From NCBI GenBank assembly GCA_001661245.1, contig KV454017.1, positions 124,001-188,000 of the forward strand: DNA of 64,000 nucleotides. Direction: 5' to 3'. The stretch comes from Pachysolen tannophilus NRRL Y-2460. Lineage: Eukaryota. This document shows, piece by piece, positions 1 through 64,000 of the stretch (position 1 is the first letter of the stretch; every line of letters begins with the position of its first letter). The position numbers were made by a program, and so were the translations under genes. The notes under the pieces are model-generated. The model had not been told where the DNA came from. It worked only from the letters and a program-made list of their open reading frames with translations, and made no database searches.

Positions 1-1038
1 CATTACCCCTAAGAGACTAAACATACTTAATACTCTTAAGGGCATGAATGTAAAAGGTGTTAATATTAAAAATGCAACGAATTTAAATCTTAAAACAGAA
101 ATGGATGGGAATAATGCATTTAAAGAATCTGCAAATAAAATTATCAATGATACACCACATGCCAATAAATCTATTGAAAATAAAAATGAAATTAAAATTC
201 TTGCATTTACTCCAAATGCAGCGTAACCAATATCGGCATATGTCATTAACGTTGCATCGGTATCCATACATTTCGATAATAATTCAGCTGTTTGGAAAGT
301 TGAAAATGCACATAATGATAAAAATGGAAGTCCAAACATCCAACCAGCATGTCTCAAACCTAAAGGTAATGCCAATAATCCAATTCCAATCATAATATTA
401 ACAGAATTGAAAACTGTTTGAGGTAAAGTTGATTCCCCTGCAATAACTGTAATATTTTTACCATTAGAATCTTCAATAGTCTTGAGAAAAGTAGAATCAT
501 TTGGTGGCTTAATACCAGTACTTAATAAACTTGTTCTGCTCGTTATTGGATTCAATCTAGAACCAAATGAATACATAGACCCAGTTCTACCTCTAACTCT
601 ATTTGGAGGATAGCTGTAAACAGATAAATCATCAGCAATAGCATGCTCATTATTACCGCCGGTGCCGGTACCGGCACCAGTACCATTGCCATTTCCAGCA
701 CCAGCACCAGTCTCAAACTCTCCAAATGAAGTTAAATTTGGTTTAAAAATAGTAGATATCTTACTACCAAGTCTACTTGGAACAAAAGTTTCTGGATCTA
801 CCAATTCTTCTCCATCTTCATCAAAATATGCTCTATCACCTGCTAATTTCGATTCAAATATCTTATTCCCATGGAAATTGACACTTCGACTATAAGAATC
901 AGCAAACCTAGTCAAAGAATTAACACCTCTGAAAGAACCTATAGGATTATCAAATATCGATTCTCTTCTCCGTGTATTTGGAATGGCCATATAAGCACCT
1001 GTTGGAGGTGTACTATTAGAATTCGAAGAGTTATCCAT
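1..1038 (-). CDS. AVT1: Vacuolar amino-acid transporter, 5' part (runs off left edge; absent from ORF track)
   Basis: Open frame from ATG at 1038: MDNSSNSNSTPP...RRESIFDNPIGSFRGVNSL...GESTLPQTVFNSVNIMIGIGLLALPLGLRHAGW...LMTYADIGYAAFG; AAAP-family TM1 motif typical of Avt1. Confidence 0.9.
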   Translation of the reverse strand, partial: MDNSSNSNSTPPTGAYMAIPNTRRRESIFDNPIGSFRGVNSLTRFADSYSRSVNFHGNKIFESKLAGDRAYFDEDGEELVDPETFVPSRLGSKISTIFKPNLTSFGEFETGAGAGNGNGTGAGTGTGGNNEHAIADDLSVYSYPPNRVRGRTGSMYSFGSRLNPITSRTSLLSTGIKPPNDSTFLKTIEDSNGKNITVIAGESTLPQTVFNSVNIMIGIGLLALPLGLRHAGWMFGLPFLSLCAFSTFQTAELLSKCMDTDATLMTYADIGYAAFGVNARILISFLFSIDLLACGVSLIILFADSLNALFPSISVLRFKFVAFLILTPFTFMPLRVLSMFSLLGVM

Positions 1039-1381
1039 TATTATATATCAATGCAAAAATGTAAAAACAAAAAACAAAACAGAAAAACACACAACACACA
1101 CAAAATAAAACGTTACAAGAAACTCTTATCCAATCCAATCCAGTCCAATCCAACTACTACCCACTATCCTGAACTGATTCCTGATTTAATAAAGAATTAT
1201 CTTGATGATCAAAAATTAAGCATTTATTTATTTATTTATTTATTTATTTTACTGATAGAGAGATAAAACATTTACTGACACGATAATAGACAAGATGAAG
1301 TTGAACTATTAATACGAGATGATCTTGTACTGAATTGATGATTATATCTCTATATCTATCTATATATCTATCTATCTATTA

Positions 1382-3178
1382 TCATAGCTTGAAGGAGACA
1401 CTATCAGTTTTAGCTTTGTCTACTTTTAAATTCCCCTTCATGTCTCTTTTTTCACCTTTATTACTTATAACTGTAACGTTATTGGCATTGGATAAAGTAT
1501 CAGCAACACTTTCTTTCTTGCTTTTTTTAGCCGACAGTTGATTAACAAAAGCCTTGCTCTTCTTTCTCTTTTCAGCTCTACGTAATCTTTGTTTTTCTTC
1601 TCTTGTAAGTTCATCTTTAGCCATTGTTAGACCAGATTTAAGTGTAACTTCATTTTTATGTACTCCTGTTTTATTTTTGTAGATTTCTTGTGGAGCTAAA
1701 GTTGAAGATGTTGATAAAGTTAATGGCTGTGAATCTTCCATAGATATAGCTGAAGTATCGACTTTTATATCTAATGATTTTTGTGCAGGTTTTGGTGTAA
1801 AATGTGCTGAACATAAAGAGTCTAATTTATGAGTTAATGATTGAAACATTTGTTTAATTTCATTATGAGTTTTTATTAATTCTTCATTTGCAACTGAATT
1901 TGAATCAACTTGATTAAACTCATCTTCGTATAAATCTGCTAAAGATTTAGATGATTTAGTTTCATCTAATACAATTTTTCTTGAAGGTTTGAAATTTGTA
2001 ACATCACCTATTATTCTTCTTTCTAATTCATCAAACTGTTCATCTTTTACTCTTCTTCTAATAAGTTCTTCAATAGATTCAGTAACTTCCTGAGTAACAA
2101 CAGGTACTGGTTTTGCAGTTCTTTCAAATTCTAATTCTTCATCTAATAACGAACCAACAGGTCTATCTTTAGATTTAACTTCACCCTTTAATGCCCATTT
2201 TTTTTCTTTTATAGCTTCCAGCTCTAATTGTTCAATTTCTTGTTGAATTCTTTGGCGTTGCTTTTGATAAGATGATAATTTTCCTTCTTCATTAACATTT
2301 GATTCATCTGGTTGCTCATCTTCATCTGCAAACAAATCTAACATTGTAGATCCAACAGCTCTATCATAATCTTCTTCATTTAAGTCATTACCTTGATCTT
2401 CTTGTTGTTTTCGACTTTTTAAATTTTTTAAATTAATTTTTTTATTTAATTGTTGAGGCTTACCAGGAGCATCAAAAAAATCTTCATAATAAGCAATTTC
2501 TTCGTCAGAACCTTCATTTTCATCATCATCATTATCAAGCTCCCCAAAATAATCAATTTCTTCATCGTCATTGTCACCGTTATCGCCTTCTGCAGCTAAA
2601 ACTTGCTTATTAAATTCATCAATATCGAAAAATCCATCATTTAGTCCAAATGCATCTTCATTCTTTGTATTTTCTGGTTCAACTACTTCAACTACTTCTT
2701 TTTCAGAGTCAGATTCATTAGCACCATCCTCACTAGCAATAGACTCAACATCACTATCTTGATCTTGATCTTCTTCTTCTTCTTCTTCTTCATCATCATC
2801 ATTTTCCTCATCAAGATCAAGCTCATCATCATCTTGTTCATCTTCTTCACTATCTTGTTCACTAAGTTCTTCACTAAGTTCTTCACTAAGTTCTTCACTA
2901 AGTTCTTCACTATTTCCCTCTTCCACATATCTTTCTTTCAACAGAGGAATCTTGTCAAACAACAACTTATCATTAACACCATCAACAACTAGTTTAACCT
3001 GTCCCCAAACTTGTGAAGTATCTAAACCTTCAACATAAATTTCTTCAAGAACAGAATTCTTAGATGCAATAGGATCCAACAACTCCTTAACAAAACTGAG
3101 CGCATCCTGAGAACTAACACCACCAGACCCAAAAACTTCATCTGGCCTATTCTCCAATATATCCAAAAACCTAGACAT
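1382..3178 (-). CDS. MPP10: U3 snoRNP / SSU processome component Mpp10
   Basis: Motifs GLNDGFFDIDEFNKQ, KKWALKGEV, RPVGSLLDEELEF, LDSLCSAHFTPKP, LAPQEIY. First ATG is 3178; the ORF-track start 3223 is a non-ATG codon. Confidence 0.95.
   Translation of the reverse strand: MSRFLDILENRPDEVFGSGGVSSQDALSFVKELLDPIASKNSVLEEIYVEGLDTSQVWGQVKLVVDGVNDKLLFDKIPLLKERYVEEGNSEELSEELSEELSEELSEQDSEEDEQDDDELDLDEENDDDEEEEEEEDQDQDSDVESIASEDGANESDSEKEVVEVVEPENTKNEDAFGLNDGFFDIDEFNKQVLAAEGDNGDNDDEEIDYFGELDNDDDENEGSDEEIAYYEDFFDAPGKPQQLNKKINLKNLKSRKQQEDQGNDLNEEDYDRAVGSTMLDLFADEDEQPDESNVNEEGKLSSYQKQRQRIQQEIEQLELEAIKEKKWALKGEVKSKDRPVGSLLDEELEFERTAKPVPVVTQEVTESIEELIRRRVKDEQFDELERRIIGDVTNFKPSRKIVLDETKSSKSLADLYEDEFNQVDSNSVANEELIKTHNEIKQMFQSLTHKLDSLCSAHFTPKPAQKSLDIKVDTSAISMEDSQPLTLSTSSTLAPQEIYKNKTGVHKNEVTLKSGLTMAKDELTREEKQRLRRAEKRKKSKAFVNQLSAKKSKKESVADTLSNANNVTVISNKGEKRDMKGNLKVDKAKTDSVSFKL
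2860..2912 (+). repeat. 12-bp coding tandem repeat (TTCACTAAGTTC)x4 encoding (EELS)n in Mpp10
   Basis: Direct inspection. Confidence 0.85.
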
Positions 3179-3300
3179 CTCTAAACCTTCTATAGATATA
3201 TTTATATATTTATGTCCAATCAATAATAATGAATAATACTCCTTTTTTTTTCTTCTTAGTGATGCCCTATTTCTTTAATACCGATTTTTTTTTCTTTTTT

Positions 3301-3356
3301 TGAAAATTTTATTTTAAAAATTTTTCAGTAAAAATTTGCACTACCGAAATTTTTCA
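3301..3356. promoter_or_regulatory. RRPE cluster in divergent MPP10/NOC3 promoter
   Basis: TGAAAATTTT at 3301, perfect TGAAAAATTTT on minus at 3317-3327, near match at 3346-3356; both flanking genes act in ribosome biogenesis. Confidence 0.8.
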
Positions 3357-3450
3357 CGGTATTAAAGAATGAATTTATTTTTTTAAAAAAATTTTCCACT
3401 TTTCAGTATTAAAAGTATTATTCAAGTTAAGTTTGTTATAAGGTTGTGAG

Positions 3451-5511
3451 ATGGGTAAAAGAAGAGTTGATAGAGGCTTACAGTCTCGCAAGAAGAAGCT
3501 TAAAGAAGAACAGGATTCTAGGTTGTCCACGGGTCTATTTAATAGCGGTGTAGAGCCGGATGTAAGTGGTGATGATGATTATATGGATGATGAGGAAGAG
3601 ATTATAATAGATAATGATGGAGATGGTCAATGGGAAAATGAGGAACAAGATTATGAGTTGGTTCCTAGGAATTTGAGTAGTTCTGAAAGAGTGGTGGAAG
3701 GTTTGCCGATCAAACGTTTGGATGGTAAAATTGAAAGAGTTATGAGAAAAAAAGAAGAAAAAAAGGATAAGGATGAGGATGAGGATAAGGAGGAAGAGGA
3801 GATTAAAATAATTGAAGATGAAGAATTAGGAGAACAAGAACAATTTGATGATGATTTTGATGAGGATAGTTCTCTTACATTAGAAGAAAAAATTCTTAAG
3901 TTGAAAGAAGAGATTGCAGATTTAGCTGAGAAATTAATAGAAGATCCTGAAGAAAATATTAGTTCATTAACAAGGTTACGTCGTATGGCTGAATCAAAAA
4001 ATCCATATACTTCAAGATTATCTACTTTAGCATTAGTTCCAGTTTTTAAAACAATTTGTCCCAGTTATAAGATAAGAGCATTAACAGAAACTGAAAAAAG
4101 GGAGAAAGTTTCAAAAGATGTTGCAAAATTAAGAAATTTTGAACAAATTTTAGTTTTAAATTATAAAAATTATATTAATATATTATTTGAAAATTCTAAA
4201 AATTTTTCAAATACAACTGGTCGATATTGTACAATTGCAGCATGTGAAATTGTATCTTCTTTACGTCATTTTAATTTTAGAGCTGATGTGATACAAATAT
4301 TATGTTTCCGTATTACAAGGAAACCTTTAGATGAAAAAGAATTTCAAGTTTTCCGTAAATGTGTTACAACATTAGAATCATTACTTTTAGAAGATGTAGA
4401 TTCTGGGGATATAACATATGATGTTGTAAGAATTTTATCAAAATCTTTAAAAAATCGATCATATAAAGTAATTGAAAGTGTGGTGAATATTTTTTTATCA
4501 TTATCTTTATTATCAGATTATGATCCAAATAATATTTCAAATGATGATAATGGAATAGCAAAGATTAAACAAAGGAAAAAAGATAGAGTATATTTATCTA
4601 AAAAGGAAAGAAAACAAAGAAAAGAAAGAAAATTAATCGATGAAGAAATGAGAAAAGCTGAACAAGCTGTTAGTGAAGAAGAAAGAGAAAGATTTCAAGC
4701 ACAAACTTTGAAAATGGTCTTGAGTACTTATTTAGAAATTTTGAAAAATAAACCTGAATATTTGATGGCACCAGTGTTGGAAGGTTTAGCTAGATTTGGT
4801 CATATGGCAAATTTTGATTTATTAGGAGATTTCTTGGAAGTTTTAAAAGAAGTTTCTTCAGATATTTTATCACAATATACATTGGATAATATTATTTTAA
4901 CTCCAAATCAAATAAGACAAGTTTTATTATGCATTACAACATCTTTTGCTTTAATTGCTAATCATGCAAGTTATAAAGTATCTATTGATCTTTCAAAATT
5001 TGTTGACTCATTATATAAAGTTTTACCTTTAGTTTCTTGTCTTGATGCTGATATCGAATTTTCTCATAAATCTTTAAGATTAATTGATCCACTTTCTCAT
5101 ATAGAAGGAGAACCTTTCAAACCAGCAGTCAACGTATCAACTGAAATCGAACTATTACTTAAAAGTTTAGAAAGTATTTTTTTCAAATCAAAATCTGGTA
5201 GTAAATTAAGAGCAGCTGCTTTTACAAAGAGAATATATATGGCGTTATTACATACTCCAGAAAAATCATCAATAGCTTTATTAAAATTTGTTGAAAAATT
5301 AACTTCTAAATACCCTGAAGTTGCAGGGTTATATTCTACAGAAGATAGAATCTCAAATGGAATTTTCTTAATGGAAGAAGATGAACCTACAAGAAGTAAC
5401 CCTGATGCAAGCACTCTTTGGGAAACTGTACTATTAGAAAAACACTATTGTCCTAGTGTTGCAAAAGGAGCTAAATCCTTGTTAACAAAGTCAAAGTTAT
5501 CTGACAAGTAG
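3451..5511 (+). CDS. NOC3: Nucleolar complex protein Noc3
   Basis: EQDYELVPR, KLIEDPEENISSL, PSYKIRALTETEKREKVSK, LEGLARFGHMANFDLLGDFL, LWETVLLEKHYCP. Confidence 0.95.
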   Translation: MGKRRVDRGLQSRKKKLKEEQDSRLSTGLFNSGVEPDVSGDDDYMDDEEEIIIDNDGDGQWENEEQDYELVPRNLSSSERVVEGLPIKRLDGKIERVMRKKEEKKDKDEDEDKEEEEIKIIEDEELGEQEQFDDDFDEDSSLTLEEKILKLKEEIADLAEKLIEDPEENISSLTRLRRMAESKNPYTSRLSTLALVPVFKTICPSYKIRALTETEKREKVSKDVAKLRNFEQILVLNYKNYINILFENSKNFSNTTGRYCTIAACEIVSSLRHFNFRADVIQILCFRITRKPLDEKEFQVFRKCVTTLESLLLEDVDSGDITYDVVRILSKSLKNRSYKVIESVVNIFLSLSLLSDYDPNNISNDDNGIAKIKQRKKDRVYLSKKERKQRKERKLIDEEMRKAEQAVSEEERERFQAQTLKMVLSTYLEILKNKPEYLMAPVLEGLARFGHMANFDLLGDFLEVLKEVSSDILSQYTLDNIILTPNQIRQVLLCITTSFALIANHASYKVSIDLSKFVDSLYKVLPLVSCLDADIEFSHKSLRLIDPLSHIEGEPFKPAVNVSTEIELLLKSLESIFFKSKSGSKLRAAAFTKRIYMALLHTPEKSSIALLKFVEKLTSKYPEVAGLYSTEDRISNGIFLMEEDEPTRSNPDASTLWETVLLEKHYCPSVAKGAKSLLTKSKLSDK

Positions 5512-5662
5512 ATAGATCCAAAATAAATGAAACTTTACCAAAAAAAAAATATAACATATAACATAATATTAATTAATTAATTAATTAATTGTAAAAAATA
5601 ACTTTCAACTGTTTCTTTACCGTATTAAAAAGTCTGTATTTTTTTTCTATATGAAAATTTTT

Positions 5663-5669
<7 letters not shown>

Positions 5670-5700
<31 letters not shown>

Positions 5701-6274
5701 TTTCTATTTTATTTTATATTTAATTACTGGGAAACATCTTCTTTTGTTGGGATAGAGAAAGATGGGAAGTAAAGCTCATTTAGTTGGGCATAAAGGGAAG
5801 AGAAGTAGGGGAAAAGAGGTATCAGTTGAAAGTAATGGTAACAGAGTAACGCTGAAGCACAAGGTTCTGACTAGTGATGATGATAACGATGATCTCTCAG
5901 GGACTGAATTTTTGAAAAACCATAAAGATAATTCTTTGTCTTTTGCTATTAAAAAGAGGAAGAGGAAGACCTAAAAAAATTGGTATTGTGGGAAACTAAT
6001 AAGAAGAAAATATGGAGCTAGGAGTTATATTGGCACTGCAGAGTTTATTAAAAATTTAGGTATATTAAGACAGGAAATTGAAGTTTTACATTCTGATTAT
6101 CAAGGTTCACAGGGTTCTTTAAAAGCTTTAGGGAGACCTAGAACACGATACTTGGNNNNNNNNNNNNNNNNNNNNNNNNNNNNNNNNNNNNNNNNNNNNN
6201 NNNNNNNNNNNNNNNNNNNNNNNNNNNNNNNNNNNNNNNNNNNNNNNNNNNNNNNNNNNNNNNNNNNNNNNNNN
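5670..6274. other. Assembly gap (N 6156-6274) with redundant, indel-containing copy of 6275-6747 on its left
   Basis: 5762-6155 repeats the start of the 6357 ORF with homopolymer indels and ends at the N run. Confidence 0.9.
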
Positions 6275-6356
6275 TTTTTTTTNTTTTTTTTTTTATTTTC
6301 TATTTTATTTTATATTTAATTACTGGAAACATCTTCTTTTGTTGGGATAGAGAAAG

Positions 6357-7988
6357 ATGGGAAGTAAAGCTCATTTAGTTGGGCATAAAGGGAAGAGAAG
6401 TAGGGGAAAAGAGGTATCAGTTGAAAGTAATGGTAACAGAGTAACGCTGAAGCACAAGGTTCTGACTAGTGATGATGATAACGATGATCTCTCAGGGACT
6501 GAATTTTTGAAAAACCATAAAGATAATTCTTTGTCTTTTGCTATTAAAAGAGGAAGAGGAAGACCTAAAAAAATTGGTATTGTGGAAACTAATAAGAAGA
6601 AATATGAAGCTAGGAGTTATATTGGCACTGCAGAGTTTATTAAAAATTTAGGTATATTAAGACAGGAAATTGAAGTTTTACATTCTGATTATCAAGGTTC
6701 ACAGGGTTCTTTAAAAGCTTTAGGGAGACCTAGAACACGATACTTGGCAGACACGTATATCAGAGAACAGGAATTGCAGAAATTCCCGTTAGAATTGAGA
6801 TCAAAATTGGGTGAGTATAAAAGATTGAAAAGATTTTTACCACCCAAAAATAGATTAGGAAGACCTCCAAAGGACTTGGAGAGAAATTCAATGAGTGCTA
6901 CTGCCAGTCCATCAGCAGAAGACTCACGTTTATTCTCACCTTTGCCTCCACATCAACATCCACATCAACATCAACATTCACCTTCGTCTTCACCTTCAAC
7001 TGCATCTTCGATTTCAACGTCTGCATCAGCTTCTGCTTCCTCTTCACCTTCACCTTCGTCTCCACCATCATTACAACCACCACCAGTAACACCAGGCTAC
7101 CCTTCTTCATTATTAACCTTGTACAAAGTTGGTTCTTCGATTCATAGTCCAGTCAGTTATGAACCTATAATACCTTCAAACAAGCTTACGTTGGAAGAAG
7201 ACAACAACGAAGACCAGGAAAAAGATGAGGAATATGGGAACAACGAAATGATTCAAACAGTAGTCCCCTTTTCTTCTACTTCAGCAAATTCAAGTATTGA
7301 TGGTGAAAAACAGAGTAAAGTTGTAGATGGGGTAAAAAGGAAAAGAGGACGACCAAAGAAGAAAGACGCAGCAGCAGCAGAAGCATCTGAAACACCATTT
7401 CCTTCAATAGCTGCTATCACAACAAGAAAAGTTGAAGGTGATGTTAATTCTATTAAGAAGCAAAGAGGTAGACCTAAAAAAAATTTAACTTTTAATCAAC
7501 AAGAAGGATTAATTATGGGAAATACTAAAAAAGTACGTGGAAGACCAAGAAAGTATTTATTAGAAGAGTCTCTGTCCTCACAGCAACAAAGACAAGAACT
7601 TCCAAAGAAGAAAGGAAATGCCTTAAAGGGAAGACCAAGAAAATATCCAATTGAATCAACAGGATCAGTTAGAAAAACTAGCGACAAACACACTTCAAAC
7701 CCAATCCCAGCAACGACAACAACAAGGATGGCTGCAGATAGCACAACTACAAAGAGGTTCAGAGGCAGAGCCGCTTTAGAAAATGGAAATACAGATGTCT
7801 TTGACGAGTTACAACAACACGTAAGTAAGGATATAAATACAATTGGTACTGTTGGCCACATCGAATCCATTAATGAAAACCAATGGGGGTTTATGAAGCA
7901 AAACAGTAAGCAGAGTAATCCAAACATACATGTTAGCAAATTATACTTGAAAGCTTTACTCAATCCAGGATTAAAAGATTCCAATTAG
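6357..7988 (+). CDS. Multi-AT-hook (HMGA-like) low-complexity nuclear protein
   Basis: Seven GRP cores: RGRGRPKK, LGRPRT, LGRPPK, KRKRGRPKK, QRGRPKK, VRGRPRK, KGRPRK; S/P-rich linker. Confidence 0.8.
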   Translation: MGSKAHLVGHKGKRSRGKEVSVESNGNRVTLKHKVLTSDDDNDDLSGTEFLKNHKDNSLSFAIKRGRGRPKKIGIVETNKKKYEARSYIGTAEFIKNLGILRQEIEVLHSDYQGSQGSLKALGRPRTRYLADTYIREQELQKFPLELRSKLGEYKRLKRFLPPKNRLGRPPKDLERNSMSATASPSAEDSRLFSPLPPHQHPHQHQHSPSSSPSTASSISTSASASASSSPSPSSPPSLQPPPVTPGYPSSLLTLYKVGSSIHSPVSYEPIIPSNKLTLEEDNNEDQEKDEEYGNNEMIQTVVPFSSTSANSSIDGEKQSKVVDGVKRKRGRPKKKDAAAAEASETPFPSIAAITTRKVEGDVNSIKKQRGRPKKNLTFNQQEGLIMGNTKKVRGRPRKYLLEESLSSQQQRQELPKKKGNALKGRPRKYPIESTGSVRKTSDKHTSNPIPATTTTRMAADSTTTKRFRGRAALENGNTDVFDELQQHVSKDINTIGTVGHIESINENQWGFMKQNSKQSNPNIHVSKLYLKALLNPGLKDSN

Positions 7989-8390
7989 CTAAACTCACCC
8001 ATTTTGTAGCAATATATACAGATATAGATATAGATATAGATATATATCTATATGAATCATTTCCTCTTTAGGAAATTTAATATTTTGTGACACGACCACT
8101 GTATTTTTTTTCTTTTCTTCTGTTTTTCGGAGGTTTTCCAATTTGTATTTTTTGCGCATAACAAAACTCCGACTAAAAAAGTAAATTTGAAAAATTTATC
8201 TAAAAGTTATAAAAAACTTGAAAGGTATTAAATATAACATGATAAATTTGACAAAACTTTGGTAGAAATTAAATCAGGTTTTGAAAATTGAATAGAGGCA
8301 AGAGGAAAGATATTCCAATTGATAATTGAGTGTGTGTTCTTTGATTGTTTTCACTTTTTAAATTTTTGTTTGATATATCAAATCCATATA

Positions 8391-9824
8391 ATGCTCAGAA
8401 CATTTATCTCACGTAATTCCACTAGATTTTTGAAATGTACACCAAGAAGGAGAAGTAAGTTTGAACAAGAACATTTTTCTTTTTATTTTTTCTAATACCT
8501 ATGGTTTGTTGTTTGAATACTAATGGCTTTTTTTTTTTGTCTTTACTTTACTTTAGCCATTCATTGCTCTTCAATAAATTTTGAAGCTTCTTTCTTTGGA
8601 ATGCCAGCCATGTCACCAACTATGGATAAAGGTGGTGTTGTGAAATGGCTGGTGAAAGAAGGTGATTCTTTCAACAGTGGTGATGCTTTGCTTGAAGTCG
8701 AGACTGATAAAGCTCAAATTGATGTTGATGCTCAGGATGATGGTATAATGGTCAAGATTCTTGCTCAAAATGGTACACAAGACATTCCTGTAGGTAAACC
8801 GATTGCCATTATTGCAGAACCGGGTGATGATATAGCGTCATTAGAATTACCGAAGATTGAAGAAGCACCAGAGGCAAAAACTGCAGCTCCGGCTCCGGCT
8901 CCGGCTCCGGCTGCCGCTGCTCTGCCTTCAGCTCCTTCAGGAAAGTCTTCTGAATCGGCACCAGAATCAAAACAAGCATCCACCAGTACCACCACTTCTT
9001 CTTCTTTTTCAAAAGCTGATTCTACACAAAGATTCTTCCCATCTGTGGAATTATTATTAGAGTTAAATTCTATATCTAGAGATGATGCATTGCAAAAAAT
9101 ACCGGCTTCTGGACCAAAAGGTCGTATTACCAAAGGTGATGTTTTGGCATATTTAGGTAAAATTTCACAGGATGACGTTAATAGCATAACCTCGTACATT
9201 GATAAAAAATCCAAGATTGATCTTTCCAATGTTGAATTAAGGAAACCGGGACAAGGAAAAGAACAAGAACTTCAAGGGAAACTGGAACTGGGACTGGGAC
9301 TGGAACTGGAATTGGGGGACAAGCAACAAGGAGCTTTGAAAAAATCTAAACCAGAACCAGTAAAGATTTCTAAAACTTTTATATTATCTAAACCTGTATC
9401 ATTTGATCATTTGAATTCTATTGTATCAAGGGCAACAAAATTATCAGAGCAATATTCATATGCAGCCCCATTATATCCGAAATCAGATTTAATCGATCCA
9501 CTTTTTGAAGATATCATTGCTCCTTCATCGAATTTAGAAAGATTTAAAATTAATGTCAAGATAAATGAGCCAGTAATTGTTTCAAAGGGAAGTGGTGCGT
9601 CCTTGATTTTTGATGAGCTAACTAGTATCGGCGCTACCGCTACCGGCACCGGCAGCGCCAGCGCCGATGGGAAGACAACAGCTTTACCTTCGATCGATAT
9701 CGACTTAATAGTTTCTGATAAAGTTGTAGATGCAAAGCAAAGAGCTGAATTGTTCATTGAAAAATTTGGTGAACTATTAACAGTTCCACAAGAATTGGAG
9801 AAAAGTCAAGATTTTATAATTTAA
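8391..9824 (+). CDS. PDX1: Pyruvate dehydrogenase complex protein X (E3-binding), intron-containing
   Basis: join(8391..8454,8557..9824): donor GTAAGT 8455, branch TACTAAT 8518, acceptor TTTAG 8556, phases match. Exon 1 MLRTFISRNSTRFLK is presequence-like. Lipoyl motif MPAMSPTM...VETDKA; E3-binding ASGPKGRITKGDV; no catalytic domain. Confidence 0.92.
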
Positions 9825-10090
9825 ATAAATTTAAATAAATAAATATAACGTTTTTTGTTTTTAATTTTTCAGGGACCCTGAGAGAAAAAGAAGAAAATGT
9901 TGATGCGATTTGTTGTATCACATACTAATCGTTTGTGATTTCCTCTTTAGGAAAGTTGTGCCATACACGCACTCATATACGGACACAAACAAAATAATCC
10001 AAGCCTAAACATCTCACACCACCTGCACCACCTTTTTTCTTTCTAAAAAAATGTGTAGTACCAGCACACGACTATTTGATTAAAGGACGA

Positions 10091-10334
10091 GCCACACTTT
10101 GTTTTTGCTTATGGCGCCACACTTGTTTTTGATAACAGAGTTTTCAGGCGATATTACGCAATAGCGTTGATGCAAAAATCTGCAAGACAATTTTTCACTT
10201 TCCAGTTGAAAAGTTTAGACGAATTTTTCAAGTTGAACTTATAAATAAATATTGGTTTAATTCATTTTTATTTCATCTAAACTTGTTTTTAAAGAGTGGA
10301 TTCGATTGTTATTTCTTTCATTTTGCCACACTTT
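10091..10334. promoter_or_regulatory. Met31/Met32-type sites in MET3 promoter
   Basis: GCCACACTT (AAGTGTGGC on minus) at 10091, 10116 and 10325. Confidence 0.7.
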
Positions 10335-10375
10335 TTCTATTTTTTTTTTTTTTTTCATTTTTGTATCTTTAAAAA

Positions 10376-12019
10376 ATGCCAGTTCCTCACGGTGGAAAAC
10401 TTGAAGATTTGATCGCTAGAGATAGTTCTATCAAAAATGATTTATTGAAAGAAGTTCATTCTTTGAAGTCAATAGTCTTGACAGAACGTCAGTTATGTGA
10501 TTTAGAGTTAATCTTGAATGGTGGGTTTTCACCGTTGACTTCGTTTATGAACGAAAAAGATTATACTAGTGTTGTAGAGAATATGAGATTAGCTAATGGT
10601 TTATTATGGACCATGCCAATTACTTTAGATCTTTCCAAGACAGATGCTTCGAAATTTTCAGTTAATGAAAGAGTTACGTTGAGAGATTTAAGAGATGATA
10701 AAGCTTTGGCTATAATTACTATTGAAGATATTTATGTTCCAAATAAGCAAGTTGAAGGTGAAAAAGTTTTTAGAGGTGTTGCAGATCATCCTGCAGTTAA
10801 ATATTTGAATGAAGTTGCAGGTGATGTTTATATTGGTGGTCAAATCCAAGCTATTAGTTTACCAACTCATTATGATTATACAGAGTTGAGGAAAACTCCT
10901 GCGCAATTAAGGGCCGAATTTGCTAATAGAAATTGGTCAAAAATTGTTGCATTTCAAACTAGAAATCCAATGCATAGAGCTCATAGAGAATTAACTGTAA
11001 GAGCTGCTAGAGAACAATTAGCAAATGTCTTGATTCATCCAGTTGTTGGTTTAACTAAACCTGGTGATATCGACTACCATACAAGAGTAAAAGTTTATAA
11101 AGAAATCATTAAGAAATATCCAAATGGTTTAGCTCTGTTGTCATTATTACCATTGGCTATGCGTATGGGTGGTGATCGTGAAGCTGTTTGGCATGCAATC
11201 ATTAGAAAAAATTATGGATGTACACATTTCATTGTTGGACGTGATCATGCTGGACCAGGTAAGAGTCTGATTACAGGTAAAGATTTCTATGGTCCTTATG
11301 ATGCTCAAGAATTAGTTGAACAATTTAAAAATGAATTAGAAATTGAAGTTGTTCCATTTAGAATGGTAACTTATCTTCCTGAAGAACAAAGATATGCTCC
11401 AATCGATGAAGTTAAAGAGGGTACAAAGACTGCTACTATTTCAGGTACTCAATTAAGACAAAAATTAAGAGATGGTTCCGAAATCCCTGAATGGTTCAGT
11501 TATTCTGAAGTTGTTAAAATCTTAAGAAATTCTTATCCACCACGTAATGAACAAGGTTTTACTTTATATTTAACAGGTTTACCTAATTCAGGTGTTGACT
11601 CGTTAACCGATGCTTTACAAGCTACTTTTAATCAATTTGACAGTACAAGACATATTGCAGTTTTAGATCATGATGTTGAACAATCAGCTTTACCATTTAT
11701 TGCTCATGAATTAACAAGATCAAGAGCAGCTGTCATTATTGGTAACCCTTCAGTAGCCCCATCTTCAGCTCAGTTGAAACAAGTTGAAAAAGAAGTTTCA
11801 AAAGCTGGTTCTTTTATATTGATTTCATTAAAAGGTTCAGTTCATGAATGTAGTCAAATAGATAGAAAAAATTATTATTCTAATGGAAGACAAGATATTA
11901 AAAATTATGTTGCTCCAGAAAATCCAACTATTGAAGTCGATGTCTTAAATGAAGGAACTTTAGTTTCTGTTCAAAAAATCGTATTATACTTGGAAGAAGA
12001 AGGTTTCTTCAAATTTTAA
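10376..12019 (+). CDS. MET3: ATP sulfurylase
   Basis: [37 protein letters not shown]; degenerate APS-kinase-like C-terminal domain. Confidence 0.98.
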
Positions 12020-12300
12020 ACTTAGAAAAATATACAAATATACAAATATACATTAGTTTTTGATCTTTTCAAAATTTTTTCTTTTTTTTTTTTTTTTTTT
12101 TAATTATTGTTATTATTACTATTATTATTATAGAAGAATTATTTATTTATCATATCATGTGATTATAAGGTTTACTCATAAATCACACATGTGAACTAAA
12201 GTTTTATTTCTTTTCGTTCTTTTTTTTTTTTTTTTTTTACTTTTTTTTACTTTTTTTTTTCTTTTTTTTTTATCTTTACTTCGATATGATCAAATTTCCA

Positions 12301-13788
12301 TTAAAAGCTACATTTCCTAAGAAACTCTTTACAAAAAATTGTACTATCGATGATATTATAAGTTAAATATAAATAAGAGTCACAATCAAATTTTTGAATT
12401 GTCTTGTTGACACAATTAGGATTTTCATCATCTCCTCCATTATTATCATCTCCATTAACATTGATAAATGTTATATCTTTATCGCATTTAAATAACGCTT
12501 TAACTACCTTGGGGAAAGGTTTATAATCTAAATTGGAACTTGTCTTGTTAAATTTATAAGTAGATCTCGTTATAATTGGATTTAAAAAATTATTATAAAT
12601 TTTGTTGAAAATCATGCCAACTTTTGCAGAATTCATTTTGGTAATAATATCAATTTCGTCATTAAATTCTTTCGAATATTTTTTATCTAATAAATTTCCC
12701 AATTTAACTTTATGATAAAATATAGTATTTATAATATTCTTGGTTTGATTCAAACTAATTTCATTCAAATAAGTTGCAAAATTTGTAAATACATTTTCAT
12801 TTTCTGTAGGGTCACGAGAACATGTTAGACACAATTTTGCACCATTAGAATTTGAGCTATTAGAATTTAAGCTATTCCCATTATTTGAACCATCTTGTAA
12901 TTCTGGAGCTACTGAAACTTCCGGATCCTGTGATCCATTATTATTATTATTATTATTATATCCATCCAATTCTTTACCGCAGATACCACAATGATTTGCA
13001 GCCTGACTCGCAAACGCAATTTCAATATCTTCATTATTAATATCGCCTCCAGCAATCTCATTAATCAATTTCGAATGTTGTTTGTCATATGAAATCAACT
13101 CATTATCAATCTTGGACATATCAACAGTATTAACATGATTCTCACTTGCCATTGGCACTGGAGAATCATACAACGAATGTCCATTTATTGTATTATCAAT
13201 ATTCCTCATCGTTTGCTCATGATACTCATAATGTTTAAAAGGAGGACTTTGACGAAGAGGCTGCTGCAGTACTACTTGGTTCACCACAGAAGTGTTTCCA
13301 AATGGAAGAAAATTAGTATGATGGGATTCAGGTTCACCGCCAATATGGGCGGGAGATCTATGAAGCCCCACCTGGTGAGGCCCGTGAGGACCGTGAGACC
13401 CGTGAGATACTTGGAGACCTTGGGACCCGTGCCCATGGGGCCCCCGCCCAAGCTGCCCATGTTGCCCACCAACATTATTATTATTATTATTCTGAAGCAA
13501 AATATCCGAAGCACTTAATCTGGGCAGTCTTTGGAGTAACTGCAGCTCTTTCAACTCATGTTTCAAAAGCAACTGTTGTTGTTCCTCAATAGATTTATCC
13601 TTCAACTTAACCAGTCTTTTCTGTTTCCTTTCAATCTGCCGGCATGGCTGACATGTCTTATACCTCAAATCTTCCAATGGCTCAGAACTCGACCGTGCCC
13701 TCTTACAACGCCGACAAATACTCGGCAACTGAATAATCTCAAAAGTAGTACTATCTGCCGTAGTAACCGTTGTTGTTCTCTTAACCAT
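12301..13788 (-). CDS. Cys-rich putative zinc-binding transcription regulator; true C-terminus probably displaced to + strand 12162-12194
   Basis: N-terminal C-x2-C-x17-C-x2-C plus basic tail; central CGIC...CLTC; C-terminal FKC...KFDC domain lacking the expected His pair. Confidence 0.7.
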   Translation of the reverse strand: MVKRTTTVTTADSTTFEIIQLPSICRRCKRARSSSEPLEDLRYKTCQPCRQIERKQKRLVKLKDKSIEEQQQLLLKHELKELQLLQRLPRLSASDILLQNNNNNNVGGQHGQLGRGPHGHGSQGLQVSHGSHGPHGPHQVGLHRSPAHIGGEPESHHTNFLPFGNTSVVNQVVLQQPLRQSPPFKHYEYHEQTMRNIDNTINGHSLYDSPVPMASENHVNTVDMSKIDNELISYDKQHSKLINEIAGGDINNEDIEIAFASQAANHCGICGKELDGYNNNNNNNGSQDPEVSVAPELQDGSNNGNSLNSNSSNSNGAKLCLTCSRDPTENENVFTNFATYLNEISLNQTKNIINTIFYHKVKLGNLLDKKYSKEFNDEIDIITKMNSAKVGMIFNKIYNNFLNPIITRSTYKFNKTSSNLDYKPFPKVVKALFKCDKDITFINVNGDDNNGGDDENPNCVNKTIQKFDCDSYLYLTYNIIDSTIFCKEFLRKCSF

Positions 13789-14333
13789 TATATCACTTTA
13801 TATCTCTTCTTCTTCTTCAATTCTTTTCTTTTTTTTTTTGTATTCTAAGAAAACCTGTCAAAACTCGAAAAGTCGTATAAATTGAAATCTTATAAAAATA
13901 CAATCAAACAACCAACAACCAAAAACAAATCAATACCAATCTATATAAGCAAAACCCAATCTTCCCGATGATGATTGAAATGATACCCGATAATTTAATG
14001 AAAAGAGTATTATTATTATTATTATACTAATAACTCCGTTCCGTTTCTTTTACATTTTTCATACGTTTTCTATAATTTTTTTTCTCCAGATAAACTACTT
14101 TTTTTCCCCTAAGAAAGAGAAATTGATGGTGAAGATGGTGAAGATGGTTAAGTCTTTTACCGTTAAATCAAGAATTAAAGGAATTGGAAAGGTTTTAGAT
14201 CAGTATGGGGTATTGGAATAGAAGATTTTGAATTTTACTTTTTAGTTAAAGAATTGATGTTATAAATCTCTTTTTCTTATTATAGCGAATTTTTATAAAA
14301 AGATCTCAAAAATTTTTTTTTTTCACTTTTTTT

Positions 14334-15707
14334 TTACATAACTAACCATACACCAGTAGTAATGATCGACACTCCGACAACCACTGTGATTATTCCTGCG
14401 CCTGCCCTGTCTCCTGCGTCCAAGGTTAGGGGTTCCTCGACTTCGTCAGTGGATTGTGTTCCAGCGGCACCGTTACCGATTGAAGAGCCTCCATCTGTTG
14501 CAGTATAAGGAGCTGGTCTTTCTGGAGTTAACAAGTTTTGTATTACTTCTAAAGCACACATTTGTTCACCCAACCCGTAGTATCCATCCCAGCCGTTATA
14601 TGACCAGTCTAGACCGCATGTGTGTCCATCGTAACCGCCAACACATGATTGAGCTGCAGCTTTTGCTGATGTTTCTATTATAGGCATGATTGTGGTATAT
14701 AATGAGGGAACAAGTTTCATTGTTAAACCATAAGCTCGGACCAATAATGCTTTAAACGATCGTTGATCGGTATTACAAGTACCTGAAGTTTGACATGCAG
14801 CTTCATAAATCACAGAATTATTTAAGAAAACCAGTGTACCTTGTAAAAAATTATCAGTTCTTGTTAACCAAATCTCATCTTCTGTATAATTATATAAATA
14901 AGCACATCCAGACATCATCATCAGCGCTGTATAAGTCCATTGAAGTTCTGTAATTACAGAACAATTATCAGTTATACTGGCACCATCATAAATAAACCAA
15001 GAAGGACTTTCAACAATAAATCCTACTCCAATAAGCCAATCATAAACTTTTTCGCACCATTCAACATATGTATCATTGGAAGTATATCTTGCTAACCGAG
15101 CACCAAGGTGGAAAAGTCCCGCGTTCGAAACACTATTCTTATAATCATAACCTGCATTCCATTGGAAAATTTGCCATCTAAGACCTCCATCACAATTTGC
15201 AGTATCCCATCTAGCTGACATTGTATTGAAAACAGCTTGTGCTAAATATAACCATTGAGGTTCATCAGATGAAGGATTGGTGAAATTCCTCTCTGTGGCA
15301 GCCATAACCGCTATCCCCCAAAAAACTTGATCATCATTTCCTTCAGTAGTTGATTGATTTAATGGAATATAATCCCAATCATCTCCAACTTGATATAATA
15401 ATGCTTCCTTTATTGTATCAACATAAGTATCATTTTGTAAAAAAAACCAATTGTCCAACATCGAACCCCAAGCAAACCCTGCTTCCCACCAATAATAAGG
15501 TGAAGTGAATTCTCCAATAGTCCCACCATACTTATAACCTTCATAATAATCCATTAACCCAGTAGCGATTAAACCAGTTGCATTTTCAATAGACTCGTAC
15601 GATGAAAGATCCAACAAGATCGATTCTCCAAACCCAAAAAGACCAACTATTGTGAAAAGTGACCACCACCACAGCAGCAGCACTGAGCTAAAACACTTTA
15701 ATTTCAT
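14334..15707 (-). CDS. DCW1: GH76 mannan endo-1,6-alpha-mannosidase, GPI-anchored
   Basis: PYYWWEAG, DYIPLNQSTTEGNDDQ, PQWLYLAQAVFNTM, GGLRWQIF; signal peptide and hydrophobic tail DRAGAGIIT; ATG 15707. Confidence 0.9.
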   Translation of the reverse strand: MKLKCFSSVLLLWWWSLFTIVGLFGFGESILLDLSSYESIENATGLIATGLMDYYEGYKYGGTIGEFTSPYYWWEAGFAWGSMLDNWFFLQNDTYVDTIKEALLYQVGDDWDYIPLNQSTTEGNDDQVFWGIAVMAATERNFTNPSSDEPQWLYLAQAVFNTMSARWDTANCDGGLRWQIFQWNAGYDYKNSVSNAGLFHLGARLARYTSNDTYVEWCEKVYDWLIGVGFIVESPSWFIYDGASITDNCSVITELQWTYTALMMMSGCAYLYNYTEDEIWLTRTDNFLQGTLVFLNNSVIYEAACQTSGTCNTDQRSFKALLVRAYGLTMKLVPSLYTTIMPIIETSAKAAAQSCVGGYDGHTCGLDWSYNGWDGYYGLGEQMCALEVIQNLLTPERPAPYTATDGGSSIGNGAAGTQSTDEVEEPLTLDAGDRAGAGIITVVVGVSIITTGVWLVM

Positions 15708-15914
15708 CTTACACCTCACGGTTCCTATCTATTATATTTGCCGATAATCAAATTAAATCCAGGGTTTTCCTTTCCGCTCGTGATCCTCTTTTATTATTAG
15801 AACTTTTTTTTTTTATTTTTTTTAATTATTTTTTTTCGCGTTTTTCCGAAGAGGAGAAGAACGTGATTTTAAGTTCTCCCAAACGGAATCTTAAAAGAAA
15901 ACGGAGATGGAGGT

Positions 15915-15993
15915 GGAGATGGAGGAATTAAAAAGCGGAAACGGAGAACTTAAAAAGTGGAGATGGAGAATTTGAAATGCGGAGACGGAGAAG
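15915..15993 (+). repeat. 22-bp minisatellite, about 3.5 copies, in DCW1/ILV1 divergent promoter
   Basis: GGAGATGGAGGAATTAAAAAGC / GGAAACGGAGAACTTAAAAAGT / GGAGATGGAGAATTTGAAATGC / GGAGACGGAGAAG. Confidence 0.8.
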
Positions 15994-16256
15994 AAGCCTA
16001 AATAAAAAAAAAATCGTCTTTTTCTATCCATTGAATGAAAAATCATTGATACCGCTATTTTTTAGTCATAGAAAATGGTTATGATTATTATTGCAAATTG
16101 AAAATTACACTGTTCATTGTCATTATTTGGGATTTTCTTCAAGTTTGGTTTATTTTCTTAAACTGAGTTGTTGTCAAGTTTTTTTTTTTTCTTTTGTTGT
16201 TGTTGTTGTTGCTGTTGCAGAGATTAAATTGATATTTGTACTTGTTGTATTTCAAT

Positions 16257-17984
16257 ATGATTGTTAATAGTCCGTTACTGAATATGGTTTTTAGTGGAGG
16301 AAAAGTACTAAATCGTACTTTTCAATTGCAACGCTTTTTGTCATCACTGTCTTCACTGTCATCACTATCGTCGCTGGCGAAATTGCAGAGACAAAAAAAT
16401 TTGGAAAAATATCCTGATTTAAAAGAAGCCGATTTGCTAGTAAATGGGAAACCAGATTATGTGAAATTAGTATTAACTTCTAGGGTTTATGATGTAATGG
16501 ATGAGACTCCTACAACTTATGCAACTTCTTTATCTCAAAGGCTTGGTGTTAATGTAGTTTTGAAAAGAGAAGATTTAGTTCCAGTTTTCTCTTTTAAATT
16601 ACGTGGGGCTTATAATATGATTGCTCAATTATCTTCTGATAGGTTACTGAAAGGTATTATTGCATGTTCTGCTGGTAATCATGCTCAAGGAGTTGCTTAT
16701 AGTGCTAAGAACCTTGATATTCCTGCCACTATTGTTATGCCAGTTGCTACTCCTTCAATTAAATATCAAAATGTTTCAAGATTAGGTTCTCAAGTTGTAT
16801 TATATGGTGAAGATTTTGATGAAGCTAAAGCTGAATGTACAAGATTGGCAACAAAAAATGGACTAACCAATATCCCACCGTTTGACCATCCTTATATTAT
16901 TGCAGGACAAGGTACTATTGCGATGGAAATATTGAGGCAAATGAATATCAACAAGGTAAATGCAGTCTTTTGTCCTGTTGGTGGTGGAGGTTTGATTGCC
17001 GGTGTAGGTGTTTATTTAAAAAGATTGGCACCACATGTGAAAATTATTGGTGTTGAGACTTATGATGCAGATGATTTATACCAATCGTTGAGTGCACATA
17101 AAAGAGTTCAGTTAAATAGTGTTGGAATGTTTGCAGATGGTACTGCAGTGAAACTTGTTGGTGAAGAAACATTTGACGTTTGTAAAGAAGTGGTTGATGA
17201 AGTTGTTAAAGTCTCTACAGATGAAATTTGTGCTGCTATAAAAGACATTTTTGAAGATACAAGATCAATAGTGGAACCTTCAGGTGCAATGGGTGTTGCT
17301 GGTTTGAAAAAATATATTGTTGATCATCCAGAATTAGATCATTCAAGTTCAACATATGTTCCAATTCTATCTGGTGCAAATATGAATTTTGATAGATTGA
17401 GATTTGTCTCTGAACGTGCAGTTCTAGGTGAAGGTAAAGAAGTTTTCATGATGGTGGTTATACCAGATCATCCAGGTACTTTCTTTAAATTACAATCTGC
17501 AATACATCCAAGAGCCGTTACAGAATTTTCTTATCGTTCAGATGGCAGAAATAATGGTGTTGCTCATATATATACTTCTTTCTCAGTTATAGATAGAGAA
17601 AAAGAATTAGCTCAGGTCATGCTGAGTTTGCGTAAAGAAGGTTTTGATGCAATGGATATCAGTGATAACGAAATGGCTAAATCTCATGGTCGTTACCTCG
17701 TGGGAGGTTCTGCAAATATTGAAAATGAAAGATTACTCTGCTTTGAATTTCCAGAACGTCCAGGTGCATTGACAAAATTCTTGAAAGGAATGAAAACAAA
17801 TTGGAATTTGACTTTATTCCATTACAGAAACCATGGTCATGATATCGGTAAAGTTTTAGCAGGTATAAGCGTACCTCCAGAAGATAATGAGAAATTTCAA
17901 GAGTTTTTGGATAATTTAGGATATAAGTATAACGAGGAAACTGATAATGTGGTTTACCAAAAATTTTTATTGAGAAATGATTAA
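16257..17984 (+). CDS. ILV1: Threonine dehydratase (biosynthetic), mitochondrial
   Basis: [51 protein letters not shown]; start ATG 16257 (or 16284). Confidence 0.97.
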
Positions 17985-18445
17985 ATAAACTTGTTTATAT
18001 AAGTAAGTAAGTATCTAAAAATTTATTATTATATTTTATTTTTTTTTTTTTTTACAAAACAACAACTTTGTTTAGATTCTTAAAACATTGACTTAGCATT
18101 GAGTCTATTATGAAATGAAATAAAAAGATAAAAAGCTATATAGATATAGAAAAAAAGAAAAGGCTGCTGCATTGCTAGTAATAGGACATAAAAATAAAAT
18201 AATAAAAACATATCTTTATAAAAAAAAAAAGAAAAGGAATTTGAACCTAATAAAATACGCCAAGAGCATCATTTTCACAAAAAAAAAAAAAAGAAAGAAC
18301 CTGCGTAGACCTTTCATACTTTGAGTTTTCCTTTTTCTTTCTTCTCAAGGTATTCAAAAACAGGACCGAAAAATGGGTGAAACAACAGGAGAACTAAAAG
18401 AAGTTAAATTTTCACGTTTTAAAAAAAGAGTCATGAGGCATTCTT

Positions 18446-19492
18446 TTAAATGTCAATTAAACTTGGACCCCCTTCCCCGTTGCTCTTATGCTGCTGTTGT
18501 TGAGACTGTGGAGCATTACCAAAACCATATCCTGTATAGGCCGGTATTATTCCAGTCGAAGGAACACCAGTGTATTGCGTATCAAAAAAGGGATTTGCTG
18601 ATCCATATTCTTGTTTGTAGCCTGTACCAGAAGAATTGATAAAAGTTCCTGTCTTTGTATGTTGAGCAGGAATTCTTGTGGCACCTGTATTTCCAAAAGT
18701 ATCCAAATCAGGACCAGTTGCCAATAATTGATTCAAATCAGAGTATTGCTCATTATTCTTCCGAGATCCAGTAAATGTCTGTCTTAATGGCTGGGATTGC
18801 TGAGGTTGCAGTTGTTGTTGTTGTTGTTGCAGTTGTAGTTGCAGTTGTTGTTGCAGCTGTTGTTGCAGCTGTTGCTGTAAATGATCTAAACTATTGTTAT
18901 TATTATTTTCGGATTGATGGTTCATAGCAAACGGATTATTAGAGCCTGTTTTAAGAGGTAATAATTGTTGTTGTTGTTGTTGTTGTTGTTGAGCAGCCAA
19001 TTGTTGCTGCTGTAATAGGTATGCCTGTTGTTGCAGTTGCAGCAGCTGTTGTTGTTGCAACAAGTACGCCTGTTGCAGTTGCAGTTGCTGCTGCAGTAAC
19101 AACTGTTGTTGTTGTTGTTGTTCTTGCAGTTGCAGCTGTTGTTGCAGTTGTTGCAGCTGCAAGGCTGCCAAGTCAAAATCAGAAAACTGTTGTTGGGGCT
19201 GTTGGCCAAACGCAGAGAATCCAGGATTGCCGCCGTTTTGATAAATAGGTTGTCCAAAAATATCATAACCAACAATGATTCCATATTGTGATTGCTGTTG
19301 TTGAGGCTGATCACTCAAATCCAATAAGTTTTGATTTTGTTGTTTTGATTTTCTCATTTCATCTTCTTCCAAGCTCAATTTTAATGCTTTTTGTAAACTT
19401 TCATCAGAGCTTGATCCTAACCTTCTACGTCTTTCTTCTTCTTCAGCAGTCAATCTGCTTTCTTCTAAAGCTTTTTGTAATTCAGCATCATA
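18446..19492 (-). CDS. ENT2: Epsin (Ent1/Ent2) C-terminal two-thirds, no start codon of its own
   Basis: YDAELQKALEESR and DESLQKALKLS UIMs, LLDL box, Q/A tract, two NPF motifs (TGSNNPF, SANPF), terminal clathrin box SLIDI; in-frame TAA immediately upstream of 19492. Confidence 0.88.
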   Translation of the reverse strand, partial: YDAELQKALEESRLTAEEEERRRRLGSSSDESLQKALKLSLEEDEMRKSKQQNQNLLDLSDQPQQQQSQYGIIVGYDIFGQPIYQNGGNPGFSAFGQQPQQQFSDFDLAALQLQQLQQQLQLQEQQQQQQLLLQQQLQLQQAYLLQQQQLLQLQQQAYLLQQQQLAAQQQQQQQQQLLPLKTGSNNPFAMNHQSENNNNNSLDHLQQQLQQQLQQQLQLQLQQQQQQLQPQQSQPLRQTFTGSRKNNEQYSDLNQLLATGPDLDTFGNTGATRIPAQHTKTGTFINSSGTGYKQEYGSANPFFDTQYTGVPSTGIIPAYTGYGFGNAPQSQQQQHKSNGEGGPSLIDI

Positions 19493-19735
19493 TTAATTAA
19501 AATATATTTAATTGCTTTTTAGTTTTGTCTTCAGTATCTTGTATTGGCTTTCACTTTGAATAAATTGAACTAGTGATTGATTAATTGTTTGGTTTTTTTT
19601 TTTTTTTTTTTGGTTTTTTGGTAGAAACAGAAAAAAAGATCAAAGATTAAGAGATTAAGAAATTAAGAAATTGTATTTCATTAGTTGGGGTTAATTTATT
19701 GGAAAAGAAAATTATTTTGGAAATATATATATGAA

Positions 19736-20269
19736 ATGTCAAAGTCTATTCTTCGTCAGGTTAAAAACATTGCAAATGGGTATTCCAGCGCCCAGGTTAT
19801 GGTTAGGAATGCTACATCCAATGAGCCTTATGGTCCAAGTACGGTAGAAATGGAAAATGTTGCGGAGCGTACTTTTGATAGTAGTGAATTTTTGGAAATA
19901 ATGGATATGGTTGATAAAAGATTGAATGATAAAGGTAAGAACTGGAGGCATGTTGCTAAGGCTTTAACTTTATTGGATTATTTGGTAAGATATGGTCATG
20001 AAAATGTTGTATTGTGGTCAAAGGACAATATCTATATTATAAAAACTTTACGTGAATTTCAATATACTGATGATAGTGGCCATGATCAAGGTGCTATTAT
20101 TAGGGTTAAGGCCAAAGAGTTGACCAGTCTTTTGATCAATGATGAGAGATTACGTTCTGAACGTAATCTGGCTAAGGAAAGTACTGGAAGAAGACGTAAG
20201 CATAGAAAGAATCGTGGTTACAGAGAAGATGGTTTAGATGAAGAACCAGTATTAATTTGTACAAACTAA
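19736..20269 (+). CDS. ENT2: Epsin (Ent1/Ent2) N-terminal ENTH domain, on the opposite strand from its C-terminus
   Basis: MSKSILRQVKNIANGYSSAQVMVRNATSNEPYGPS...DKRLNDKGKNWRHVAKAL...DQGAIIRVKAKEL; ends abruptly in PVLICTN*. Confidence 0.92.
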   Translation: MSKSILRQVKNIANGYSSAQVMVRNATSNEPYGPSTVEMENVAERTFDSSEFLEIMDMVDKRLNDKGKNWRHVAKALTLLDYLVRYGHENVVLWSKDNIYIIKTLREFQYTDDSGHDQGAIIRVKAKELTSLLINDERLRSERNLAKESTGRRRKHRKNRGYREDGLDEEPVLICTN

Positions 20270-20517
20270 TTATACAATTTATCTGTTCATTTCCAATACA
20301 AAATGGGGGTTTTAACTCGTTTTCTCTTATTCCATTTTATGAAAATTCGCCTTTTTTGCCTAAAACGGAGTAGATTCCTAAAACGGAAGTTACAGCTACA
20401 AAAACTTCCTAATTAAGAAGGCATAATGGTGATTAATTCAAATCTATATAGAGAAGTTCATTTCATTTCAATAAACCGATGACGAAAATGAAAAGAAATT
20501 GGGGAAAAAGAAGTAGG

Positions 20518-21972
20518 TCATCCTGTGGCAGTGGTGATGTTATTGTTTTCTGGGTGAGTTGCGTGCAAGTCGCTGGTTTTTGCTTGTATTAAATTTGTTT
20601 TAATATTGTTGGATTCGCAACCGGGACAATTATGTAAAATTTCATGGATAAAGACATCACAGTCTATACAGAAATCGTTATGGCAATTGGGGCATCTATA
20701 GCGAGAGCTGGTAATAAGCTCCTTCTTGCTCTTATTACCGTTTGTTGTGACGTTTCCGATGCTAACAGAGTTTCCTGAAGGTACAGCTTCCGGGAATTCT
20801 GTTTGACAACCAAAACAGTTGTAAGCATCATATTGTTCACTTTTGGGCAACTCGTTAAACAATTTTAAAGGAAACAAATGGTGGTAGGACCTGGCCAAAT
20901 GTGTGGACAAGATAAGCATCATGTTACAACATGGACATATTGCAGGTAATGAACAAATTTTTGATGAACAATTGGGACATATATAACCACCATAGACTAA
21001 TTTAGAATGACATGAACAGAAAGTTGGCGAGTTTTCAGAGACTCTTGAAGGAAACCCCATTTTAACTAAAGTGAATCCTTTTGTTTGTTGAGAAATTGAT
21101 TTTGTTATAGCCACTGGTGTAACAGCTTCCATTAATAATTCTTTAAAATGTGCTTCATTTAAAATAATTCCATATGAAGATTCATCTCCAAAATTTGTTT
21201 TTTTACAAATTTCTTTACATATGGCAACTTGAGCTGTTAAACCAATTATTCTAACTCTAATTTTTTCTTTTACTAAAGATTGAATAGTCTTGTGTACATC
21301 TCCAGGATCAGAAGTTAATAATGCACCAAATATAATCAATACTTCTCTTGTAGAATGTGAAGCAACATGCATTAGTAAGCCTCTTGCCATCTCTAAAACA
21401 TTTTGTAAAGTCGGATCACCTTGAGGCTCTAATCTTCTCATTGATTTCAACAGTTCAATATGATCATTAGGATTACCACTAACTTCACTAACCAACGTAG
21501 CCAACCCATTTCTCATTATAACTATACCCAATTGTGAAATAGGATTCTGATCAAAATATTCATTTACAAATTCAATAGCATATAAAATGGTTAATGAAGC
21601 TCTATTAGGTCTTAAATCTTTTTCAGCCATTACCAGTGAAAAATCTAAAACTAATATTAAAGTTCTAATAATACCTCTTTGAAAAGGAGTCACATTCTTC
21701 AAATATCTTTTCTTTCTTGCCTCCACTAATCCAGACACTATTGTCTCTAAACTTCCAGCCTCATCTTCCTTCACTATATCCCAACTCCTCTGGTAATCAT
21801 CTTCCCATGAATATCCACCTCCATTACCTGCAGCAAGTTTTCTATTTTGACTAGAATCTCCTCCACCTGTCTTACGCCTCGTTCTATTGGATATTCCTGG
21901 TCTACTATCATGATTAGAGTTCTTCACAGGTGAAGACAATTCACCAATATACTCATCATCAGATTCATCCAT
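20518..21972 (-). CDS. SSL1: TFIIH p44 subunit Ssl1
   Basis: GYSWEDDYQRSWD, TPFQRGIIR, FDQNPISQLG, vWA domain plus C4 and RING-like zinc fingers, HEILHNCPGCES. Confidence 0.97.
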   Translation of the reverse strand: MDESDDEYIGELSSPVKNSNHDSRPGISNRTRRKTGGGDSSQNRKLAAGNGGGYSWEDDYQRSWDIVKEDEAGSLETIVSGLVEARKKRYLKNVTPFQRGIIRTLILVLDFSLVMAEKDLRPNRASLTILYAIEFVNEYFDQNPISQLGIVIMRNGLATLVSEVSGNPNDHIELLKSMRRLEPQGDPTLQNVLEMARGLLMHVASHSTREVLIIFGALLTSDPGDVHKTIQSLVKEKIRVRIIGLTAQVAICKEICKKTNFGDESSYGIILNEAHFKELLMEAVTPVAITKSISQQTKGFTLVKMGFPSRVSENSPTFCSCHSKLVYGGYICPNCSSKICSLPAICPCCNMMLILSTHLARSYHHLFPLKLFNELPKSEQYDAYNCFGCQTEFPEAVPSGNSVSIGNVTTNGNKSKKELITSSRYRCPNCHNDFCIDCDVFIHEILHNCPGCESNNIKTNLIQAKTSDLHATHPENNNITTATG

Positions 21973-22287
21973 CTTAAACCCAAAAACGTTGCCAAATTAA
22001 TTCGATGATTTATAAAATGTTCGTGATTTTTTGCTATATATATATATATATAAATAAAAAATAGTACATTTAATTACATATATATATTGACACGGTATAA
22101 TAACCATACAAAGAATACTTTACGACGAGATATAACAAAACAATAATGGAAATGCAATTTAATATTCCTATCTAACCTTGGTATATAATAATAATAATAA
22201 CAATAATAACAATAACAAAAAAAAAAAAAAGCTGTTGATTGAAAAGTTCACTTATAATAAATGTGCGTAGTAAAAAATTTAATTTTT

Positions 22288-24294
22288 TTAAACAGGAACT
22301 TCCCTACCAACAGCAAAACTAATTAACAAGTAAGTATTTAAAAAACTAATAAATGCCCAAACTAATATAGCAAGAACCGTTGTAATTGGTCCATTGCTCA
22401 TGTCTTTATATTGAATTGGTTCTTCATCTTCTTCGACAACTCTATCTGCCCCGATTGTATCTGCTCCAGTTATAATATCATCTTCAAGATTGAGTGAATC
22501 ATCATCATCATCATCATCAGCATCATCAGCATCAACATCAGCAGCACTGTTTCTACTAACTAAAGTTTCTGTTAAATCATCCATCAGTACATTTTCATAA
22601 CCATTTCTTGTTCTTTTCTTTATTTTCCTGTTTATATTGCAACTTCTATTAAGTGGTACTCTCATTATTTTTTTATTACAAGAAAAATAAATTAAAGGAG
22701 CAGAAACAAATGGTAATAATAAACTTAATATAACTTGAGACAGGTTCAAAGCTGCAGATAAACCTTTTCTACCACTAACCAATACTAAAATTAAACAAGG
22801 TGTAATAGCTACAGCTCTTGTTAATAATCTTCTTAGAGTAGGAGGTAATGTCCAATGTAAAAAACCTTCACTAACCATTTGACCTGCTAAAGTACATACA
22901 ATTCCTGCAGATTGTCCTGATAATAATAATGCCAGAGCATAAACTGACCCAGCAGTTTTAGAAAGATATTTCGATAATAAATCATAAATGGTAAACAAGT
23001 CAGCTTCTGAAGTAGAAACATCTTCATCTGTATTGACACCAATTGTTGAACCTGCAACAATTAATATAGCAGAATTGACAAAAAGTGCTACTGTAAACAA
23101 GGAAATAACTAATTCTGCAATACTATAGGACATTGTATCACGGATTGCCAGTAATGAAGGACGATAAGTTAAATAAATTTCTTGATCTTCATCAATTTCT
23201 TCTTCTTCTTCTTGATCTTCTTCTTGATCTTCATTTTCTAAATTGTTTAAAGATATTTTCTTATTAGGAGGAATATAATTTCCAGCTTTTTCATCATATG
23301 ATCTTAACCTTGATTGAACTAAACCTGAACCCAAATATAAAGAATGAGGCATTACAGTAGCACCTAATATTGCTAAACTTAAATATAATCCATCACCAAC
23401 AACAACATCTTGAGAAGGTAAAAAACCTGTCATAACATCTTTAAAAGAAGTCATTGAAGAAACTTCAAATAATTCAATTGCAAAACAAATTACAGTTGAT
23501 GCTACTAATAATGTAACAAATCCTTCAAAAATTCTTATAATAAGCATTGGACCATTTGGTCTATAAGCCATTAATACAACCAAAACATCTATAACAGTTA
23601 ATATAACTCCAAAAATTAAAGGGATATTAAATAAAATATTTAACAGAATCAGTGTACCAACAACTTCTGCTAAATCTGTCAGAATAATTGCAATTTCAGT
23701 TAGTATATAAATTGTAATATTTAATTTTTTCGGTAAATGTTCTCTACAATTTTGTGCTAAATCTAAACCTGTAACTGAACCAACTTTTATACATAATACT
23801 TGTAAAAAACATGCTAATAAATTTGATATCAATATACTAAATAATAATTTATATTTATGACTAAAACCAGCACTTACAGAAGTTGAATAATTACCTGGAT
23901 CCAAATATGCAACACTAACAAGGATTCCCGGACCTATGAAACGTAAATATTTTTTAAAAACTTCAAGTAATTTTTTAAATAATATAACCAATTTATTTTC
24001 TGATTGTATAAAAGTTTCATCACCAATTGAAAGTACTTCTTCTTCTTCATCATCATCTACTTGTTGTAAATTATGATGTACCTTAGATGATTTTTTCAAA
24101 TTTCGAGTTCTTTTTCTATCCCCCCGACTTTTTTTTGTAGAACTATTAATATCATTATCCAACACCGACTCCCCATTTAAATCCATATCCGCTACTGTTG
24201 ATGATTCAGTTGTATGAGATGATGTTACACTTTCATTCATCTCATGTAATAAATCAGTAAGCGGTGTCTTTGAATGATCTTTTGGAAAATTCAT
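22288..24294 (-). CDS. SMF2: NRAMP divalent metal (Mn) transporter
   Basis: FIGPGILVSVAYLDPGNYST, TGLDLAQNC, GATVMPHSLYLGS, TLAGQMVSEGF; best resembles Smf2; ATG 24294. Confidence 0.85.
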   Translation of the reverse strand: MNFPKDHSKTPLTDLLHEMNESVTSSHTTESSTVADMDLNGESVLDNDINSSTKKSRGDRKRTRNLKKSSKVHHNLQQVDDDEEEEVLSIGDETFIQSENKLVILFKKLLEVFKKYLRFIGPGILVSVAYLDPGNYSTSVSAGFSHKYKLLFSILISNLLACFLQVLCIKVGSVTGLDLAQNCREHLPKKLNITIYILTEIAIILTDLAEVVGTLILLNILFNIPLIFGVILTVIDVLVVLMAYRPNGPMLIIRIFEGFVTLLVASTVICFAIELFEVSSMTSFKDVMTGFLPSQDVVVGDGLYLSLAILGATVMPHSLYLGSGLVQSRLRSYDEKAGNYIPPNKKISLNNLENEDQEEDQEEEEEIDEDQEIYLTYRPSLLAIRDTMSYSIAELVISLFTVALFVNSAILIVAGSTIGVNTDEDVSTSEADLFTIYDLLSKYLSKTAGSVYALALLLSGQSAGIVCTLAGQMVSEGFLHWTLPPTLRRLLTRAVAITPCLILVLVSGRKGLSAALNLSQVILSLLLPFVSAPLIYFSCNKKIMRVPLNRSCNINRKIKKRTRNGYENVLMDDLTETLVSRNSAADVDADDADDDDDDDSLNLEDDIITGADTIGADRVVEEDEEPIQYKDMSNGPITTVLAILVWAFISFLNTYLLISFAVGREVPV

Positions 24295-25248
24295 TTTTTC
24301 TTTTTTCTTTCTTTTTTTTTGGCTTTCCAATATATAGAAAAAAAATTATATTTACTATTGAAAACTTGAAATTTGTATAGGTTTACAAAAACTTTAAAAG
24401 AAAAAACAAAAAAAAAACACAAAATCACTATCTTTTTTTCCTTTAAAAAACCAATAAAGATAAATAAAATAAGCGAAAAGCAATTAAAATGAAAATAATT
24501 GAAATAGAAATAAAATCAATGCAATTTATAGTAATAATTAATATTAATTGTATTTGTATTTGTATAAGTATAGTTTAACAAAAATGCTTTTTACCTAGTT
24601 ATTTCTTGCCGGGATGACAGCGAACCTTTAAAAGAAAAACAAAAAAACAAAAAACAAACAAACAAACAAACAAAAACAAACAAAAACACCAAGGTTTAAA
24701 TATATATATATATATATATATAGATATATAGACTTTGACTTTTCAATAAACCAAAGACTCAATTTGTAAATAAACTGATGATATTTTCTTTTATTAAAAA
24801 AAAAAAAAATTTAGTAAATTTATTGTAATAATTATATAGTATAAATTAATCTTAACTTTTTTTGCTTTTGTTTTAACGCTGAAAAAGAGTTTTTTTTTCT
24901 TTTTTCCTCTTTTGAAGAAAGAAATTTGCGGAAAAAATACAAGCTAGAAACAGCCCCAAATTGCATCATCATCATCTCTAGCATACACACATGGCCCCTA
25001 TGTGTAACAGCCCTAGTAGTTTTTTAAAAAACTTTCAAGAGCCCCTAAAAATAAAATTACCTGTTTCGTAAATTAATACTTTCAAACACTACCATGTTTA
25101 ATTTTCTTTTTTTTTATATAAAAAACTATGTGAAAAACTGAAAAAAATTTTTTTTTTCTTTCTTATATAGTAAGAAAGAGAAACACATTTAGTTAGTAAG
25201 TAGAGTGAATAGAGTGAGCGAGTGGATTTGTGTTTTTTTTTTTTGGGG

Positions 25249-26363
25249 ATGGTAGATTTTAAAGGAAAGTTGGTTCTTGCGCCTATGGTTAGAATAGGAG
25301 AACTTCCTACGAGGTTATTGGCATTAAAATATGGATGTGATTTAGTATGGGGTCCTGAGATTATTGATAAGAAAATTTTAACATGTGAAAGATTTGAAAA
25401 TGAAAAATTAAATACTATTGATTTTTTATCAACTAAGAATCAAAATTCTGGATCTAAAAATAATGAAAATTTTTCTAATTTAGTATTTAGAACTTATCCA
25501 TTAATTGAAAAAGATAAATTAATTTTTCAAATGGGTACTTCAAATCCTGATCTTGCTGTTTCTGCTGCAAAAATTATTATTAATGATGTTAGTGGTATTG
25601 ATATTAATGCTGGTTGTCCAAAACATTTTTCAATTCATAGTGGTATGGGCGCTGCTTTACTTTCCACTCCAGAATTATTACAAACAATTCTTAAAAGACT
25701 TGTTGAAGAAGTTGGTAAACCAAATAAAAAACCAATTAGTGTTAAAATACGACTTTTACCAACAAGAGAAGAATCATTAAATTTAATTTCAAAATTACTT
25801 ACAACAGGAATATCAAATTTAACTTTACATTGTAGAACAAAGACAATGAGAAATAGAGAACCTCCAATAAGAGATTATTTAAAAGAAATTATAGAAAAAT
25901 GTAATGAACATAATGTAAATTTTATAATAAATGGTGATATAAAATCTAGAAAAGATTTTTTTTTTTACAATCTCAATATGGAAAATCTATTGGTTGTATG
26001 ATTGCTAGTGCTGCTGAATTAAATCCAACTTGTTTTAATGAATTTGGTGAATTACCTTGGTATATTACATGTAAAGAATTTATTAAATTATGTGATCAAT
26101 TTGAAAATCATAAAGGAAATACAAAATATTGTTTAACAAGAATGATACCAAGTGGTAAATCTAAATTTTCAAAAAAATTACATGATTTAATATCAAGAGC
26201 AAAAACTCATGATGAAATTAAAAAAATAATTTTACAAGATTTAAATGAAAATGATATCTTAAAAGAACAAGATATTAAAAAAAGAAATATACAACATGAT
26301 TATTCACAACCAAATTCTTTTAAAAAGATAAAAGTTGGCACTACTGGTGATGATGAAACATAA
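25249..26363 (+). CDS. SMM1: tRNA-dihydrouridine(20) synthase Dus2, split by frameshift at T11 run 25956-25966
   Basis: LVLAPMVRIGELPTRLLAL, GIDINAGCPKHFSIHSGMGAALL; second frame continues LQSQYGKSIGCMIASAAELNPTCF...NTKYCL. Confidence 0.9.
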
Positions 26364-26705
26364 AACATAATAAGCACAAATATATACATTACTTTTTTTT
26401 TTTTTTTTTTTTTTTTTTCTTTTTTTCTTTTATATATAAAGTGTTAAAGGCATGTTCTATGTACAAATCAACAAGAAAGAAAAGAAAAATAACATCATAG
26501 AAAAGGGGGAAGAAAATCCAACATACATATTAATCATGACATTAAGATAAAAACAGAGCAGAAAAAAGATTCTAATAATAATAATAAAAAAGAAATATTT
26601 TTTTTTTCTCTCTCTCTCTTTCTCTTTCTTTTTCTCTTTTCTTTTTTTTATAATAGAAGATAATAATAAAAAAAAAAAAAAATGCACATCTCTTAAGGAA
26701 AAGTA

Positions 26706-27422
26706 TTATGATAATATGGATTTAAGACCGCACCAAACTGCCGCTGTAGCAGCCATCAATGCAGAACTAATTCCCATTGGTCTTAGTCCTTTACTACTTT
26801 TAAACAATGCTCCTGCTAATGCACCTGCAGTTATTGAATTCAAAGCATCATGCTTACCTCTTAAACCATCAATACTCGAATTAATCAAATTATATGTCAA
26901 TGCCAAGACACCAGCAGAATTACCTAAAAATGGACCTCTTTTAGTAATAGAATTTAAAACAGTATTTAATTTTAATTTTGCAGGAGCATTTTGTGGCATC
27001 TTTGATAAACCTTCAGATAATCCATATGCACCCCCAGTACCTAAACCCAAGAGATACACAGCACCAGTACCATAACATAAATCATCAGTCCAACCTCTAG
27101 AAGGAATTAAACCTTGAGAACCTTCCATATTAGACAATTGTTCATCTTCAAGATCAAGATATTCAATTCCTTTATCCAATCCAGCTAATGGATGTAATTT
27201 TGAAGCATCAAACCCAGTAGAACCCGATATAATATTACTAACATCATTAATCGATGATGGATCAAAACCTAAAGTTTCCTTTAAAGATTCTTGTGATATA
27301 TTATTATTATTGTTGTTATTATTATTGTTATTATTATTACTGCTACTGCTGCTGCTACTGGTATTTTCAAGTTGCCTCTGATCTTGAGTATCCTGTTTTT
27401 TACCACCAAATATCCATGACAT
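26706..27422 (-). CDS. TIM23: Mitochondrial inner membrane translocase Tim23
   Basis: LHPLAGLDKGIEYLDL, GSQGLIPSRGWTDDLCYGTG, TKRGPFLGNSAG. Confidence 0.98.
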   Translation of the reverse strand: MSWIFGGKKQDTQDQRQLENTSSSSSSSNNNNNNNNNNNNNISQESLKETLGFDPSSINDVSNIISGSTGFDASKLHPLAGLDKGIEYLDLEDEQLSNMEGSQGLIPSRGWTDDLCYGTGAVYLLGLGTGGAYGLSEGLSKMPQNAPAKLKLNTVLNSITKRGPFLGNSAGVLALTYNLINSSIDGLRGKHDALNSITAGALAGALFKSSKGLRPMGISSALMAATAAVWCGLKSILS

Positions 27423-28231
27423 GATTCACTTTTCAAAAATTATACTAATAATATATTTACAAAAAATACAACTTTGGATTCCTAATTCTTTTTTTTTTTA
27501 AAAAAACTTTAGAATGACTGGCCACCATTCAATACACTTTATCAAAACTTCTTGTATGAATTTTTCTTTGTTTCTTCCATAAAATTTTTCAAAAAAAAAA
27601 AAAAAAATTGATGAAACTTGTTGACACGTCAAAAAACAGAGGAAAAAAAAAGAGAACAAGAAAAAAATGGCAGAAAGAACGTATTAACCAGTAAGTAAAT
27701 AAAATACTTTTTTGAGGAGGAAAAATGAAATCTGAAGGCACTGAGAATAGGAAACTCGAAACAGATGAATCCTTTGAGAAGATATAGATACTGGGTTTAA
27801 AAAAAAAAACTGGAAACAAGAAAAAGGTCATAAATGTATGACCAATTGTAGATAATTAACTTCCATCAACTAACTATTACTTTTATAATTATGGTTAAAT
27901 TTTATTACGTTTGATTACCCTTTTGGGAGTTTTTGGATATTATTGCACTACTTGTGTCTTTTTGTACTTTTTTTTTTTTTTCGAATTTCCTTTTTAAGAT
28001 CTCTCATCGATGCTGGAAAATGTTCTGTTTCTGCAATATTATGCATAATAGTAGGGTTAGTACCCATGATAACAAATCTTTTAGATGATCAGTAACAACA
28101 GATTATAAAAAATAATCCAAGAGAAGATGATGATGAGGTGATATATAAATGGAGACAAGACGGGATGGGGATCTCAAATTACTTTCCCCTTTTGAGTTAT
28201 ACTTTATTTTTTTTTTTGTGTTTCTTCAGTT

Positions 28232-29413
28232 ATGCCGGTTTTTAAGAATCTTTTTGTAAAAGACAAGTCTACCAGAGGTGTTATTAAACCTGCGTTCCCC
28301 ATTTATGGTCCGGAACATAGGTCTATTGTAACACCAATGAGAAGACCTTCTAACATTGATGCAGTCTTGGATAAGTACTGGAATGTTTCACATGCTTCGC
28401 AGCAGGAACTAGAAAGTGCAGGTGGTACTACAACTACAACTGGAACTGAGTCTGAGATTGAAACTGCTTCAATTTTAGAAAATTTTAGAAATTATTCCAC
28501 AATTTTCTTTGAAGATGATTCCAATAACGAATCAATGAGTCAAAATTGGAATCAGGATCCACAAACAGAAGATTGGAATTCAATGAATTCAATGAATTCT
28601 GGTACAACTTCCGGTACAAGTTCAAGATTGATTTCAAAAAATGAACCTGTTGAAGAGACAGAACTGGATTTAAGTTCAATTGTGTTTATTGATGGCTCAG
28701 ACGTATTTTGTAGTAATAGTCTGGAAGTGGATACCACCATGTTTGGATTAACAGAACAAGATTATCAGACCACACATGAGGATGTAATCACCGATTCCAC
28801 AATAGATACAGAATATAAAAATGAACATATGAATAAAGAAGAAGATGAAGATGAAGATGAAGAAGAAGAAGAAGAAGAAGAAAATCCAAACAAACCATTA
28901 ATTCCTTTAAACACGAAGTGTTCATTCAAACCAGTTTGTTTTAAATATTCACCAAGAATCTACGAATTGACAAATTTAGAAAATCGAGTATTAAAGATAT
29001 TAGACCAACAATTAAGAATAACTTGTGGTGATGAAATAGTAGATAATTTCCCACGCTACTTACCCGCATACGATGCTTTCTATGATGATTTCCAATACGC
29101 ATTCAACAGTAGTGCATCTAGCTTTTTAAGTAATAATACTTCTTCAAATAGTTCGCATACAATCTCTTCAGGTTCAAGTTCATTATATAATCAATATAGT
29201 ATTGATTACCCCAAGGTACCAACATTTTTTACTCAAACAAGTTATCAACAATTCCAACATAAACTTTTTGTTTGTATTGCAAATATTGAAGAAAATAAGA
29301 GAAGAAGAAGAGCCGTTTGTAATTCCAATATGAAGTATACGCTCAATACTAAAAATAATTGTAACCAGAAAATTACATTTCATTCCATGAAGAATAATAT
29401 TGGTGTTTTTTAA
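28232..29413 (+). CDS. Uncharacterised acidic/Ser-rich protein (orphan-like)
   Basis: 393-codon ATG ORF; TATA-like TATATAAA near 28142; no family recognised. Confidence 0.65.
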   Translation: MPVFKNLFVKDKSTRGVIKPAFPIYGPEHRSIVTPMRRPSNIDAVLDKYWNVSHASQQELESAGGTTTTTGTESEIETASILENFRNYSTIFFEDDSNNESMSQNWNQDPQTEDWNSMNSMNSGTTSGTSSRLISKNEPVEETELDLSSIVFIDGSDVFCSNSLEVDTTMFGLTEQDYQTTHEDVITDSTIDTEYKNEHMNKEEDEDEDEEEEEEEENPNKPLIPLNTKCSFKPVCFKYSPRIYELTNLENRVLKILDQQLRITCGDEIVDNFPRYLPAYDAFYDDFQYAFNSSASSFLSNNTSSNSSHTISSGSSSLYNQYSIDYPKVPTFFTQTSYQQFQHKLFVCIANIEENKRRRRAVCNSNMKYTLNTKNNCNQKITFHSMKNNIGVF

Positions 29414-29612
29414 ACACATAAATGCTTTCTTTACCAGGGCAAATAGGCCGAACAAAGTCCAAGTTGACCGGAAAAAAAGTCCAGCTTCTTCTTCCCCTTT
29501 CCGGGCCCGCCTACTATTTTTTTTTTTTTTTTTTTTTAATTTTTTTTTGTTATTTGTTTTGTTTCCCTGCCTTCCCAGTCTTATTGTCGCTTTGCGCGCG
29601 AAATTACTTTAC

Positions 29613-29622
29613 TTGACGTCAA
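29613..29622. promoter_or_regulatory. CRE (ATF/CREB-type) palindrome upstream of ACC1
   Basis: TTGACGTCAA, next to GCGCGCG and CCGGGCCCG GC-rich elements. Confidence 0.5.
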
Positions 29623-30196
29623 TAAAGTTGCATGAAGGTTGGGATATATTTTTGTTGGGATCTTTATTTTCAACAAACAATATTGATTATTTATACACGT
29701 TAAATCAAAATATTAAGCAGTAATAGACAAATTAATACTTTCAAATAGATAAAAATCTGTAATAAACTGTACCTTCAACTCAAATTTTTAACGAATTTTT
29801 TCTTTTTTGTTTTTTTTTTTGTCTTTTTAGATGAGATCAAAAAGCTAGTTATTTATACAAAAGAATTTCCTCAAGTTTGAAGTTTGAAGTTTTAAGAAGA
29901 AGAAGAAGAATTTGAAAAAAAAAAAAAATTGTCCAACCACATATTGTTTTTATTTTCTTTTCTTTCTATTTATCTTTGTTTGTTTTATAGATATAAAATA
30001 GAATTGCGATACCTAATTACTGGATTATTATTATAGTTTGTTTATCTGTCAATTTATTTATATTTTTGTTGTTTTTTTTTTTTTTTTTTTTTTTTTTTTT
30101 GTAACAAGGGAAGAAGAAGAAGAAGAAGAAGACAACAAACAATAAACATTCAAAATTTTAAATATTGACTTGTCTTATTTGTTCAAGGTTTAATAG

Positions 30197-30536
30197 GTAT
30201 GTATTATAACAGCGGTTAACAATTCCAACATTATATATCAACACTCTTTTTTGGGATAAACTTCTTTTATACTTTTAAATTTTTTTTTTTTTTTTTTTTT
30301 TTTTTTGAGATGTTTTGTATTTTTACCGCCGTTATAAATTAGTGCGAAAAATTATTAAATTTCAACATTTTTTAAATTTTATTAAAAAGGAAAAAATTGG
30401 GTACCACATCAAGAGTGTGATAGCAAAAGAATTTTTTAAAATAAAGCTGTAAAATGCTTTTTTAGTTTATGTTGTATTTGTTGTGTCATGTTTTAAAGTA
30501 TAAAGTAACCGCCACTAACAAACAAGTACAATTTAG
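30197..30536 (+). other. Spliceosomal intron upstream of the cytosolic ACC1 start
   Basis: GTATGT 30197, CACTAAC 30513, TTTAG 30536. Confidence 0.8.
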
Positions 30537-30689
30537 CCAATTCTTTAATTTTACAACTAGATATAATATTATTAGCAGTCAAGGCGGTTTCATTTGTAAA
30601 AGATTATTTTCAATAGAAACAGCGCGTAGAGGGAAATATTTTGCTCAAAAATATAATAATAACAAGAAATACCTAAAATATAAATATAA

Positions 30690-30727
<38 letters not shown>

Positions 30728-30729
30728 TC

Positions 30730-33700
30730 ATGTCAGAATTGCATAAAAAAATCCCTTCACATTTCTTTGGTTTAAATTCAGTGGAAATTGCAGAACCTTC
30801 AAAAGTAAAAGATTTTGTGAAAAGTCATGGAGGGCATTCGGTTATATCTTCCATTTTAATTGCAAATAATGGTATTTCTGCTGTAAAAGAAATTCGTTCT
30901 GTTAGAAAATGGGCGTATGAGACTTTTGGAGATGAAAGAGCTATACAATTTGTTGCAATGGCAACACCTGAAGATTTGGAAGGTAATTCAGAATATATTA
31001 GAATGGCCGATCAATATGTTGAAGTACCAGGTGGTACAAATAACAATAATTATGCAAATGTAGATTTAATTGTTGATATTGCTGAAAGAACAAAAGTAGA
31101 TGCTGTATGGGCAGGTTGGGGTCATGCTTCAGAAAATCCAGATTTACCTGAAAAATTGGCTGCTTCACCGAGAAAAGTCATTTTTATTGGTCCACCAGGT
31201 TCTGCAATGAGATCATTGGGTGATAAAATCTCTTCTACAATTGTTGCCCAACATGCAAATGTACCTTGTATTCCATGGTCTGGTTCAGGTGTTGATCAAG
31301 TACAAATTGATCATGAAACAAAATTAGTTTCTGTTGCACCTGAAATTTATGCTAAAGGTTGTTGTACTTCTGCTAAAGATGGTTTAGAAAAGGCCAAAAA
31401 AATTGGATTCCCAGTAATGATTAAAGCTTCTGAAGGTGGTGGTGGTAAAGGTATAAGAAAAGTAGATAATGAAAAAGATTTTGAAGCTTTATATCATCAA
31501 GCTGCAAATGAAATCCCAGGTTCACCAATTTTTATCATGAAACTTGCAGGAAGTGCAAGACATTTAGAAGTTCAATTATTAGCAGATCAATATGGTACAA
31601 ATATTTCATTATTTGGTAGAGATTGTTCTGTTCAAAGAAGACATCAAAAAATTATTGAAGAAGCTCCAGTAACTATTGCTAAACAAAATTCTTTTAGAGC
31701 TATGGAAAAATCTGCTGTAAGATTAGGTGAATTGGTTGGTTATGTTTCTGCAGGTACCGTTGAATATCTTTATTCTCATGATGAAGATAAATTTTATTTC
31801 TTGGAATTAAATCCAAGATTACAAGTGGAACATCCAACTACTGAAATGGTTACAGGTGTTAATTTACCAGCAGCTCAATTACAAATTGCAATGGGTATTC
31901 CAATGCATAGAATTAGAGACATTAGATTATTTTATGGTGTGGATCCACATACTTCCACAGAAATTGATTTTGAATTTGCATCACCAGAATCTTTAAAAAC
32001 ACAAAGAAGACCTGTTCCAAAAGGACATTGTACTGCATGTCGTATCACTTCTGAAGACCCAGGACAAGGTTTTAAACCTTCTGGTGGTTCCATCCAAGAA
32101 TTAAACTTTAGATCATCTTCAAACGTATGGGGTTATTTCTCAGTCAGTAATAAATCATCTATTCATTCTTTTTCAGATTCTCAATTTGGACATATATTTG
32201 CCTTTGGTGAAAATCGTCAAGCTTCAAGAAAACATATGGTTGTTGCTTTGAAAGAATTATCCATTAGAGGTGATTTTAGAACAACTGTCGAATATTTAAT
32301 TAAACTTTTAGAAACACCTGATTTTGAAGATAATACAATTACTACTGGTTGGTTGGATGAATTAATTTCAAAGAAATTAACTGCAGAAAGACCAGATGAA
32401 ACTATTGCCGTTCTTTGTGGTGCAGTAACAAAAGCACATGTTGCATCTGAAGAAGATAGAAATGAATATATTCATTCATTAGAAAAAGGTCAAGTTCCTG
32501 GAAAAGATTTGTTAAAAAGTATATACCCAATTGAATTCATATATGAGGGTAAAAAATATAAATTTACAGCTGCAAAATCTGCAAATGATAGATATACATT
32601 GTTCATTAATGGTTCTAAATGTGATATTAGTGTAAGATCTTTATCAGATGGTGGATTATTATGTGCATTGGGTGGAAGATCTCACTCTATTTATTGGAAG
32701 GATGAAGTTGCAGCAACAAGATTATCAGTTGATGGTAAGACATGTTTGTTGGAAACAGAAAATGATCCTACCCAATTAAGATCACCATCACCAGGTAAAT
32801 TAATCAAATATTTAGTTGATAATGGTGAACACGTTTCGACAGGTCAACCATTTGCTGAAGTTGAAGTAATGAAGATGTGTATGCCTTTAGTCGCTCAGGA
32901 GGACGGTACTATTCAATTACTTAAGCAACCAGGTTCTACAGTTGCTGCTGGTGATATCTTGGCCATATTATCTCTTGATGACCCTTCAAAAGTTAAACAT
33001 GCCTTACCATTTGATGGCTCACTTCCAGAAATGGGATCACCATCAGTTGAAGGCACAAAACCAATTCATAAATTTAAATCATTGTTATCAGTCTTACATA
33101 ATATCTTGGATGGTTTTGATAATCAAGTTGTTATGAATGCTACTTTAAAAAGCTTAATTGGTGTCTTGAGAGATCCAGCTTTACCATATTCAGAATGGGC
33201 TCAACAAATTTCAGCTTTACATTCAAGATTGCCACCTGATTTGGATGCATCACTTGAAAAATTAGTTGAAAGAACCAGAGCTAGAAATGGTGAGTTCCCA
33301 GCTAGACAAATTTTAAAACTTATTGAAAAAGTCGCTAAAGACCCATCAACAGATTCCTTATTCTCTCAAGTTGTTGAACCATTGGTTGCTATTGCAAATA
33401 GTTATATTAATGGTTTGGAATCTCATGAACATAAAGTTTTCAGTGATTTGTTAAATGAATATTACCGTGTTGAAAGCTTATTCTCAGGTCCAAATGTTAG
33501 AGAAGAAGATGTCATATTAAAATTAAGAGATGAAAATAAATCCGATTTGAACATAGTTATTGCTACAGAATTGTCCCATTCAAGAGTTGGTGCAAAAAAT
33601 AATTTAATATTGGCTATTTTGGATATTTATCAACCAATCTGTCAGTCTTCTGCTGAAGCTTCAAATGCTCTACATACTCCATTAAAGCAAATTGTTGATT

Positions 33701-36700
33701 TGGAATCTAGAGCTACAGCTAAAGTAGCATTGAAGGCAAGAGAAATCTTAATTCAATGTGCTTTACCTTCTATTAAAGAGAGATCTGATCAACTTGAACA
33801 TATTTTGAAATCATCTGTTGTTGAGACTCATTATGGTGAAGGAGCAAATGATCATCACAGATTACCACAATTTGATATTCTTAAAGACGTTATCGATTCC
33901 AAGTACATTGTTTTTGATGTTTTGACACAATTCATTGTTCATACAGATCCTTGGGTTGCTGCTGCCGCAGCTGAAGTTTATATTAGAAGAGCTTACAGAG
34001 CTTATTCTATAAATAAATTAATCCATCACACTACAAAAGGTTTACCAATCGTTGAGTGGAAATTCCAATTGCCATTATTGTCAACAGCTGCTTATAATGC
34101 AGTTCCACAGGCTAAGAGTATCTTTGGTAAAGAAATGAATAGAGCTGTTTCAGTCTCAGATTTAAGTTTCTTAATTAGCGAAAGTGACTCACAACCTTTA
34201 AGAACAGGTATTTTTGTTCCAACTGCACATCTTGATGATGTTGATGAACTGTTGGCTAAAGGATTAGAATATCTTCCAAGACGTTCAAATTCAAATGGTC
34301 CAGCTCCTGATAGATCTAATGGTGATCACTCATCGTCTTCGGATGTTTCCACAAATGTAGCTAATGTTTTCATTGGTAACGTGGATGGCTATGACAGTGA
34401 AAATGAAGTTCTTCAAAAATTACATGAAACATTAAGTGATTTCAAGGCTGATTTGAATGCTTGCTCTATCCGTCGTGTTACTTTCTTTTTCAGTGATAGG
34501 CCTGGTTCTTATCCAAAATATTATACATTCAAAGTACCTAATTTTACTGAAGATGAAGTTATTCGTCATATTGAACCGGCTTTGGCTTATCAATTAGAAT
34601 TGGGAAGGTTATCGAATTTCAATATCAGACCAGTCTTTACCGACAACAGAAATATTCATGTTTATGAAGCCATTGGTAAGAATTCTTCTGGTCTTGATAA
34701 AAGATACTTTATTAGAGGTATTATTAGAACTGGTAAAATCAGAGATGATATCACTACATCCAAATATTTGATTTCAGAAGCTAATAGATTGATGTCTGAT
34801 ATTTTGGATGCATTAGAGGTTCTTGACAACACCAATACTGATTTAAATAACATTTTCATTAATTTTGGTGCAGTTTTCAATGTCACTCCAGAAGATGTAG
34901 AAGCAGCTTTTGGTGGTTTCTTGGAAAGATTTGGTAGAAGGTTATGGAGATTGAGAGTAACTGGTGCTGAAATCAGAATTATGTGTACTGATCCAACTAC
35001 CGGTGTTCCTTTCCCACTTCGTGCTTTGATTAACAACGTTTCTGGTTATGTTGTTAAATCTGAAATGTATATGGAAGTTAAAAACGCTCAAGGTGAATGG
35101 ATATTCAAATCCCTTGGAACTCCAGGAGGTATGCATCTTAGACCTATTTCAACTCCATATCCAACTAAGGAATGGTTACAACCTAAACGTTATAAGGCAC
35201 ATCTTATGGGTACTACTTATGTTTACGATTTCCCAGAATTGTTCCGCCAGGCTACAGTTTCACAATGGAAGAAGCATTCCCCTGATGCCAAGATTCCGGA
35301 TGATGTATTTTCTGCCAATGAATTGATAATTGATGATTCTGGTGAATTAACCGAGGTTTCAAGGGAACCAGGTGCTAACAACGTAGGTATGGTTGCATTT
35401 AAAGTAACTGCCAAGACTCCTGAATATCCTCGTGGTCGTCAATTTATTATTGTTTCTAACGATATCACTTATAAGATCGGTTCATTTGGTCCAAAGGAAG
35501 ATGCTTACTTTAACCAAGCTACAGAATTAGCTAGAAAATTAGGAATTCCAAGAATTTATCTTTCTGCTAACTCAGGTGCAAGAATTGGTATTGCAGAAGA
35601 ATTATTACTCTGTTACAACGTTGCTTGGAATGAAGAAGGTAATCCAAACAAAGGTTTCCGTTACTTATATTTGACTCAAGAAAATCTTACCGAGTTAGAA
35701 AAAGCTGGTAAGAGCGGTTCTGTTATTACAGAAAGAGTTGTTGAAGATGGTGAAGAACGTTTTGTTATTAAATCCATCATTGGAGCCGATGAAGGTCTTG
35801 GTGTTGAATGTTTGAGAGGTTCAGGTTTGATTGCAGGTGCCACTTCAAAAGCATACAAAGATATTTTCACTATTACCTTGGTCACTTGTAGATCTGTCGG
35901 TATAGGTGCATATTTGGTTAGGTTGGGTCAAAGAGCTATTCAAGTTGAAGGACAACCAATCATTTTGACAGGTGCTCCAGCTATCAACAAGTTATTAGGT
36001 AGAGAAGTTTACTCTTCTAATTTACAATTAGGTGGCACTCAAATCATGTACCGTAATGGTGTTTCACATTTAACTGCTTCTGATGATTTGGAAGGTGTTG
36101 AAAAAATTATGGATTGGTTGTCGTACATTCCAGCTAAACGTAATATGCCAGTACCTATCTTAGAATCTCCAGAAGATTCTTGGGATAGAGACATTGATTA
36201 CGCACCAACTAAGAATGAACCTTACGATGTTAGATGGATGATTGAAGGTCGTGAGACTGAATCTGGCTTCGAATATGGTATGTTTGATAAAGACAGTTTC
36301 TGTGAGACTTTGTCTGGTTGGGCTAAAGGTGTTGTTGTTGGTAGAGCACGTCTTGGTGGTATTCCAATGGGTGTTATTGCGGTCGAAACAAGAACAGTTG
36401 AAAACTTGTATCCAGCAGATCCAGCAAACCCTGATTCGATTGAAATGATGATTCAAGAAGCTGGTCAAGTTTGGTATCCAAATTCTGCTTTCAAGACTGC
36501 TCAAGCTATTAATGATTTCAATAATGGTGAACAATTACCATTGATGATCTTGGCCAATTGGAGAGGTTTCTCTGGTGGACAAAGAGATATGTACAATGAA
36601 GTTCTCAAATATGGTTCATTTATTGTTGATGCTTTAGTTGGTTTCAAACAACCTATCGTAACATACATTCCTCCTACTGGTGAATTGAGAGGTGGTTCGT

Positions 36701-37407
36701 GGGTTGTTGTCGATCCAACTATTAATGCTGATATGATGGAAATGTATGCTGACGTTGACTCTAGAGCTGGTGTCTTAGAACCAGAAGGTATGGTTGGTAT
36801 CAAATACAGACGCGATAAATTATTAGCAACTATAGAAAGATTAGATAAACCATATGCTACCTTGAAAGCCAAGTTAGCTGAACCTGGTTTACCTTCAGAA
36901 GAACATTCAGAAATTGCCAAACAATTAGCCGCAAGAGAAAGAGCCTTGTTACCAATCTATGCTCAAATATCAGTTCAATTTGCTGATTTACATGATAGAT
37001 CAGGCCGTATGCTTGCTAAAGGTGTCATCAGAAAAGAATTAGAATGGGTTAATGCTCGTCGTTTCTTCTTCTGGCGTCTCCGTCGTAGATTGAACGAAGA
37101 ATATTTGTTCAAGAGAATTGCAGATGAAGCACCAAACTTGACAAGAAAACAACAATCAGAAAAATTCAAACTGTGGTTACCAATTACTCTCGACACAGAT
37201 AACGATAGAGAATTGTCCAATTGGATTGAAGCTAATCATCAAGAATTGAACACCCGCATCAAAGAATTGAAAAAGGAAACTGTTAAGCAAAACCTTGCAA
37301 ATTTGATTAAGACTGATATAAAATATACCGCTGAAGGTTTAGCAACTATTCTTGAGCTTTTACCTCAAAAGGAAAGAGAGATTTTCATTAACTCGCTTAA
37401 AAAATAG
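30730..37407 (+). CDS. ACC1: Acetyl-CoA carboxylase (cytosolic start MSELHK at 30730; probable N-extended mitochondrial isoform from about 30165)
   Basis: BC domain ILIANNGISAVKEIRS, biotin site EVEVMKM, CT domain ANWRGFSGG. Confidence 0.98.
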   Translation: MSELHKKIPSHFFGLNSVEIAEPSKVKDFVKSHGGHSVISSILIANNGISAVKEIRSVRKWAYETFGDERAIQFVAMATPEDLEGNSEYIRMADQYVEVPGGTNNNNYANVDLIVDIAERTKVDAVWAGWGHASENPDLPEKLAASPRKVIFIGPPGSAMRSLGDKISSTIVAQHANVPCIPWSGSGVDQVQIDHETKLVSVAPEIYAKGCCTSAKDGLEKAKKIGFPVMIKASEGGGGKGIRKVDNEKDFEALYHQAANEIPGSPIFIMKLAGSARHLEVQLLADQYGTNISLFGRDCSVQRRHQKIIEEAPVTIAKQNSFRAMEKSAVRLGELVGYVSAGTVEYLYSHDEDKFYFLELNPRLQVEHPTTEMVTGVNLPAAQLQIAMGIPMHRIRDIRLFYGVDPHTSTEIDFEFASPESLKTQRRPVPKGHCTACRITSEDPGQGFKPSGGSIQELNFRSSSNVWGYFSVSNKSSIHSFSDSQFGHIFAFGENRQASRKHMVVALKELSIRGDFRTTVEYLIKLLETPDFEDNTITTGWLDELISKKLTAERPDETIAVLCGAVTKAHVASEEDRNEYIHSLEKGQVPGKDLLKSIYPIEFIYEGKKYKFTAAKSANDRYTLFINGSKCDISVRSLSDGGLLCALGGRSHSIYWKDEVAATRLSVDGKTCLLETENDPTQLRSPSPGKLIKYLVDNGEHVSTGQPFAEVEVMKMCMPLVAQEDGTIQLLKQPGSTVAAGDILAILSLDDPSKVKHALPFDGSLPEMGSPSVEGTKPIHKFKSLLSVLHNILDGFDNQVVMNATLKSLIGVLRDPALPYSEWAQQISALHSRLPPDLDASLEKLVERTRARNGEFPARQILKLIEKVAKDPSTDSLFSQVVEPLVAIANSYINGLESHEHKVFSDLLNEYYRVESLFSGPNVREEDVILKLRDENKSDLNIVIATELSHSRVGAKNNLILAILDIYQPICQSSAEASNALHTPLKQIVDLESRATAKVALKAREILIQCALPSIKERSDQLEHILKSSVVETHYGEGANDHHRLPQFDILKDVIDSKYIVFDVLTQFIVHTDPWVAAAAAEVYIRRAYRAYSINKLIHHTTKGLPIVEWKFQLPLLSTAAYNAVPQAKSIFGKEMNRAVSVSDLSFLISESDSQPLRTGIFVPTAHLDDVDELLAKGLEYLPRRSNSNGPAPDRSNGDHSSSSDVSTNVANVFIGNVDGYDSENEVLQKLHETLSDFKADLNACSIRRVTFFFSDRPGSYPKYYTFKVPNFTEDEVIRHIEPALAYQLELGRLSNFNIRPVFTDNRNIHVYEAIGKNSSGLDKRYFIRGIIRTGKIRDDITTSKYLISEANRLMSDILDALEVLDNTNTDLNNIFINFGAVFNVTPEDVEAAFGGFLERFGRRLWRLRVTGAEIRIMCTDPTTGVPFPLRALINNVSGYVVKSEMYMEVKNAQGEWIFKSLGTPGGMHLRPISTPYPTKEWLQPKRYKAHLMGTTYVYDFPELFRQATVSQWKKHSPDAKIPDDVFSANELIIDDSGELTEVSREPGANNVGMVAFKVTAKTPEYPRGRQFIIVSNDITYKIGSFGPKEDAYFNQATELARKLGIPRIYLSANSGARIGIAEELLLCYNVAWNEEGNPNKGFRYLYLTQENLTELEKAGKSGSVITERVVEDGEERFVIKSIIGADEGLGVECLRGSGLIAGATSKAYKDIFTITLVTCRSVGIGAYLVRLGQRAIQVEGQPIILTGAPAINKLLGREVYSSNLQLGGTQIMYRNGVSHLTASDDLEGVEKIMDWLSYIPAKRNMPVPILESPEDSWDRDIDYAPTKNEPYDVRWMIEGRETESGFEYGMFDKDSFCETLSGWAKGVVVGRARLGGIPMGVIAVETRTVENLYPADPANPDSIEMMIQEAGQVWYPNSAFKTAQAINDFNNGEQLPLMILANWRGFSGGQRDMYNEVLKYGSFIVDALVGFKQPIVTYIPPTGELRGGSWVVVDPTINADMMEMYADVDSRAGVLEPEGMVGIKYRRDKLLATIERLDKPYATLKAKLAEPGLPSEEHSEIAKQLAARERALLPIYAQISVQFADLHDRSGRMLAKGVIRKELEWVNARRFFFWRLRRRLNEEYLFKRIADEAPNLTRKQQSEKFKLWLPITLDTDNDRELSNWIEANHQELNTRIKELKKETVKQNLANLIKTDIKYTAEGLATILELLPQKEREIFINSLKK

Positions 37408-38009
37408 ATGTTTTTTTTTTTTTTCTTCTTCTTCTTTTTTTTTTATTTTTTTTGTTTCTGCCTAAATTACTAATTTTGATTAATTTTTTTTTTTTTTTTT
37501 TTTGATTTCTATATTTCTATATCTCTATATATATAATGATGGTTTTTATTTTGTCCTGTTTTTGTTTCTTGTTCTTGTGTTTTAGTTTTGATTATTGTAA
37601 ATAAATTTATACGTATTTTTGTATTATTTAATTGGAAATTTTTAAAGTTGTTGAAAAATGCTATATGCGGCAGAAACTTGCATAAAATAATAATCAATAA
37701 GCCGCATCCAACGATAAAGTTCTACACAAAAACCATGAACGATTTGTATGTAGATATTTGGATTCTTGCCAACTTTCTCTTTGTAGTGGCATGGCACTGA
37801 GGAGTAGTTGAAATAAGTTTTTAGTATAAAGACTTATTTCTTTAAGAAGGAAGGATTAAGAAAAAACTAGTTGAAAGTGACTATTACATATGGTTGGATA
37901 TCTTGCTAGATAAAGAAAGAAGAAACAATACCTTAGATATTTTGCTATATTTTTTTTTTTCCTAATCTCATTCAATTTTTAGCTATTTATTTCACAGGTA
38001 GAGGAGATC

Positions 38010-39292
38010 ATGATGTTATCTGGTTTTGGTATCATTTTAGCTTTTTTCTATATTTTTTCAGTTGTCAATGCACAAAAATATTTTGTCAGATTGAAAACTG
38101 CAAAGACGTTAGATACGTTGTTTAAATTTGATGATATAGCCAAGACCAACAATCATTTGAGAGATTGTGTTCAAAAGAAAATATCATTTGGAGATTTTGA
38201 AGGATTTTCAGGAGATTTTACCAAGGATATTATTCAAAAATTAGAAACTAATCCATTAGTAAGTACTTTATAGTTGTTTTTATTAAAAATTTGAAATTTA
38301 AATATACTAACAGTCTTTTCTTTTCTTTTCTTTTTTCTTTTGTTGTTCAGATTGCAGACATTACACCTGATATTATTGTAAAAGCTTTAGATGATGATGC
38401 AGTAGAAATTGAACCTGAAAATTCATCAAAGGAGGCACCAAGGCATTTGGTTAGACTCTCTCAACAGGAGAAAATTCAAGAAGGACAAGCCATGAAGTAC
38501 CATTATGATCCAGAATTTGAAGGACAAAATGTTAACGCATATGTAATCGACACTGGTGTCTTTGTTGAACATCCGGAATTTGAAGGTAGAGCTTCTGTAG
38601 GAGCAGATTTTACTGGTTCTGGTATTGAGGATGTTCAAGGTCATGGTACACATGTTGCTGGTATCATTGGTTCCAAGACTTTTGGTGTTGCAAAACAGAT
38701 TAATATTGTTGCTGTTAAAGTCTTGGATAATTATGGTACTGGTAGTTTATCTTCAGTTATTGAAGGTTTGGAATACGCTGTTAATCATATGAAAAAAAGT
38801 GGACTTCCAGGTGTTGCTAACCTTTCCTTAGGAGCAATAAAAAATTCAGTTTTAAACAATGCCATTAGTGCAGCTTATGGTGAAGGCTTGATTGTTGTTT
38901 GTGCTGCTGGTAACGCAAATATTAACGCTTGCGAAGACTCTCCTGCAAGCTCACCTTTTTCTATTGCCGTCGGAGCCATCGACGATAGATCAGATAACAT
39001 TGCATCTTTCTCCAATTGGGGTGAATGTGTCAACATTTTTGCCAGCGGTGTCTACGTTGAAAGTTTATACAACAGAAACGTTTACAGAACTGTATTGATG
39101 TCTGGAACTTCAATGTCATCACCTTCAGTCGCAGGTCAAGTTGGAATATTACTCAGTCAAGGTATAGATCCAAAGGAAATTGCTGATACTCTTTACGATT
39201 TAAGTACACAAGATGCAATTCCTTCAAGTGCCATCGATGCAAGAGAGGGAACTCCTAATCGATTAGTTTATAATGGTTACGGCTGGGACTAG
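38010..39292 (+). CDS. RRT12: Secreted subtilisin-like S8 protease with I9 propeptide (spore-wall Rrt12/Osw3 type), intron-containing
   Basis: join(38010..38258,38351..39292): GTAAGT 38259, TACTAAC 38325, CAG 38350, phase 0. Triad motifs VIDTG, GHGTHVAG, SGTSMS; APRHLVRLS; signal peptide; synteny with IMG1/BUD23. Confidence 0.85.
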
Positions 39293-39544
39293 ATTATATA
39301 GGTAAATAGAAAACAGCCAGCACTAGTTATTGTTGTTGTCGTCGTCGTTGTTGTCGTCGTTATCTTTTAGCTGAAGTATGTAAAAATTCGTATACATCCT
39401 TACATCTTTAATACCGAAGATGAAGATTGCAGCTTTGACCAAAATATATAATAAATTCTTTAATACTCTTTATTTATTTAATACTTTTAATTTAAAATCG
39501 TCATTTTGAATTCATCAACAAGAAGATTGTCTAGAGACTAGAGA

Positions 39545-40783
39545 ATGTCAGAAGAAGATAAACAGAATAAGAATCCTCATACTTCGTTGTCAGCGATTTC
39601 CAAGCTTTATAGGATTGATCTTTTCAAGCAGCAAAATTTATTAATACCTTCAAATTCGTTACTGGATTATACGGAATTAATCAATCCAAATTCTTATAAT
39701 AAAGAAGACTTTACGCCTTCTAGTAATATTCATGTGTTGATGGGTCAAGGTATCAGGGGGAATGGTGGGTTGGAGCTTTCACAATTAATGGGGAATAAAT
39801 TACCAAATTATGAAGATGTATTAAACAATAAGGCTAACGTTGTGGTTCATCATAAGAAGACCATGTTAGATGGATTATTGTTAAGTAGTGGTATAGATAT
39901 CCCACTTCTGAAGAATTTTAACGATATAAGTAGTAAGTTATTACAGTTGCCAATTGAAAAACTCAACGTTAATAATGGGAAGCAAGAAAGATCTATAAAT
40001 GGGTTACCATATTATAGTGAAGCTGAAGCAAAATTTAGATTAAAAGAGCTAGTGAAGGAGAATAAGTTATATCAGTTGGAATATACTCATGGTGCTGTGA
40101 TACTGAATCAATTTTCAAATAATAAGAGAAAGATAAGAAACTACCAGTGGGGGCTTTATTTCAATGATAGAATGGGGAATAGTAAGTTTAATAACATGAA
40201 ACTGGCTATCAGGCGTAATATTAATGAGAATGCGAAAATAGTTGAAGAAGAGCAAACAGATGGAAACGTATCTCTGCCGCAACAATTCCCCAGTGTAGTA
40301 CTGCCAACTGCAACAGTTGGCGCGTCGACATCGTCAAATCAGGATGTTCAGCTGAAATTACAAGAACAACTTCAAGAGCAAATTCAAAGATCAATACTGC
40401 AAGAAGAGGAAAGATCTGGCAAAGCTGTTACTGGCAATAATAGCAATAGTTCGGAAAAGGATAGAGAGGTTGAAGAACGTGAAAAGGCGAAATTAGAAAG
40501 ACAAAATACTCTCAAGAGAAAGCAAGAGGAAAATGAGATTTCTCAAGACGCTAAAAAGAGGAAACGATTCATATACACTAATCAAGAATATATCGAACAG
40601 CTAAGAAAGGATTCGATAGTAATTCAAGAAGAAGTAGTAACACCGAATATTCATTATATCCCATCCATGCAAACAAACCAACCACATGAGATTATTAAAC
40701 TTGTGAAGAAGAGAAGAAGACCGAATCCAAACAGTATTGGTCATTCAAATATTAGAGGAGTTAAACCTACTTATTATAGATAA
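39545..40783 (+). CDS. Uncharacterised probably nuclear protein (weakly reminiscent of fungal SWI/SNF Snf6-like proteins)
   Basis: 412-codon ORF with globular-looking N-half, charged coiled region and NLS-like KKRKR and KKRRRP; family assignment unverified. Confidence 0.7.
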   Translation: MSEEDKQNKNPHTSLSAISKLYRIDLFKQQNLLIPSNSLLDYTELINPNSYNKEDFTPSSNIHVLMGQGIRGNGGLELSQLMGNKLPNYEDVLNNKANVVVHHKKTMLDGLLLSSGIDIPLLKNFNDISSKLLQLPIEKLNVNNGKQERSINGLPYYSEAEAKFRLKELVKENKLYQLEYTHGAVILNQFSNNKRKIRNYQWGLYFNDRMGNSKFNNMKLAIRRNINENAKIVEEEQTDGNVSLPQQFPSVVLPTATVGASTSSNQDVQLKLQEQLQEQIQRSILQEEERSGKAVTGNNSNSSEKDREVEEREKAKLERQNTLKRKQEENEISQDAKKRKRFIYTNQEYIEQLRKDSIVIQEEVVTPNIHYIPSMQTNQPHEIIKLVKKRRRPNPNSIGHSNIRGVKPTYYR

Positions 40784-40887
40784 ATTTATATATATATTAT
40801 GTTAGATACAAGTAATATAACTATATTTTTAATGGTAAAGTCAACAGAGTTTTTTTGTTTCATAAAAGCAAAAAAAAAAAAAAAAAG

Positions 40888-41550
40888 NNNNNNNNNNNNN
40901 NNNNNNNNNNNNNNNNNNNNNNNNNNNNNNNNNNNNNNNNNNNNNNNNNNNNNNNNNNNNNNNNNNNNNNNNNNNNNNNNNNNNNNNNNNNNNNNNNNNN
41001 NNNNNNNNNNNNNNNNNNNNNNNNNNNNNNNNNNNNNNNNNNNNNNNNNNNNNNNNNNNNNNNNNNNNNNNNNNNNNNNNNNNNNNNNNNNNNNNNNNNN
41101 NNNNNNNNNNNNNNNNNNNNNNNNNNNNNNNNNNNNNNNNNNNNNNNNNNNNNNNNNNNNNNNNNNNNNNNNNNNNNNNNNNNNNNNNNNNNNNNNNNNN
41201 NNNNNNNNNNNNNNNNNNNNNNNNNNNNNNNNNNNNNNNNNNNNNNNNNNNNNNNNNNNNNNNNNNNNNNNNNNNNNNNNNNNNNNNNNNNNNNNNNNNN
41301 NNNNCGAATATTCATTATATCCCATCCAATGCAAACAAACCAACCACATGAGATTATTTAAACTTGTGAAGAAGAGAAGAAGACCGAATCCAAACAGTAT
41401 TGGTCATTCAAATATTAGAGGAGTTAAACCTACTTATTATAGATAAATTTATATATATATTATGTTAGATACAAGTAATATAACTATATTTTTAATGGTA
41501 AAGTCAACAGAGTTTTTTTGTTTCAATAAAAGCAAAAAAAAAAAAAAAGA
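40888..41550. other. Assembly gap (N 40888-41304) followed by redundant copy of 40644-40887
   Basis: 41305-41550 duplicates the pre-gap sequence with single-base insertions. Confidence 0.9.
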
Positions 41551-41625
41551 AACTATTCAAATGTCCAATCAGCTTATTGAATAAAGCATTAAAAAAGTCA
41601 TTTTGGAATATATTGTTTGTTAAAG

Positions 41626-43143
41626 TTAAATGATCTTGCCATGCTTGACATCATTTCTTAATCTATAAAGAAACATACTTAATGCCAGAATAACCAAGAT
41701 TACAGTTATAATAATCCACCTGATTCTTGAATTAAGACTAGCTATAGCCTTACTTCCACTAACTGAAAGTTGATTAGTGGATTGCTGTGATAATTCTAAT
41801 TCACCTAGTTTATATATTATCTTATCGTAAAGATCATTGCTATTTCTGATAACTCTTGATTCTATTGATTCTAATTTTTTAGCTACATTAGAATTTATCA
41901 ATTTTTCAACTTCAATAAATTTCAGATTGACCATTCTGTCTATATTATCAATCATTTGACTTGTCTCTAATACTTTCATGGTGAGCTCTTTCAAGTGGTC
42001 AGAGTTTCCATTTACCGATTTAACCAAATTTTGATACTGATCTGCCGATTGAATAAGAGTTTCTTTATCGAAATTGCTACCTTTACCTTTATCACTTCCA
42101 ACACTCGATAACAAAATTGTTTGTAAATTCTCAATTTTGCTTAACAAATCCAGATTAGAACCTTCCACCAATGATAATTTATCCAAGATTTCACCAGTGT
42201 TATAAGTAGATGATGGCGTTTTCTTTACAGATTCTCTTAACCTTTGCTGCCTACTACTGAAATCTTGATATTTTGCAGCTGTTTCTGTAGGTTTTGCACC
42301 TGCACCCAAATCTTCAACAATTTTTGTAACAACTTTTGGTTGAGAAACCAAGATACCTTTATCTTCTAATTTTGCCTCTTCAGTAACTCTATTATAAGTT
42401 TCAAATTTTAAAAGTTCAAATTGTTCATGTTTTGTAGCAATTTTATTAGATTTAGCAGTTATACCTATTTTAAATTTACTCAAATCTTCAAATTTAATAA
42501 CTTCAGTATGGAAACAAAGACGATTATCAATACTTAATTTAAACCAACCTTGTTCATAACTTAATCTAAAAGTAGTTGGAACTTCAGATTTTTGGAAAGG
42601 TGAATAACATGTAGAAAAAGGAGTTGATAAATCAACAGGTTTCGAACCATCGTTTAAAAATGATCTGACTGAATTTGAAGCAATCAATATTTGCAATCCA
42701 TCATAAATGGCAGGTCCACCATAATTCACTTTAGAATTATCATGTTTCTGTACAAACCATATCGACAAACCTGCACCAGTATCACCGCCTGCATTACCTA
42801 TAGACCTCAAAGTGGTTTCAAATGTAAAACCATTTGAAAGAGAGACTGGGTCACGGTTCCAAATACCACCAATAATTTCATCTTCTTCTGAATTACTCAA
42901 ATAAAAATCTGTCTTTGGTGTTAAAACAAACCTGCCATTATCAAATTTGGTAGCATCACTAAAGTCCCAATTATAATTCTTTAACTCAGTAATGTCCTTC
43001 AATTGTGACAAGTTGATCAATGAACTTTCATCAACTAAATATTTAGAGTCTGGTGACTCTGCGAAAGCAAATGGAGATTGCAAAAATATCAACGACACCA
43101 CTACCAAAAAACATGAAACAATTGGCAATCCAATGATTCTCAT
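41626..43143 (-). CDS. EMP47: L-type lectin ER-Golgi cargo receptor (Emp46/Emp47/ERGIC-53-like)
   Basis: Signal peptide, GRFVLTP, YGGPAIYDGLQIL, FLNDGS, coiled coil, single TM, dilysine-like tail KHGKII. Confidence 0.75.
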   Translation of the reverse strand: MRIIGLPIVSCFLVVVSLIFLQSPFAFAESPDSKYLVDESSLINLSQLKDITELKNYNWDFSDATKFDNGRFVLTPKTDFYLSNSEEDEIIGGIWNRDPVSLSNGFTFETTLRSIGNAGGDTGAGLSIWFVQKHDNSKVNYGGPAIYDGLQILIASNSVRSFLNDGSKPVDLSTPFSTCYSPFQKSEVPTTFRLSYEQGWFKLSIDNRLCFHTEVIKFEDLSKFKIGITAKSNKIATKHEQFELLKFETYNRVTEEAKLEDKGILVSQPKVVTKIVEDLGAGAKPTETAAKYQDFSSRQQRLRESVKKTPSSTYNTGEILDKLSLVEGSNLDLLSKIENLQTILLSSVGSDKGKGSNFDKETLIQSADQYQNLVKSVNGNSDHLKELTMKVLETSQMIDNIDRMVNLKFIEVEKLINSNVAKKLESIESRVIRNSNDLYDKIIYKLGELELSQQSTNQLSVSGSKAIASLNSRIRWIIITVILVILALSMFLYRLRNDVKHGKII

Positions 43144-43442
43144 CTTCTCCTAATACAACTAATAAGAACTAGCAAACAACTTTTCAACAGGCTTATAGTG
43201 TTAAAAAAGATTATTATTTCAAATGTTTTACTGGTTGGTTTCTTTTTAATCATCATCGCCTATTTTCCACATTTTCATAGGTGGTCCATTATCAGACACT
43301 ACTTTTGGAAGAGCACCAGGAACATAATACCGACGACAATAGGTCTGGAAAACCAGCTACAAAGACAGAGGAGAGGTTATTCTGTTGTCATTTATTCACT
43401 ATTCACTATTCACTATATACTTGAGTTTCTTTTTCTTTTTAA

Positions 43443-46064
43443 CTAGAATGAAATTCCATTTTCAATTCTTCTTATGGCTTTCAATAGGATATTAATCCAT
43501 TTCACAGCGTTTTCAAAATCACCATCTTCGACGGCTTCTCTTAAGCCAGGGAGTGATTGTCCCTCGTAACCGGTATATCTACCAGAAGCATAGATCATAT
43601 GCTTGTACCACGATCTATTGATTAGGCCTTCATCATGTAAGAAATTTCTTTCAAAATATTTCAATTTCAAGTTGTTCAACTTGATCTTGAAGAAGAGTTT
43701 CAATTTAGACCATAGTTTTAGAGTATTTAAATCATTAAATTCTTCTTGTAGTCTGGATAAGTATAAGTCATACTCACTCATGGATTTGTCAAATTCTGAG
43801 AGTTTATTTGAAGTGAATTGTAACAATTCTTTGAAATTTAACTTGGAATTAGGAAAATTATGATGACGATTATCAGAATGATGATCACGAACATGATCCT
43901 GACCATATTCATCTTCATGTTCATGACCATAACTATGAACATCTTGATCAAAATCCTGGATTGACTGTTTACCCTGATAAACTACTCCAACATTTCCTCT
44001 TAACTTGTCAATAATATTATTAAAATATTGTCTTAAATTGATCTTGTGGTAAACTCTTTTAGTCAATTTCCGTAAAATCAGATCATAATTATGATCATTC
44101 AAATCAAAATCTTTGATTTTCCTATCATTCCAATTTGATGGAATTAATTTAGAAATTTCATCAAAATAAATTTTAATCTTTGCAGAGTTATCACCAAGTT
44201 TAAAATCAATAACTTCATGTTCTGATAATTGTAATATCATTAAGCCTAGAAATTTGCTAATGGTATTGTGATAGACAAATCCAGGATCAATCAAAGTAGA
44301 CATCCAGTGGTATGAATCATAGTTGGAATGGTAATGATAAACCAGATCTTTCTCGCTATTACCAAATCCAAGATCTACTGAAGGAATACCAAGATGATCT
44401 AATGCTGCACAATAATCTGATCCACTGCCCAATATTCCAATATTCCAATTTTGTTCCTTCTCATAATGGTCATATAAAGTTTGTTTACCCAGTTTATCTC
44501 CAGGATATTTGACGAATTTGGAAACATCTTTTAAAATCTTAAACAATGATGGAGAACTTTCCATGTTTAAATGAGTTCCGCTAACTGCAACATCCACATT
44601 GTAATAAGCAACAATTTTTTTCTGTAATTCAGATGAATGATTTTCCATATATTCTGTTGAACCAAGTAAACCTATTTCTTCACCATCCCAACTTGCAAAG
44701 ACGATTGTTCTTAATGGTTTAAAACCAATATCAGTTAATGCTTTGAAACCTCTTATAATTTCTAATAACGATGCAGACCCAGAATTTGGATCGCTTGCTC
44801 CACCAACAATCCATGCATCACGATGATTACCTACTAAAATGACTTCATCTTTAATATAACCTTCCAACTCACCAATAACATCAAATATTGGTGAAATTGT
44901 ATAATTTTGATTATTGTATAAATTTAAAACATAATTTTGATTTGGACCAATACTATAATCATAATCTGGTAATCCACCAATAAAATCTTTTGAAATTTTA
45001 TTTGAAGGTAATCCAAAACCATTTAATTTAGCCAATATAGGTTCCACATCTCTAAAACTTATTGGTAAACTTGGTATAGTTGGTATTGAACGATGTGGAT
45101 CTTTTCTTTCAACACCTGGTAAACTTGCAAAACCTGGAGTAGTGGGATCACCTGGAGCATTAGAAAGGTACATAACTGAACCTCTTTGAACACTTGAAGG
45201 GTTTCTTGCAGGTCCATCGGGGTATGCAGCATATCCATTTTCTGTTGTTATTCCATGATCATCACCTGGGTCAGAATATAACAATACACCTACAGCACCA
45301 TTTTCTTGAGCAAATTTCACTTTTAAACCACGATGAATTTCACCATATCTTGCAATTACAATTTTCCCATTTATTGAAATATTATTTTCAATTAATTTAA
45401 TAAAATCTTCTTTTCTACCATAATTAACATAAATATATTCTGCCGTTACATTACCATTTGCTGAATAACCATGGAAAGTTGGTACTAAGTTTCCACCAAA
45501 AGTTGTTGGATCATCTTCCAATTCATCTTCTTTTAACGAAGGAATATATTCAATTTCATTATTTTTTTCTTTAATCAATTTTAATGATTGTTCAATTGGA
45601 GTATTTAAATAGCAATTATAAGTTTCTACCCAAGTTTTCAATCCAAATTCTTGAAATTTTTGACTTGTAAAATCAACTAATTCTTGACCTTCACCAGCAA
45701 GATGTCTAATACCACTAGCAGTATAAATCAGAGACCAATTACCAGCAAGATTTTCATCATCTAATTTTTGTAAAAAAGTATCAAATAATTTCAGTTTTGG
45801 AATTCTTTTAAAATTGAAAACATTAAAACATAATTTATCAATTGCTAAAAAATTGATCAAAATTAAAATTGAAACTCCAAAAAGAGTTAAAACCAGAAAC
45901 CTACTCTTAGCATTATAACACCAACGTTGTCTTTTCATAACTAACCTTCTTCTACCATTGTTGCTTGATTGTAAAAGAGGTTCAATCTCTCCACCAGTTT
46001 CACCTGTACCACCAATTCCACCAATTCCACCAGTATTAGCATCTGAATAATTATTCAGAGACAT
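43443..46064 (-). CDS. VPS70: Glutamate carboxypeptidase II / transferrin-receptor-like M28 protein
   Basis: Type II TM, PA domain (YVNYGRKEDF), GNHRDAW, GASDPNSG, SWDGEEIGLLGSTE, YHYHSNYDS, TfR dimer domain RSWYKHMIYA. Confidence 0.85.
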   Translation of the reverse strand: MSLNNYSDANTGGIGGIGGTGETGGEIEPLLQSSNNGRRRLVMKRQRWCYNAKSRFLVLTLFGVSILILINFLAIDKLCFNVFNFKRIPKLKLFDTFLQKLDDENLAGNWSLIYTASGIRHLAGEGQELVDFTSQKFQEFGLKTWVETYNCYLNTPIEQSLKLIKEKNNEIEYIPSLKEDELEDDPTTFGGNLVPTFHGYSANGNVTAEYIYVNYGRKEDFIKLIENNISINGKIVIARYGEIHRGLKVKFAQENGAVGVLLYSDPGDDHGITTENGYAAYPDGPARNPSSVQRGSVMYLSNAPGDPTTPGFASLPGVERKDPHRSIPTIPSLPISFRDVEPILAKLNGFGLPSNKISKDFIGGLPDYDYSIGPNQNYVLNLYNNQNYTISPIFDVIGELEGYIKDEVILVGNHRDAWIVGGASDPNSGSASLLEIIRGFKALTDIGFKPLRTIVFASWDGEEIGLLGSTEYMENHSSELQKKIVAYYNVDVAVSGTHLNMESSPSLFKILKDVSKFVKYPGDKLGKQTLYDHYEKEQNWNIGILGSGSDYCAALDHLGIPSVDLGFGNSEKDLVYHYHSNYDSYHWMSTLIDPGFVYHNTISKFLGLMILQLSEHEVIDFKLGDNSAKIKIYFDEISKLIPSNWNDRKIKDFDLNDHNYDLILRKLTKRVYHKINLRQYFNNIIDKLRGNVGVVYQGKQSIQDFDQDVHSYGHEHEDEYGQDHVRDHHSDNRHHNFPNSKLNFKELLQFTSNKLSEFDKSMSEYDLYLSRLQEEFNDLNTLKLWSKLKLFFKIKLNNLKLKYFERNFLHDEGLINRSWYKHMIYASGRYTGYEGQSLPGLREAVEDGDFENAVKWINILLKAIRRIENGISF

Positions 46065-46471
46065 CTTCTATTCAATACTCTTTACCTACTCTTTATCTAC
46101 TCTTTACCTACTCTTTCTTACCTACTACTCTTGATACTTTTTTTTTCTCTCACAATTATCTTTTTATTCTTATCGTCGGCCGTTATCTTTCTGTCGCCGG
46201 CGTCAGCAGCAATAGCCTCGAAAATGGACCATTTCGCAATCAGCACACTACCGCCAATTGGTGCAACTGTTCCTTTCACACACTGTATCAACCAACCAAA
46301 TTTTACTATACACAAAAAAACTCAAAAGAACAGAACAATTTCAAATCAAATTAAAAAAAAAACACTTATATATATACGCTGTAATGTGTAGAAAATAAAA
46401 GAAAATAGAATATATAAAGTGTGTGTATGTGTATGTGTATGTGTGTTTACTCTTTTGTACACTGTTTTGGT

Positions 46472-47191
46472 TCATTCTTTTCTCTTTTTTGAGCTTGGAC
46501 CTTCATTGTTTAAATCGTTATTTTCCTTTATATGTTGGATATGTTGATGAACAGCTTCTGTAACCAATTCTCTTAATGCTTCTTCAGGGTTTTCACTTTC
46601 TACAATTTTTTTCAATTTATTTTCTCTTCCTTCTTCACTTAACCCACTTAATATACTAATTTCATTATCATTTTGACTATGAGGCAGAGGTAATGGTTCA
46701 TCTTCATATTTATACTGGATCTGGTGTCCACCAATGGTTTCCCCAGGTTCAGGTAAAGAATCTAAAAAGGAATTATTGTTATTATTATTATTATTATTTT
46801 CCGTATCTTCACCATTTTTATATTCCAATGATCTTAAATATTCTGCAATTTCAGGGAACTCATCTTCTTCTTCTATATTACGATACAGAGTCTTACCGCT
46901 ATGATTTTTCACCATATAATCAGCTTTCAATTGTTCAATCAAAAACTTTGCCACTCTTAAATCTTCAACATGATGAAGAGGTGTATCACCATCTGCATCT
47001 TGAATATTAATATCTCCTCCTTTAGAAATCAAATAAGTTAATAACTCTATATGCCCATACGAAGTGGCAGCATGAATCGGTGTATACCCATTAATATCCT
47101 TTGAATTAGGAGTAAATTCTCCACTATCAATATAATTCTTAACTAATCCAATTTGATTATCTGAAGCAGCAACCCAAATATTAGCTACCAT
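46472..47191 (-). CDS. Ankyrin-repeat protein (YCR051W-like)
   Basis: NIWVAASD, DINGYTPIHAATSYGH, DADGDTPLHHVED; syntenic position. Confidence 0.9.
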   Translation of the reverse strand: MVANIWVAASDNQIGLVKNYIDSGEFTPNSKDINGYTPIHAATSYGHIELLTYLISKGGDINIQDADGDTPLHHVEDLRVAKFLIEQLKADYMVKNHSGKTLYRNIEEEDEFPEIAEYLRSLEYKNGEDTENNNNNNNNNSFLDSLPEPGETIGGHQIQYKYEDEPLPLPHSQNDNEISILSGLSEEGRENKLKKIVESENPEEALRELVTEAVHQHIQHIKENNDLNNEGPSSKKRKE

Positions 47192-47235
47192 TCTTTAATT
47201 TCAATTCTAATTTCTAATAATTAAAAAAAAAAAAA

Positions 47236-47269
<34 letters not shown>

Positions 47270-47535
47270 TACAATTATTACTACTCTATCTGGCTTTAAC
47301 CCTTCAAGCAAACCTTCAATTTCTTCTTCTTTTTTAAACAAAACCTTTTTTGTTGTTTTAAATGTTTTTTTGTTTAAAATTTTTTTTTAAAAATAGAATT
47401 TTTCTCTTTTTCTTTTTTTTTTCATCAAAAATCACCAAAATGATGAAAAAACGATTTGATTAAAATATAAATTTTAAAGAAATTTGAAGTTGAATTTGGA
47501 TCTGTTTTTTATTTGGTTAGAGAGCTATTGAGAAG

Positions 47536-48252
47536 ATGTCTTTAGATGGTAGTAATAAGGGTAGTAATAAAGGTAGTGATGGTAATGATGGTGATGATGG
47601 GATATCATGGTTTACTTCTTTAAAGTACAAGACAGGACTTGGTACATTATCAGAAAAGGATAAAGTTGAATATGAATTTAAGAAAAATAATGAAAAGAAA
47701 TTAAAGGATTGTCAGGCATGTTATGAATATCGTGATTGGATGTTAAGTTATTCACCTACTGTAAGATTTATGATTGAACAGATTGATAAAGTTGCTAAAA
47801 ATTCAAATGAGAAATTTTCAAGTCAAAAAATTGTATGTGAAGAATGTAATGATAATACAAAAGGTGGTGGGTTTCATCCAGAATTAGGAATATTGATTTG
47901 TCAAGATAAAATTTTAGATAAATGGCATTTAGAAGATACTTTAAGTCATGAATTGATTCATTATTATGATAATTTAAAATTTAAAGTTGATTGGTTTAAT
48001 TTAAAACATCATCTGTGTTCTGAAATTCGTGCATCTTCATTAAGTGGTGAATGTAGAATAATGGCACAATTTTGGAGAGCTGCAATTAAAAATTTTAGTA
48101 GAGGTCATCAAGCATGTGTTAAGAGAAGAGCTATATTATCTGTTCAAGCAAATCCAAATTGTCATGGGAAAGAAGAAGCAGAAAAAATTGTTAATGAAGT
48201 TTGGGAAAGTTGTTTTAATGATACAAGACCATTTGAAGAGATTTATCGTTAA
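47536..48252 (+). CDS. ATP23: Mitochondrial inner membrane metalloprotease Atp23
   Basis: GGFHPELGILICQ, HELIH zinc motif, HH(A)CSEIRASSLSGEC, CFNDTRPFEEIYR. Confidence 0.97.
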   Translation: MSLDGSNKGSNKGSDGNDGDDGISWFTSLKYKTGLGTLSEKDKVEYEFKKNNEKKLKDCQACYEYRDWMLSYSPTVRFMIEQIDKVAKNSNEKFSSQKIVCEECNDNTKGGGFHPELGILICQDKILDKWHLEDTLSHELIHYYDNLKFKVDWFNLKHHLCSEIRASSLSGECRIMAQFWRAAIKNFSRGHQACVKRRAILSVQANPNCHGKEEAEKIVNEVWESCFNDTRPFEEIYR

Positions 48253-48480
48253 CGTTAAAAATGGCAAAAAATACTACATTATCTATAGAAACTTGTAAAT
48301 ATATTTGAATTTGAAGAAAGGAAAAAAACACTGATACAGCAAGAATTGAAAAAAGAAAAAGAAAGACAAAGAAGAAAAGGAAGAAGAAGAAACTGATGAA
48401 TCAGACAAATAAATAATTGGAAAAAAACATATTCTTTATAAAGTTTTCTTTAATTTATTTCAAAATTGTTATTATTATTA

Positions 48481-50283
48481 TTAGAAGGTTAAATATAATG
48501 AACACATTAAACTTGGTCCTGTAGCAATTCCAAACCAAAAGATAATATTACCAAAAATTTTTTTATCTTTTAAATATTTGCTTCTGGAAATACTAACTAA
48601 TGGTAATTGAAACATTTGTAAAAGTAATAAATATCCTCTTAATTTACCAAATATAACAAACATAACTAATTCATGGATTAAACTACTCAAGAAAAAAGTT
48701 ATGAAAGTTGCATTCATTTTTGATAATTTTAAAGCACTTATTGATGAATGATAAACATGTCTTAATAAAAATTCATGAACTGGAATATTCCATAATCTTG
48801 CAAATTCATCCCATGTAACACAATTCCACCATTCTCCATAAAATCTTCTATCTGCAAACATTGATAATTCTGCAATTGCATTTAAAATTAATTCCCATAT
48901 AAGGTACCAGACCAGCAAGTACATCAGTAAAAAAGGTGTCATAAGATCAAATAATAATAATGGATAATTTTTAATTCTTTCAATCATTGGTAATGAACGT
49001 AATGTAATAGCTTTTAAACTTAATGGATAAATCCAAGTTTGAGCAATTAAAACCATTATAAAAATTGTACCAAATATACGTAAAATTTTACCTAAAACAT
49101 AATTCCATCTAATATTTTTAGTTCTAGGATATTCAATTACATATACAACAGTTGGAAACATTGTATATTGGAAAAAATTATTTAAACAAATATTATTTGG
49201 AAATTTTAAATCTTTTGTTTGATAATTAAGTTCAAATTCACAAAAATTTATACTTTCTTTTAAAGATTTTAAAGTATCAAAATCAATTTCAATTTCTTTA
49301 TATTTTAATAAATAATTTTTACTAAAATTTAATTCTTCAGTTATATTCCATAAATAACCATTATAAAAAGCATATGAATGCATTTTCATCAACATTACTA
49401 AAGAATGAAGACATAAAAATACTTTACCAATCCAAGAATATTTATGATATTCAGCAAACCAAAGGAAAAAAAATAAAAAGAAAAATTGATAAATATTTTG
49501 TAAAATTAAACCAATTTTATTCCAATTTATAAAATTTTTTTTAATTAATAATTGTAAAAAAAATGATCCATACATTGATAAATACATTAATAAATCTGTT
49601 AAACCAATTTTAATTAAATCTGTTTTTAACATAACCATAATTGGTGCATTTAAAATTGAACCTTTTTCAAGATGATAATGAACTAAAGTATTACAAAATA
49701 ATAATGAAATTGCAAACCAGAAAAGTATATAAAATCCATAAAATTTAGAACTTATAATTATTTCTGATTCAAAAATTGTTTTATTTTGAACAAATTTAAC
49801 ATCGGAAAATCTCGATCTTAATTTACCATCTCTATCATATCTAATTGAATGCATTGGATTAAGCAAACCTTTAGAATTCAGTGGTCCAACAACCAGTGGA
49901 CTAGAACCTTCTTCTTCTTTCTTGTTTTTTTGTTTCTTATTACGAAGAAACAAAGAATTACCATTTACATTAGCACCACTAGCACCACTAGCACCACTAG
50001 CTGCACTAGCTGCACTTGCTAAAACTTGTTCCGTAGCATTCTCTGTAGAATTCTCTAAAGAATGCTCTGAAGCATCTGCCAAAACGTGCTTTATAGCATG
50101 CTCGGTAGCATTCATCACAAATGGAGGTGGTGTTCCACTAGGAGTAGGAGATTCTAATACACTTGTTGAAGAATACTCATCACTATCATAAACACTTTTC
50201 CTAGGCTTATCCTTATTCAAACTCTTAATCTGTTCAACTTTTAACTCAGTATTGGATCGCTTCACTTCCCCTTTATCCAGCAT
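48481..50283 (-). CDS. ARE2: Sterol O-acyltransferase (MBOAT)
   Basis: MLMKMHSYAFYNG, FYGEWWNC, WNIPVHEFLLRHVY, GPSLMCSLYLTF; ATG 50283; single ARE1/ARE2 ortholog. Confidence 0.93.
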   Translation of the reverse strand: MLDKGEVKRSNTELKVEQIKSLNKDKPRKSVYDSDEYSSTSVLESPTPSGTPPPFVMNATEHAIKHVLADASEHSLENSTENATEQVLASAASAASGASGASGANVNGNSLFLRNKKQKNKKEEEGSSPLVVGPLNSKGLLNPMHSIRYDRDGKLRSRFSDVKFVQNKTIFESEIIISSKFYGFYILFWFAISLLFCNTLVHYHLEKGSILNAPIMVMLKTDLIKIGLTDLLMYLSMYGSFFLQLLIKKNFINWNKIGLILQNIYQFFFLFFFLWFAEYHKYSWIGKVFLCLHSLVMLMKMHSYAFYNGYLWNITEELNFSKNYLLKYKEIEIDFDTLKSLKESINFCEFELNYQTKDLKFPNNICLNNFFQYTMFPTVVYVIEYPRTKNIRWNYVLGKILRIFGTIFIMVLIAQTWIYPLSLKAITLRSLPMIERIKNYPLLLFDLMTPFLLMYLLVWYLIWELILNAIAELSMFADRRFYGEWWNCVTWDEFARLWNIPVHEFLLRHVYHSSISALKLSKMNATFITFFLSSLIHELVMFVIFGKLRGYLLLLQMFQLPLVSISRSKYLKDKKIFGNIIFWFGIATGPSLMCSLYLTF

Positions 50284-50526
50284 CTTCCAACATTCAATTC
50301 TATACAAGCTTTCCTATTCTTCTCTTTCTTCTTAAATTAATTAATTAAATTGTTTTATAAAAAGGATGAGAAAACCTATCTTTGAAACGCACAAATAAAA
50401 ATAAAAATATAAAAAAAAATTAAAAGAAAAAAATTTTTATTAAATTTAAAAATTTATTTAAAATTCATTTTTAAAAGAATTTTGTTTTAAATAAAAGAGA
50501 GCTTTAGAGAGTCTTAGAGTCTGAGA

Positions 50527-51336
50527 ATGTCCCGTCCAGAACAGATTGCTCCACCTGAAGTTTTTTATAATGATTCTGAATCTTTTAAATATACGAATAA
50601 TTCTAGAGTTATGAAAATTCAAGCTCAAATGACTGATAGATCTTTAGAACTTTTAAATTTGAATAATACATCTGATTTATTTTTGATTGATGTTGGATGT
50701 GGGTCTGGTCTTTCTGGAGAGATATTGACTGAAAGAGGGTTTCAATGGGTTGGGTTAGATATTTCTCCTTCTATGTTGGCTAATGGGTTAGATAAAGAAG
50801 TTGAAGGTGATTTATTTTTAAGTGATATAGGAAATGGTATACCTTTTAGAGCAGGAACATTTGATGCAGGGATATCGATTTCAGCTATTCAATGGCTTTG
50901 TAATGCAGATTCATCTAATGCTGACCCAAAGAAAAGACTTTTAAGATTTTTTAATACTTTATATTCATCTTTAAAACGTGGTGGGAAATTTGTTGCTCAA
51001 TTTTATCCACTGAATGATAATCAAATTGAACAAATTACTTCAAGTGCCAAAACCGCAGGATTTCAAGGTGGAATTATAGTTGATGATCCTGAAAGTAAAA
51101 AAAATAAAAAACATTATCTTGTATTAACAGCAGGTGTTAGTGAAAGACAAATTAATTTAAAAGGTGTTACTATAGAACAAAAAAATGAAAATTCAAAATT
51201 AAAATCAAAATCAAAAAGACAAGTTGAAACAAGAAAAGAATATATTAATAGAAAGAAAGAATTAATGACGAAAAGAGGTAAGAAAGTTGCTAATGATTCA
51301 AAATTTACTGCAAGAAAGAGACGTCCTAAATTTTAA
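50527..51336 (+). CDS. BUD23: 18S rRNA G1575 m7G methyltransferase
   Basis: MSRPEQIAPPEVFYND, DVGCGSGLSG, SISAIQWLCNA, FTARKRRPKF; PAC GATGAG at 50365 and RRPE-like run near 50426 upstream. Confidence 0.98.
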   Translation: MSRPEQIAPPEVFYNDSESFKYTNNSRVMKIQAQMTDRSLELLNLNNTSDLFLIDVGCGSGLSGEILTERGFQWVGLDISPSMLANGLDKEVEGDLFLSDIGNGIPFRAGTFDAGISISAIQWLCNADSSNADPKKRLLRFFNTLYSSLKRGGKFVAQFYPLNDNQIEQITSSAKTAGFQGGIIVDDPESKKNKKHYLVLTAGVSERQINLKGVTIEQKNENSKLKSKSKRQVETRKEYINRKKELMTKRGKKVANDSKFTARKRRPKF

Positions 51337-51678
51337 TTTAATAATAATAATAAAAAACAACATTTTTTCGGTTTTTTTTTGGATTTATAACATTACACCA
51401 GCAATAACCTTTTACCCATACCTTCTACCACACCCTGAACCATCTCCAAAGCATCTCCCTTGTAACTTGTAATCTCTCTGTAACTGTTGTTGTCGTTGTT
51501 GTCGTTGTCGTTCTCAGCCTATTCAGAAGTATCTGCCATTCCATTTGTGGGCAAATAATGAAATTTTTTTCCCACCAAAAAAAAAAACTGAAGCGCCGAC
51601 GACAACAAATAAAAGAGAAATTATATAGATATAACTTGTAATTTATATATAAATATCGATAAAGATTCTAGGTTGGAA

Positions 51679-52277
51679 ATGTTTTCATTAAGTAGGAAAA
51701 GAGTATTAGGTTTACCTTTATTGATTAATCAAAGAGTTGGTTTTAAAACTCAAACTAGTAAGTATTAAAATGTAATTTAAAATTTATTTAAACTTGTTTT
51801 TACTAATCTTATAAAATGTTTTAATGATTTTTTTTTTTAGAAACGATAAAAGTTTATGAACCTTTACCAAATGCACATAAGGACGGTAAACCATTAATGG
51901 ATGTTATTAGAGCAGATCAGTATAAGAAGTTGGATCCTTCTGGGATAAAGCAAAAACTTTTGGATTCGAAAAATCCTACAAGATTAAGGTCTGGTGATAT
52001 AGTAAGAATTAATTATAAAAATAATATCAAACCATCAATAACAGGAATGATCATTGCACTCAATAGAGCAGGTTTGGAATCAAATTTACTTTTAAGAAAT
52101 CAAGTTACCAAAATTGGTGTTGAACTTCGAGTATCTGTTTTTAATCCAATCATTGAAAGAATAGATATCTTGAGAAAACCAATGACTTATAGACCAAGAA
52201 ATAAACTATACTACATCAGAAATAATAGATTGGATGTTGGCGACTTGGAGAACGTCAAGGGAAAGAAACTTCTTTGA
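51679..52277 (+). CDS. IMG1: Mitochondrial ribosomal protein bL19m, intron-containing
   Basis: join(51679..51757,51841..52277): GTAAGT 51758, TACTAAT 51801, TAG 51840, phases match. LRSGDIVRI, LLRNQVTKIGVE, RNKLYYIR. Confidence 0.9.
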
Positions 52278-52598
52278 ATAAATTTCATAATTTATATCCC
52301 CTTTGTCTAGTTAATCACTTGTATATAGCTGTCGTTGTCGTTGTCGTTGTCGTTGGTACCTAAATTGGGTCATATTGTGACCCAATTTTATATCGAAAAA
52401 AGGTCGTTGCTGATAAATCAAAAAAAAATCTTTATGTCCTCTTTTTAATAAAACCGTTGAACTTTTCAAGTTTTGTAGTATTATATATTTATGAATATAT
52501 ATATATATTTATAAATATATTTGATATTTGATATTTGATATTTGTTAATTAATATTTAATATATCAGTAATTGTTGTGTAAAAATTGTGATTGATATA

Positions 52599-53812
52599 AT
52601 GAGCAGTTTAACTTCTTCTTTATTAAATTTTTTTGGTGCAAGGGTTCCTTCAGGACAAACTGATGGGTAAGTGAAAAAAAATCAATAATACCGTAAAATA
52701 TTGAACTAAATATGAATGAAATAGTTTGCTAACTTTAATGATTTTATTTCTTGTGAAATTTTTTTTTCTTTTTTTCTAGTCTTACCAAAACTTATTATGA
52801 TTACTCTATAGATGAGTTAAAACTGATGACAATTTTAGAACGTCTTTCAATTCGTGATTGGAATGTTGAAATTTTCACTCTTTTAATTACTTTAGGACTT
52901 GTTTTAATATGGAAAATTGGATTAACTTATAATGAATCAAAAGTGAAAAAATGGTTAACAAAACATGAACAAGTTTTTAAAGATCAATTTTATCAATTTG
53001 GTACTTCTTCTAATGAGATTTATATTAAAGATAGTGCTGAAGATTTTGCTTCATATGCAACTGGTAGATTAAATATTTCTCATTTAAATATTAATTTTAA
53101 TTTAGAACCTAGACATAATATGTTTTTCTATATTATGGAAGTTATTTTTTCATTTTTTGTCAAGGCAATTACAAAACCAGAAGATAAAATTGAATTAAGA
53201 ATAACTTTAGATAAATTTGCAAATGATAAAATTGATGAATGTATTTGGGCAATTGTTAATAAAGAACAAATGAATAAATATAGAGAATCAAATTATTATA
53301 TTTCTTTAACAAAAACTTCTGATTCTGAATTATTACCAAGAGAATTTGTATTTATGTCAGAAGTTCCAGATTTAAATGAAGCTTTATTTACAAAAGATTT
53401 AAAAGATTCAATTCAAAATTCAGGTAAAATTTTAAGATTTTTAGCAATAACAGATCAACCAAATGATAAACCAACAAAAATTCAAGATACAAGACCTTTT
53501 AAAAGATTTATCTTACAATTGAATTTCCCATCTTCAGAAGAAGAATATGAAAATTCTAAAAAATTAGTTAATTCTTTTATAACTTTAGTTGATCATGCTG
53601 TAAAGAAAGAATTTAAACCAGAAACTATTAAAAAAATCTTGAAAACAAGAGAAGTAGAAATTAATAAATTGAAAAAAATTGATGAAGATTTGAAAAAAGA
53701 AGAACTGGAACTGAAAAGAATTGCTAAATTGAAGAATTTATCTGAAGAAGAACAGAAAAAATTGGAGAAAAAAAGACAAAGAAAACTGTTAAAACAACAG
53801 AGAATTCGTTAA
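52599..53812 (+). CDS. DUF1682/CCDC47-family ER membrane protein (YNR021W-like), intron-containing
   Basis: join(52599..52666,52780..53812): GTAAGT 52667, TGCTAAC 52727, TAG 52779. TM helix, SYATGR, FLAITDQP, K/E-rich coiled tail. Confidence 0.88.
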
Positions 53813-54130
53813 TCCAATAAAAGACAATAAAAAAAAAAAATAACAAGGGTAGCTCTTTTTTTTTTTATATATATATTCTCTTTCTTTTTCTTTTTTATTT
53901 CATTTCTTTTAAATCTAATCCGTATCCTTTCTTTAACTTTCCTTTCCTTTCCTTTCTCTCTATTGTTTTATCTTGATTTAAAACTAGTTTTGTTTTGTTA
54001 TTTATCAATTTTTCACCTTTAAATTTATACTAAAAATTATTTTTGTAGTACAATTTTTTTTTAAAGTCATATTTAATTAATATATAAAATATATCATCAT
54101 CATCTCAATTCAAACTAGACATTCTCATCA

Positions 54131-54445
54131 ATGGAAGATTTACAACAGATCTTGAATGAATATCCATCGCCGGTTTTTTTCAAAGAGTTATCGTTGATTA
54201 GATCGAATAACGATATAGAATCTATAGTGGGGAATAAAAGTTATTTGAAATGTTTAACTTTAGAATCAAAAAAATTTAATATTTATATATCTGAAGATGG
54301 TTGGTACTCAATTCCAATAGATTTAGAGACATCAAAAGAGAGACGGTATTATCCAACTTTTGAATCATTAATGAAACAAGAATCATCAAAGTTCAATGAT
54401 GTGTGGAATAAAAAGTTTTTAGAAATGTTAAATGATATTACTTGA
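54131..54445 (+). CDS. Small GSKIP (DUF727)-like protein
   Basis: Pattern YLKCLTLE..F.I.ISEDGW...YYPTFESLM..ES.KF...W...F...L resembles the GSKIP domain. Confidence 0.6.
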   Translation: MEDLQQILNEYPSPVFFKELSLIRSNNDIESIVGNKSYLKCLTLESKKFNIYISEDGWYSIPIDLETSKERRYYPTFESLMKQESSKFNDVWNKKFLEMLNDIT

Positions 54446-54685
54446 TTGAATTTATTGAATAAACTTACATGTTGTTTTAAAATAACAATAACTCAATTTT
54501 ATTTTTTTTTTATAATTTTTATATCGTTTTCTATAATAACTACACAAACAACTATATATGCATGGCCGTCTCTCCTTCAACCAGTTATAGCGTCGTCTTA
54601 AAATTCAAATTCAAATTGTCTCAAATAATAATAAAAAGTAAAAAATCAAATAAAAAAAAAAAAAAAAGAATGAAAAATCATTCAT

Positions 54686-56983
54686 TCAGTATTGGAATGT
54701 ATAGTCTCTATGGTCTGGCAAGACAACATTCTCAGTGTATTCCCTGCGATAACCATCGTTATCAATAATGAAATTGTATTTAGGTTTGGTTTTTAAAGTG
54801 GCAATTTTTAAATCATTGGCATCCAAGGTGACCTGTCCGCAATTATTCTTCATGTATAAAAGAGTGTTCTCACTGCTAAGTGAATGGCTTAATTGACAAT
54901 ATTTATCAGACAAGTTATTAACACAAATAGTTTGTTCTGGATCAGATTCTTGACTTGGTTCTTCAATGGTTTCAAAAGTTGCATTGGTTGCATTGTTCTT
55001 CTCGTTCTCATCATTCTCATCATCGTAATAATAATCAGCAACAATATCACCAATTGTGTATGCTGGTGTAGTTGGTTTGATTGCATCAAAATCATCAACG
55101 TTCTCATTGTTGTTTTCATTGTTTTCATTGTTTTCAATTTTGTGGTTATTAACGTCTTCATTGTTATTTTCATATTCAAAAATTTCAAAGTTTTTGTGGT
55201 TGTTTTCAATTTCATTTTTGTAATCCTGATCACAAATTTCAACATCTTTAACAGTTTTAATAGAAATTCTACCTAAACTTGGTTTTCTCGAGTTGGAAGT
55301 TTCACAAATAACAACATCTGCAGCTTGTTGTTCTTGTTTAAAACTTTTCTTTGTGTCTTGTCTTTGAATAACATTAGAAGTTTTCTTGGTAAAATATCTA
55401 ACTGCATAATCAAATTTTTTAGGATTTTTCATCAAATTTTCGGAAATAATGTTTAAATTACCATCTTCAATAGCTTGAATAACATTTTCAAAAGTTAATG
55501 GCTTAACTTCTTTCTTAAATTTTTCTCTCAAGGAAAAAGTTGTTTTTTTGTTTCTTAATAACATATTCAGTCTTCTCTCATCAGCCAAGATACTTTGTAA
55601 TAATTCTTCATCTGAAATATTTTCAAATTGCTTGTTCAAATTTTCAGAATTGCAAATGCGCATATATAATGAATAAGGATCAATATTTTCTTCTTTTTTA
55701 GCTTCCTTTTCTTCCTTTTTAGCTTCTTTTTCTTCTTCTTCTCTCATAATGATATCAAAAATAGTTTTTGTTGGATCATATTTTTTGTATTGGGTATCGT
55801 TTTTCTTGAAAATAGTTTTAATTTTTTTGTAATTCTTGTGATTTCTGTGAATAATATGAACTCTGTGAATTCTATGGTGAGCTCTGTAAGCATTGTAATA
55901 TTTTTCCCATCTGTGTGTTTTGTAAACTATATGTTTTTTAAATTTTTTAGGTTTCCTAGATTTTCTTTGTTTGTTAATTCCAGTTTTTGAGTTCCAAAAG
56001 ATAAAGTTTGATTTTAAAGTGTTTTTGAATGAAGTTTCAGGTTCACCTGACTTTGCCGGCCGCTCAAAGTCTTTGGCGTAATGAAATCTTCCTTCTTCGT
56101 CACTAATTTCAAAACTCATCTCGGTTACATCTACATCATCTTCTTCATCTTCCTCCTCTTCCTCCTCCTCCTCCTCATCATCATCATCCTCAACTTCCTC
56201 CTCTTCATCTTCTTCTTCTTCAACTTCGTTCATTTCAACATCAACTTCCTCCTCTTCTTCTTCTTCATCCTCCTCCTCTTCATCCTCATCTTCATCATCA
56301 TCTTCATCGTCATCCTCATCATCATCTTCTTCTTCATCGTCATCCTCTTCATCCTCTTCATCCTCCTCATCAACTTCATAAATAACAGAGTTAGCAATAC
56401 CACCATCAAAACTTGGAACAGCAGTGGCAGTTTCAGAACTAAAAGAAACAAACCTGTTAATCAAAGGTGAAGTTGATTCCGTATTCTTAGCAACATTGTT
56501 GCGGTTAACTCTACGGGTAACTAAAGGTAAATGCTCCAACATATCTTTGTCTTCATTCTCATCAACGTGCAGAATTAAAGAATCCATGTCCTCACTGGTG
56601 CTTGGGAAAATAGTGGTTGATGACAATGAAGTTTCAGTGTCCCCCTTCACTTCATTTTCAACATCGTCATCAACTTTCTTTTCCCATTTGCTGGCATGCA
56701 AATGGTGTTTGTGGAACCAGTTTCTTAATCTTTCTGAACGTCCATGAAAACGAAAAGAACCAGAGCGATAACCCTTACCCCTTGAGTTAACCTTTGCAGC
56801 TTCCATCTTCTCCTTCAAGTCCTCATCATCCATCTCACATGGTTGTGGAGTTGGAATACGAGTGCTGTAGTTAACATAAGATTCATAATCTTTAGTTGCC
56901 TTTTCTGAACTAGCTGAAACTGCTTGGTTTTTGCTTAATCTCATCGACAAAAGCAAATCAGTTTGAGCTCTAACAAAACCCAT
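54686..56983 (-). CDS. Uncharacterised protein with very long D/E tract followed by basic tract
   Basis: ATG 56983 (MGFVRAQ); about 765 codons; about 85-residue acidic run; TATA-like element near 57193; MSE-rich promoter. Confidence 0.7.
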   Translation of the reverse strand: MGFVRAQTDLLLSMRLSKNQAVSASSEKATKDYESYVNYSTRIPTPQPCEMDDEDLKEKMEAAKVNSRGKGYRSGSFRFHGRSERLRNWFHKHHLHASKWEKKVDDDVENEVKGDTETSLSSTTIFPSTSEDMDSLILHVDENEDKDMLEHLPLVTRRVNRNNVAKNTESTSPLINRFVSFSSETATAVPSFDGGIANSVIYEVDEEDEEDEEDDDEEEDDDEDDDEDDDEDEDEEEEDEEEEEEEVDVEMNEVEEEEDEEEEVEDDDDEEEEEEEEEDEEDDVDVTEMSFEISDEEGRFHYAKDFERPAKSGEPETSFKNTLKSNFIFWNSKTGINKQRKSRKPKKFKKHIVYKTHRWEKYYNAYRAHHRIHRVHIIHRNHKNYKKIKTIFKKNDTQYKKYDPTKTIFDIIMREEEEKEAKKEEKEAKKEENIDPYSLYMRICNSENLNKQFENISDEELLQSILADERRLNMLLRNKKTTFSLREKFKKEVKPLTFENVIQAIEDGNLNIISENLMKNPKKFDYAVRYFTKKTSNVIQRQDTKKSFKQEQQAADVVICETSNSRKPSLGRISIKTVKDVEICDQDYKNEIENNHKNFEIFEYENNNEDVNNHKIENNENNENNNENVDDFDAIKPTTPAYTIGDIVADYYYDDENDENEKNNATNATFETIEEPSQESDPEQTICVNNLSDKYCQLSHSLSSENTLLYMKNNCGQVTLDANDLKIATLKTKPKYNFIIDNDGYRREYTENVVLPDHRDYTFQY

Positions 56984-57802
56984 TTTCGAAAGTATGTGTT
57001 TTTTTTTTCTTGGTTGGTTTCTGTTTGATCGCAATAAATAAATAGTAAAAAGTTTTAAGTTAAATAGTTTTAAAAAAGTTTTTTTTTGTTTAAATAGCTA
57101 ATATTTAAATAAGTTTTAAGAATGTGTTATTATCCTTAAAGAAATAAAATAAGTAAAAGATGATTACAAGAACTTGAAGACCACCACCCACTTATATATC
57201 ATTTCGAAAAATCAATGGAGAGTTTTTGTGCAACTAATCAACTTGAAAATACCTTTCGTCTATATTTGTGGACAATAACACAAAGATTCAAAAATACGCA
57301 CGCCGCACATAAACTTGCATATTTTACATACTTCTGGAAAGATGTTGAAAGAGAACAACGATAATAACGATAAACACAAAAGCTTTTCTATAACACAAAA
57401 ATAAGGATGTCCCTATTCTTTTTTTTTTCTTTTTTGTTTTTTCTTTCGTTGCCACAGAGACAAGTTCTTAAATAAAAGAGAAGAAATTAAATTAAGGAAA
57501 TAATTGTACGCTTCTTTGTGTCTCTATAGTTACATTTTTGATTAAAAAGATTAAAAAAACTTAATTTATCTAAATATATTTCACAAAACAAAAAAAATCT
57601 AATCTCTTTTGATCTCTTTTCTTCAATTTTGTGTCCTTTTTTCCTTTTTCTTGTTCATGCCACAAATACTAAAAAATAGAAAGAAATGGAAATTGTAACA
57701 TTTCAAGTCAACTTCCGTTCACATCTTTAAAACTGGATCACTTAGTTTTAAAATTGGTCCATTCTATGAACCAATTTTAAGGTAGTGCGTTAAATATCAA
57801 TA

Positions 57803-57808
57803 ACGCGT
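57803..57808. promoter_or_regulatory. MCB element upstream of HAT2
   Basis: ACGCGT in an otherwise CpG-poor region. Confidence 0.5.
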
Positions 57809-57957
57809 CATGAAAAAAAAAAAAAGAAAAAAAAGGGTCAAAAAATGGCCCTTTTTTTTCACCTACAAAAATATAAAATAAAAAAACGGACAAAAAGATC
57901 TTTATCTATCAAGAGTACCAGCTAATAATAATCAAGAAAAAAAAGAATAGATGGAAG

Positions 57958-59331
57958 ATGAATGGAATCAATGATAAGGATTGGGAAGATATAGAGGAGG
58001 CTGAGGAGAATCAGAGTGGTAAGTTTAATTGTTAACAATTGAAAGATTGGAATAAAGAAAAATAAGTAAGAAAAAGATAAATCTAACATTTAAATATATA
58101 TATAGAACAACAAGAGTTATCGATTCAAGAGGAGTATAAGTTATGGAGGAAGAATTGTCATTATATGTATGATTTTATATCGGAAACTGCATTGACATGG
58201 CCTTCGTTATCTATACAGTGGTTACCGGAACAAGAAGTGACTGATGTTTCAGTAAAGTCGAAATTATTATTAAGTACTCATACTTCAGGTGAAGATATAA
58301 ATTATATAAAAATTGCATCTACTCAATTACCTTTGAATATTTGGCCAAATTCGGGAAAAATTATTAAGGATAATGGTAATTCCAATAAAGAGACTAAAAT
58401 AAATTCGAGGTTAAAGATTGTGAAAAAATTAAAACAAAATTCAGAGATTAATAGAGTTAGATTTATGCCTCAAGATTCAAATATAATTGGATCTATAAAT
58501 GGTAGTGGTGAAGTTTTTGTTTATAACTTAAGTTCAATTTTCAATGATAATGAGACTGATGAACAGGATGTATTGTTTTTAGATCATCACAAGGAAAATG
58601 GATATGGGTTGAATTGGAATAGTTTAGAAAAAAATTATTTGTTAACTTCTTCAGATGATAAATCAATTGCTTTATGGGATATAGGATTACCACCGACAAA
58701 TAAGATTTTAAAACCTATCACAGTTATTAATGATCATACAGATATAGTCAACGATGTTAAGTGGAACCCACACAATTCCGATTTATTTGGTTCAGTCTCT
58801 GATGATAAATCTTTTAAATATTTTGATAAAAGATCTTTACCAAATTCAATAATAGATTTAAAAGTAAAACCATCTTTTGAAATAAATTCATTATCATTTT
58901 CAAGTTTTTCTAAAAATCTATTTGCTTTAGGAGGAACAGATAATAATATTTCACTTTATGATTTGAGAAATACTTCAAAATCGTTACATCAAATGATTGG
59001 TCATACAGGTGCTATCACATCAATAGAATGGTCTCCAACACATGAAAACATCATCGCTTCCGGTTCCACTGATCGCAGAGTAATATTATGGGATATAAAC
59101 AATATAGGAAAAGAATTGTTGGCCGATGAGGCAGAAGATGGTGTCCCAGAATTAATGTTCATGCATGGAGGTCATACTGGTGCAATTAATGATTTGTCTT
59201 TCAATCCAGAAATTCCTTACTGTATCGCCTCAACCTCAGACGATAACATCGTACACGTCTGGAAAGCAAGCGACAAGATCATAAACGACGATGCCGATTA
59301 TGACGAAATTGATATTAACGAACTAGAATGA
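57958..59331 (+). CDS. HAT2: Histone acetyltransferase B WD40 subunit (RbAp48 family), intron-containing
   Basis: join(57958..58018,58106..59331): GTAAGT 58019, ATCTAAC 58081, TAG 58105. Splicing restores LSIQEEYKLWRKNCHYMYDFISETALTWPSL; EDGVPELMFMHGGH. Confidence 0.88.
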
Positions 59332-59614
59332 TTTCTTCTTCTTCTTGTCGTTGTCGGTTTTTTTGTCATAGTAAAAATTCAGTAGTTTGTGAAAAATCAA
59401 AGTTTTAAACCAAAATGAAAAATTTGTGTAGGTTCAAAGTAGAAGCTCAACCAACGAATTGTATCAGCGACGAAACGAAAGATTGTATATTGAATTTATT
59501 AGTTGAAGAAAAGATAGACTGATTAATTCTATATAGTATAGAGTAGAGTTTAATAGAACCGATAGTAGATTTTAGTCTTTTTTTTTTTTTGTTTTGTTTT
59601 TTTGGTTGTTGAAA

Positions 59615-60016
59615 ATGAATTCATTGAGTACGGTAACAAGACCACAAATTTATGCTTCAACAAAGTTTTTAAATGTTAGGTTTTCGGCGATTTCCAAGAG
59701 AAAAAGAATCCAAGTCCAGCTTTTGAACGATGTTCAGAATTTAGGTTCCAAGGGAGAAATAGTTTCAGTGAGGCCATCGTATATGATAAATGTTTTGCAT
59801 AGGAATAATGGTGCATCTTATATCTTACCGAATCAAGGTCCAAGAATACCTGTTGTAGAGAAACAGACACAACCAACTCAGTTGAAAACAACAAAGAAGG
59901 AATCAGCAACAGAAAAGAAGGAGGACTTGATTGGAAGTAAAGAGAAAATCACACTTGATGAGTTGACTGAAATTACAGGTTTGAAATTTCACAAAAATGA
60001 AAGTTCCAAACAATAA
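59615..60016 (+). CDS. MRPL50: Mitochondrial ribosomal protein bL9m
   Basis: IQVQLLNDVQNLGSKGEIVSVRPSYMINVLH (L9 N-terminal domain); presequence-like start; synteny. Confidence 0.9.
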   Translation: MNSLSTVTRPQIYASTKFLNVRFSAISKRKRIQVQLLNDVQNLGSKGEIVSVRPSYMINVLHRNNGASYILPNQGPRIPVVEKQTQPTQLKTTKKESATEKKEDLIGSKEKITLDELTEITGLKFHKNESSKQ

Positions 60017-60305
60017 TAATAGTATATATATATATATATATTGTGTTATAACTTGTAGATAAATGAAAAGCTGTTTATTCAAAATGTTACTGTAGAAGAA
60101 ATTAGAAATCTATTATTTGCTTTTATAAGATTGTAAAGTAGGTGAGATATGAAGTTGAGTATGATTGTAGTTGAATCGTTTTTATTATTTTCTTCAAATA
60201 GAAATAAAACTTGGTAAAGGGAAAAAAATAGACCAAAATATAAAAAATAATACTAAAATAATAAAAGAAAGAGGTTTTATTCTTTCAACTTTTTTAATCC
60301 ATATT

Positions 60306-61436
60306 ATGTCTAAATCTATAAGATTAACGGCATCAGCATCTTCCAAAGCGACTCCTAAGTCTATAGTTAAATCCCAATCAAATAAGCTAACTGGTGTTTC
60401 TACTAATTCTAAACAAAAATCAGAAAATTTGAAAAAAGATGCTAATAATGGGGTTAAAAAAAATAGAGATGGGAAGAGCAAATTAAAGGAAATTGATTAT
60501 AACGTTGAACTTTACCCTCTATCGTCGATATTACTGGATGAAGGAGATGAGGATACTTTAGTTGATATTGATGAGGATAAAATAATAGATGAAAATGAAG
60601 AAGAAGTTAGTGACATAAATGGAAGTGGTAAAAATAGTAAAGATCCAATATTAAAAGCTATAGATATGATTTTAGAATCAAGGTTTGATAATGATTTCCC
60701 CATAGAAAAAGGTGGAATCACTAGGAAATCAAGTGAATCTATTATTTCGAAAAGAATGAGTTTTTCTAAAGTAATAGTTAAGAATCAATTATATTCTGTA
60801 TTTGTGAATAATACTACATTTGTGGATCAACATATTGAAAACTTGATAAGAGAAGGTGAGTTGAAAAAACTTTTGATGAACCATATAGAGTTCAGTGATA
60901 ATATTATTATCAAGTTAATAGATTATATCGCAGTGATAGATGATAAGATTTCATTTTTACACAAAAATGAAAATTCTATTTCTAGTTCACAACAAGAAAT
61001 CAATATTATAATTAAAAGTCTTGAGAATTTTAAAAAATATTTGTGTGATAATAAATTATTTTCAATAATAACAAGAAATGATTTACATAGTTATGATATT
61101 GATGATAGTATATTGATGAAACTAGGATTTTTAACTAATTTGAACAAGACAGATTTTGATGACCTTCATATATCTTTACCTAACTTGGGTAACTATTTAA
61201 GGTTATTAAAAGAAACCATGAGGTTTACATATAAGACTATTAGTACAAATAATAGGTTTAATGAATTATTGGAATCAAAATTAGCTGAAAGATATAATCA
61301 AATCAAGGTAAAATGGTATTTATACTGTGGATTAAATTTAAAATTTATTCTAAGTAATTGTGTAGGTTTAGGTATTATCGAAGGTTTTAACACACCTGTT
61401 GGAAGAGGATGGAAATTAAGTGGGAAAAGGATTTAA
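60306..61436 (+). CDS. STK19-like winged-helix protein
   Basis: QLYSVF, ISLPNLGNYLRLL, GLNLKFILSNCVGLGIIEGFNTPVGRGWKL resemble the Stk19 family. Confidence 0.7.
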   Translation: MSKSIRLTASASSKATPKSIVKSQSNKLTGVSTNSKQKSENLKKDANNGVKKNRDGKSKLKEIDYNVELYPLSSILLDEGDEDTLVDIDEDKIIDENEEEVSDINGSGKNSKDPILKAIDMILESRFDNDFPIEKGGITRKSSESIISKRMSFSKVIVKNQLYSVFVNNTTFVDQHIENLIREGELKKLLMNHIEFSDNIIIKLIDYIAVIDDKISFLHKNENSISSSQQEINIIIKSLENFKKYLCDNKLFSIITRNDLHSYDIDDSILMKLGFLTNLNKTDFDDLHISLPNLGNYLRLLKETMRFTYKTISTNNRFNELLESKLAERYNQIKVKWYLYCGLNLKFILSNCVGLGIIEGFNTPVGRGWKLSGKRI

Positions 61437-61537
61437 AAATATTTTATATAGATATATAAATTGTGTATTTTACAAACAAGCAATAAAAATAAAACTAAAA
61501 CTAACTAAACAGTATATATATAATAAAACTGTATAAT

Positions 61538-63184
61538 TCAAATACGACCAGAATTTAATAATATATCAATATTTTCATTGATTAACTCATCAGTATAATA
61601 ATCTGATTTTCTAATAAATTCTTCATCTGGTAATCCAACTTCTTTACCAAAAGAATCTGCAGATAAGATTTTTAAATATTCTGAATTTCTATCTAAAATT
61701 GTTTCCAAGAAATTTTTAGGATTCTCAGCAAGTTTTTGATAAAAATCGTATTTAAATTTATTGTAATTTAATAATTGTAAATTCATAGTCATACTCTCTG
61801 AAAGTTTATTTAATTCTAATGACGATTTTTGGTCATTAACAATTTCATTAATTATCTTATTTATTGAAGAATTCTTGTTATCTTTTTGTGGCAGCTGAGA
61901 TAAATTGTTTAATTTAACATCAATAACAATATCACCTAATGTGGAGTTAATATTTGTATTTACCGTGTAAACAAGTTTTATCGGATCCAATGGTTTCAAC
62001 AAAACTGTAGCAATGATTTCTAACATCTTGGAAATATTTAATTTTTCCAACTTGAAAATTCTGAACAATAACTCATCTGATTTAATTGTAACAATAGATT
62101 GTCTTTGACTAGAATGCTGCGATTGCTGTTGTTGTTGCTGTTGTTGTTGTTGCTGCTGACTATGGTGTTGGTGATGACGGTGTTGCTGAGGGTGCCCATT
62201 AGATTCATCTTTCCCGTTTTCACCATCATCGTTAAGTTCAAACAAGTTATTCATCTTGACATAGTTAAAAATCTTGATAAAACAATCGTGTTGTGTAGTT
62301 TCTTGTGTACCCAACAATCCAATTAAATCCTCATTAACAACTTTTAATTTCGTTGGATACATTTTAGGCTGTATCACTATCTCTGCTTTAACTTCTTGAG
62401 AAATATCACCTCCTTCAGTAACAGGTATCGAGGAACCAAATCTTTTAATATCTAACCCGTCAAATTGCTGTTGCAGTCTTTCCAACTCGGTTTTAGCGTG
62501 TACCAAATCTTCATGCCATTCAACTATATTGTTATTGATAGGTCTTGGTGCCAACAAGTTATTATTATTCAATTGTTCTTGCAGCAGCAGTTGCAGCAGT
62601 TGCTGCTGCAGTTGTTGCTGAAGTTGAAGTTGTTGCTCTTGCTCTTCAGGAGTTCTATCCGAGGGCTTCTTATCACCCGTGTATAATTCCACAGAAATAC
62701 TAGACAAAAATGAACTAAATTTTTTCCTTGTAGGTAAATCCACTTCTTCATTATCATCTAAAAGCCTACCTTCAATTCTCAAAGTCCAAGAACCTTGTTG
62801 TTGTTGTTGCTGTTGCAGCAGCAGCTGTTGTTGTTGCAATGGCTGAACATTATTTTGTAACTGCCAAGGCTGGTTCTCACTAATATTATAAATGAAAATT
62901 CTCAAAATTTCAGGCTTATCCTCTTCTTCATCAACATCAGGCAACGTACCATTATTGATTCCATTCTGATACTCTTGCAAATCCAATAACTTCCGATTGA
63001 TAATCAAATCTAATTCTTTCTCTTTATATTGTAATTTCTTAAACATCTCAATCTGTTCTGGAAAAAGATTCTCTAAAGATTCAGAAATCATAACATCCGT
63101 AGGTTTAAACGAAACTGCTGGCGCAATCTGCGGTTGTGGCGGCGGAGGTGCCGAACCAACATTAGAAGTTTGCTGAACAGCCAT
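61538..63184 (-). CDS. SNF12: SWIB-domain subunit of SWI/SNF-RSC (Snf12/Rsc6)
   Basis: KPTD, LRIFIYNISENQPWQ, WTLRIEGRLLD, FDGLDIKR, YVKMNNL; Q/A tracts. Confidence 0.88.
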   Translation of the reverse strand: MAVQQTSNVGSAPPPPQPQIAPAVSFKPTDVMISESLENLFPEQIEMFKKLQYKEKELDLIINRKLLDLQEYQNGINNGTLPDVDEEEDKPEILRIFIYNISENQPWQLQNNVQPLQQQQLLLQQQQQQQGSWTLRIEGRLLDDNEEVDLPTRKKFSSFLSSISVELYTGDKKPSDRTPEEQEQQLQLQQQLQQQLLQLLLQEQLNNNNLLAPRPINNNIVEWHEDLVHAKTELERLQQQFDGLDIKRFGSSIPVTEGGDISQEVKAEIVIQPKMYPTKLKVVNEDLIGLLGTQETTQHDCFIKIFNYVKMNNLFELNDDGENGKDESNGHPQQHRHHQHHSQQQQQQQQQQQQSQHSSQRQSIVTIKSDELLFRIFKLEKLNISKMLEIIATVLLKPLDPIKLVYTVNTNINSTLGDIVIDVKLNNLSQLPQKDNKNSSINKIINEIVNDQKSSLELNKLSESMTMNLQLLNYNKFKYDFYQKLAENPKNFLETILDRNSEYLKILSADSFGKEVGLPDEEFIRKSDYYTDELINENIDILLNSGRI

Positions 63185-63397
63185 AACTCTTTATCTGATT
63201 ACCTTCTCTTAAAACCCCTTTACCCTTTTTACTTGGAAATAATTTTATAATTTATTTATTAACTTGGTCAACGAAAATAGCTTCTTACAATAAAATGTTT
63301 TTAAGAAAAAAAAAAAAAAATGGCCTATTTTATTGATATTTTACAAACGACTGAAATTTTTCAGTTTTGACTAAAACTATACAAGAAATCAGTTGAA

Positions 63398-64000
63398 TCA
63401 ATTGGAATTTTTGGCGAGTTTTTCGTTTTCTAATTCTTGGACGATGACGGTTTCAATTAGTTTCAAATCTGCGCTTTCTACTAATCTAACTTTTTTAGGT
63501 AATGAGTCGAATTTTTTGAATGCTTCCGGTAAGACTTTATTTTCAAAATCGTAACCTTCTAAACCAGTTAAAGATTTATTGACCACTTGAGAAAATTTAG
63601 CTGGATGAGCTGTTGACATGGAAATATATTTGAAGTTTCCTTGTGTCTTTTCGTCATCTTGGCTGATTTTCTTTAATGCAGCAGTGACACCAACTGAAGT
63701 ATGAGGGTCCATGATATAATTATTTTCTTGATAAATTTTTTTTATTGTAGAAACAGTTTCATCATTTGTAATTTTAAAAGAATCAAAAATTTCTCTTGTC
63801 TTTGCAAGAGTTTCTTTAGAAACACTAAAGACACCTTTTGGTGAAAGTAAGTTTAACATAAACTGTGCCAAGATCAGACCAGTTTTATTATCGTTATTTT
63901 CACCATCTGTTTGTTTAACCATATACCATAATAATCTTTCGAAATTTGAAGAAATTAAAATATCCATAGCTGGAGAATATGTTGCATTAACCTCTGATGA
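63398..64000 (-). CDS. THR4: Threonine synthase, 3' part (runs off right edge)
   Basis: ATYSPAMDILISSNFERLLWY, YIMDPHTSVG, STAHPAKF. Confidence 0.95.
   Translation of the reverse strand, partial: SSEVNATYSPAMDILISSNFERLLWYMVKQTDGENNDNKTGLILAQFMLNLLSPKGVFSVSKETLAKTREIFDSFKITNDETVSTIKKIYQENNYIMDPHTSVGVTAALKKISQDDEKTQGNFKYISMSTAHPAKFSQVVNKSLTGLEGYDFENKVLPEAFKKFDSLPKKVRLVESADLKLIETVIVQELENEKLAKNSN

Follow-up and report, generated by a model that had tools for sequence, protein, structure and literature searches.

Two inversions in one contig

Within 8 kb of contig KV454017.1 of Pachysolen tannophilus NRRL Y-2460, two genes are each cut by a reversed block of less than 1 kb, which raises the question of whether these inversions belong to the yeast or to its assembly. 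The window, i.e., the whole stretch of 64,000 nucleotides that was analysed (contig positions 124,001 to 188,000), does contain both. The initial annotation had placed them between 12156 and 20257; their limits are here corrected to 12161-12337 (block 1) and 19495-20249 (block 2), with a spacing of 7.2 kb (Table 1). As it had stated, both events have one breakpoint in coding sequence and the other in AT-rich non-coding DNA, and the separated pieces are free of decay: flipping both blocks back yields full-length frames, whose proteins agree with their homologues. With a probability of roughly 93%, we consider both inversions to be errors of the assembly and the genes to be whole in the organism.

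Table 1. Features at the two rearranged loci and between them (window coordinates)
Feature	Position	Strand	Remarks
Genuine C-terminal end of the 494-aa product, including the closing H-x2-H of the family motif	12161..12194	+	Sits on the wrong strand
Flipped block 1	12161..12337 (equivalently 12160-12338; 1 bp ambiguity)		177 bp; placed by contig break, HMM and motif spacing
19-T run within block 1	12220..12238		The 77 leftover contig letters, counted from 12161, end within it
Protein body, small fungal family	12338..13788	-	C-x7-Y-x12-H-x2-H motif
Intact GH76 bystander gene	14334..15707	-	PF03663, E=9.3e-152; presumably Dfg5/Dcw1-like
Intact threonine dehydratase bystander gene	16257..17984	+	PF00291 and PF00585; which we take to be ILV1-like
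Epsin C-terminal part	18446..19494	-	348 codons and two bases; 5' end without start codon
TTAATTAA palindrome	19493..19500		Spans the false junction; gone once block 2 is flipped back
Flipped block 2	19495..20249		755 bp, blunt at both ends; opposite-strand joints in 4/4 runs
Epsin N-terminal part, complete ENTH domain	19736..20249	+	On the wrong strand; PF01417, E=1.1e-46, profile 1-124 of 124

Comparison with public sequencing runs

The window was compared with contigs derived from four sequencing runs publicly available for this yeast (X1, X2, X4, and X5), originating from two samples and two studies, and all findings at these loci apply to the cultures behind these runs. Since contigs lose rare variants, a rare flipped allele would be invisible in this comparison, from which the repeat stretch 12065-12282 and eight repeat-located joints were left out; the joints discussed below are those listed, with 3 further joints and 1257 pieces outside the listing. 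Over 19,901 bases, no substitution was found between the window and the contigs of the four runs. The assembly is short by one or two bases in T or A runs at seven places, and one of these homopolymer under-calls opens a frame of 371 aa instead of 250 aa.

The split epsin gene

Block 2 comprises 241 bp of upstream DNA and the first 171 codons plus one base of an Ent1/2-type epsin gene. As assembled, this N-terminal part meets a false stop after 177 aa, and un-flipping the block gives a single epsin frame of 520 aa. Contigs of all four runs cross the un-inverted joints 19494/20249 and 19495/20250, where no letters are shared. The depth at these two joints (120.8 and 122.4 in X5, 198.7 and 187.8 in X1, 210.6 and 199.7 in X2, 17.7 and 16.5 in X4) is close to that of the listed long contigs in each run (~80-136, 166-200, 175-205, and 15-18, respectively), which places the intact order at single-copy depth. 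Thus, the epsin gene is almost certainly intact in the organism, its order being read directly from public contigs. An intron or trans-splicing is superfluous as an explanation of the split, as DNA contigs connect both pieces directly. A second copy of the locus was also considered and rejected: a DNA search returned the locus itself and only two 42-bp low-complexity matches.

The split gene is the sole Ent1/2-type member among three strong ENTH matches in the genome; the other two show 28-41% identity to Ent1/2 homologues, in the domain only, and two additional ENTH matches were weak. The ENTH part contains a single CTG codon. Exact look-ups of the truncated 177-aa form under two genetic codes returned no public protein, and no identical full-length epsin was present in the best 120 of 1084 longer matches, where the top identity was 72%.

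The gene cut by block 1

Block 1 contains the last base of one codon, the final 10 codons and the stop of a gene for a 494-aa protein, followed by 143 bp of 3' flank. In the assembly, this Cys/His-motif gene runs into the block and ends at a false stop (12301-12303) after 495 aa. At the right end, contigs of all four runs depart from the window exactly at 12338, leaving 77, 77, 77, and 84 letters beyond that point; the segment 12283-12337 is absent from the listed skipped places, and yet all four runs leave the window there. The far side of this break falls in the skipped repeat, and the placement there is based on homology. The left end was the best of 119 scored candidates, with 144.7 bits vs. 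126.3 for the assembly form in an HMM built from homologues only, and un-flipping the block brings back the motif spacing found in 11 of 12 homologues. Counted from 12161, the 77 unaligned letters finish at 12237, one base short of the end of the 19-T run. Another contig extends 36 letters beyond 12064 and stops in the T stretch 12082-12101; presumably, contigs terminate at such long homopolymers. Judged from one contig edge and homology, this first gene, too, would almost certainly be intact in the organism.

The chimeric 495-aa protein is found in NCBI, UniRef, nr, and MetaClust, and its presence there led us to reject, for block 1, an origin of the flip in the present scan of the sequence. 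The 494-aa protein matched no Pfam family, and an Atlas search with this first protein gave only matches below 0.9, to FAR1/GCM/ALS2CR8 clusters, which may serve as a lead.

Structure of the breakpoints

Microhomology of 2-3 bp had been proposed at the junctions. The read-defined epsin junctions share 0 bp and block 1 shares 1 bp; the 2 bp belong to the register 19493/20245, which the contigs contradict. An open frame combined with microhomology could not locate the epsin breakpoint, since many registers keep the frame open. The read-supported junction is blunt and encodes four residues more than the 5-bp register with the longest microhomology and two more than the 2-bp register; picking breakpoints by maximal microhomology can thus lead to wrong junctions. 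The 31-mers across the four junctions in window form (12160|12161, 12337|12338, 19494|19495, and 20249|20250) each occur only once in the sampled contig.

Nearby palindromes had been regarded as a further signal, a suggestion that did not survive closer inspection: AATTAATT does not occur in 11900-20500, TTAATTAA is created by the false junction itself, and CACATGTG (at 12186) lies 25 bp within block 1. Moreover, an 8-bp palindrome lies within 30 bp of one end in 49% of 3000 random breakpoint pairs, and AATT or GTAC lies within 15 bp of 41% of random sites. The longest exact inverted matches within 30 bp of the block ends measure 6 and 7 bp, and 5-7 bp over the five events compared, where the null mode is 6. 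Palindromes and inverted repeats, being at chance level, were rejected as signals. The five events have no end motif in common, and the blocks are not flanked by long inverted repeats, as had been noted. Each of the five events whose ends were mapped has one end, and no more, in a coding exon, although a coding score applies to 70% of the contig. This pattern counts against an assembly error, but a bias of contig ends towards AT-rich intergenic DNA might explain it.

These results bear on the idea of a reversible, programmed inversion that toggles C-terminal domains, a eukaryotic analogue of invertons without repeats of which the assembly caught the minor state. The undecayed pieces, among them a whole ENTH domain with its own start and upstream DNA, would fit such a switch, and so would the inversion of the MAT region in the same species (as described in the accessible text of PMC6692504) and the invisibility of rare alleles in contigs. 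It is nevertheless extremely unlikely, because the ends share 0-1 bases and offer neither inverted repeats above the null nor a common motif, the intact-order contigs are continuous at full depth in two studies, and the assembler would have had to pick the rare allele independently at many loci.

Recurrence in the assembly

Two further split genes, IML2-like and MIC19-like, were found on KV454017.1, and a split ADE2 and a split RPS22 were confirmed on other contigs. The reversed blocks of these four genes measure ~0.7-1.0 kb according to the sequence of the assembly, the read comparison being confined to blocks 1 and 2. The split ADE2 is the genome's only full PurK/ADE2 match. A coding-potential scan of contig positions 1-1,018,000 gave 78 5'-open segments among 473, most of which were judged from the table to be introns or frameshifts; 13 regions, 24 long-tail segments, and 4 more were inspected. 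It picked up the epsin gene again and two new cases but not block 1, and the event counts are therefore lower bounds. Extrapolation gives roughly 25-50 gene-breaking flips for the genome, and it is probable that genes in this assembly are split by some tens of flush micro-inversions. For the four events on the contig, the distance to the closest N is 5.3-41 kb; hence, the block ends are not visible scaffold gaps, a point against the assembly reading.

The proximity of the two blocks had been attributed to a local template-switch hotspot with two recent micro-inversions. By arithmetic, a density of 2-4 events per Mb leads one to expect 0.4-1.6 pairs within 8 kb genome-wide; with about one pair expected in any case, no hotspot is needed. 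Events also occur on other contigs and far off on the same contig, the flips are absent from the contigs of the runs examined, and the inverted repeats at the edges that this mechanism requires (PMC8755829, in its accessible part) amount here to 0 and 1 bp. Only the spacing of the pair speaks for this explanation, which is scarcely credible.

Origin of the reversed blocks

Blunt ends are compatible with end-joining. Real and fixed inversions, carried by the assembled clone alone and absent from the cultures of the public runs, could have arisen in this way, for example, in a burst of double-strand breaks, and the gap-free junctions, distant from any N, would agree with it. Such an origin is very improbable. 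The read-defined epsin junctions lack small indels, the flips would cost the clone ADE2 and much of its only Ent1/2 epsin, and the assembly has plain homopolymer consensus errors. It is implausible that a clone would have accumulated tens of gene-breaking flips (~25-50 by extrapolation) and no point mutations in 19.9 kb, because inversions occur much less often than substitutions (PMC8755829, accessible text). In a broader variant, this yeast would flip blunt, repeat-free blocks of less than 1 kb at numerous loci. The flips would be reversible and of low frequency, with an ENTH-only epsin as one possible product, or would stem from a single burst in one clone, and the assembly would have caught the flipped state, which the contigs of other runs collapse; this, too, is highly unlikely.

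The intact order in the contigs, the blunt ends, the recurrence, and the absence of substitutions together argue for an assembly error; from a fault of this kind, one would expect cases that recur but lack read support. Small stretches of correct sequence would have been set in reverse between correct neighbours and joined flush, with neither N nor overlap. Most likely, small contigs without mutual overlap were turned the wrong way in scaffolding or gap closing; chimeric library molecules are a second possibility. The initial annotation had mentioned a systematic assembly fault in brackets, and it is this alternative that the recurrence and the contigs bear out, whereas its view of the events as 'very recent or reversible' is not supported, and isoform toggling lacks the flanking inverted repeats for a switch. 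It had further looked to additional cases genome-wide and to reads in the split orientation: the former exist, and the listed contigs show the intact, not the split, order. Among the literature titles listed, none concerned inversions in this species' assembly, and the accessible text of PMC8478523 does not mention them.

The inversions are of no biological importance, as the cultures of the public runs have both genes in intact form. Their value is for curation, since at least one chimeric product has already entered public protein databases. In comparative studies, this CUG-Ala yeast may be credited with gene losses or truncations that are not real, and findings of split genes, trans-splicing, or scrambled genes from this genome need a prior check against reads.

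Comparison with known systems

P. tannophilus is known to invert DNA: its FF1 system inducibly inverts an 8-kb MAT region between 2-kb inverted repeats (PMC6692504, accessible text). The blocks described here share with this flip/flop system the species and the inversion of DNA. In contrast, they measure 177 and 755 bp, lack inverted repeats of kb size, cut genes, and carry, instead of whole MAT genes, the last 10 codons of one gene and the ENTH-bearing half of another. In bacteria, intragenic invertons likewise overlap genes and alter or truncate proteins; they are defined by flanking inverted repeats, of 11 bp in thiC, and by reads in both orientations (PMC10028968, accessible text), whereas repeats are absent here and the listed contigs, in which rare alleles would be invisible, have the intact order only. 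Template-switch/MMBIR microinversions, described in the accessible part of PMC8755829 as 17-33 nt long and always accompanied by edge inverted repeats of 3-75 nt, resemble the present events in that a short segment is reversed cleanly and without any base change. The events here, however, span 177-1040 bp with 0-1 shared bases.

Local mis-orientation errors are a known class in draft genome scaffolds. Unlike in typical cases, the joins here are flush and lack both N gaps and end repeats. The resemblance lies in a reversed block between correct neighbours, base-perfect pieces, independent data in the other order, recurrence across the assembly, and homopolymer consensus errors.

An assembly fault as the probable origin of the flips

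Two sub-kilobase inversions splitting two genes were reported in the initial annotation. Both are present in the window, and this observation largely stands, but its biological reading does not. With a probability of about 0.93, the two flips are artefacts of the assembly, an option that had been mentioned only in brackets. The grounds observed are that independent data give the intact gene order, that the block ends are blunt or nearly so and the pieces base-perfect, that such flips recur, and that consensus errors, all homopolymer under-calls, lie nearby. This is a warning for all split-gene findings in this genome.

The genome assembly comprises 12.6 Mb in 197 contigs, and translation table 26 was used throughout. 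Of the words sampled, 93-94% were present in five public sequencing runs from two studies. Contigs of four of these runs (X1, X2, X4, and X5; two samples) were compared over window positions 10600-30500; the evidence from the runs consists of contigs, which drop rare alleles.

The epsin gene

The gene for an Ent1/2-type epsin is cut across strands, with the ENTH domain on the + strand from 19736 (PF01417, E=1.1e-46) and the tail on the - strand below 19494. Aligned to seven homologues, the two pieces abut end to end. Since many registers, i.e., possible pairs of block ends, restore the open frame, the ends cannot be fixed from the sequence alone. All four runs contain opposite-strand joints, at 19494/20249 and 19495/20250, with 0 letters shared and with depths (120.8 and 122.4 in X5, 198.7 and 187.8 in X1, 210.6 and 199.7 in X2, and 17.7 and 16.5 in X4) in line with those of the remaining long contigs of the respective run. 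Thus, the flipped block is 19495-20249 (755 bp) with blunt ends, and the organism carries the un-inverted order. Flipped back, the gene encodes an epsin of 520 aa, the first 257-258 residues of which are 62-65% identical to two homologues. The unbroken contigs over both breakpoints, as reconstructed by graph assembly that drops rare alleles, suggest that an allele with the order of the window, if present, is uncommon. Reversible toggling between isoforms by flipping, as proposed earlier, is extremely unlikely in view of the intact order in all four runs: it would have to operate without any repeat or motif at the ends, and the assembler would have to choose minor alleles over and over.

No public protein product of the epsin gene, split or intact, was found in exact look-ups of the truncated 177-aa form or among the best 120 of 1084 longer matches. 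The Q-rich tail (18449-19492, - strand) contains many CTG codons amid CAG/CAA, giving Q/A repeats under table 26.

The Cys/His-motif gene

On the - strand, a 495-aa ORF extends from 13788 to 12301; its last residues are absent from homologues, and the true tail lies on the + strand at 12161-12194. In each of the four runs, one long contig follows the window down to 12338 and then departs from it for 77, 77, 77, and 84 letters, respectively. Counted from 12161, 77 letters reach 12237, one base short of the end of a 19-T run, and a contig end would be expected in such a long T run. The places listed as skipped in the run comparison do not include 12283-12337; on the partner side, 12065-12282 had been set aside as repeat, and no joint was among the rows displayed. 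An HMM of 11 homologue sequences only placed 12161/12337 (144.7 bits; runner-up, 144.2; assembly form, 126.3) at the top of 119 scored candidates. By itself, the HMM score leaves the best registers undistinguished; among them, the register matching the contig edge is 12161/12337. This register also regains the motif C-x7-Y-x12-H-x2-H, which neither the assembly form nor any of three further registers examined contains. These three partly independent lines place the flipped block at 12161-12337 (177 bp, 1 bp ambiguity). NCBI, UniRef, nr, and MetaClust all contain the chimeric 495-aa protein, on a contig of 1,081,017 bases, as long as the one holding the window; hence, this flip belongs to the public assembly and has entered protein databases.

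The protein encoded at 12338-13788 (- strand) belongs to a small fungal family, in which the motif is conserved in 11 of 12 homologues (the 12th is a 120-aa fragment). Past the motif, most homologues have ~50-70 further residues vs. one in this protein. It has no Pfam match; its weak Atlas leads, FAR1/GCM/ALS2CR8 clusters, hint at a metal-binding domain of the WRKY-GCM1-like kind.

Further split genes

The search for further genes split between strands, advised in the initial annotation as a check, was productive (see table). A coding-potential scan over positions 1-1,018,000 of C7, the contig holding the window at its positions 124001-188000, recovered the epsin gene, missed the flip in the Cys/His-motif gene, and found two new cases, which were confirmed by Pfam.

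Candidate split genes elsewhere in the assembly, as predicted from profile matches (C1, C4, and C7, contigs; L numbers, genome stretches)
Gene	Location	Flip	Profile match by strand	Remarks
RPS22	C1, L007 1480-2260		3-47 on -, 40-126 on +	exons on opposite strands
ADE2	C4, L004 ~2901-3638	~736 bp	AIR carboxylase 2-78 on +, 68-147 on -	
IML2-like	C7 ~957607-958645 (L099/L100)	~1.04 kb	PF10300 2-182 on -, 182-467 on +	exact ends by homology only
MIC19-like (DUF1690)	C7 ~325460-326373 (L036)	~0.91 kb	PF07956 1-24 on +, 42-139 on -	exact ends by homology only

ADE2 is split within its AIR carboxylase domain and, flipped back, encodes 570 aa. If a conserved proline is to be kept, the ends of its flip are blunt; a register with 5-bp microhomology substitutes that proline. 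The flipped block of the MIC19-like gene contains exon 1, one intron, and the beginning of exon 2. At the RPS22 locus, an snR44 match lies on the - strand at 1931-2038 of L007.

Four events in ~1.0 Mb, or two in 954 kb outside the selected window, correspond roughly to 25-50 detectable events per genome, which are lower bounds extrapolated from C7 with wide uncertainty. A private burst of real inversions within the assembled clone, whose DNA may differ from that of the runs compared, is very unlikely: tens of events would have had to break genes while no point mutations arose, and the burst would have hit the sole full PurK/ADE2 match and the sole Ent1/2-type epsin among three strong ENTH matches.

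In all five mapped events, exactly one end lies in a coding exon, although the coding score covers 70% of the contig. The assembly fault explains this pattern only partly. Should contig ends occur preferentially in AT-rich intergenic DNA, the majority of flips would begin and end outside genes, where the scan would miss them, and the visible ones would resemble these five.

Sequence signals at the block ends

The microhomology of 2-3 bp claimed earlier shrinks to 0 and 1 bp at the corrected ends; among 3000 random pairs, 79% likewise show 0 or 1 bp. Exact inverted matches within 30 bp from the ends reach at most 6 and 7 bp for the two blocks and 5-6 bp at three other events, vs. a null mode of 6. 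The short palindromes reported nearby do not hold up either: AATTAATT is absent from the region of the two blocks, TTAATTAA at 19493-19500 arises from the false epsin junction, and 49% of random pairs have an 8-base palindrome near one end. The probability of a template-switch hotspot, inferred earlier from the closeness of the two blocks, is practically negligible: the required inverted repeats are missing and, since the C7-derived rate already predicts roughly one pair as close as 8 kb, this closeness needs no hotspot.

Consensus quality and a possible route to the fault

Between the contigs of the four runs and the window, no substituted letter was found across 19,901 bases. The assembly lacks 1-2 bases at seven spots, all of them in stretches of T or A; between one and four of the sequencing runs show each spot. 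At 25955, in a gene (25249-26363, + strand) that we take to be tRNA dihydrouridine synthase-like, one extra T in three runs yields a frame of 371 aa instead of 250 aa; this frameshift is a homopolymer under-call. Such under-calls are typical of a pyrosequencing-type consensus.

Under the assembly-fault reading, short true pieces would have been joined reversed between correct neighbours, most likely as small non-overlapping contigs mis-oriented during scaffolding or gap closing. The nearest N lies 5.3-41 kb from the events, which counts against the simple scaffold-gap version.

Other irregularities were encountered. At 40784-41446, the 3' end of ORF 39542-40783 recurs beyond the N gap at 40888-41304, with the last 26 residues identical in both frames; this is probably a duplicated contig overlap, a further assembly fault. 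At several places in the C7 sample (e.g., 222563/222575, 375243, 456158-457078, and 247076-248543), the frame breaks between neighbouring coding segments of one strand, in some cases at homopolymer runs; these breaks are likely more consensus errors or short introns. In contrast to the undecayed flips, C7 976895-977815, a decayed partial copy of the transporter-like neighbour at 979448-981223 with stops and a similar C-terminal sequence, looks like a real pseudogene.

Comparison with known inversion systems

No account of this assembly fault was found among the titles listed in literature searches or in passages of PMC8478523; supplements may bear on the point. In the MAT switch of P. tannophilus, the inverted segment is 8 kb long and lies between inverted repeats of 2 kb (PMC6692504). 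An intragenic inverton in bacteria requires inverted repeats, together with reads in the two orientations (PMC10028968). Human-chimpanzee microinversions measure 17-33 nt and invariably have inverted repeats at their flanks (PMC8755829). Unlike each of these systems, neither of the two blocks in the window is bounded by inverted repeats.

Follow-up and report, generated by a model that had tools for sequence, protein, structure and literature searches.

The closest described relatives of the gene considered here are Ent1 and Ent2 of Saccharomyces cerevisiae and Ent2 of Candida albicans, in which an ENTH domain carrying R62, H72, Y100, and T104 precedes two UIM-like motifs, a Gln-rich region, two NPF motifs, and an end of the form L-I-D-hydrophobic. 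In the available text of a paper on C. albicans Ent2 (PMC10128014), these four residues are named as important for the function of yeast ENTH domains, and the ENTH domain alone is described as making S. cerevisiae double mutants in ent1 and ent2 viable again; the claim of the first-pass annotation that the ENTH domain by itself supplies the essential epsin function in S. cerevisiae is thus in print there. In the window—that is, the whole stretch of 64,000 nucleotides of Pachysolen tannophilus DNA analyzed here (positions 1–64000)—a gene of this kind is written as two halves, with a block of less than one kilobase standing as its reverse complement.

The block itself is best compared with other inversions. 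Assembler errors of the inversion type are usually found at gaps or with inverted repeats on both sides. The block resembles the inversion-type misassemblies of draft records in that it stands opposite to the reads, with both junctions lacking read-derived support, but differs from them in being bounded by neither inverted repeats nor an N run. It also resembles the short real micro-inversions that arise by two-break end joining or template switching, being a sub-kilobase block within a gene and having sharp breakpoints; those inversions, however, are present in the DNA of the organism, whereas here the inverted form is absent from the contigs of four sequencing runs. Site-specific invertible DNA switches are known of the Hin/Gin/Pin type and from the FLP/FRT system of the yeast 2-micron plasmid. 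They share with this locus a segment that can be read in two orientations to give, in principle, different products, but here there are no flanking inverted sites, no recombinase match among 31 ORFs, and no second orientation in the contigs. Overall, the record very probably carries an inversion error that arose between the reads and the sequence, with the organism having an ordinary Ent1/Ent2-type epsin gene.

The epsin gene as recorded and as restored

In the window as recorded, the plus-strand ORF of the ENTH half runs from the ATG at 19736 to a stop codon at 20267–20269 and encodes 177 aa, of which residues 16–139 matched the Pfam ENTH family (PF01417) over the full profile (1–124 of 124; E 1.1e-46). 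Identities of this half are 72% with a Komagataella epsin of 504 aa, over 148 residues, and 62% with an S. cerevisiae Ent1; R62, H72, Y100, and T104 are all present. On the minus strand, the frame from 19492 to 18446 is open for 348 aa, with a stop codon and no ATG at its head, and aligns with the same Komagataella epsin's C-terminal part, its distal portion showing 58% identity over 144 aa (E 1e-40). The first-pass annotation had described two epsin halves pointing apart, the C-terminal one lacking a start codon, and the ORFs, the Pfam match, and the Komagataella alignments show this to be true of the record. The locus lies on an AT-rich (31% GC), budding-yeast-like scaffold.

The C-terminal half matched no Pfam family at E <= 0.01; when the search was extended to E <= 10, UIM_2 was returned with an E-value of 0.012 and 16.2 bits, under its 21-bit cut-off. 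The two UIM-like motifs were located by a simple pattern and by alignment with 14 full-length yeast epsins, picked from 120 listed. The LIDI end is, from the motif definition, what we take to be a clathrin-box-like motif. Coordinates of these and the other features are collected in Table 1.

Table 1. Features of the epsin locus and its neighbors in the window (positions are those of the window as recorded)
Feature	Position	Strand	Basis or remark
Reverse-complemented block, 755 bp	19495..20249	.	Read-derived contigs, 4 runs
ENTH-half ORF	19736..20269	+	171 native codons, the joint codon, 5 codons from non-coding DNA (tail VLICTN), then stop; Pfam ENTH
5′ leader and proximal upstream DNA	19495..19735	+	21% GC; long T tract near 19586-19612; adjoins 20250 in the contig-supported form
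Remaining upstream intergenic DNA to the SSL1-like stop	20250..20517	-	Carries both CCTAAAACGGA copies
C-terminal half of the epsin gene	18446..19494	-	348 codons and stop, plus bases 1 and 2 of the joint codon; lacks its own start codon
First UIM-like motif, directly past the joint	19457..19489	-	Simple pattern; aligned with the equivalent motif in 14 epsins
Second UIM-like motif	19373..19405	-	Simple pattern and alignment
Gln-rich (CAA/CAG) region, 45% Q, about 150 residues	18785..19237	-	
NPF motif 1	18929..18937	-	Motif pattern
NPF motif 2	18587..18595	-	Motif pattern; region conserved with the Komagataella epsin
C-terminal LIDI	18449..18460	-	Translation and motif pattern
TATTAATT, left junction	19491..19498	+	Chance-level octamer
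TATTAATT, adjoining the right junction on its right	20250..20257	+	Chance-level octamer
ILV1-like threonine dehydratase	16260-17981	+	Neighbor, window-upstream side
SSL1-like TFIIH subunit	21972-20521	-	Neighbor, window-downstream side

Un-flipping the block at the joints given by the read-derived contigs yields a single open frame of 520 aa from the first ATG, and the earlier claim that flipping back restores a continuous 520-aa epsin is thereby borne out. The contig joints lie between 19494 and 19495 and between 20249 and 20250, so the block is 755 bp long and not 761 bp; the boundaries proposed in the first-pass annotation (19492..20252) were 3 nt out on each side. Two bases differ between the un-flipped form proposed then and the contig-supported form. 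The joint codon, given earlier as GTA (Val), is GAA (Glu) in the contigs, and the re-fusion at a shared AT dinucleotide also falls away, no letters at the joints fitting both sides ('both' = 0). Furthermore, the perfect 12-nt palindrome AATTAATTAATT proposed for the other junction is absent when the contig-supported joints are used. Thus, the split is a real feature of the record, while the breakpoints, the joint codon, and the palindrome required correction.

In the alignment with the 14 full-length epsins, the protein from the window showed no gap at the joint, and its first UIM starts right past the joint in the same alignment columns as in the relatives. Upstream, the whole spacer in the contig-supported form is 509 bp long and reaches the stop codon of the SSL1-like gene; it includes both copies of CCTAAAACGGA (20359–20369 and 20377–20387), in agreement with the earlier description of repeated sites of this sequence in the rejoined upstream DNA. 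One base-perfect flip accounts for the apparent ORF with ENTH alone, for the lack of a start codon in the C-terminal half, and for the re-fusion in frame. An in-frame, 'restorable' split of this kind follows from any precise block flip, real or artefactual, and is by itself no evidence of a switch.

The features of Ent1/Ent2-type epsins found here are the ENTH domain at the N-terminus, the pair of NPF motifs, and LIDI at the C-terminal end. As for ubiquitin-interacting motifs, two candidates fit a simple pattern and align with the UIM region of the 14 epsins, and the Pfam UIM_2 match is sub-threshold. A single collinear gene for both halves is absent in the window and present in the contigs of all four runs. 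Judged by its predicted protein, the gene is a regular Ent1/Ent2-type yeast epsin; once un-flipped, it differs in nothing substantial from S. cerevisiae Ent1 and Ent2 or C. albicans Ent2, its Gln-rich tract being long. Among the matches listed, the closest full-length epsins showed 72% identity, and the best short ENTH proteins 66–70% over most of the query. The search of the protein collection returned neither a fused nor an ENTH-only form of an epsin from P. tannophilus, and neither a sister species nor a second annotated assembly of the organism was found in the protein matches listed.

With respect to codon usage, CTG makes up 15 of the 47 Leu-family codons of the C-terminal half (18449–19492, minus strand), mostly in Q-L-Q repeats, and 1 of the 177 codons of the ENTH half. 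All translations were made by the standard code; whether CTG is read as Leu, Ser, or Ala would alter the look of the Q-L-Q repeats, not the conclusion.

Read-derived contigs across the block

Seven public runs were listed for positions 18300–20600, and 0.96 of the sampled words were present in five of them, namely X1–X4, which belong to one sample and one study, and X5, which belongs to a second sample and study; X6 and X7 contained next to no words. No RNA run was listed among those containing the locus. Contigs were compared with the window over 18000–21000 for X1, X2, X3, and X5 (four of the seven listed runs, with X4, X6, and X7 left out). The evidence is at the level of contigs assembled from reads, not raw reads, and a joint was counted as bridged when its shorter side exceeded 31 letters. 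X1–X3 come from one sample, and X1 and X3 are possibly one data set filed twice, so the independent support amounts to two studies rather than four.

In each of the four runs, a 1190-nt contig covers 19001–19494 and passes, with zero letters between, into the complement of 20249–19625, and a contig of 2083–2107 nt covers the complement of 19573–19495 and then 20250–21000. The two joints, 19494 to 20249 and 19495 to 20250, were both recorded as 'opposite strands', with one contig each per run and shorter sides of 255 and 79 letters, respectively. No collinear crossing of either window junction was present among the contig pieces listed for the four runs. The depths of the junction bins (19414–19514 and 20222–20322) were 17.4 and 16.8 in X1, 196.5 and 190.8 in X2, 16.8 and 16.3 in X3, and 121.1 and 122 in X5, and in all four runs these values equal the length-weighted depth of the two strand-switching contigs alone; for X2, (81 x 198.7 + 20 x 187.8)/101 = 196.5 and (28 x 198.7 + 73 x 187.8)/101 = 190.8. 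Since the two contigs account for all of the junction-bin depth, neither junction is covered by any other contig, and the depth of the junction contigs, being the same as that of the flanks, argues against a half-depth allele. In addition, no base differences or indels relative to the window were listed over the covered parts in the four runs, indicating that the runs and the record derive from one strain. The fraction of 0.96 of sampled words common to all five runs fits a loss of little beyond the junction words.

The fused form is therefore the sole form in the read-derived contigs: the junctions of the record are unsupported, and the alternative junctions occur at full depth, as in an inversion-type misassembly. 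The first-pass annotation had offered misassembly as one of its options and had proposed comparing the two orientations in the reads, with support for the fused orientation only as the outcome pointing to an assembly artefact. Carried out on contigs, this comparison gave the fused orientation only, with both junctions fused in all four runs (two studies) and not a single contig carrying the junctions of the window.

On this reading, the organism would have one uninterrupted 520-codon epsin gene, transcribed toward lower coordinates between the SSL1-like and ILV1-like genes, of which the record would give the block at 19495–20249—the leader and the first 171 codons—as its reverse complement. 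The flip would most likely have been acquired in assembly, in finishing, or in later handling of the draft scaffold, and looks like that of a block reverse-complemented when pieces were joined. The record is visibly a draft, as seen from its N runs at 6156–6274 (119 bases), 6283 (1 base), and 40888–41304 (417 bases) and from a dihydrouridine-synthase-like (Dus-like) gene whose frame breaks at a run of 11 T. A balanced, base-perfect flip with neither flanking inverted repeats nor a gap is, however, unlike what assembler errors classically leave behind. Contigs drop rare variants, and a minority of cells with the window orientation could on that account escape notice; a rare but genuine second state of the locus, generated by a repeat-independent, reversible flip of the promoter-plus-ENTH block that would turn full-length epsin into an ENTH-only protein, enriched in the source population and missed by contigs elsewhere, is nevertheless scarcely credible.

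The DNA behind the record could also carry an inversion private to it, and the runs may differ from the source data of the record. In that case, two-break blunt re-ligation or a replication template switch would have inverted the block in the DNA or clone that was sequenced, leaving a gene with ENTH alone and silencing the C-terminal half, while other stocks of the strain kept the gene intact. End-joining of two breaks can yield a balanced flip without microhomology, and the flip observed here is indeed balanced to the base and without microhomology ('both' = 0); R62, H72, Y100, and T104 are intact as well. Such a clone could live, since S. cerevisiae ent1 ent2 mutants regain viability with the ENTH domain alone, according to the available text of PMC10128014. 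On the other hand, the fused form alone is present at full depth in all four runs and both studies, with no listed base differences from the record, and three of these runs come from one sample, possibly the very source of the record. Furthermore, no more than 241 bp of the ENTH ORF's own upstream DNA would still precede it after the flip. A private inversion is thus unlikely; if true, the flip would constitute a natural ENTH-only epsin allele, which the reads do not support. With the split absent from the reads, the viability of ENTH-only cells has no bearing on the interpretation.

Two features of the contigs lie away from the joints. The contigs of all four runs end in the long T tract, a low-complexity stretch at about 19574–19624 that they skip, and the leader is unbridged by any single contig. 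In the CAG/CAA tract (19054–19104), weak joints that skip 46 or 48 letters were set aside, their sides of 20–24 letters being under the 31-letter rule, and many loose ends into unrelated sequence were seen at 19026–19161 in the Gln tract. These short joints and loose ends probably reflect other Gln-repeat loci or repeat collapse, with variation in the length of the tract also possible.

Sequence at the joints and the case for a biological inversion

The octamer TATTAATT is present at the left junction and just right of the right junction, and the observation of the first-pass annotation that the same sequence stands at both breakpoints is to this extent accurate. In the window as a whole, however, the octamer occurs 15 times, against 17.4 +/- 4.4 expected, and at least 15 copies were counted in 77 of 100 shuffles. 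The joints are, furthermore, placed differently with respect to the two copies, one lying inside its octamer and the other immediately ahead of its own. No flanking inverted repeat above background was detected within +/-40 nt of the joints: exact inverted matches there extend to at most 7 nt, whichever form is taken, and a length of at least 7 nt was reached by 238 of 490 random pairs of positions spaced 755 nt apart. A repeat substrate for a biological inversion is thus absent. A mechanism based on a palindrome or inverted repeat was rejected on the chance frequency of the octamer and on the background-level 7-nt match, and the palindrome-driven micro-inversion put forward earlier was accordingly not upheld.

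The same measurements bear on the proposal of a reversible DNA switch between full-length epsin and an ENTH-only form, with the record having caught the rarer state. The presence of TATTAATT, with its palindromic core ATTAAT, at both window junctions would suit such a switch, and both states would be viable in principle, to judge from the available text of PMC10128014. The second orientation, however, was found in zero contigs of the four runs, the joints occupy non-equivalent positions in the two octamer copies, the octamer itself is at chance frequency, and inverted repeats around the contig-supported block do not rise above background. Nor was a recombinase family matched in Pfam among the 31 ORF translations of the window (4 + 27), of which 7 were without any family at the thresholds used. 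A switch is accordingly very improbable indeed. Of the interpretations offered in the first-pass annotation, misassembly is supported, and palindrome-driven inversion and the reversible switch are not.

Consequences for annotation and the surrounding window

Run on the record, gene callers would give an ENTH protein cut short at 177 aa and would overlook or wrongly call the C-terminal half. Comparisons of epsins, or counts of gene loss, across yeasts could mistake this for biology.

The gene content of the window is that of ordinary yeast housekeeping. The Pfam scan of its 31 ORF translations matched no mobile-element or recombinase family; its matches include Mpp10, NOC3, ATP sulfurylase, GH76, threonine dehydratase, Ssl1, Nramp, and a Tim17-family protein, as well as a subtilase, an M28/TFR-like peptidase, MBOAT, CCDC47, and a CAF1C/RBBP4-type WD40 protein. 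An acetyl-CoA carboxylase, identified by a Pfam match, occupies a 2313-aa frame at 30466–37404. The ORFs listed around 40784–41446 are artefacts of reading through N. The Dus-like gene (25213–26363, plus strand), which matches positions 4–198 of 311 of the Pfam Dus profile, has a stop at 26001 and continues in another plus-strand frame from about 25950 to 26363. This change of frame coincides with the 11-T run at 25956–25966 and may represent a homopolymer-length error of the draft, a real frameshift, or a small intron.
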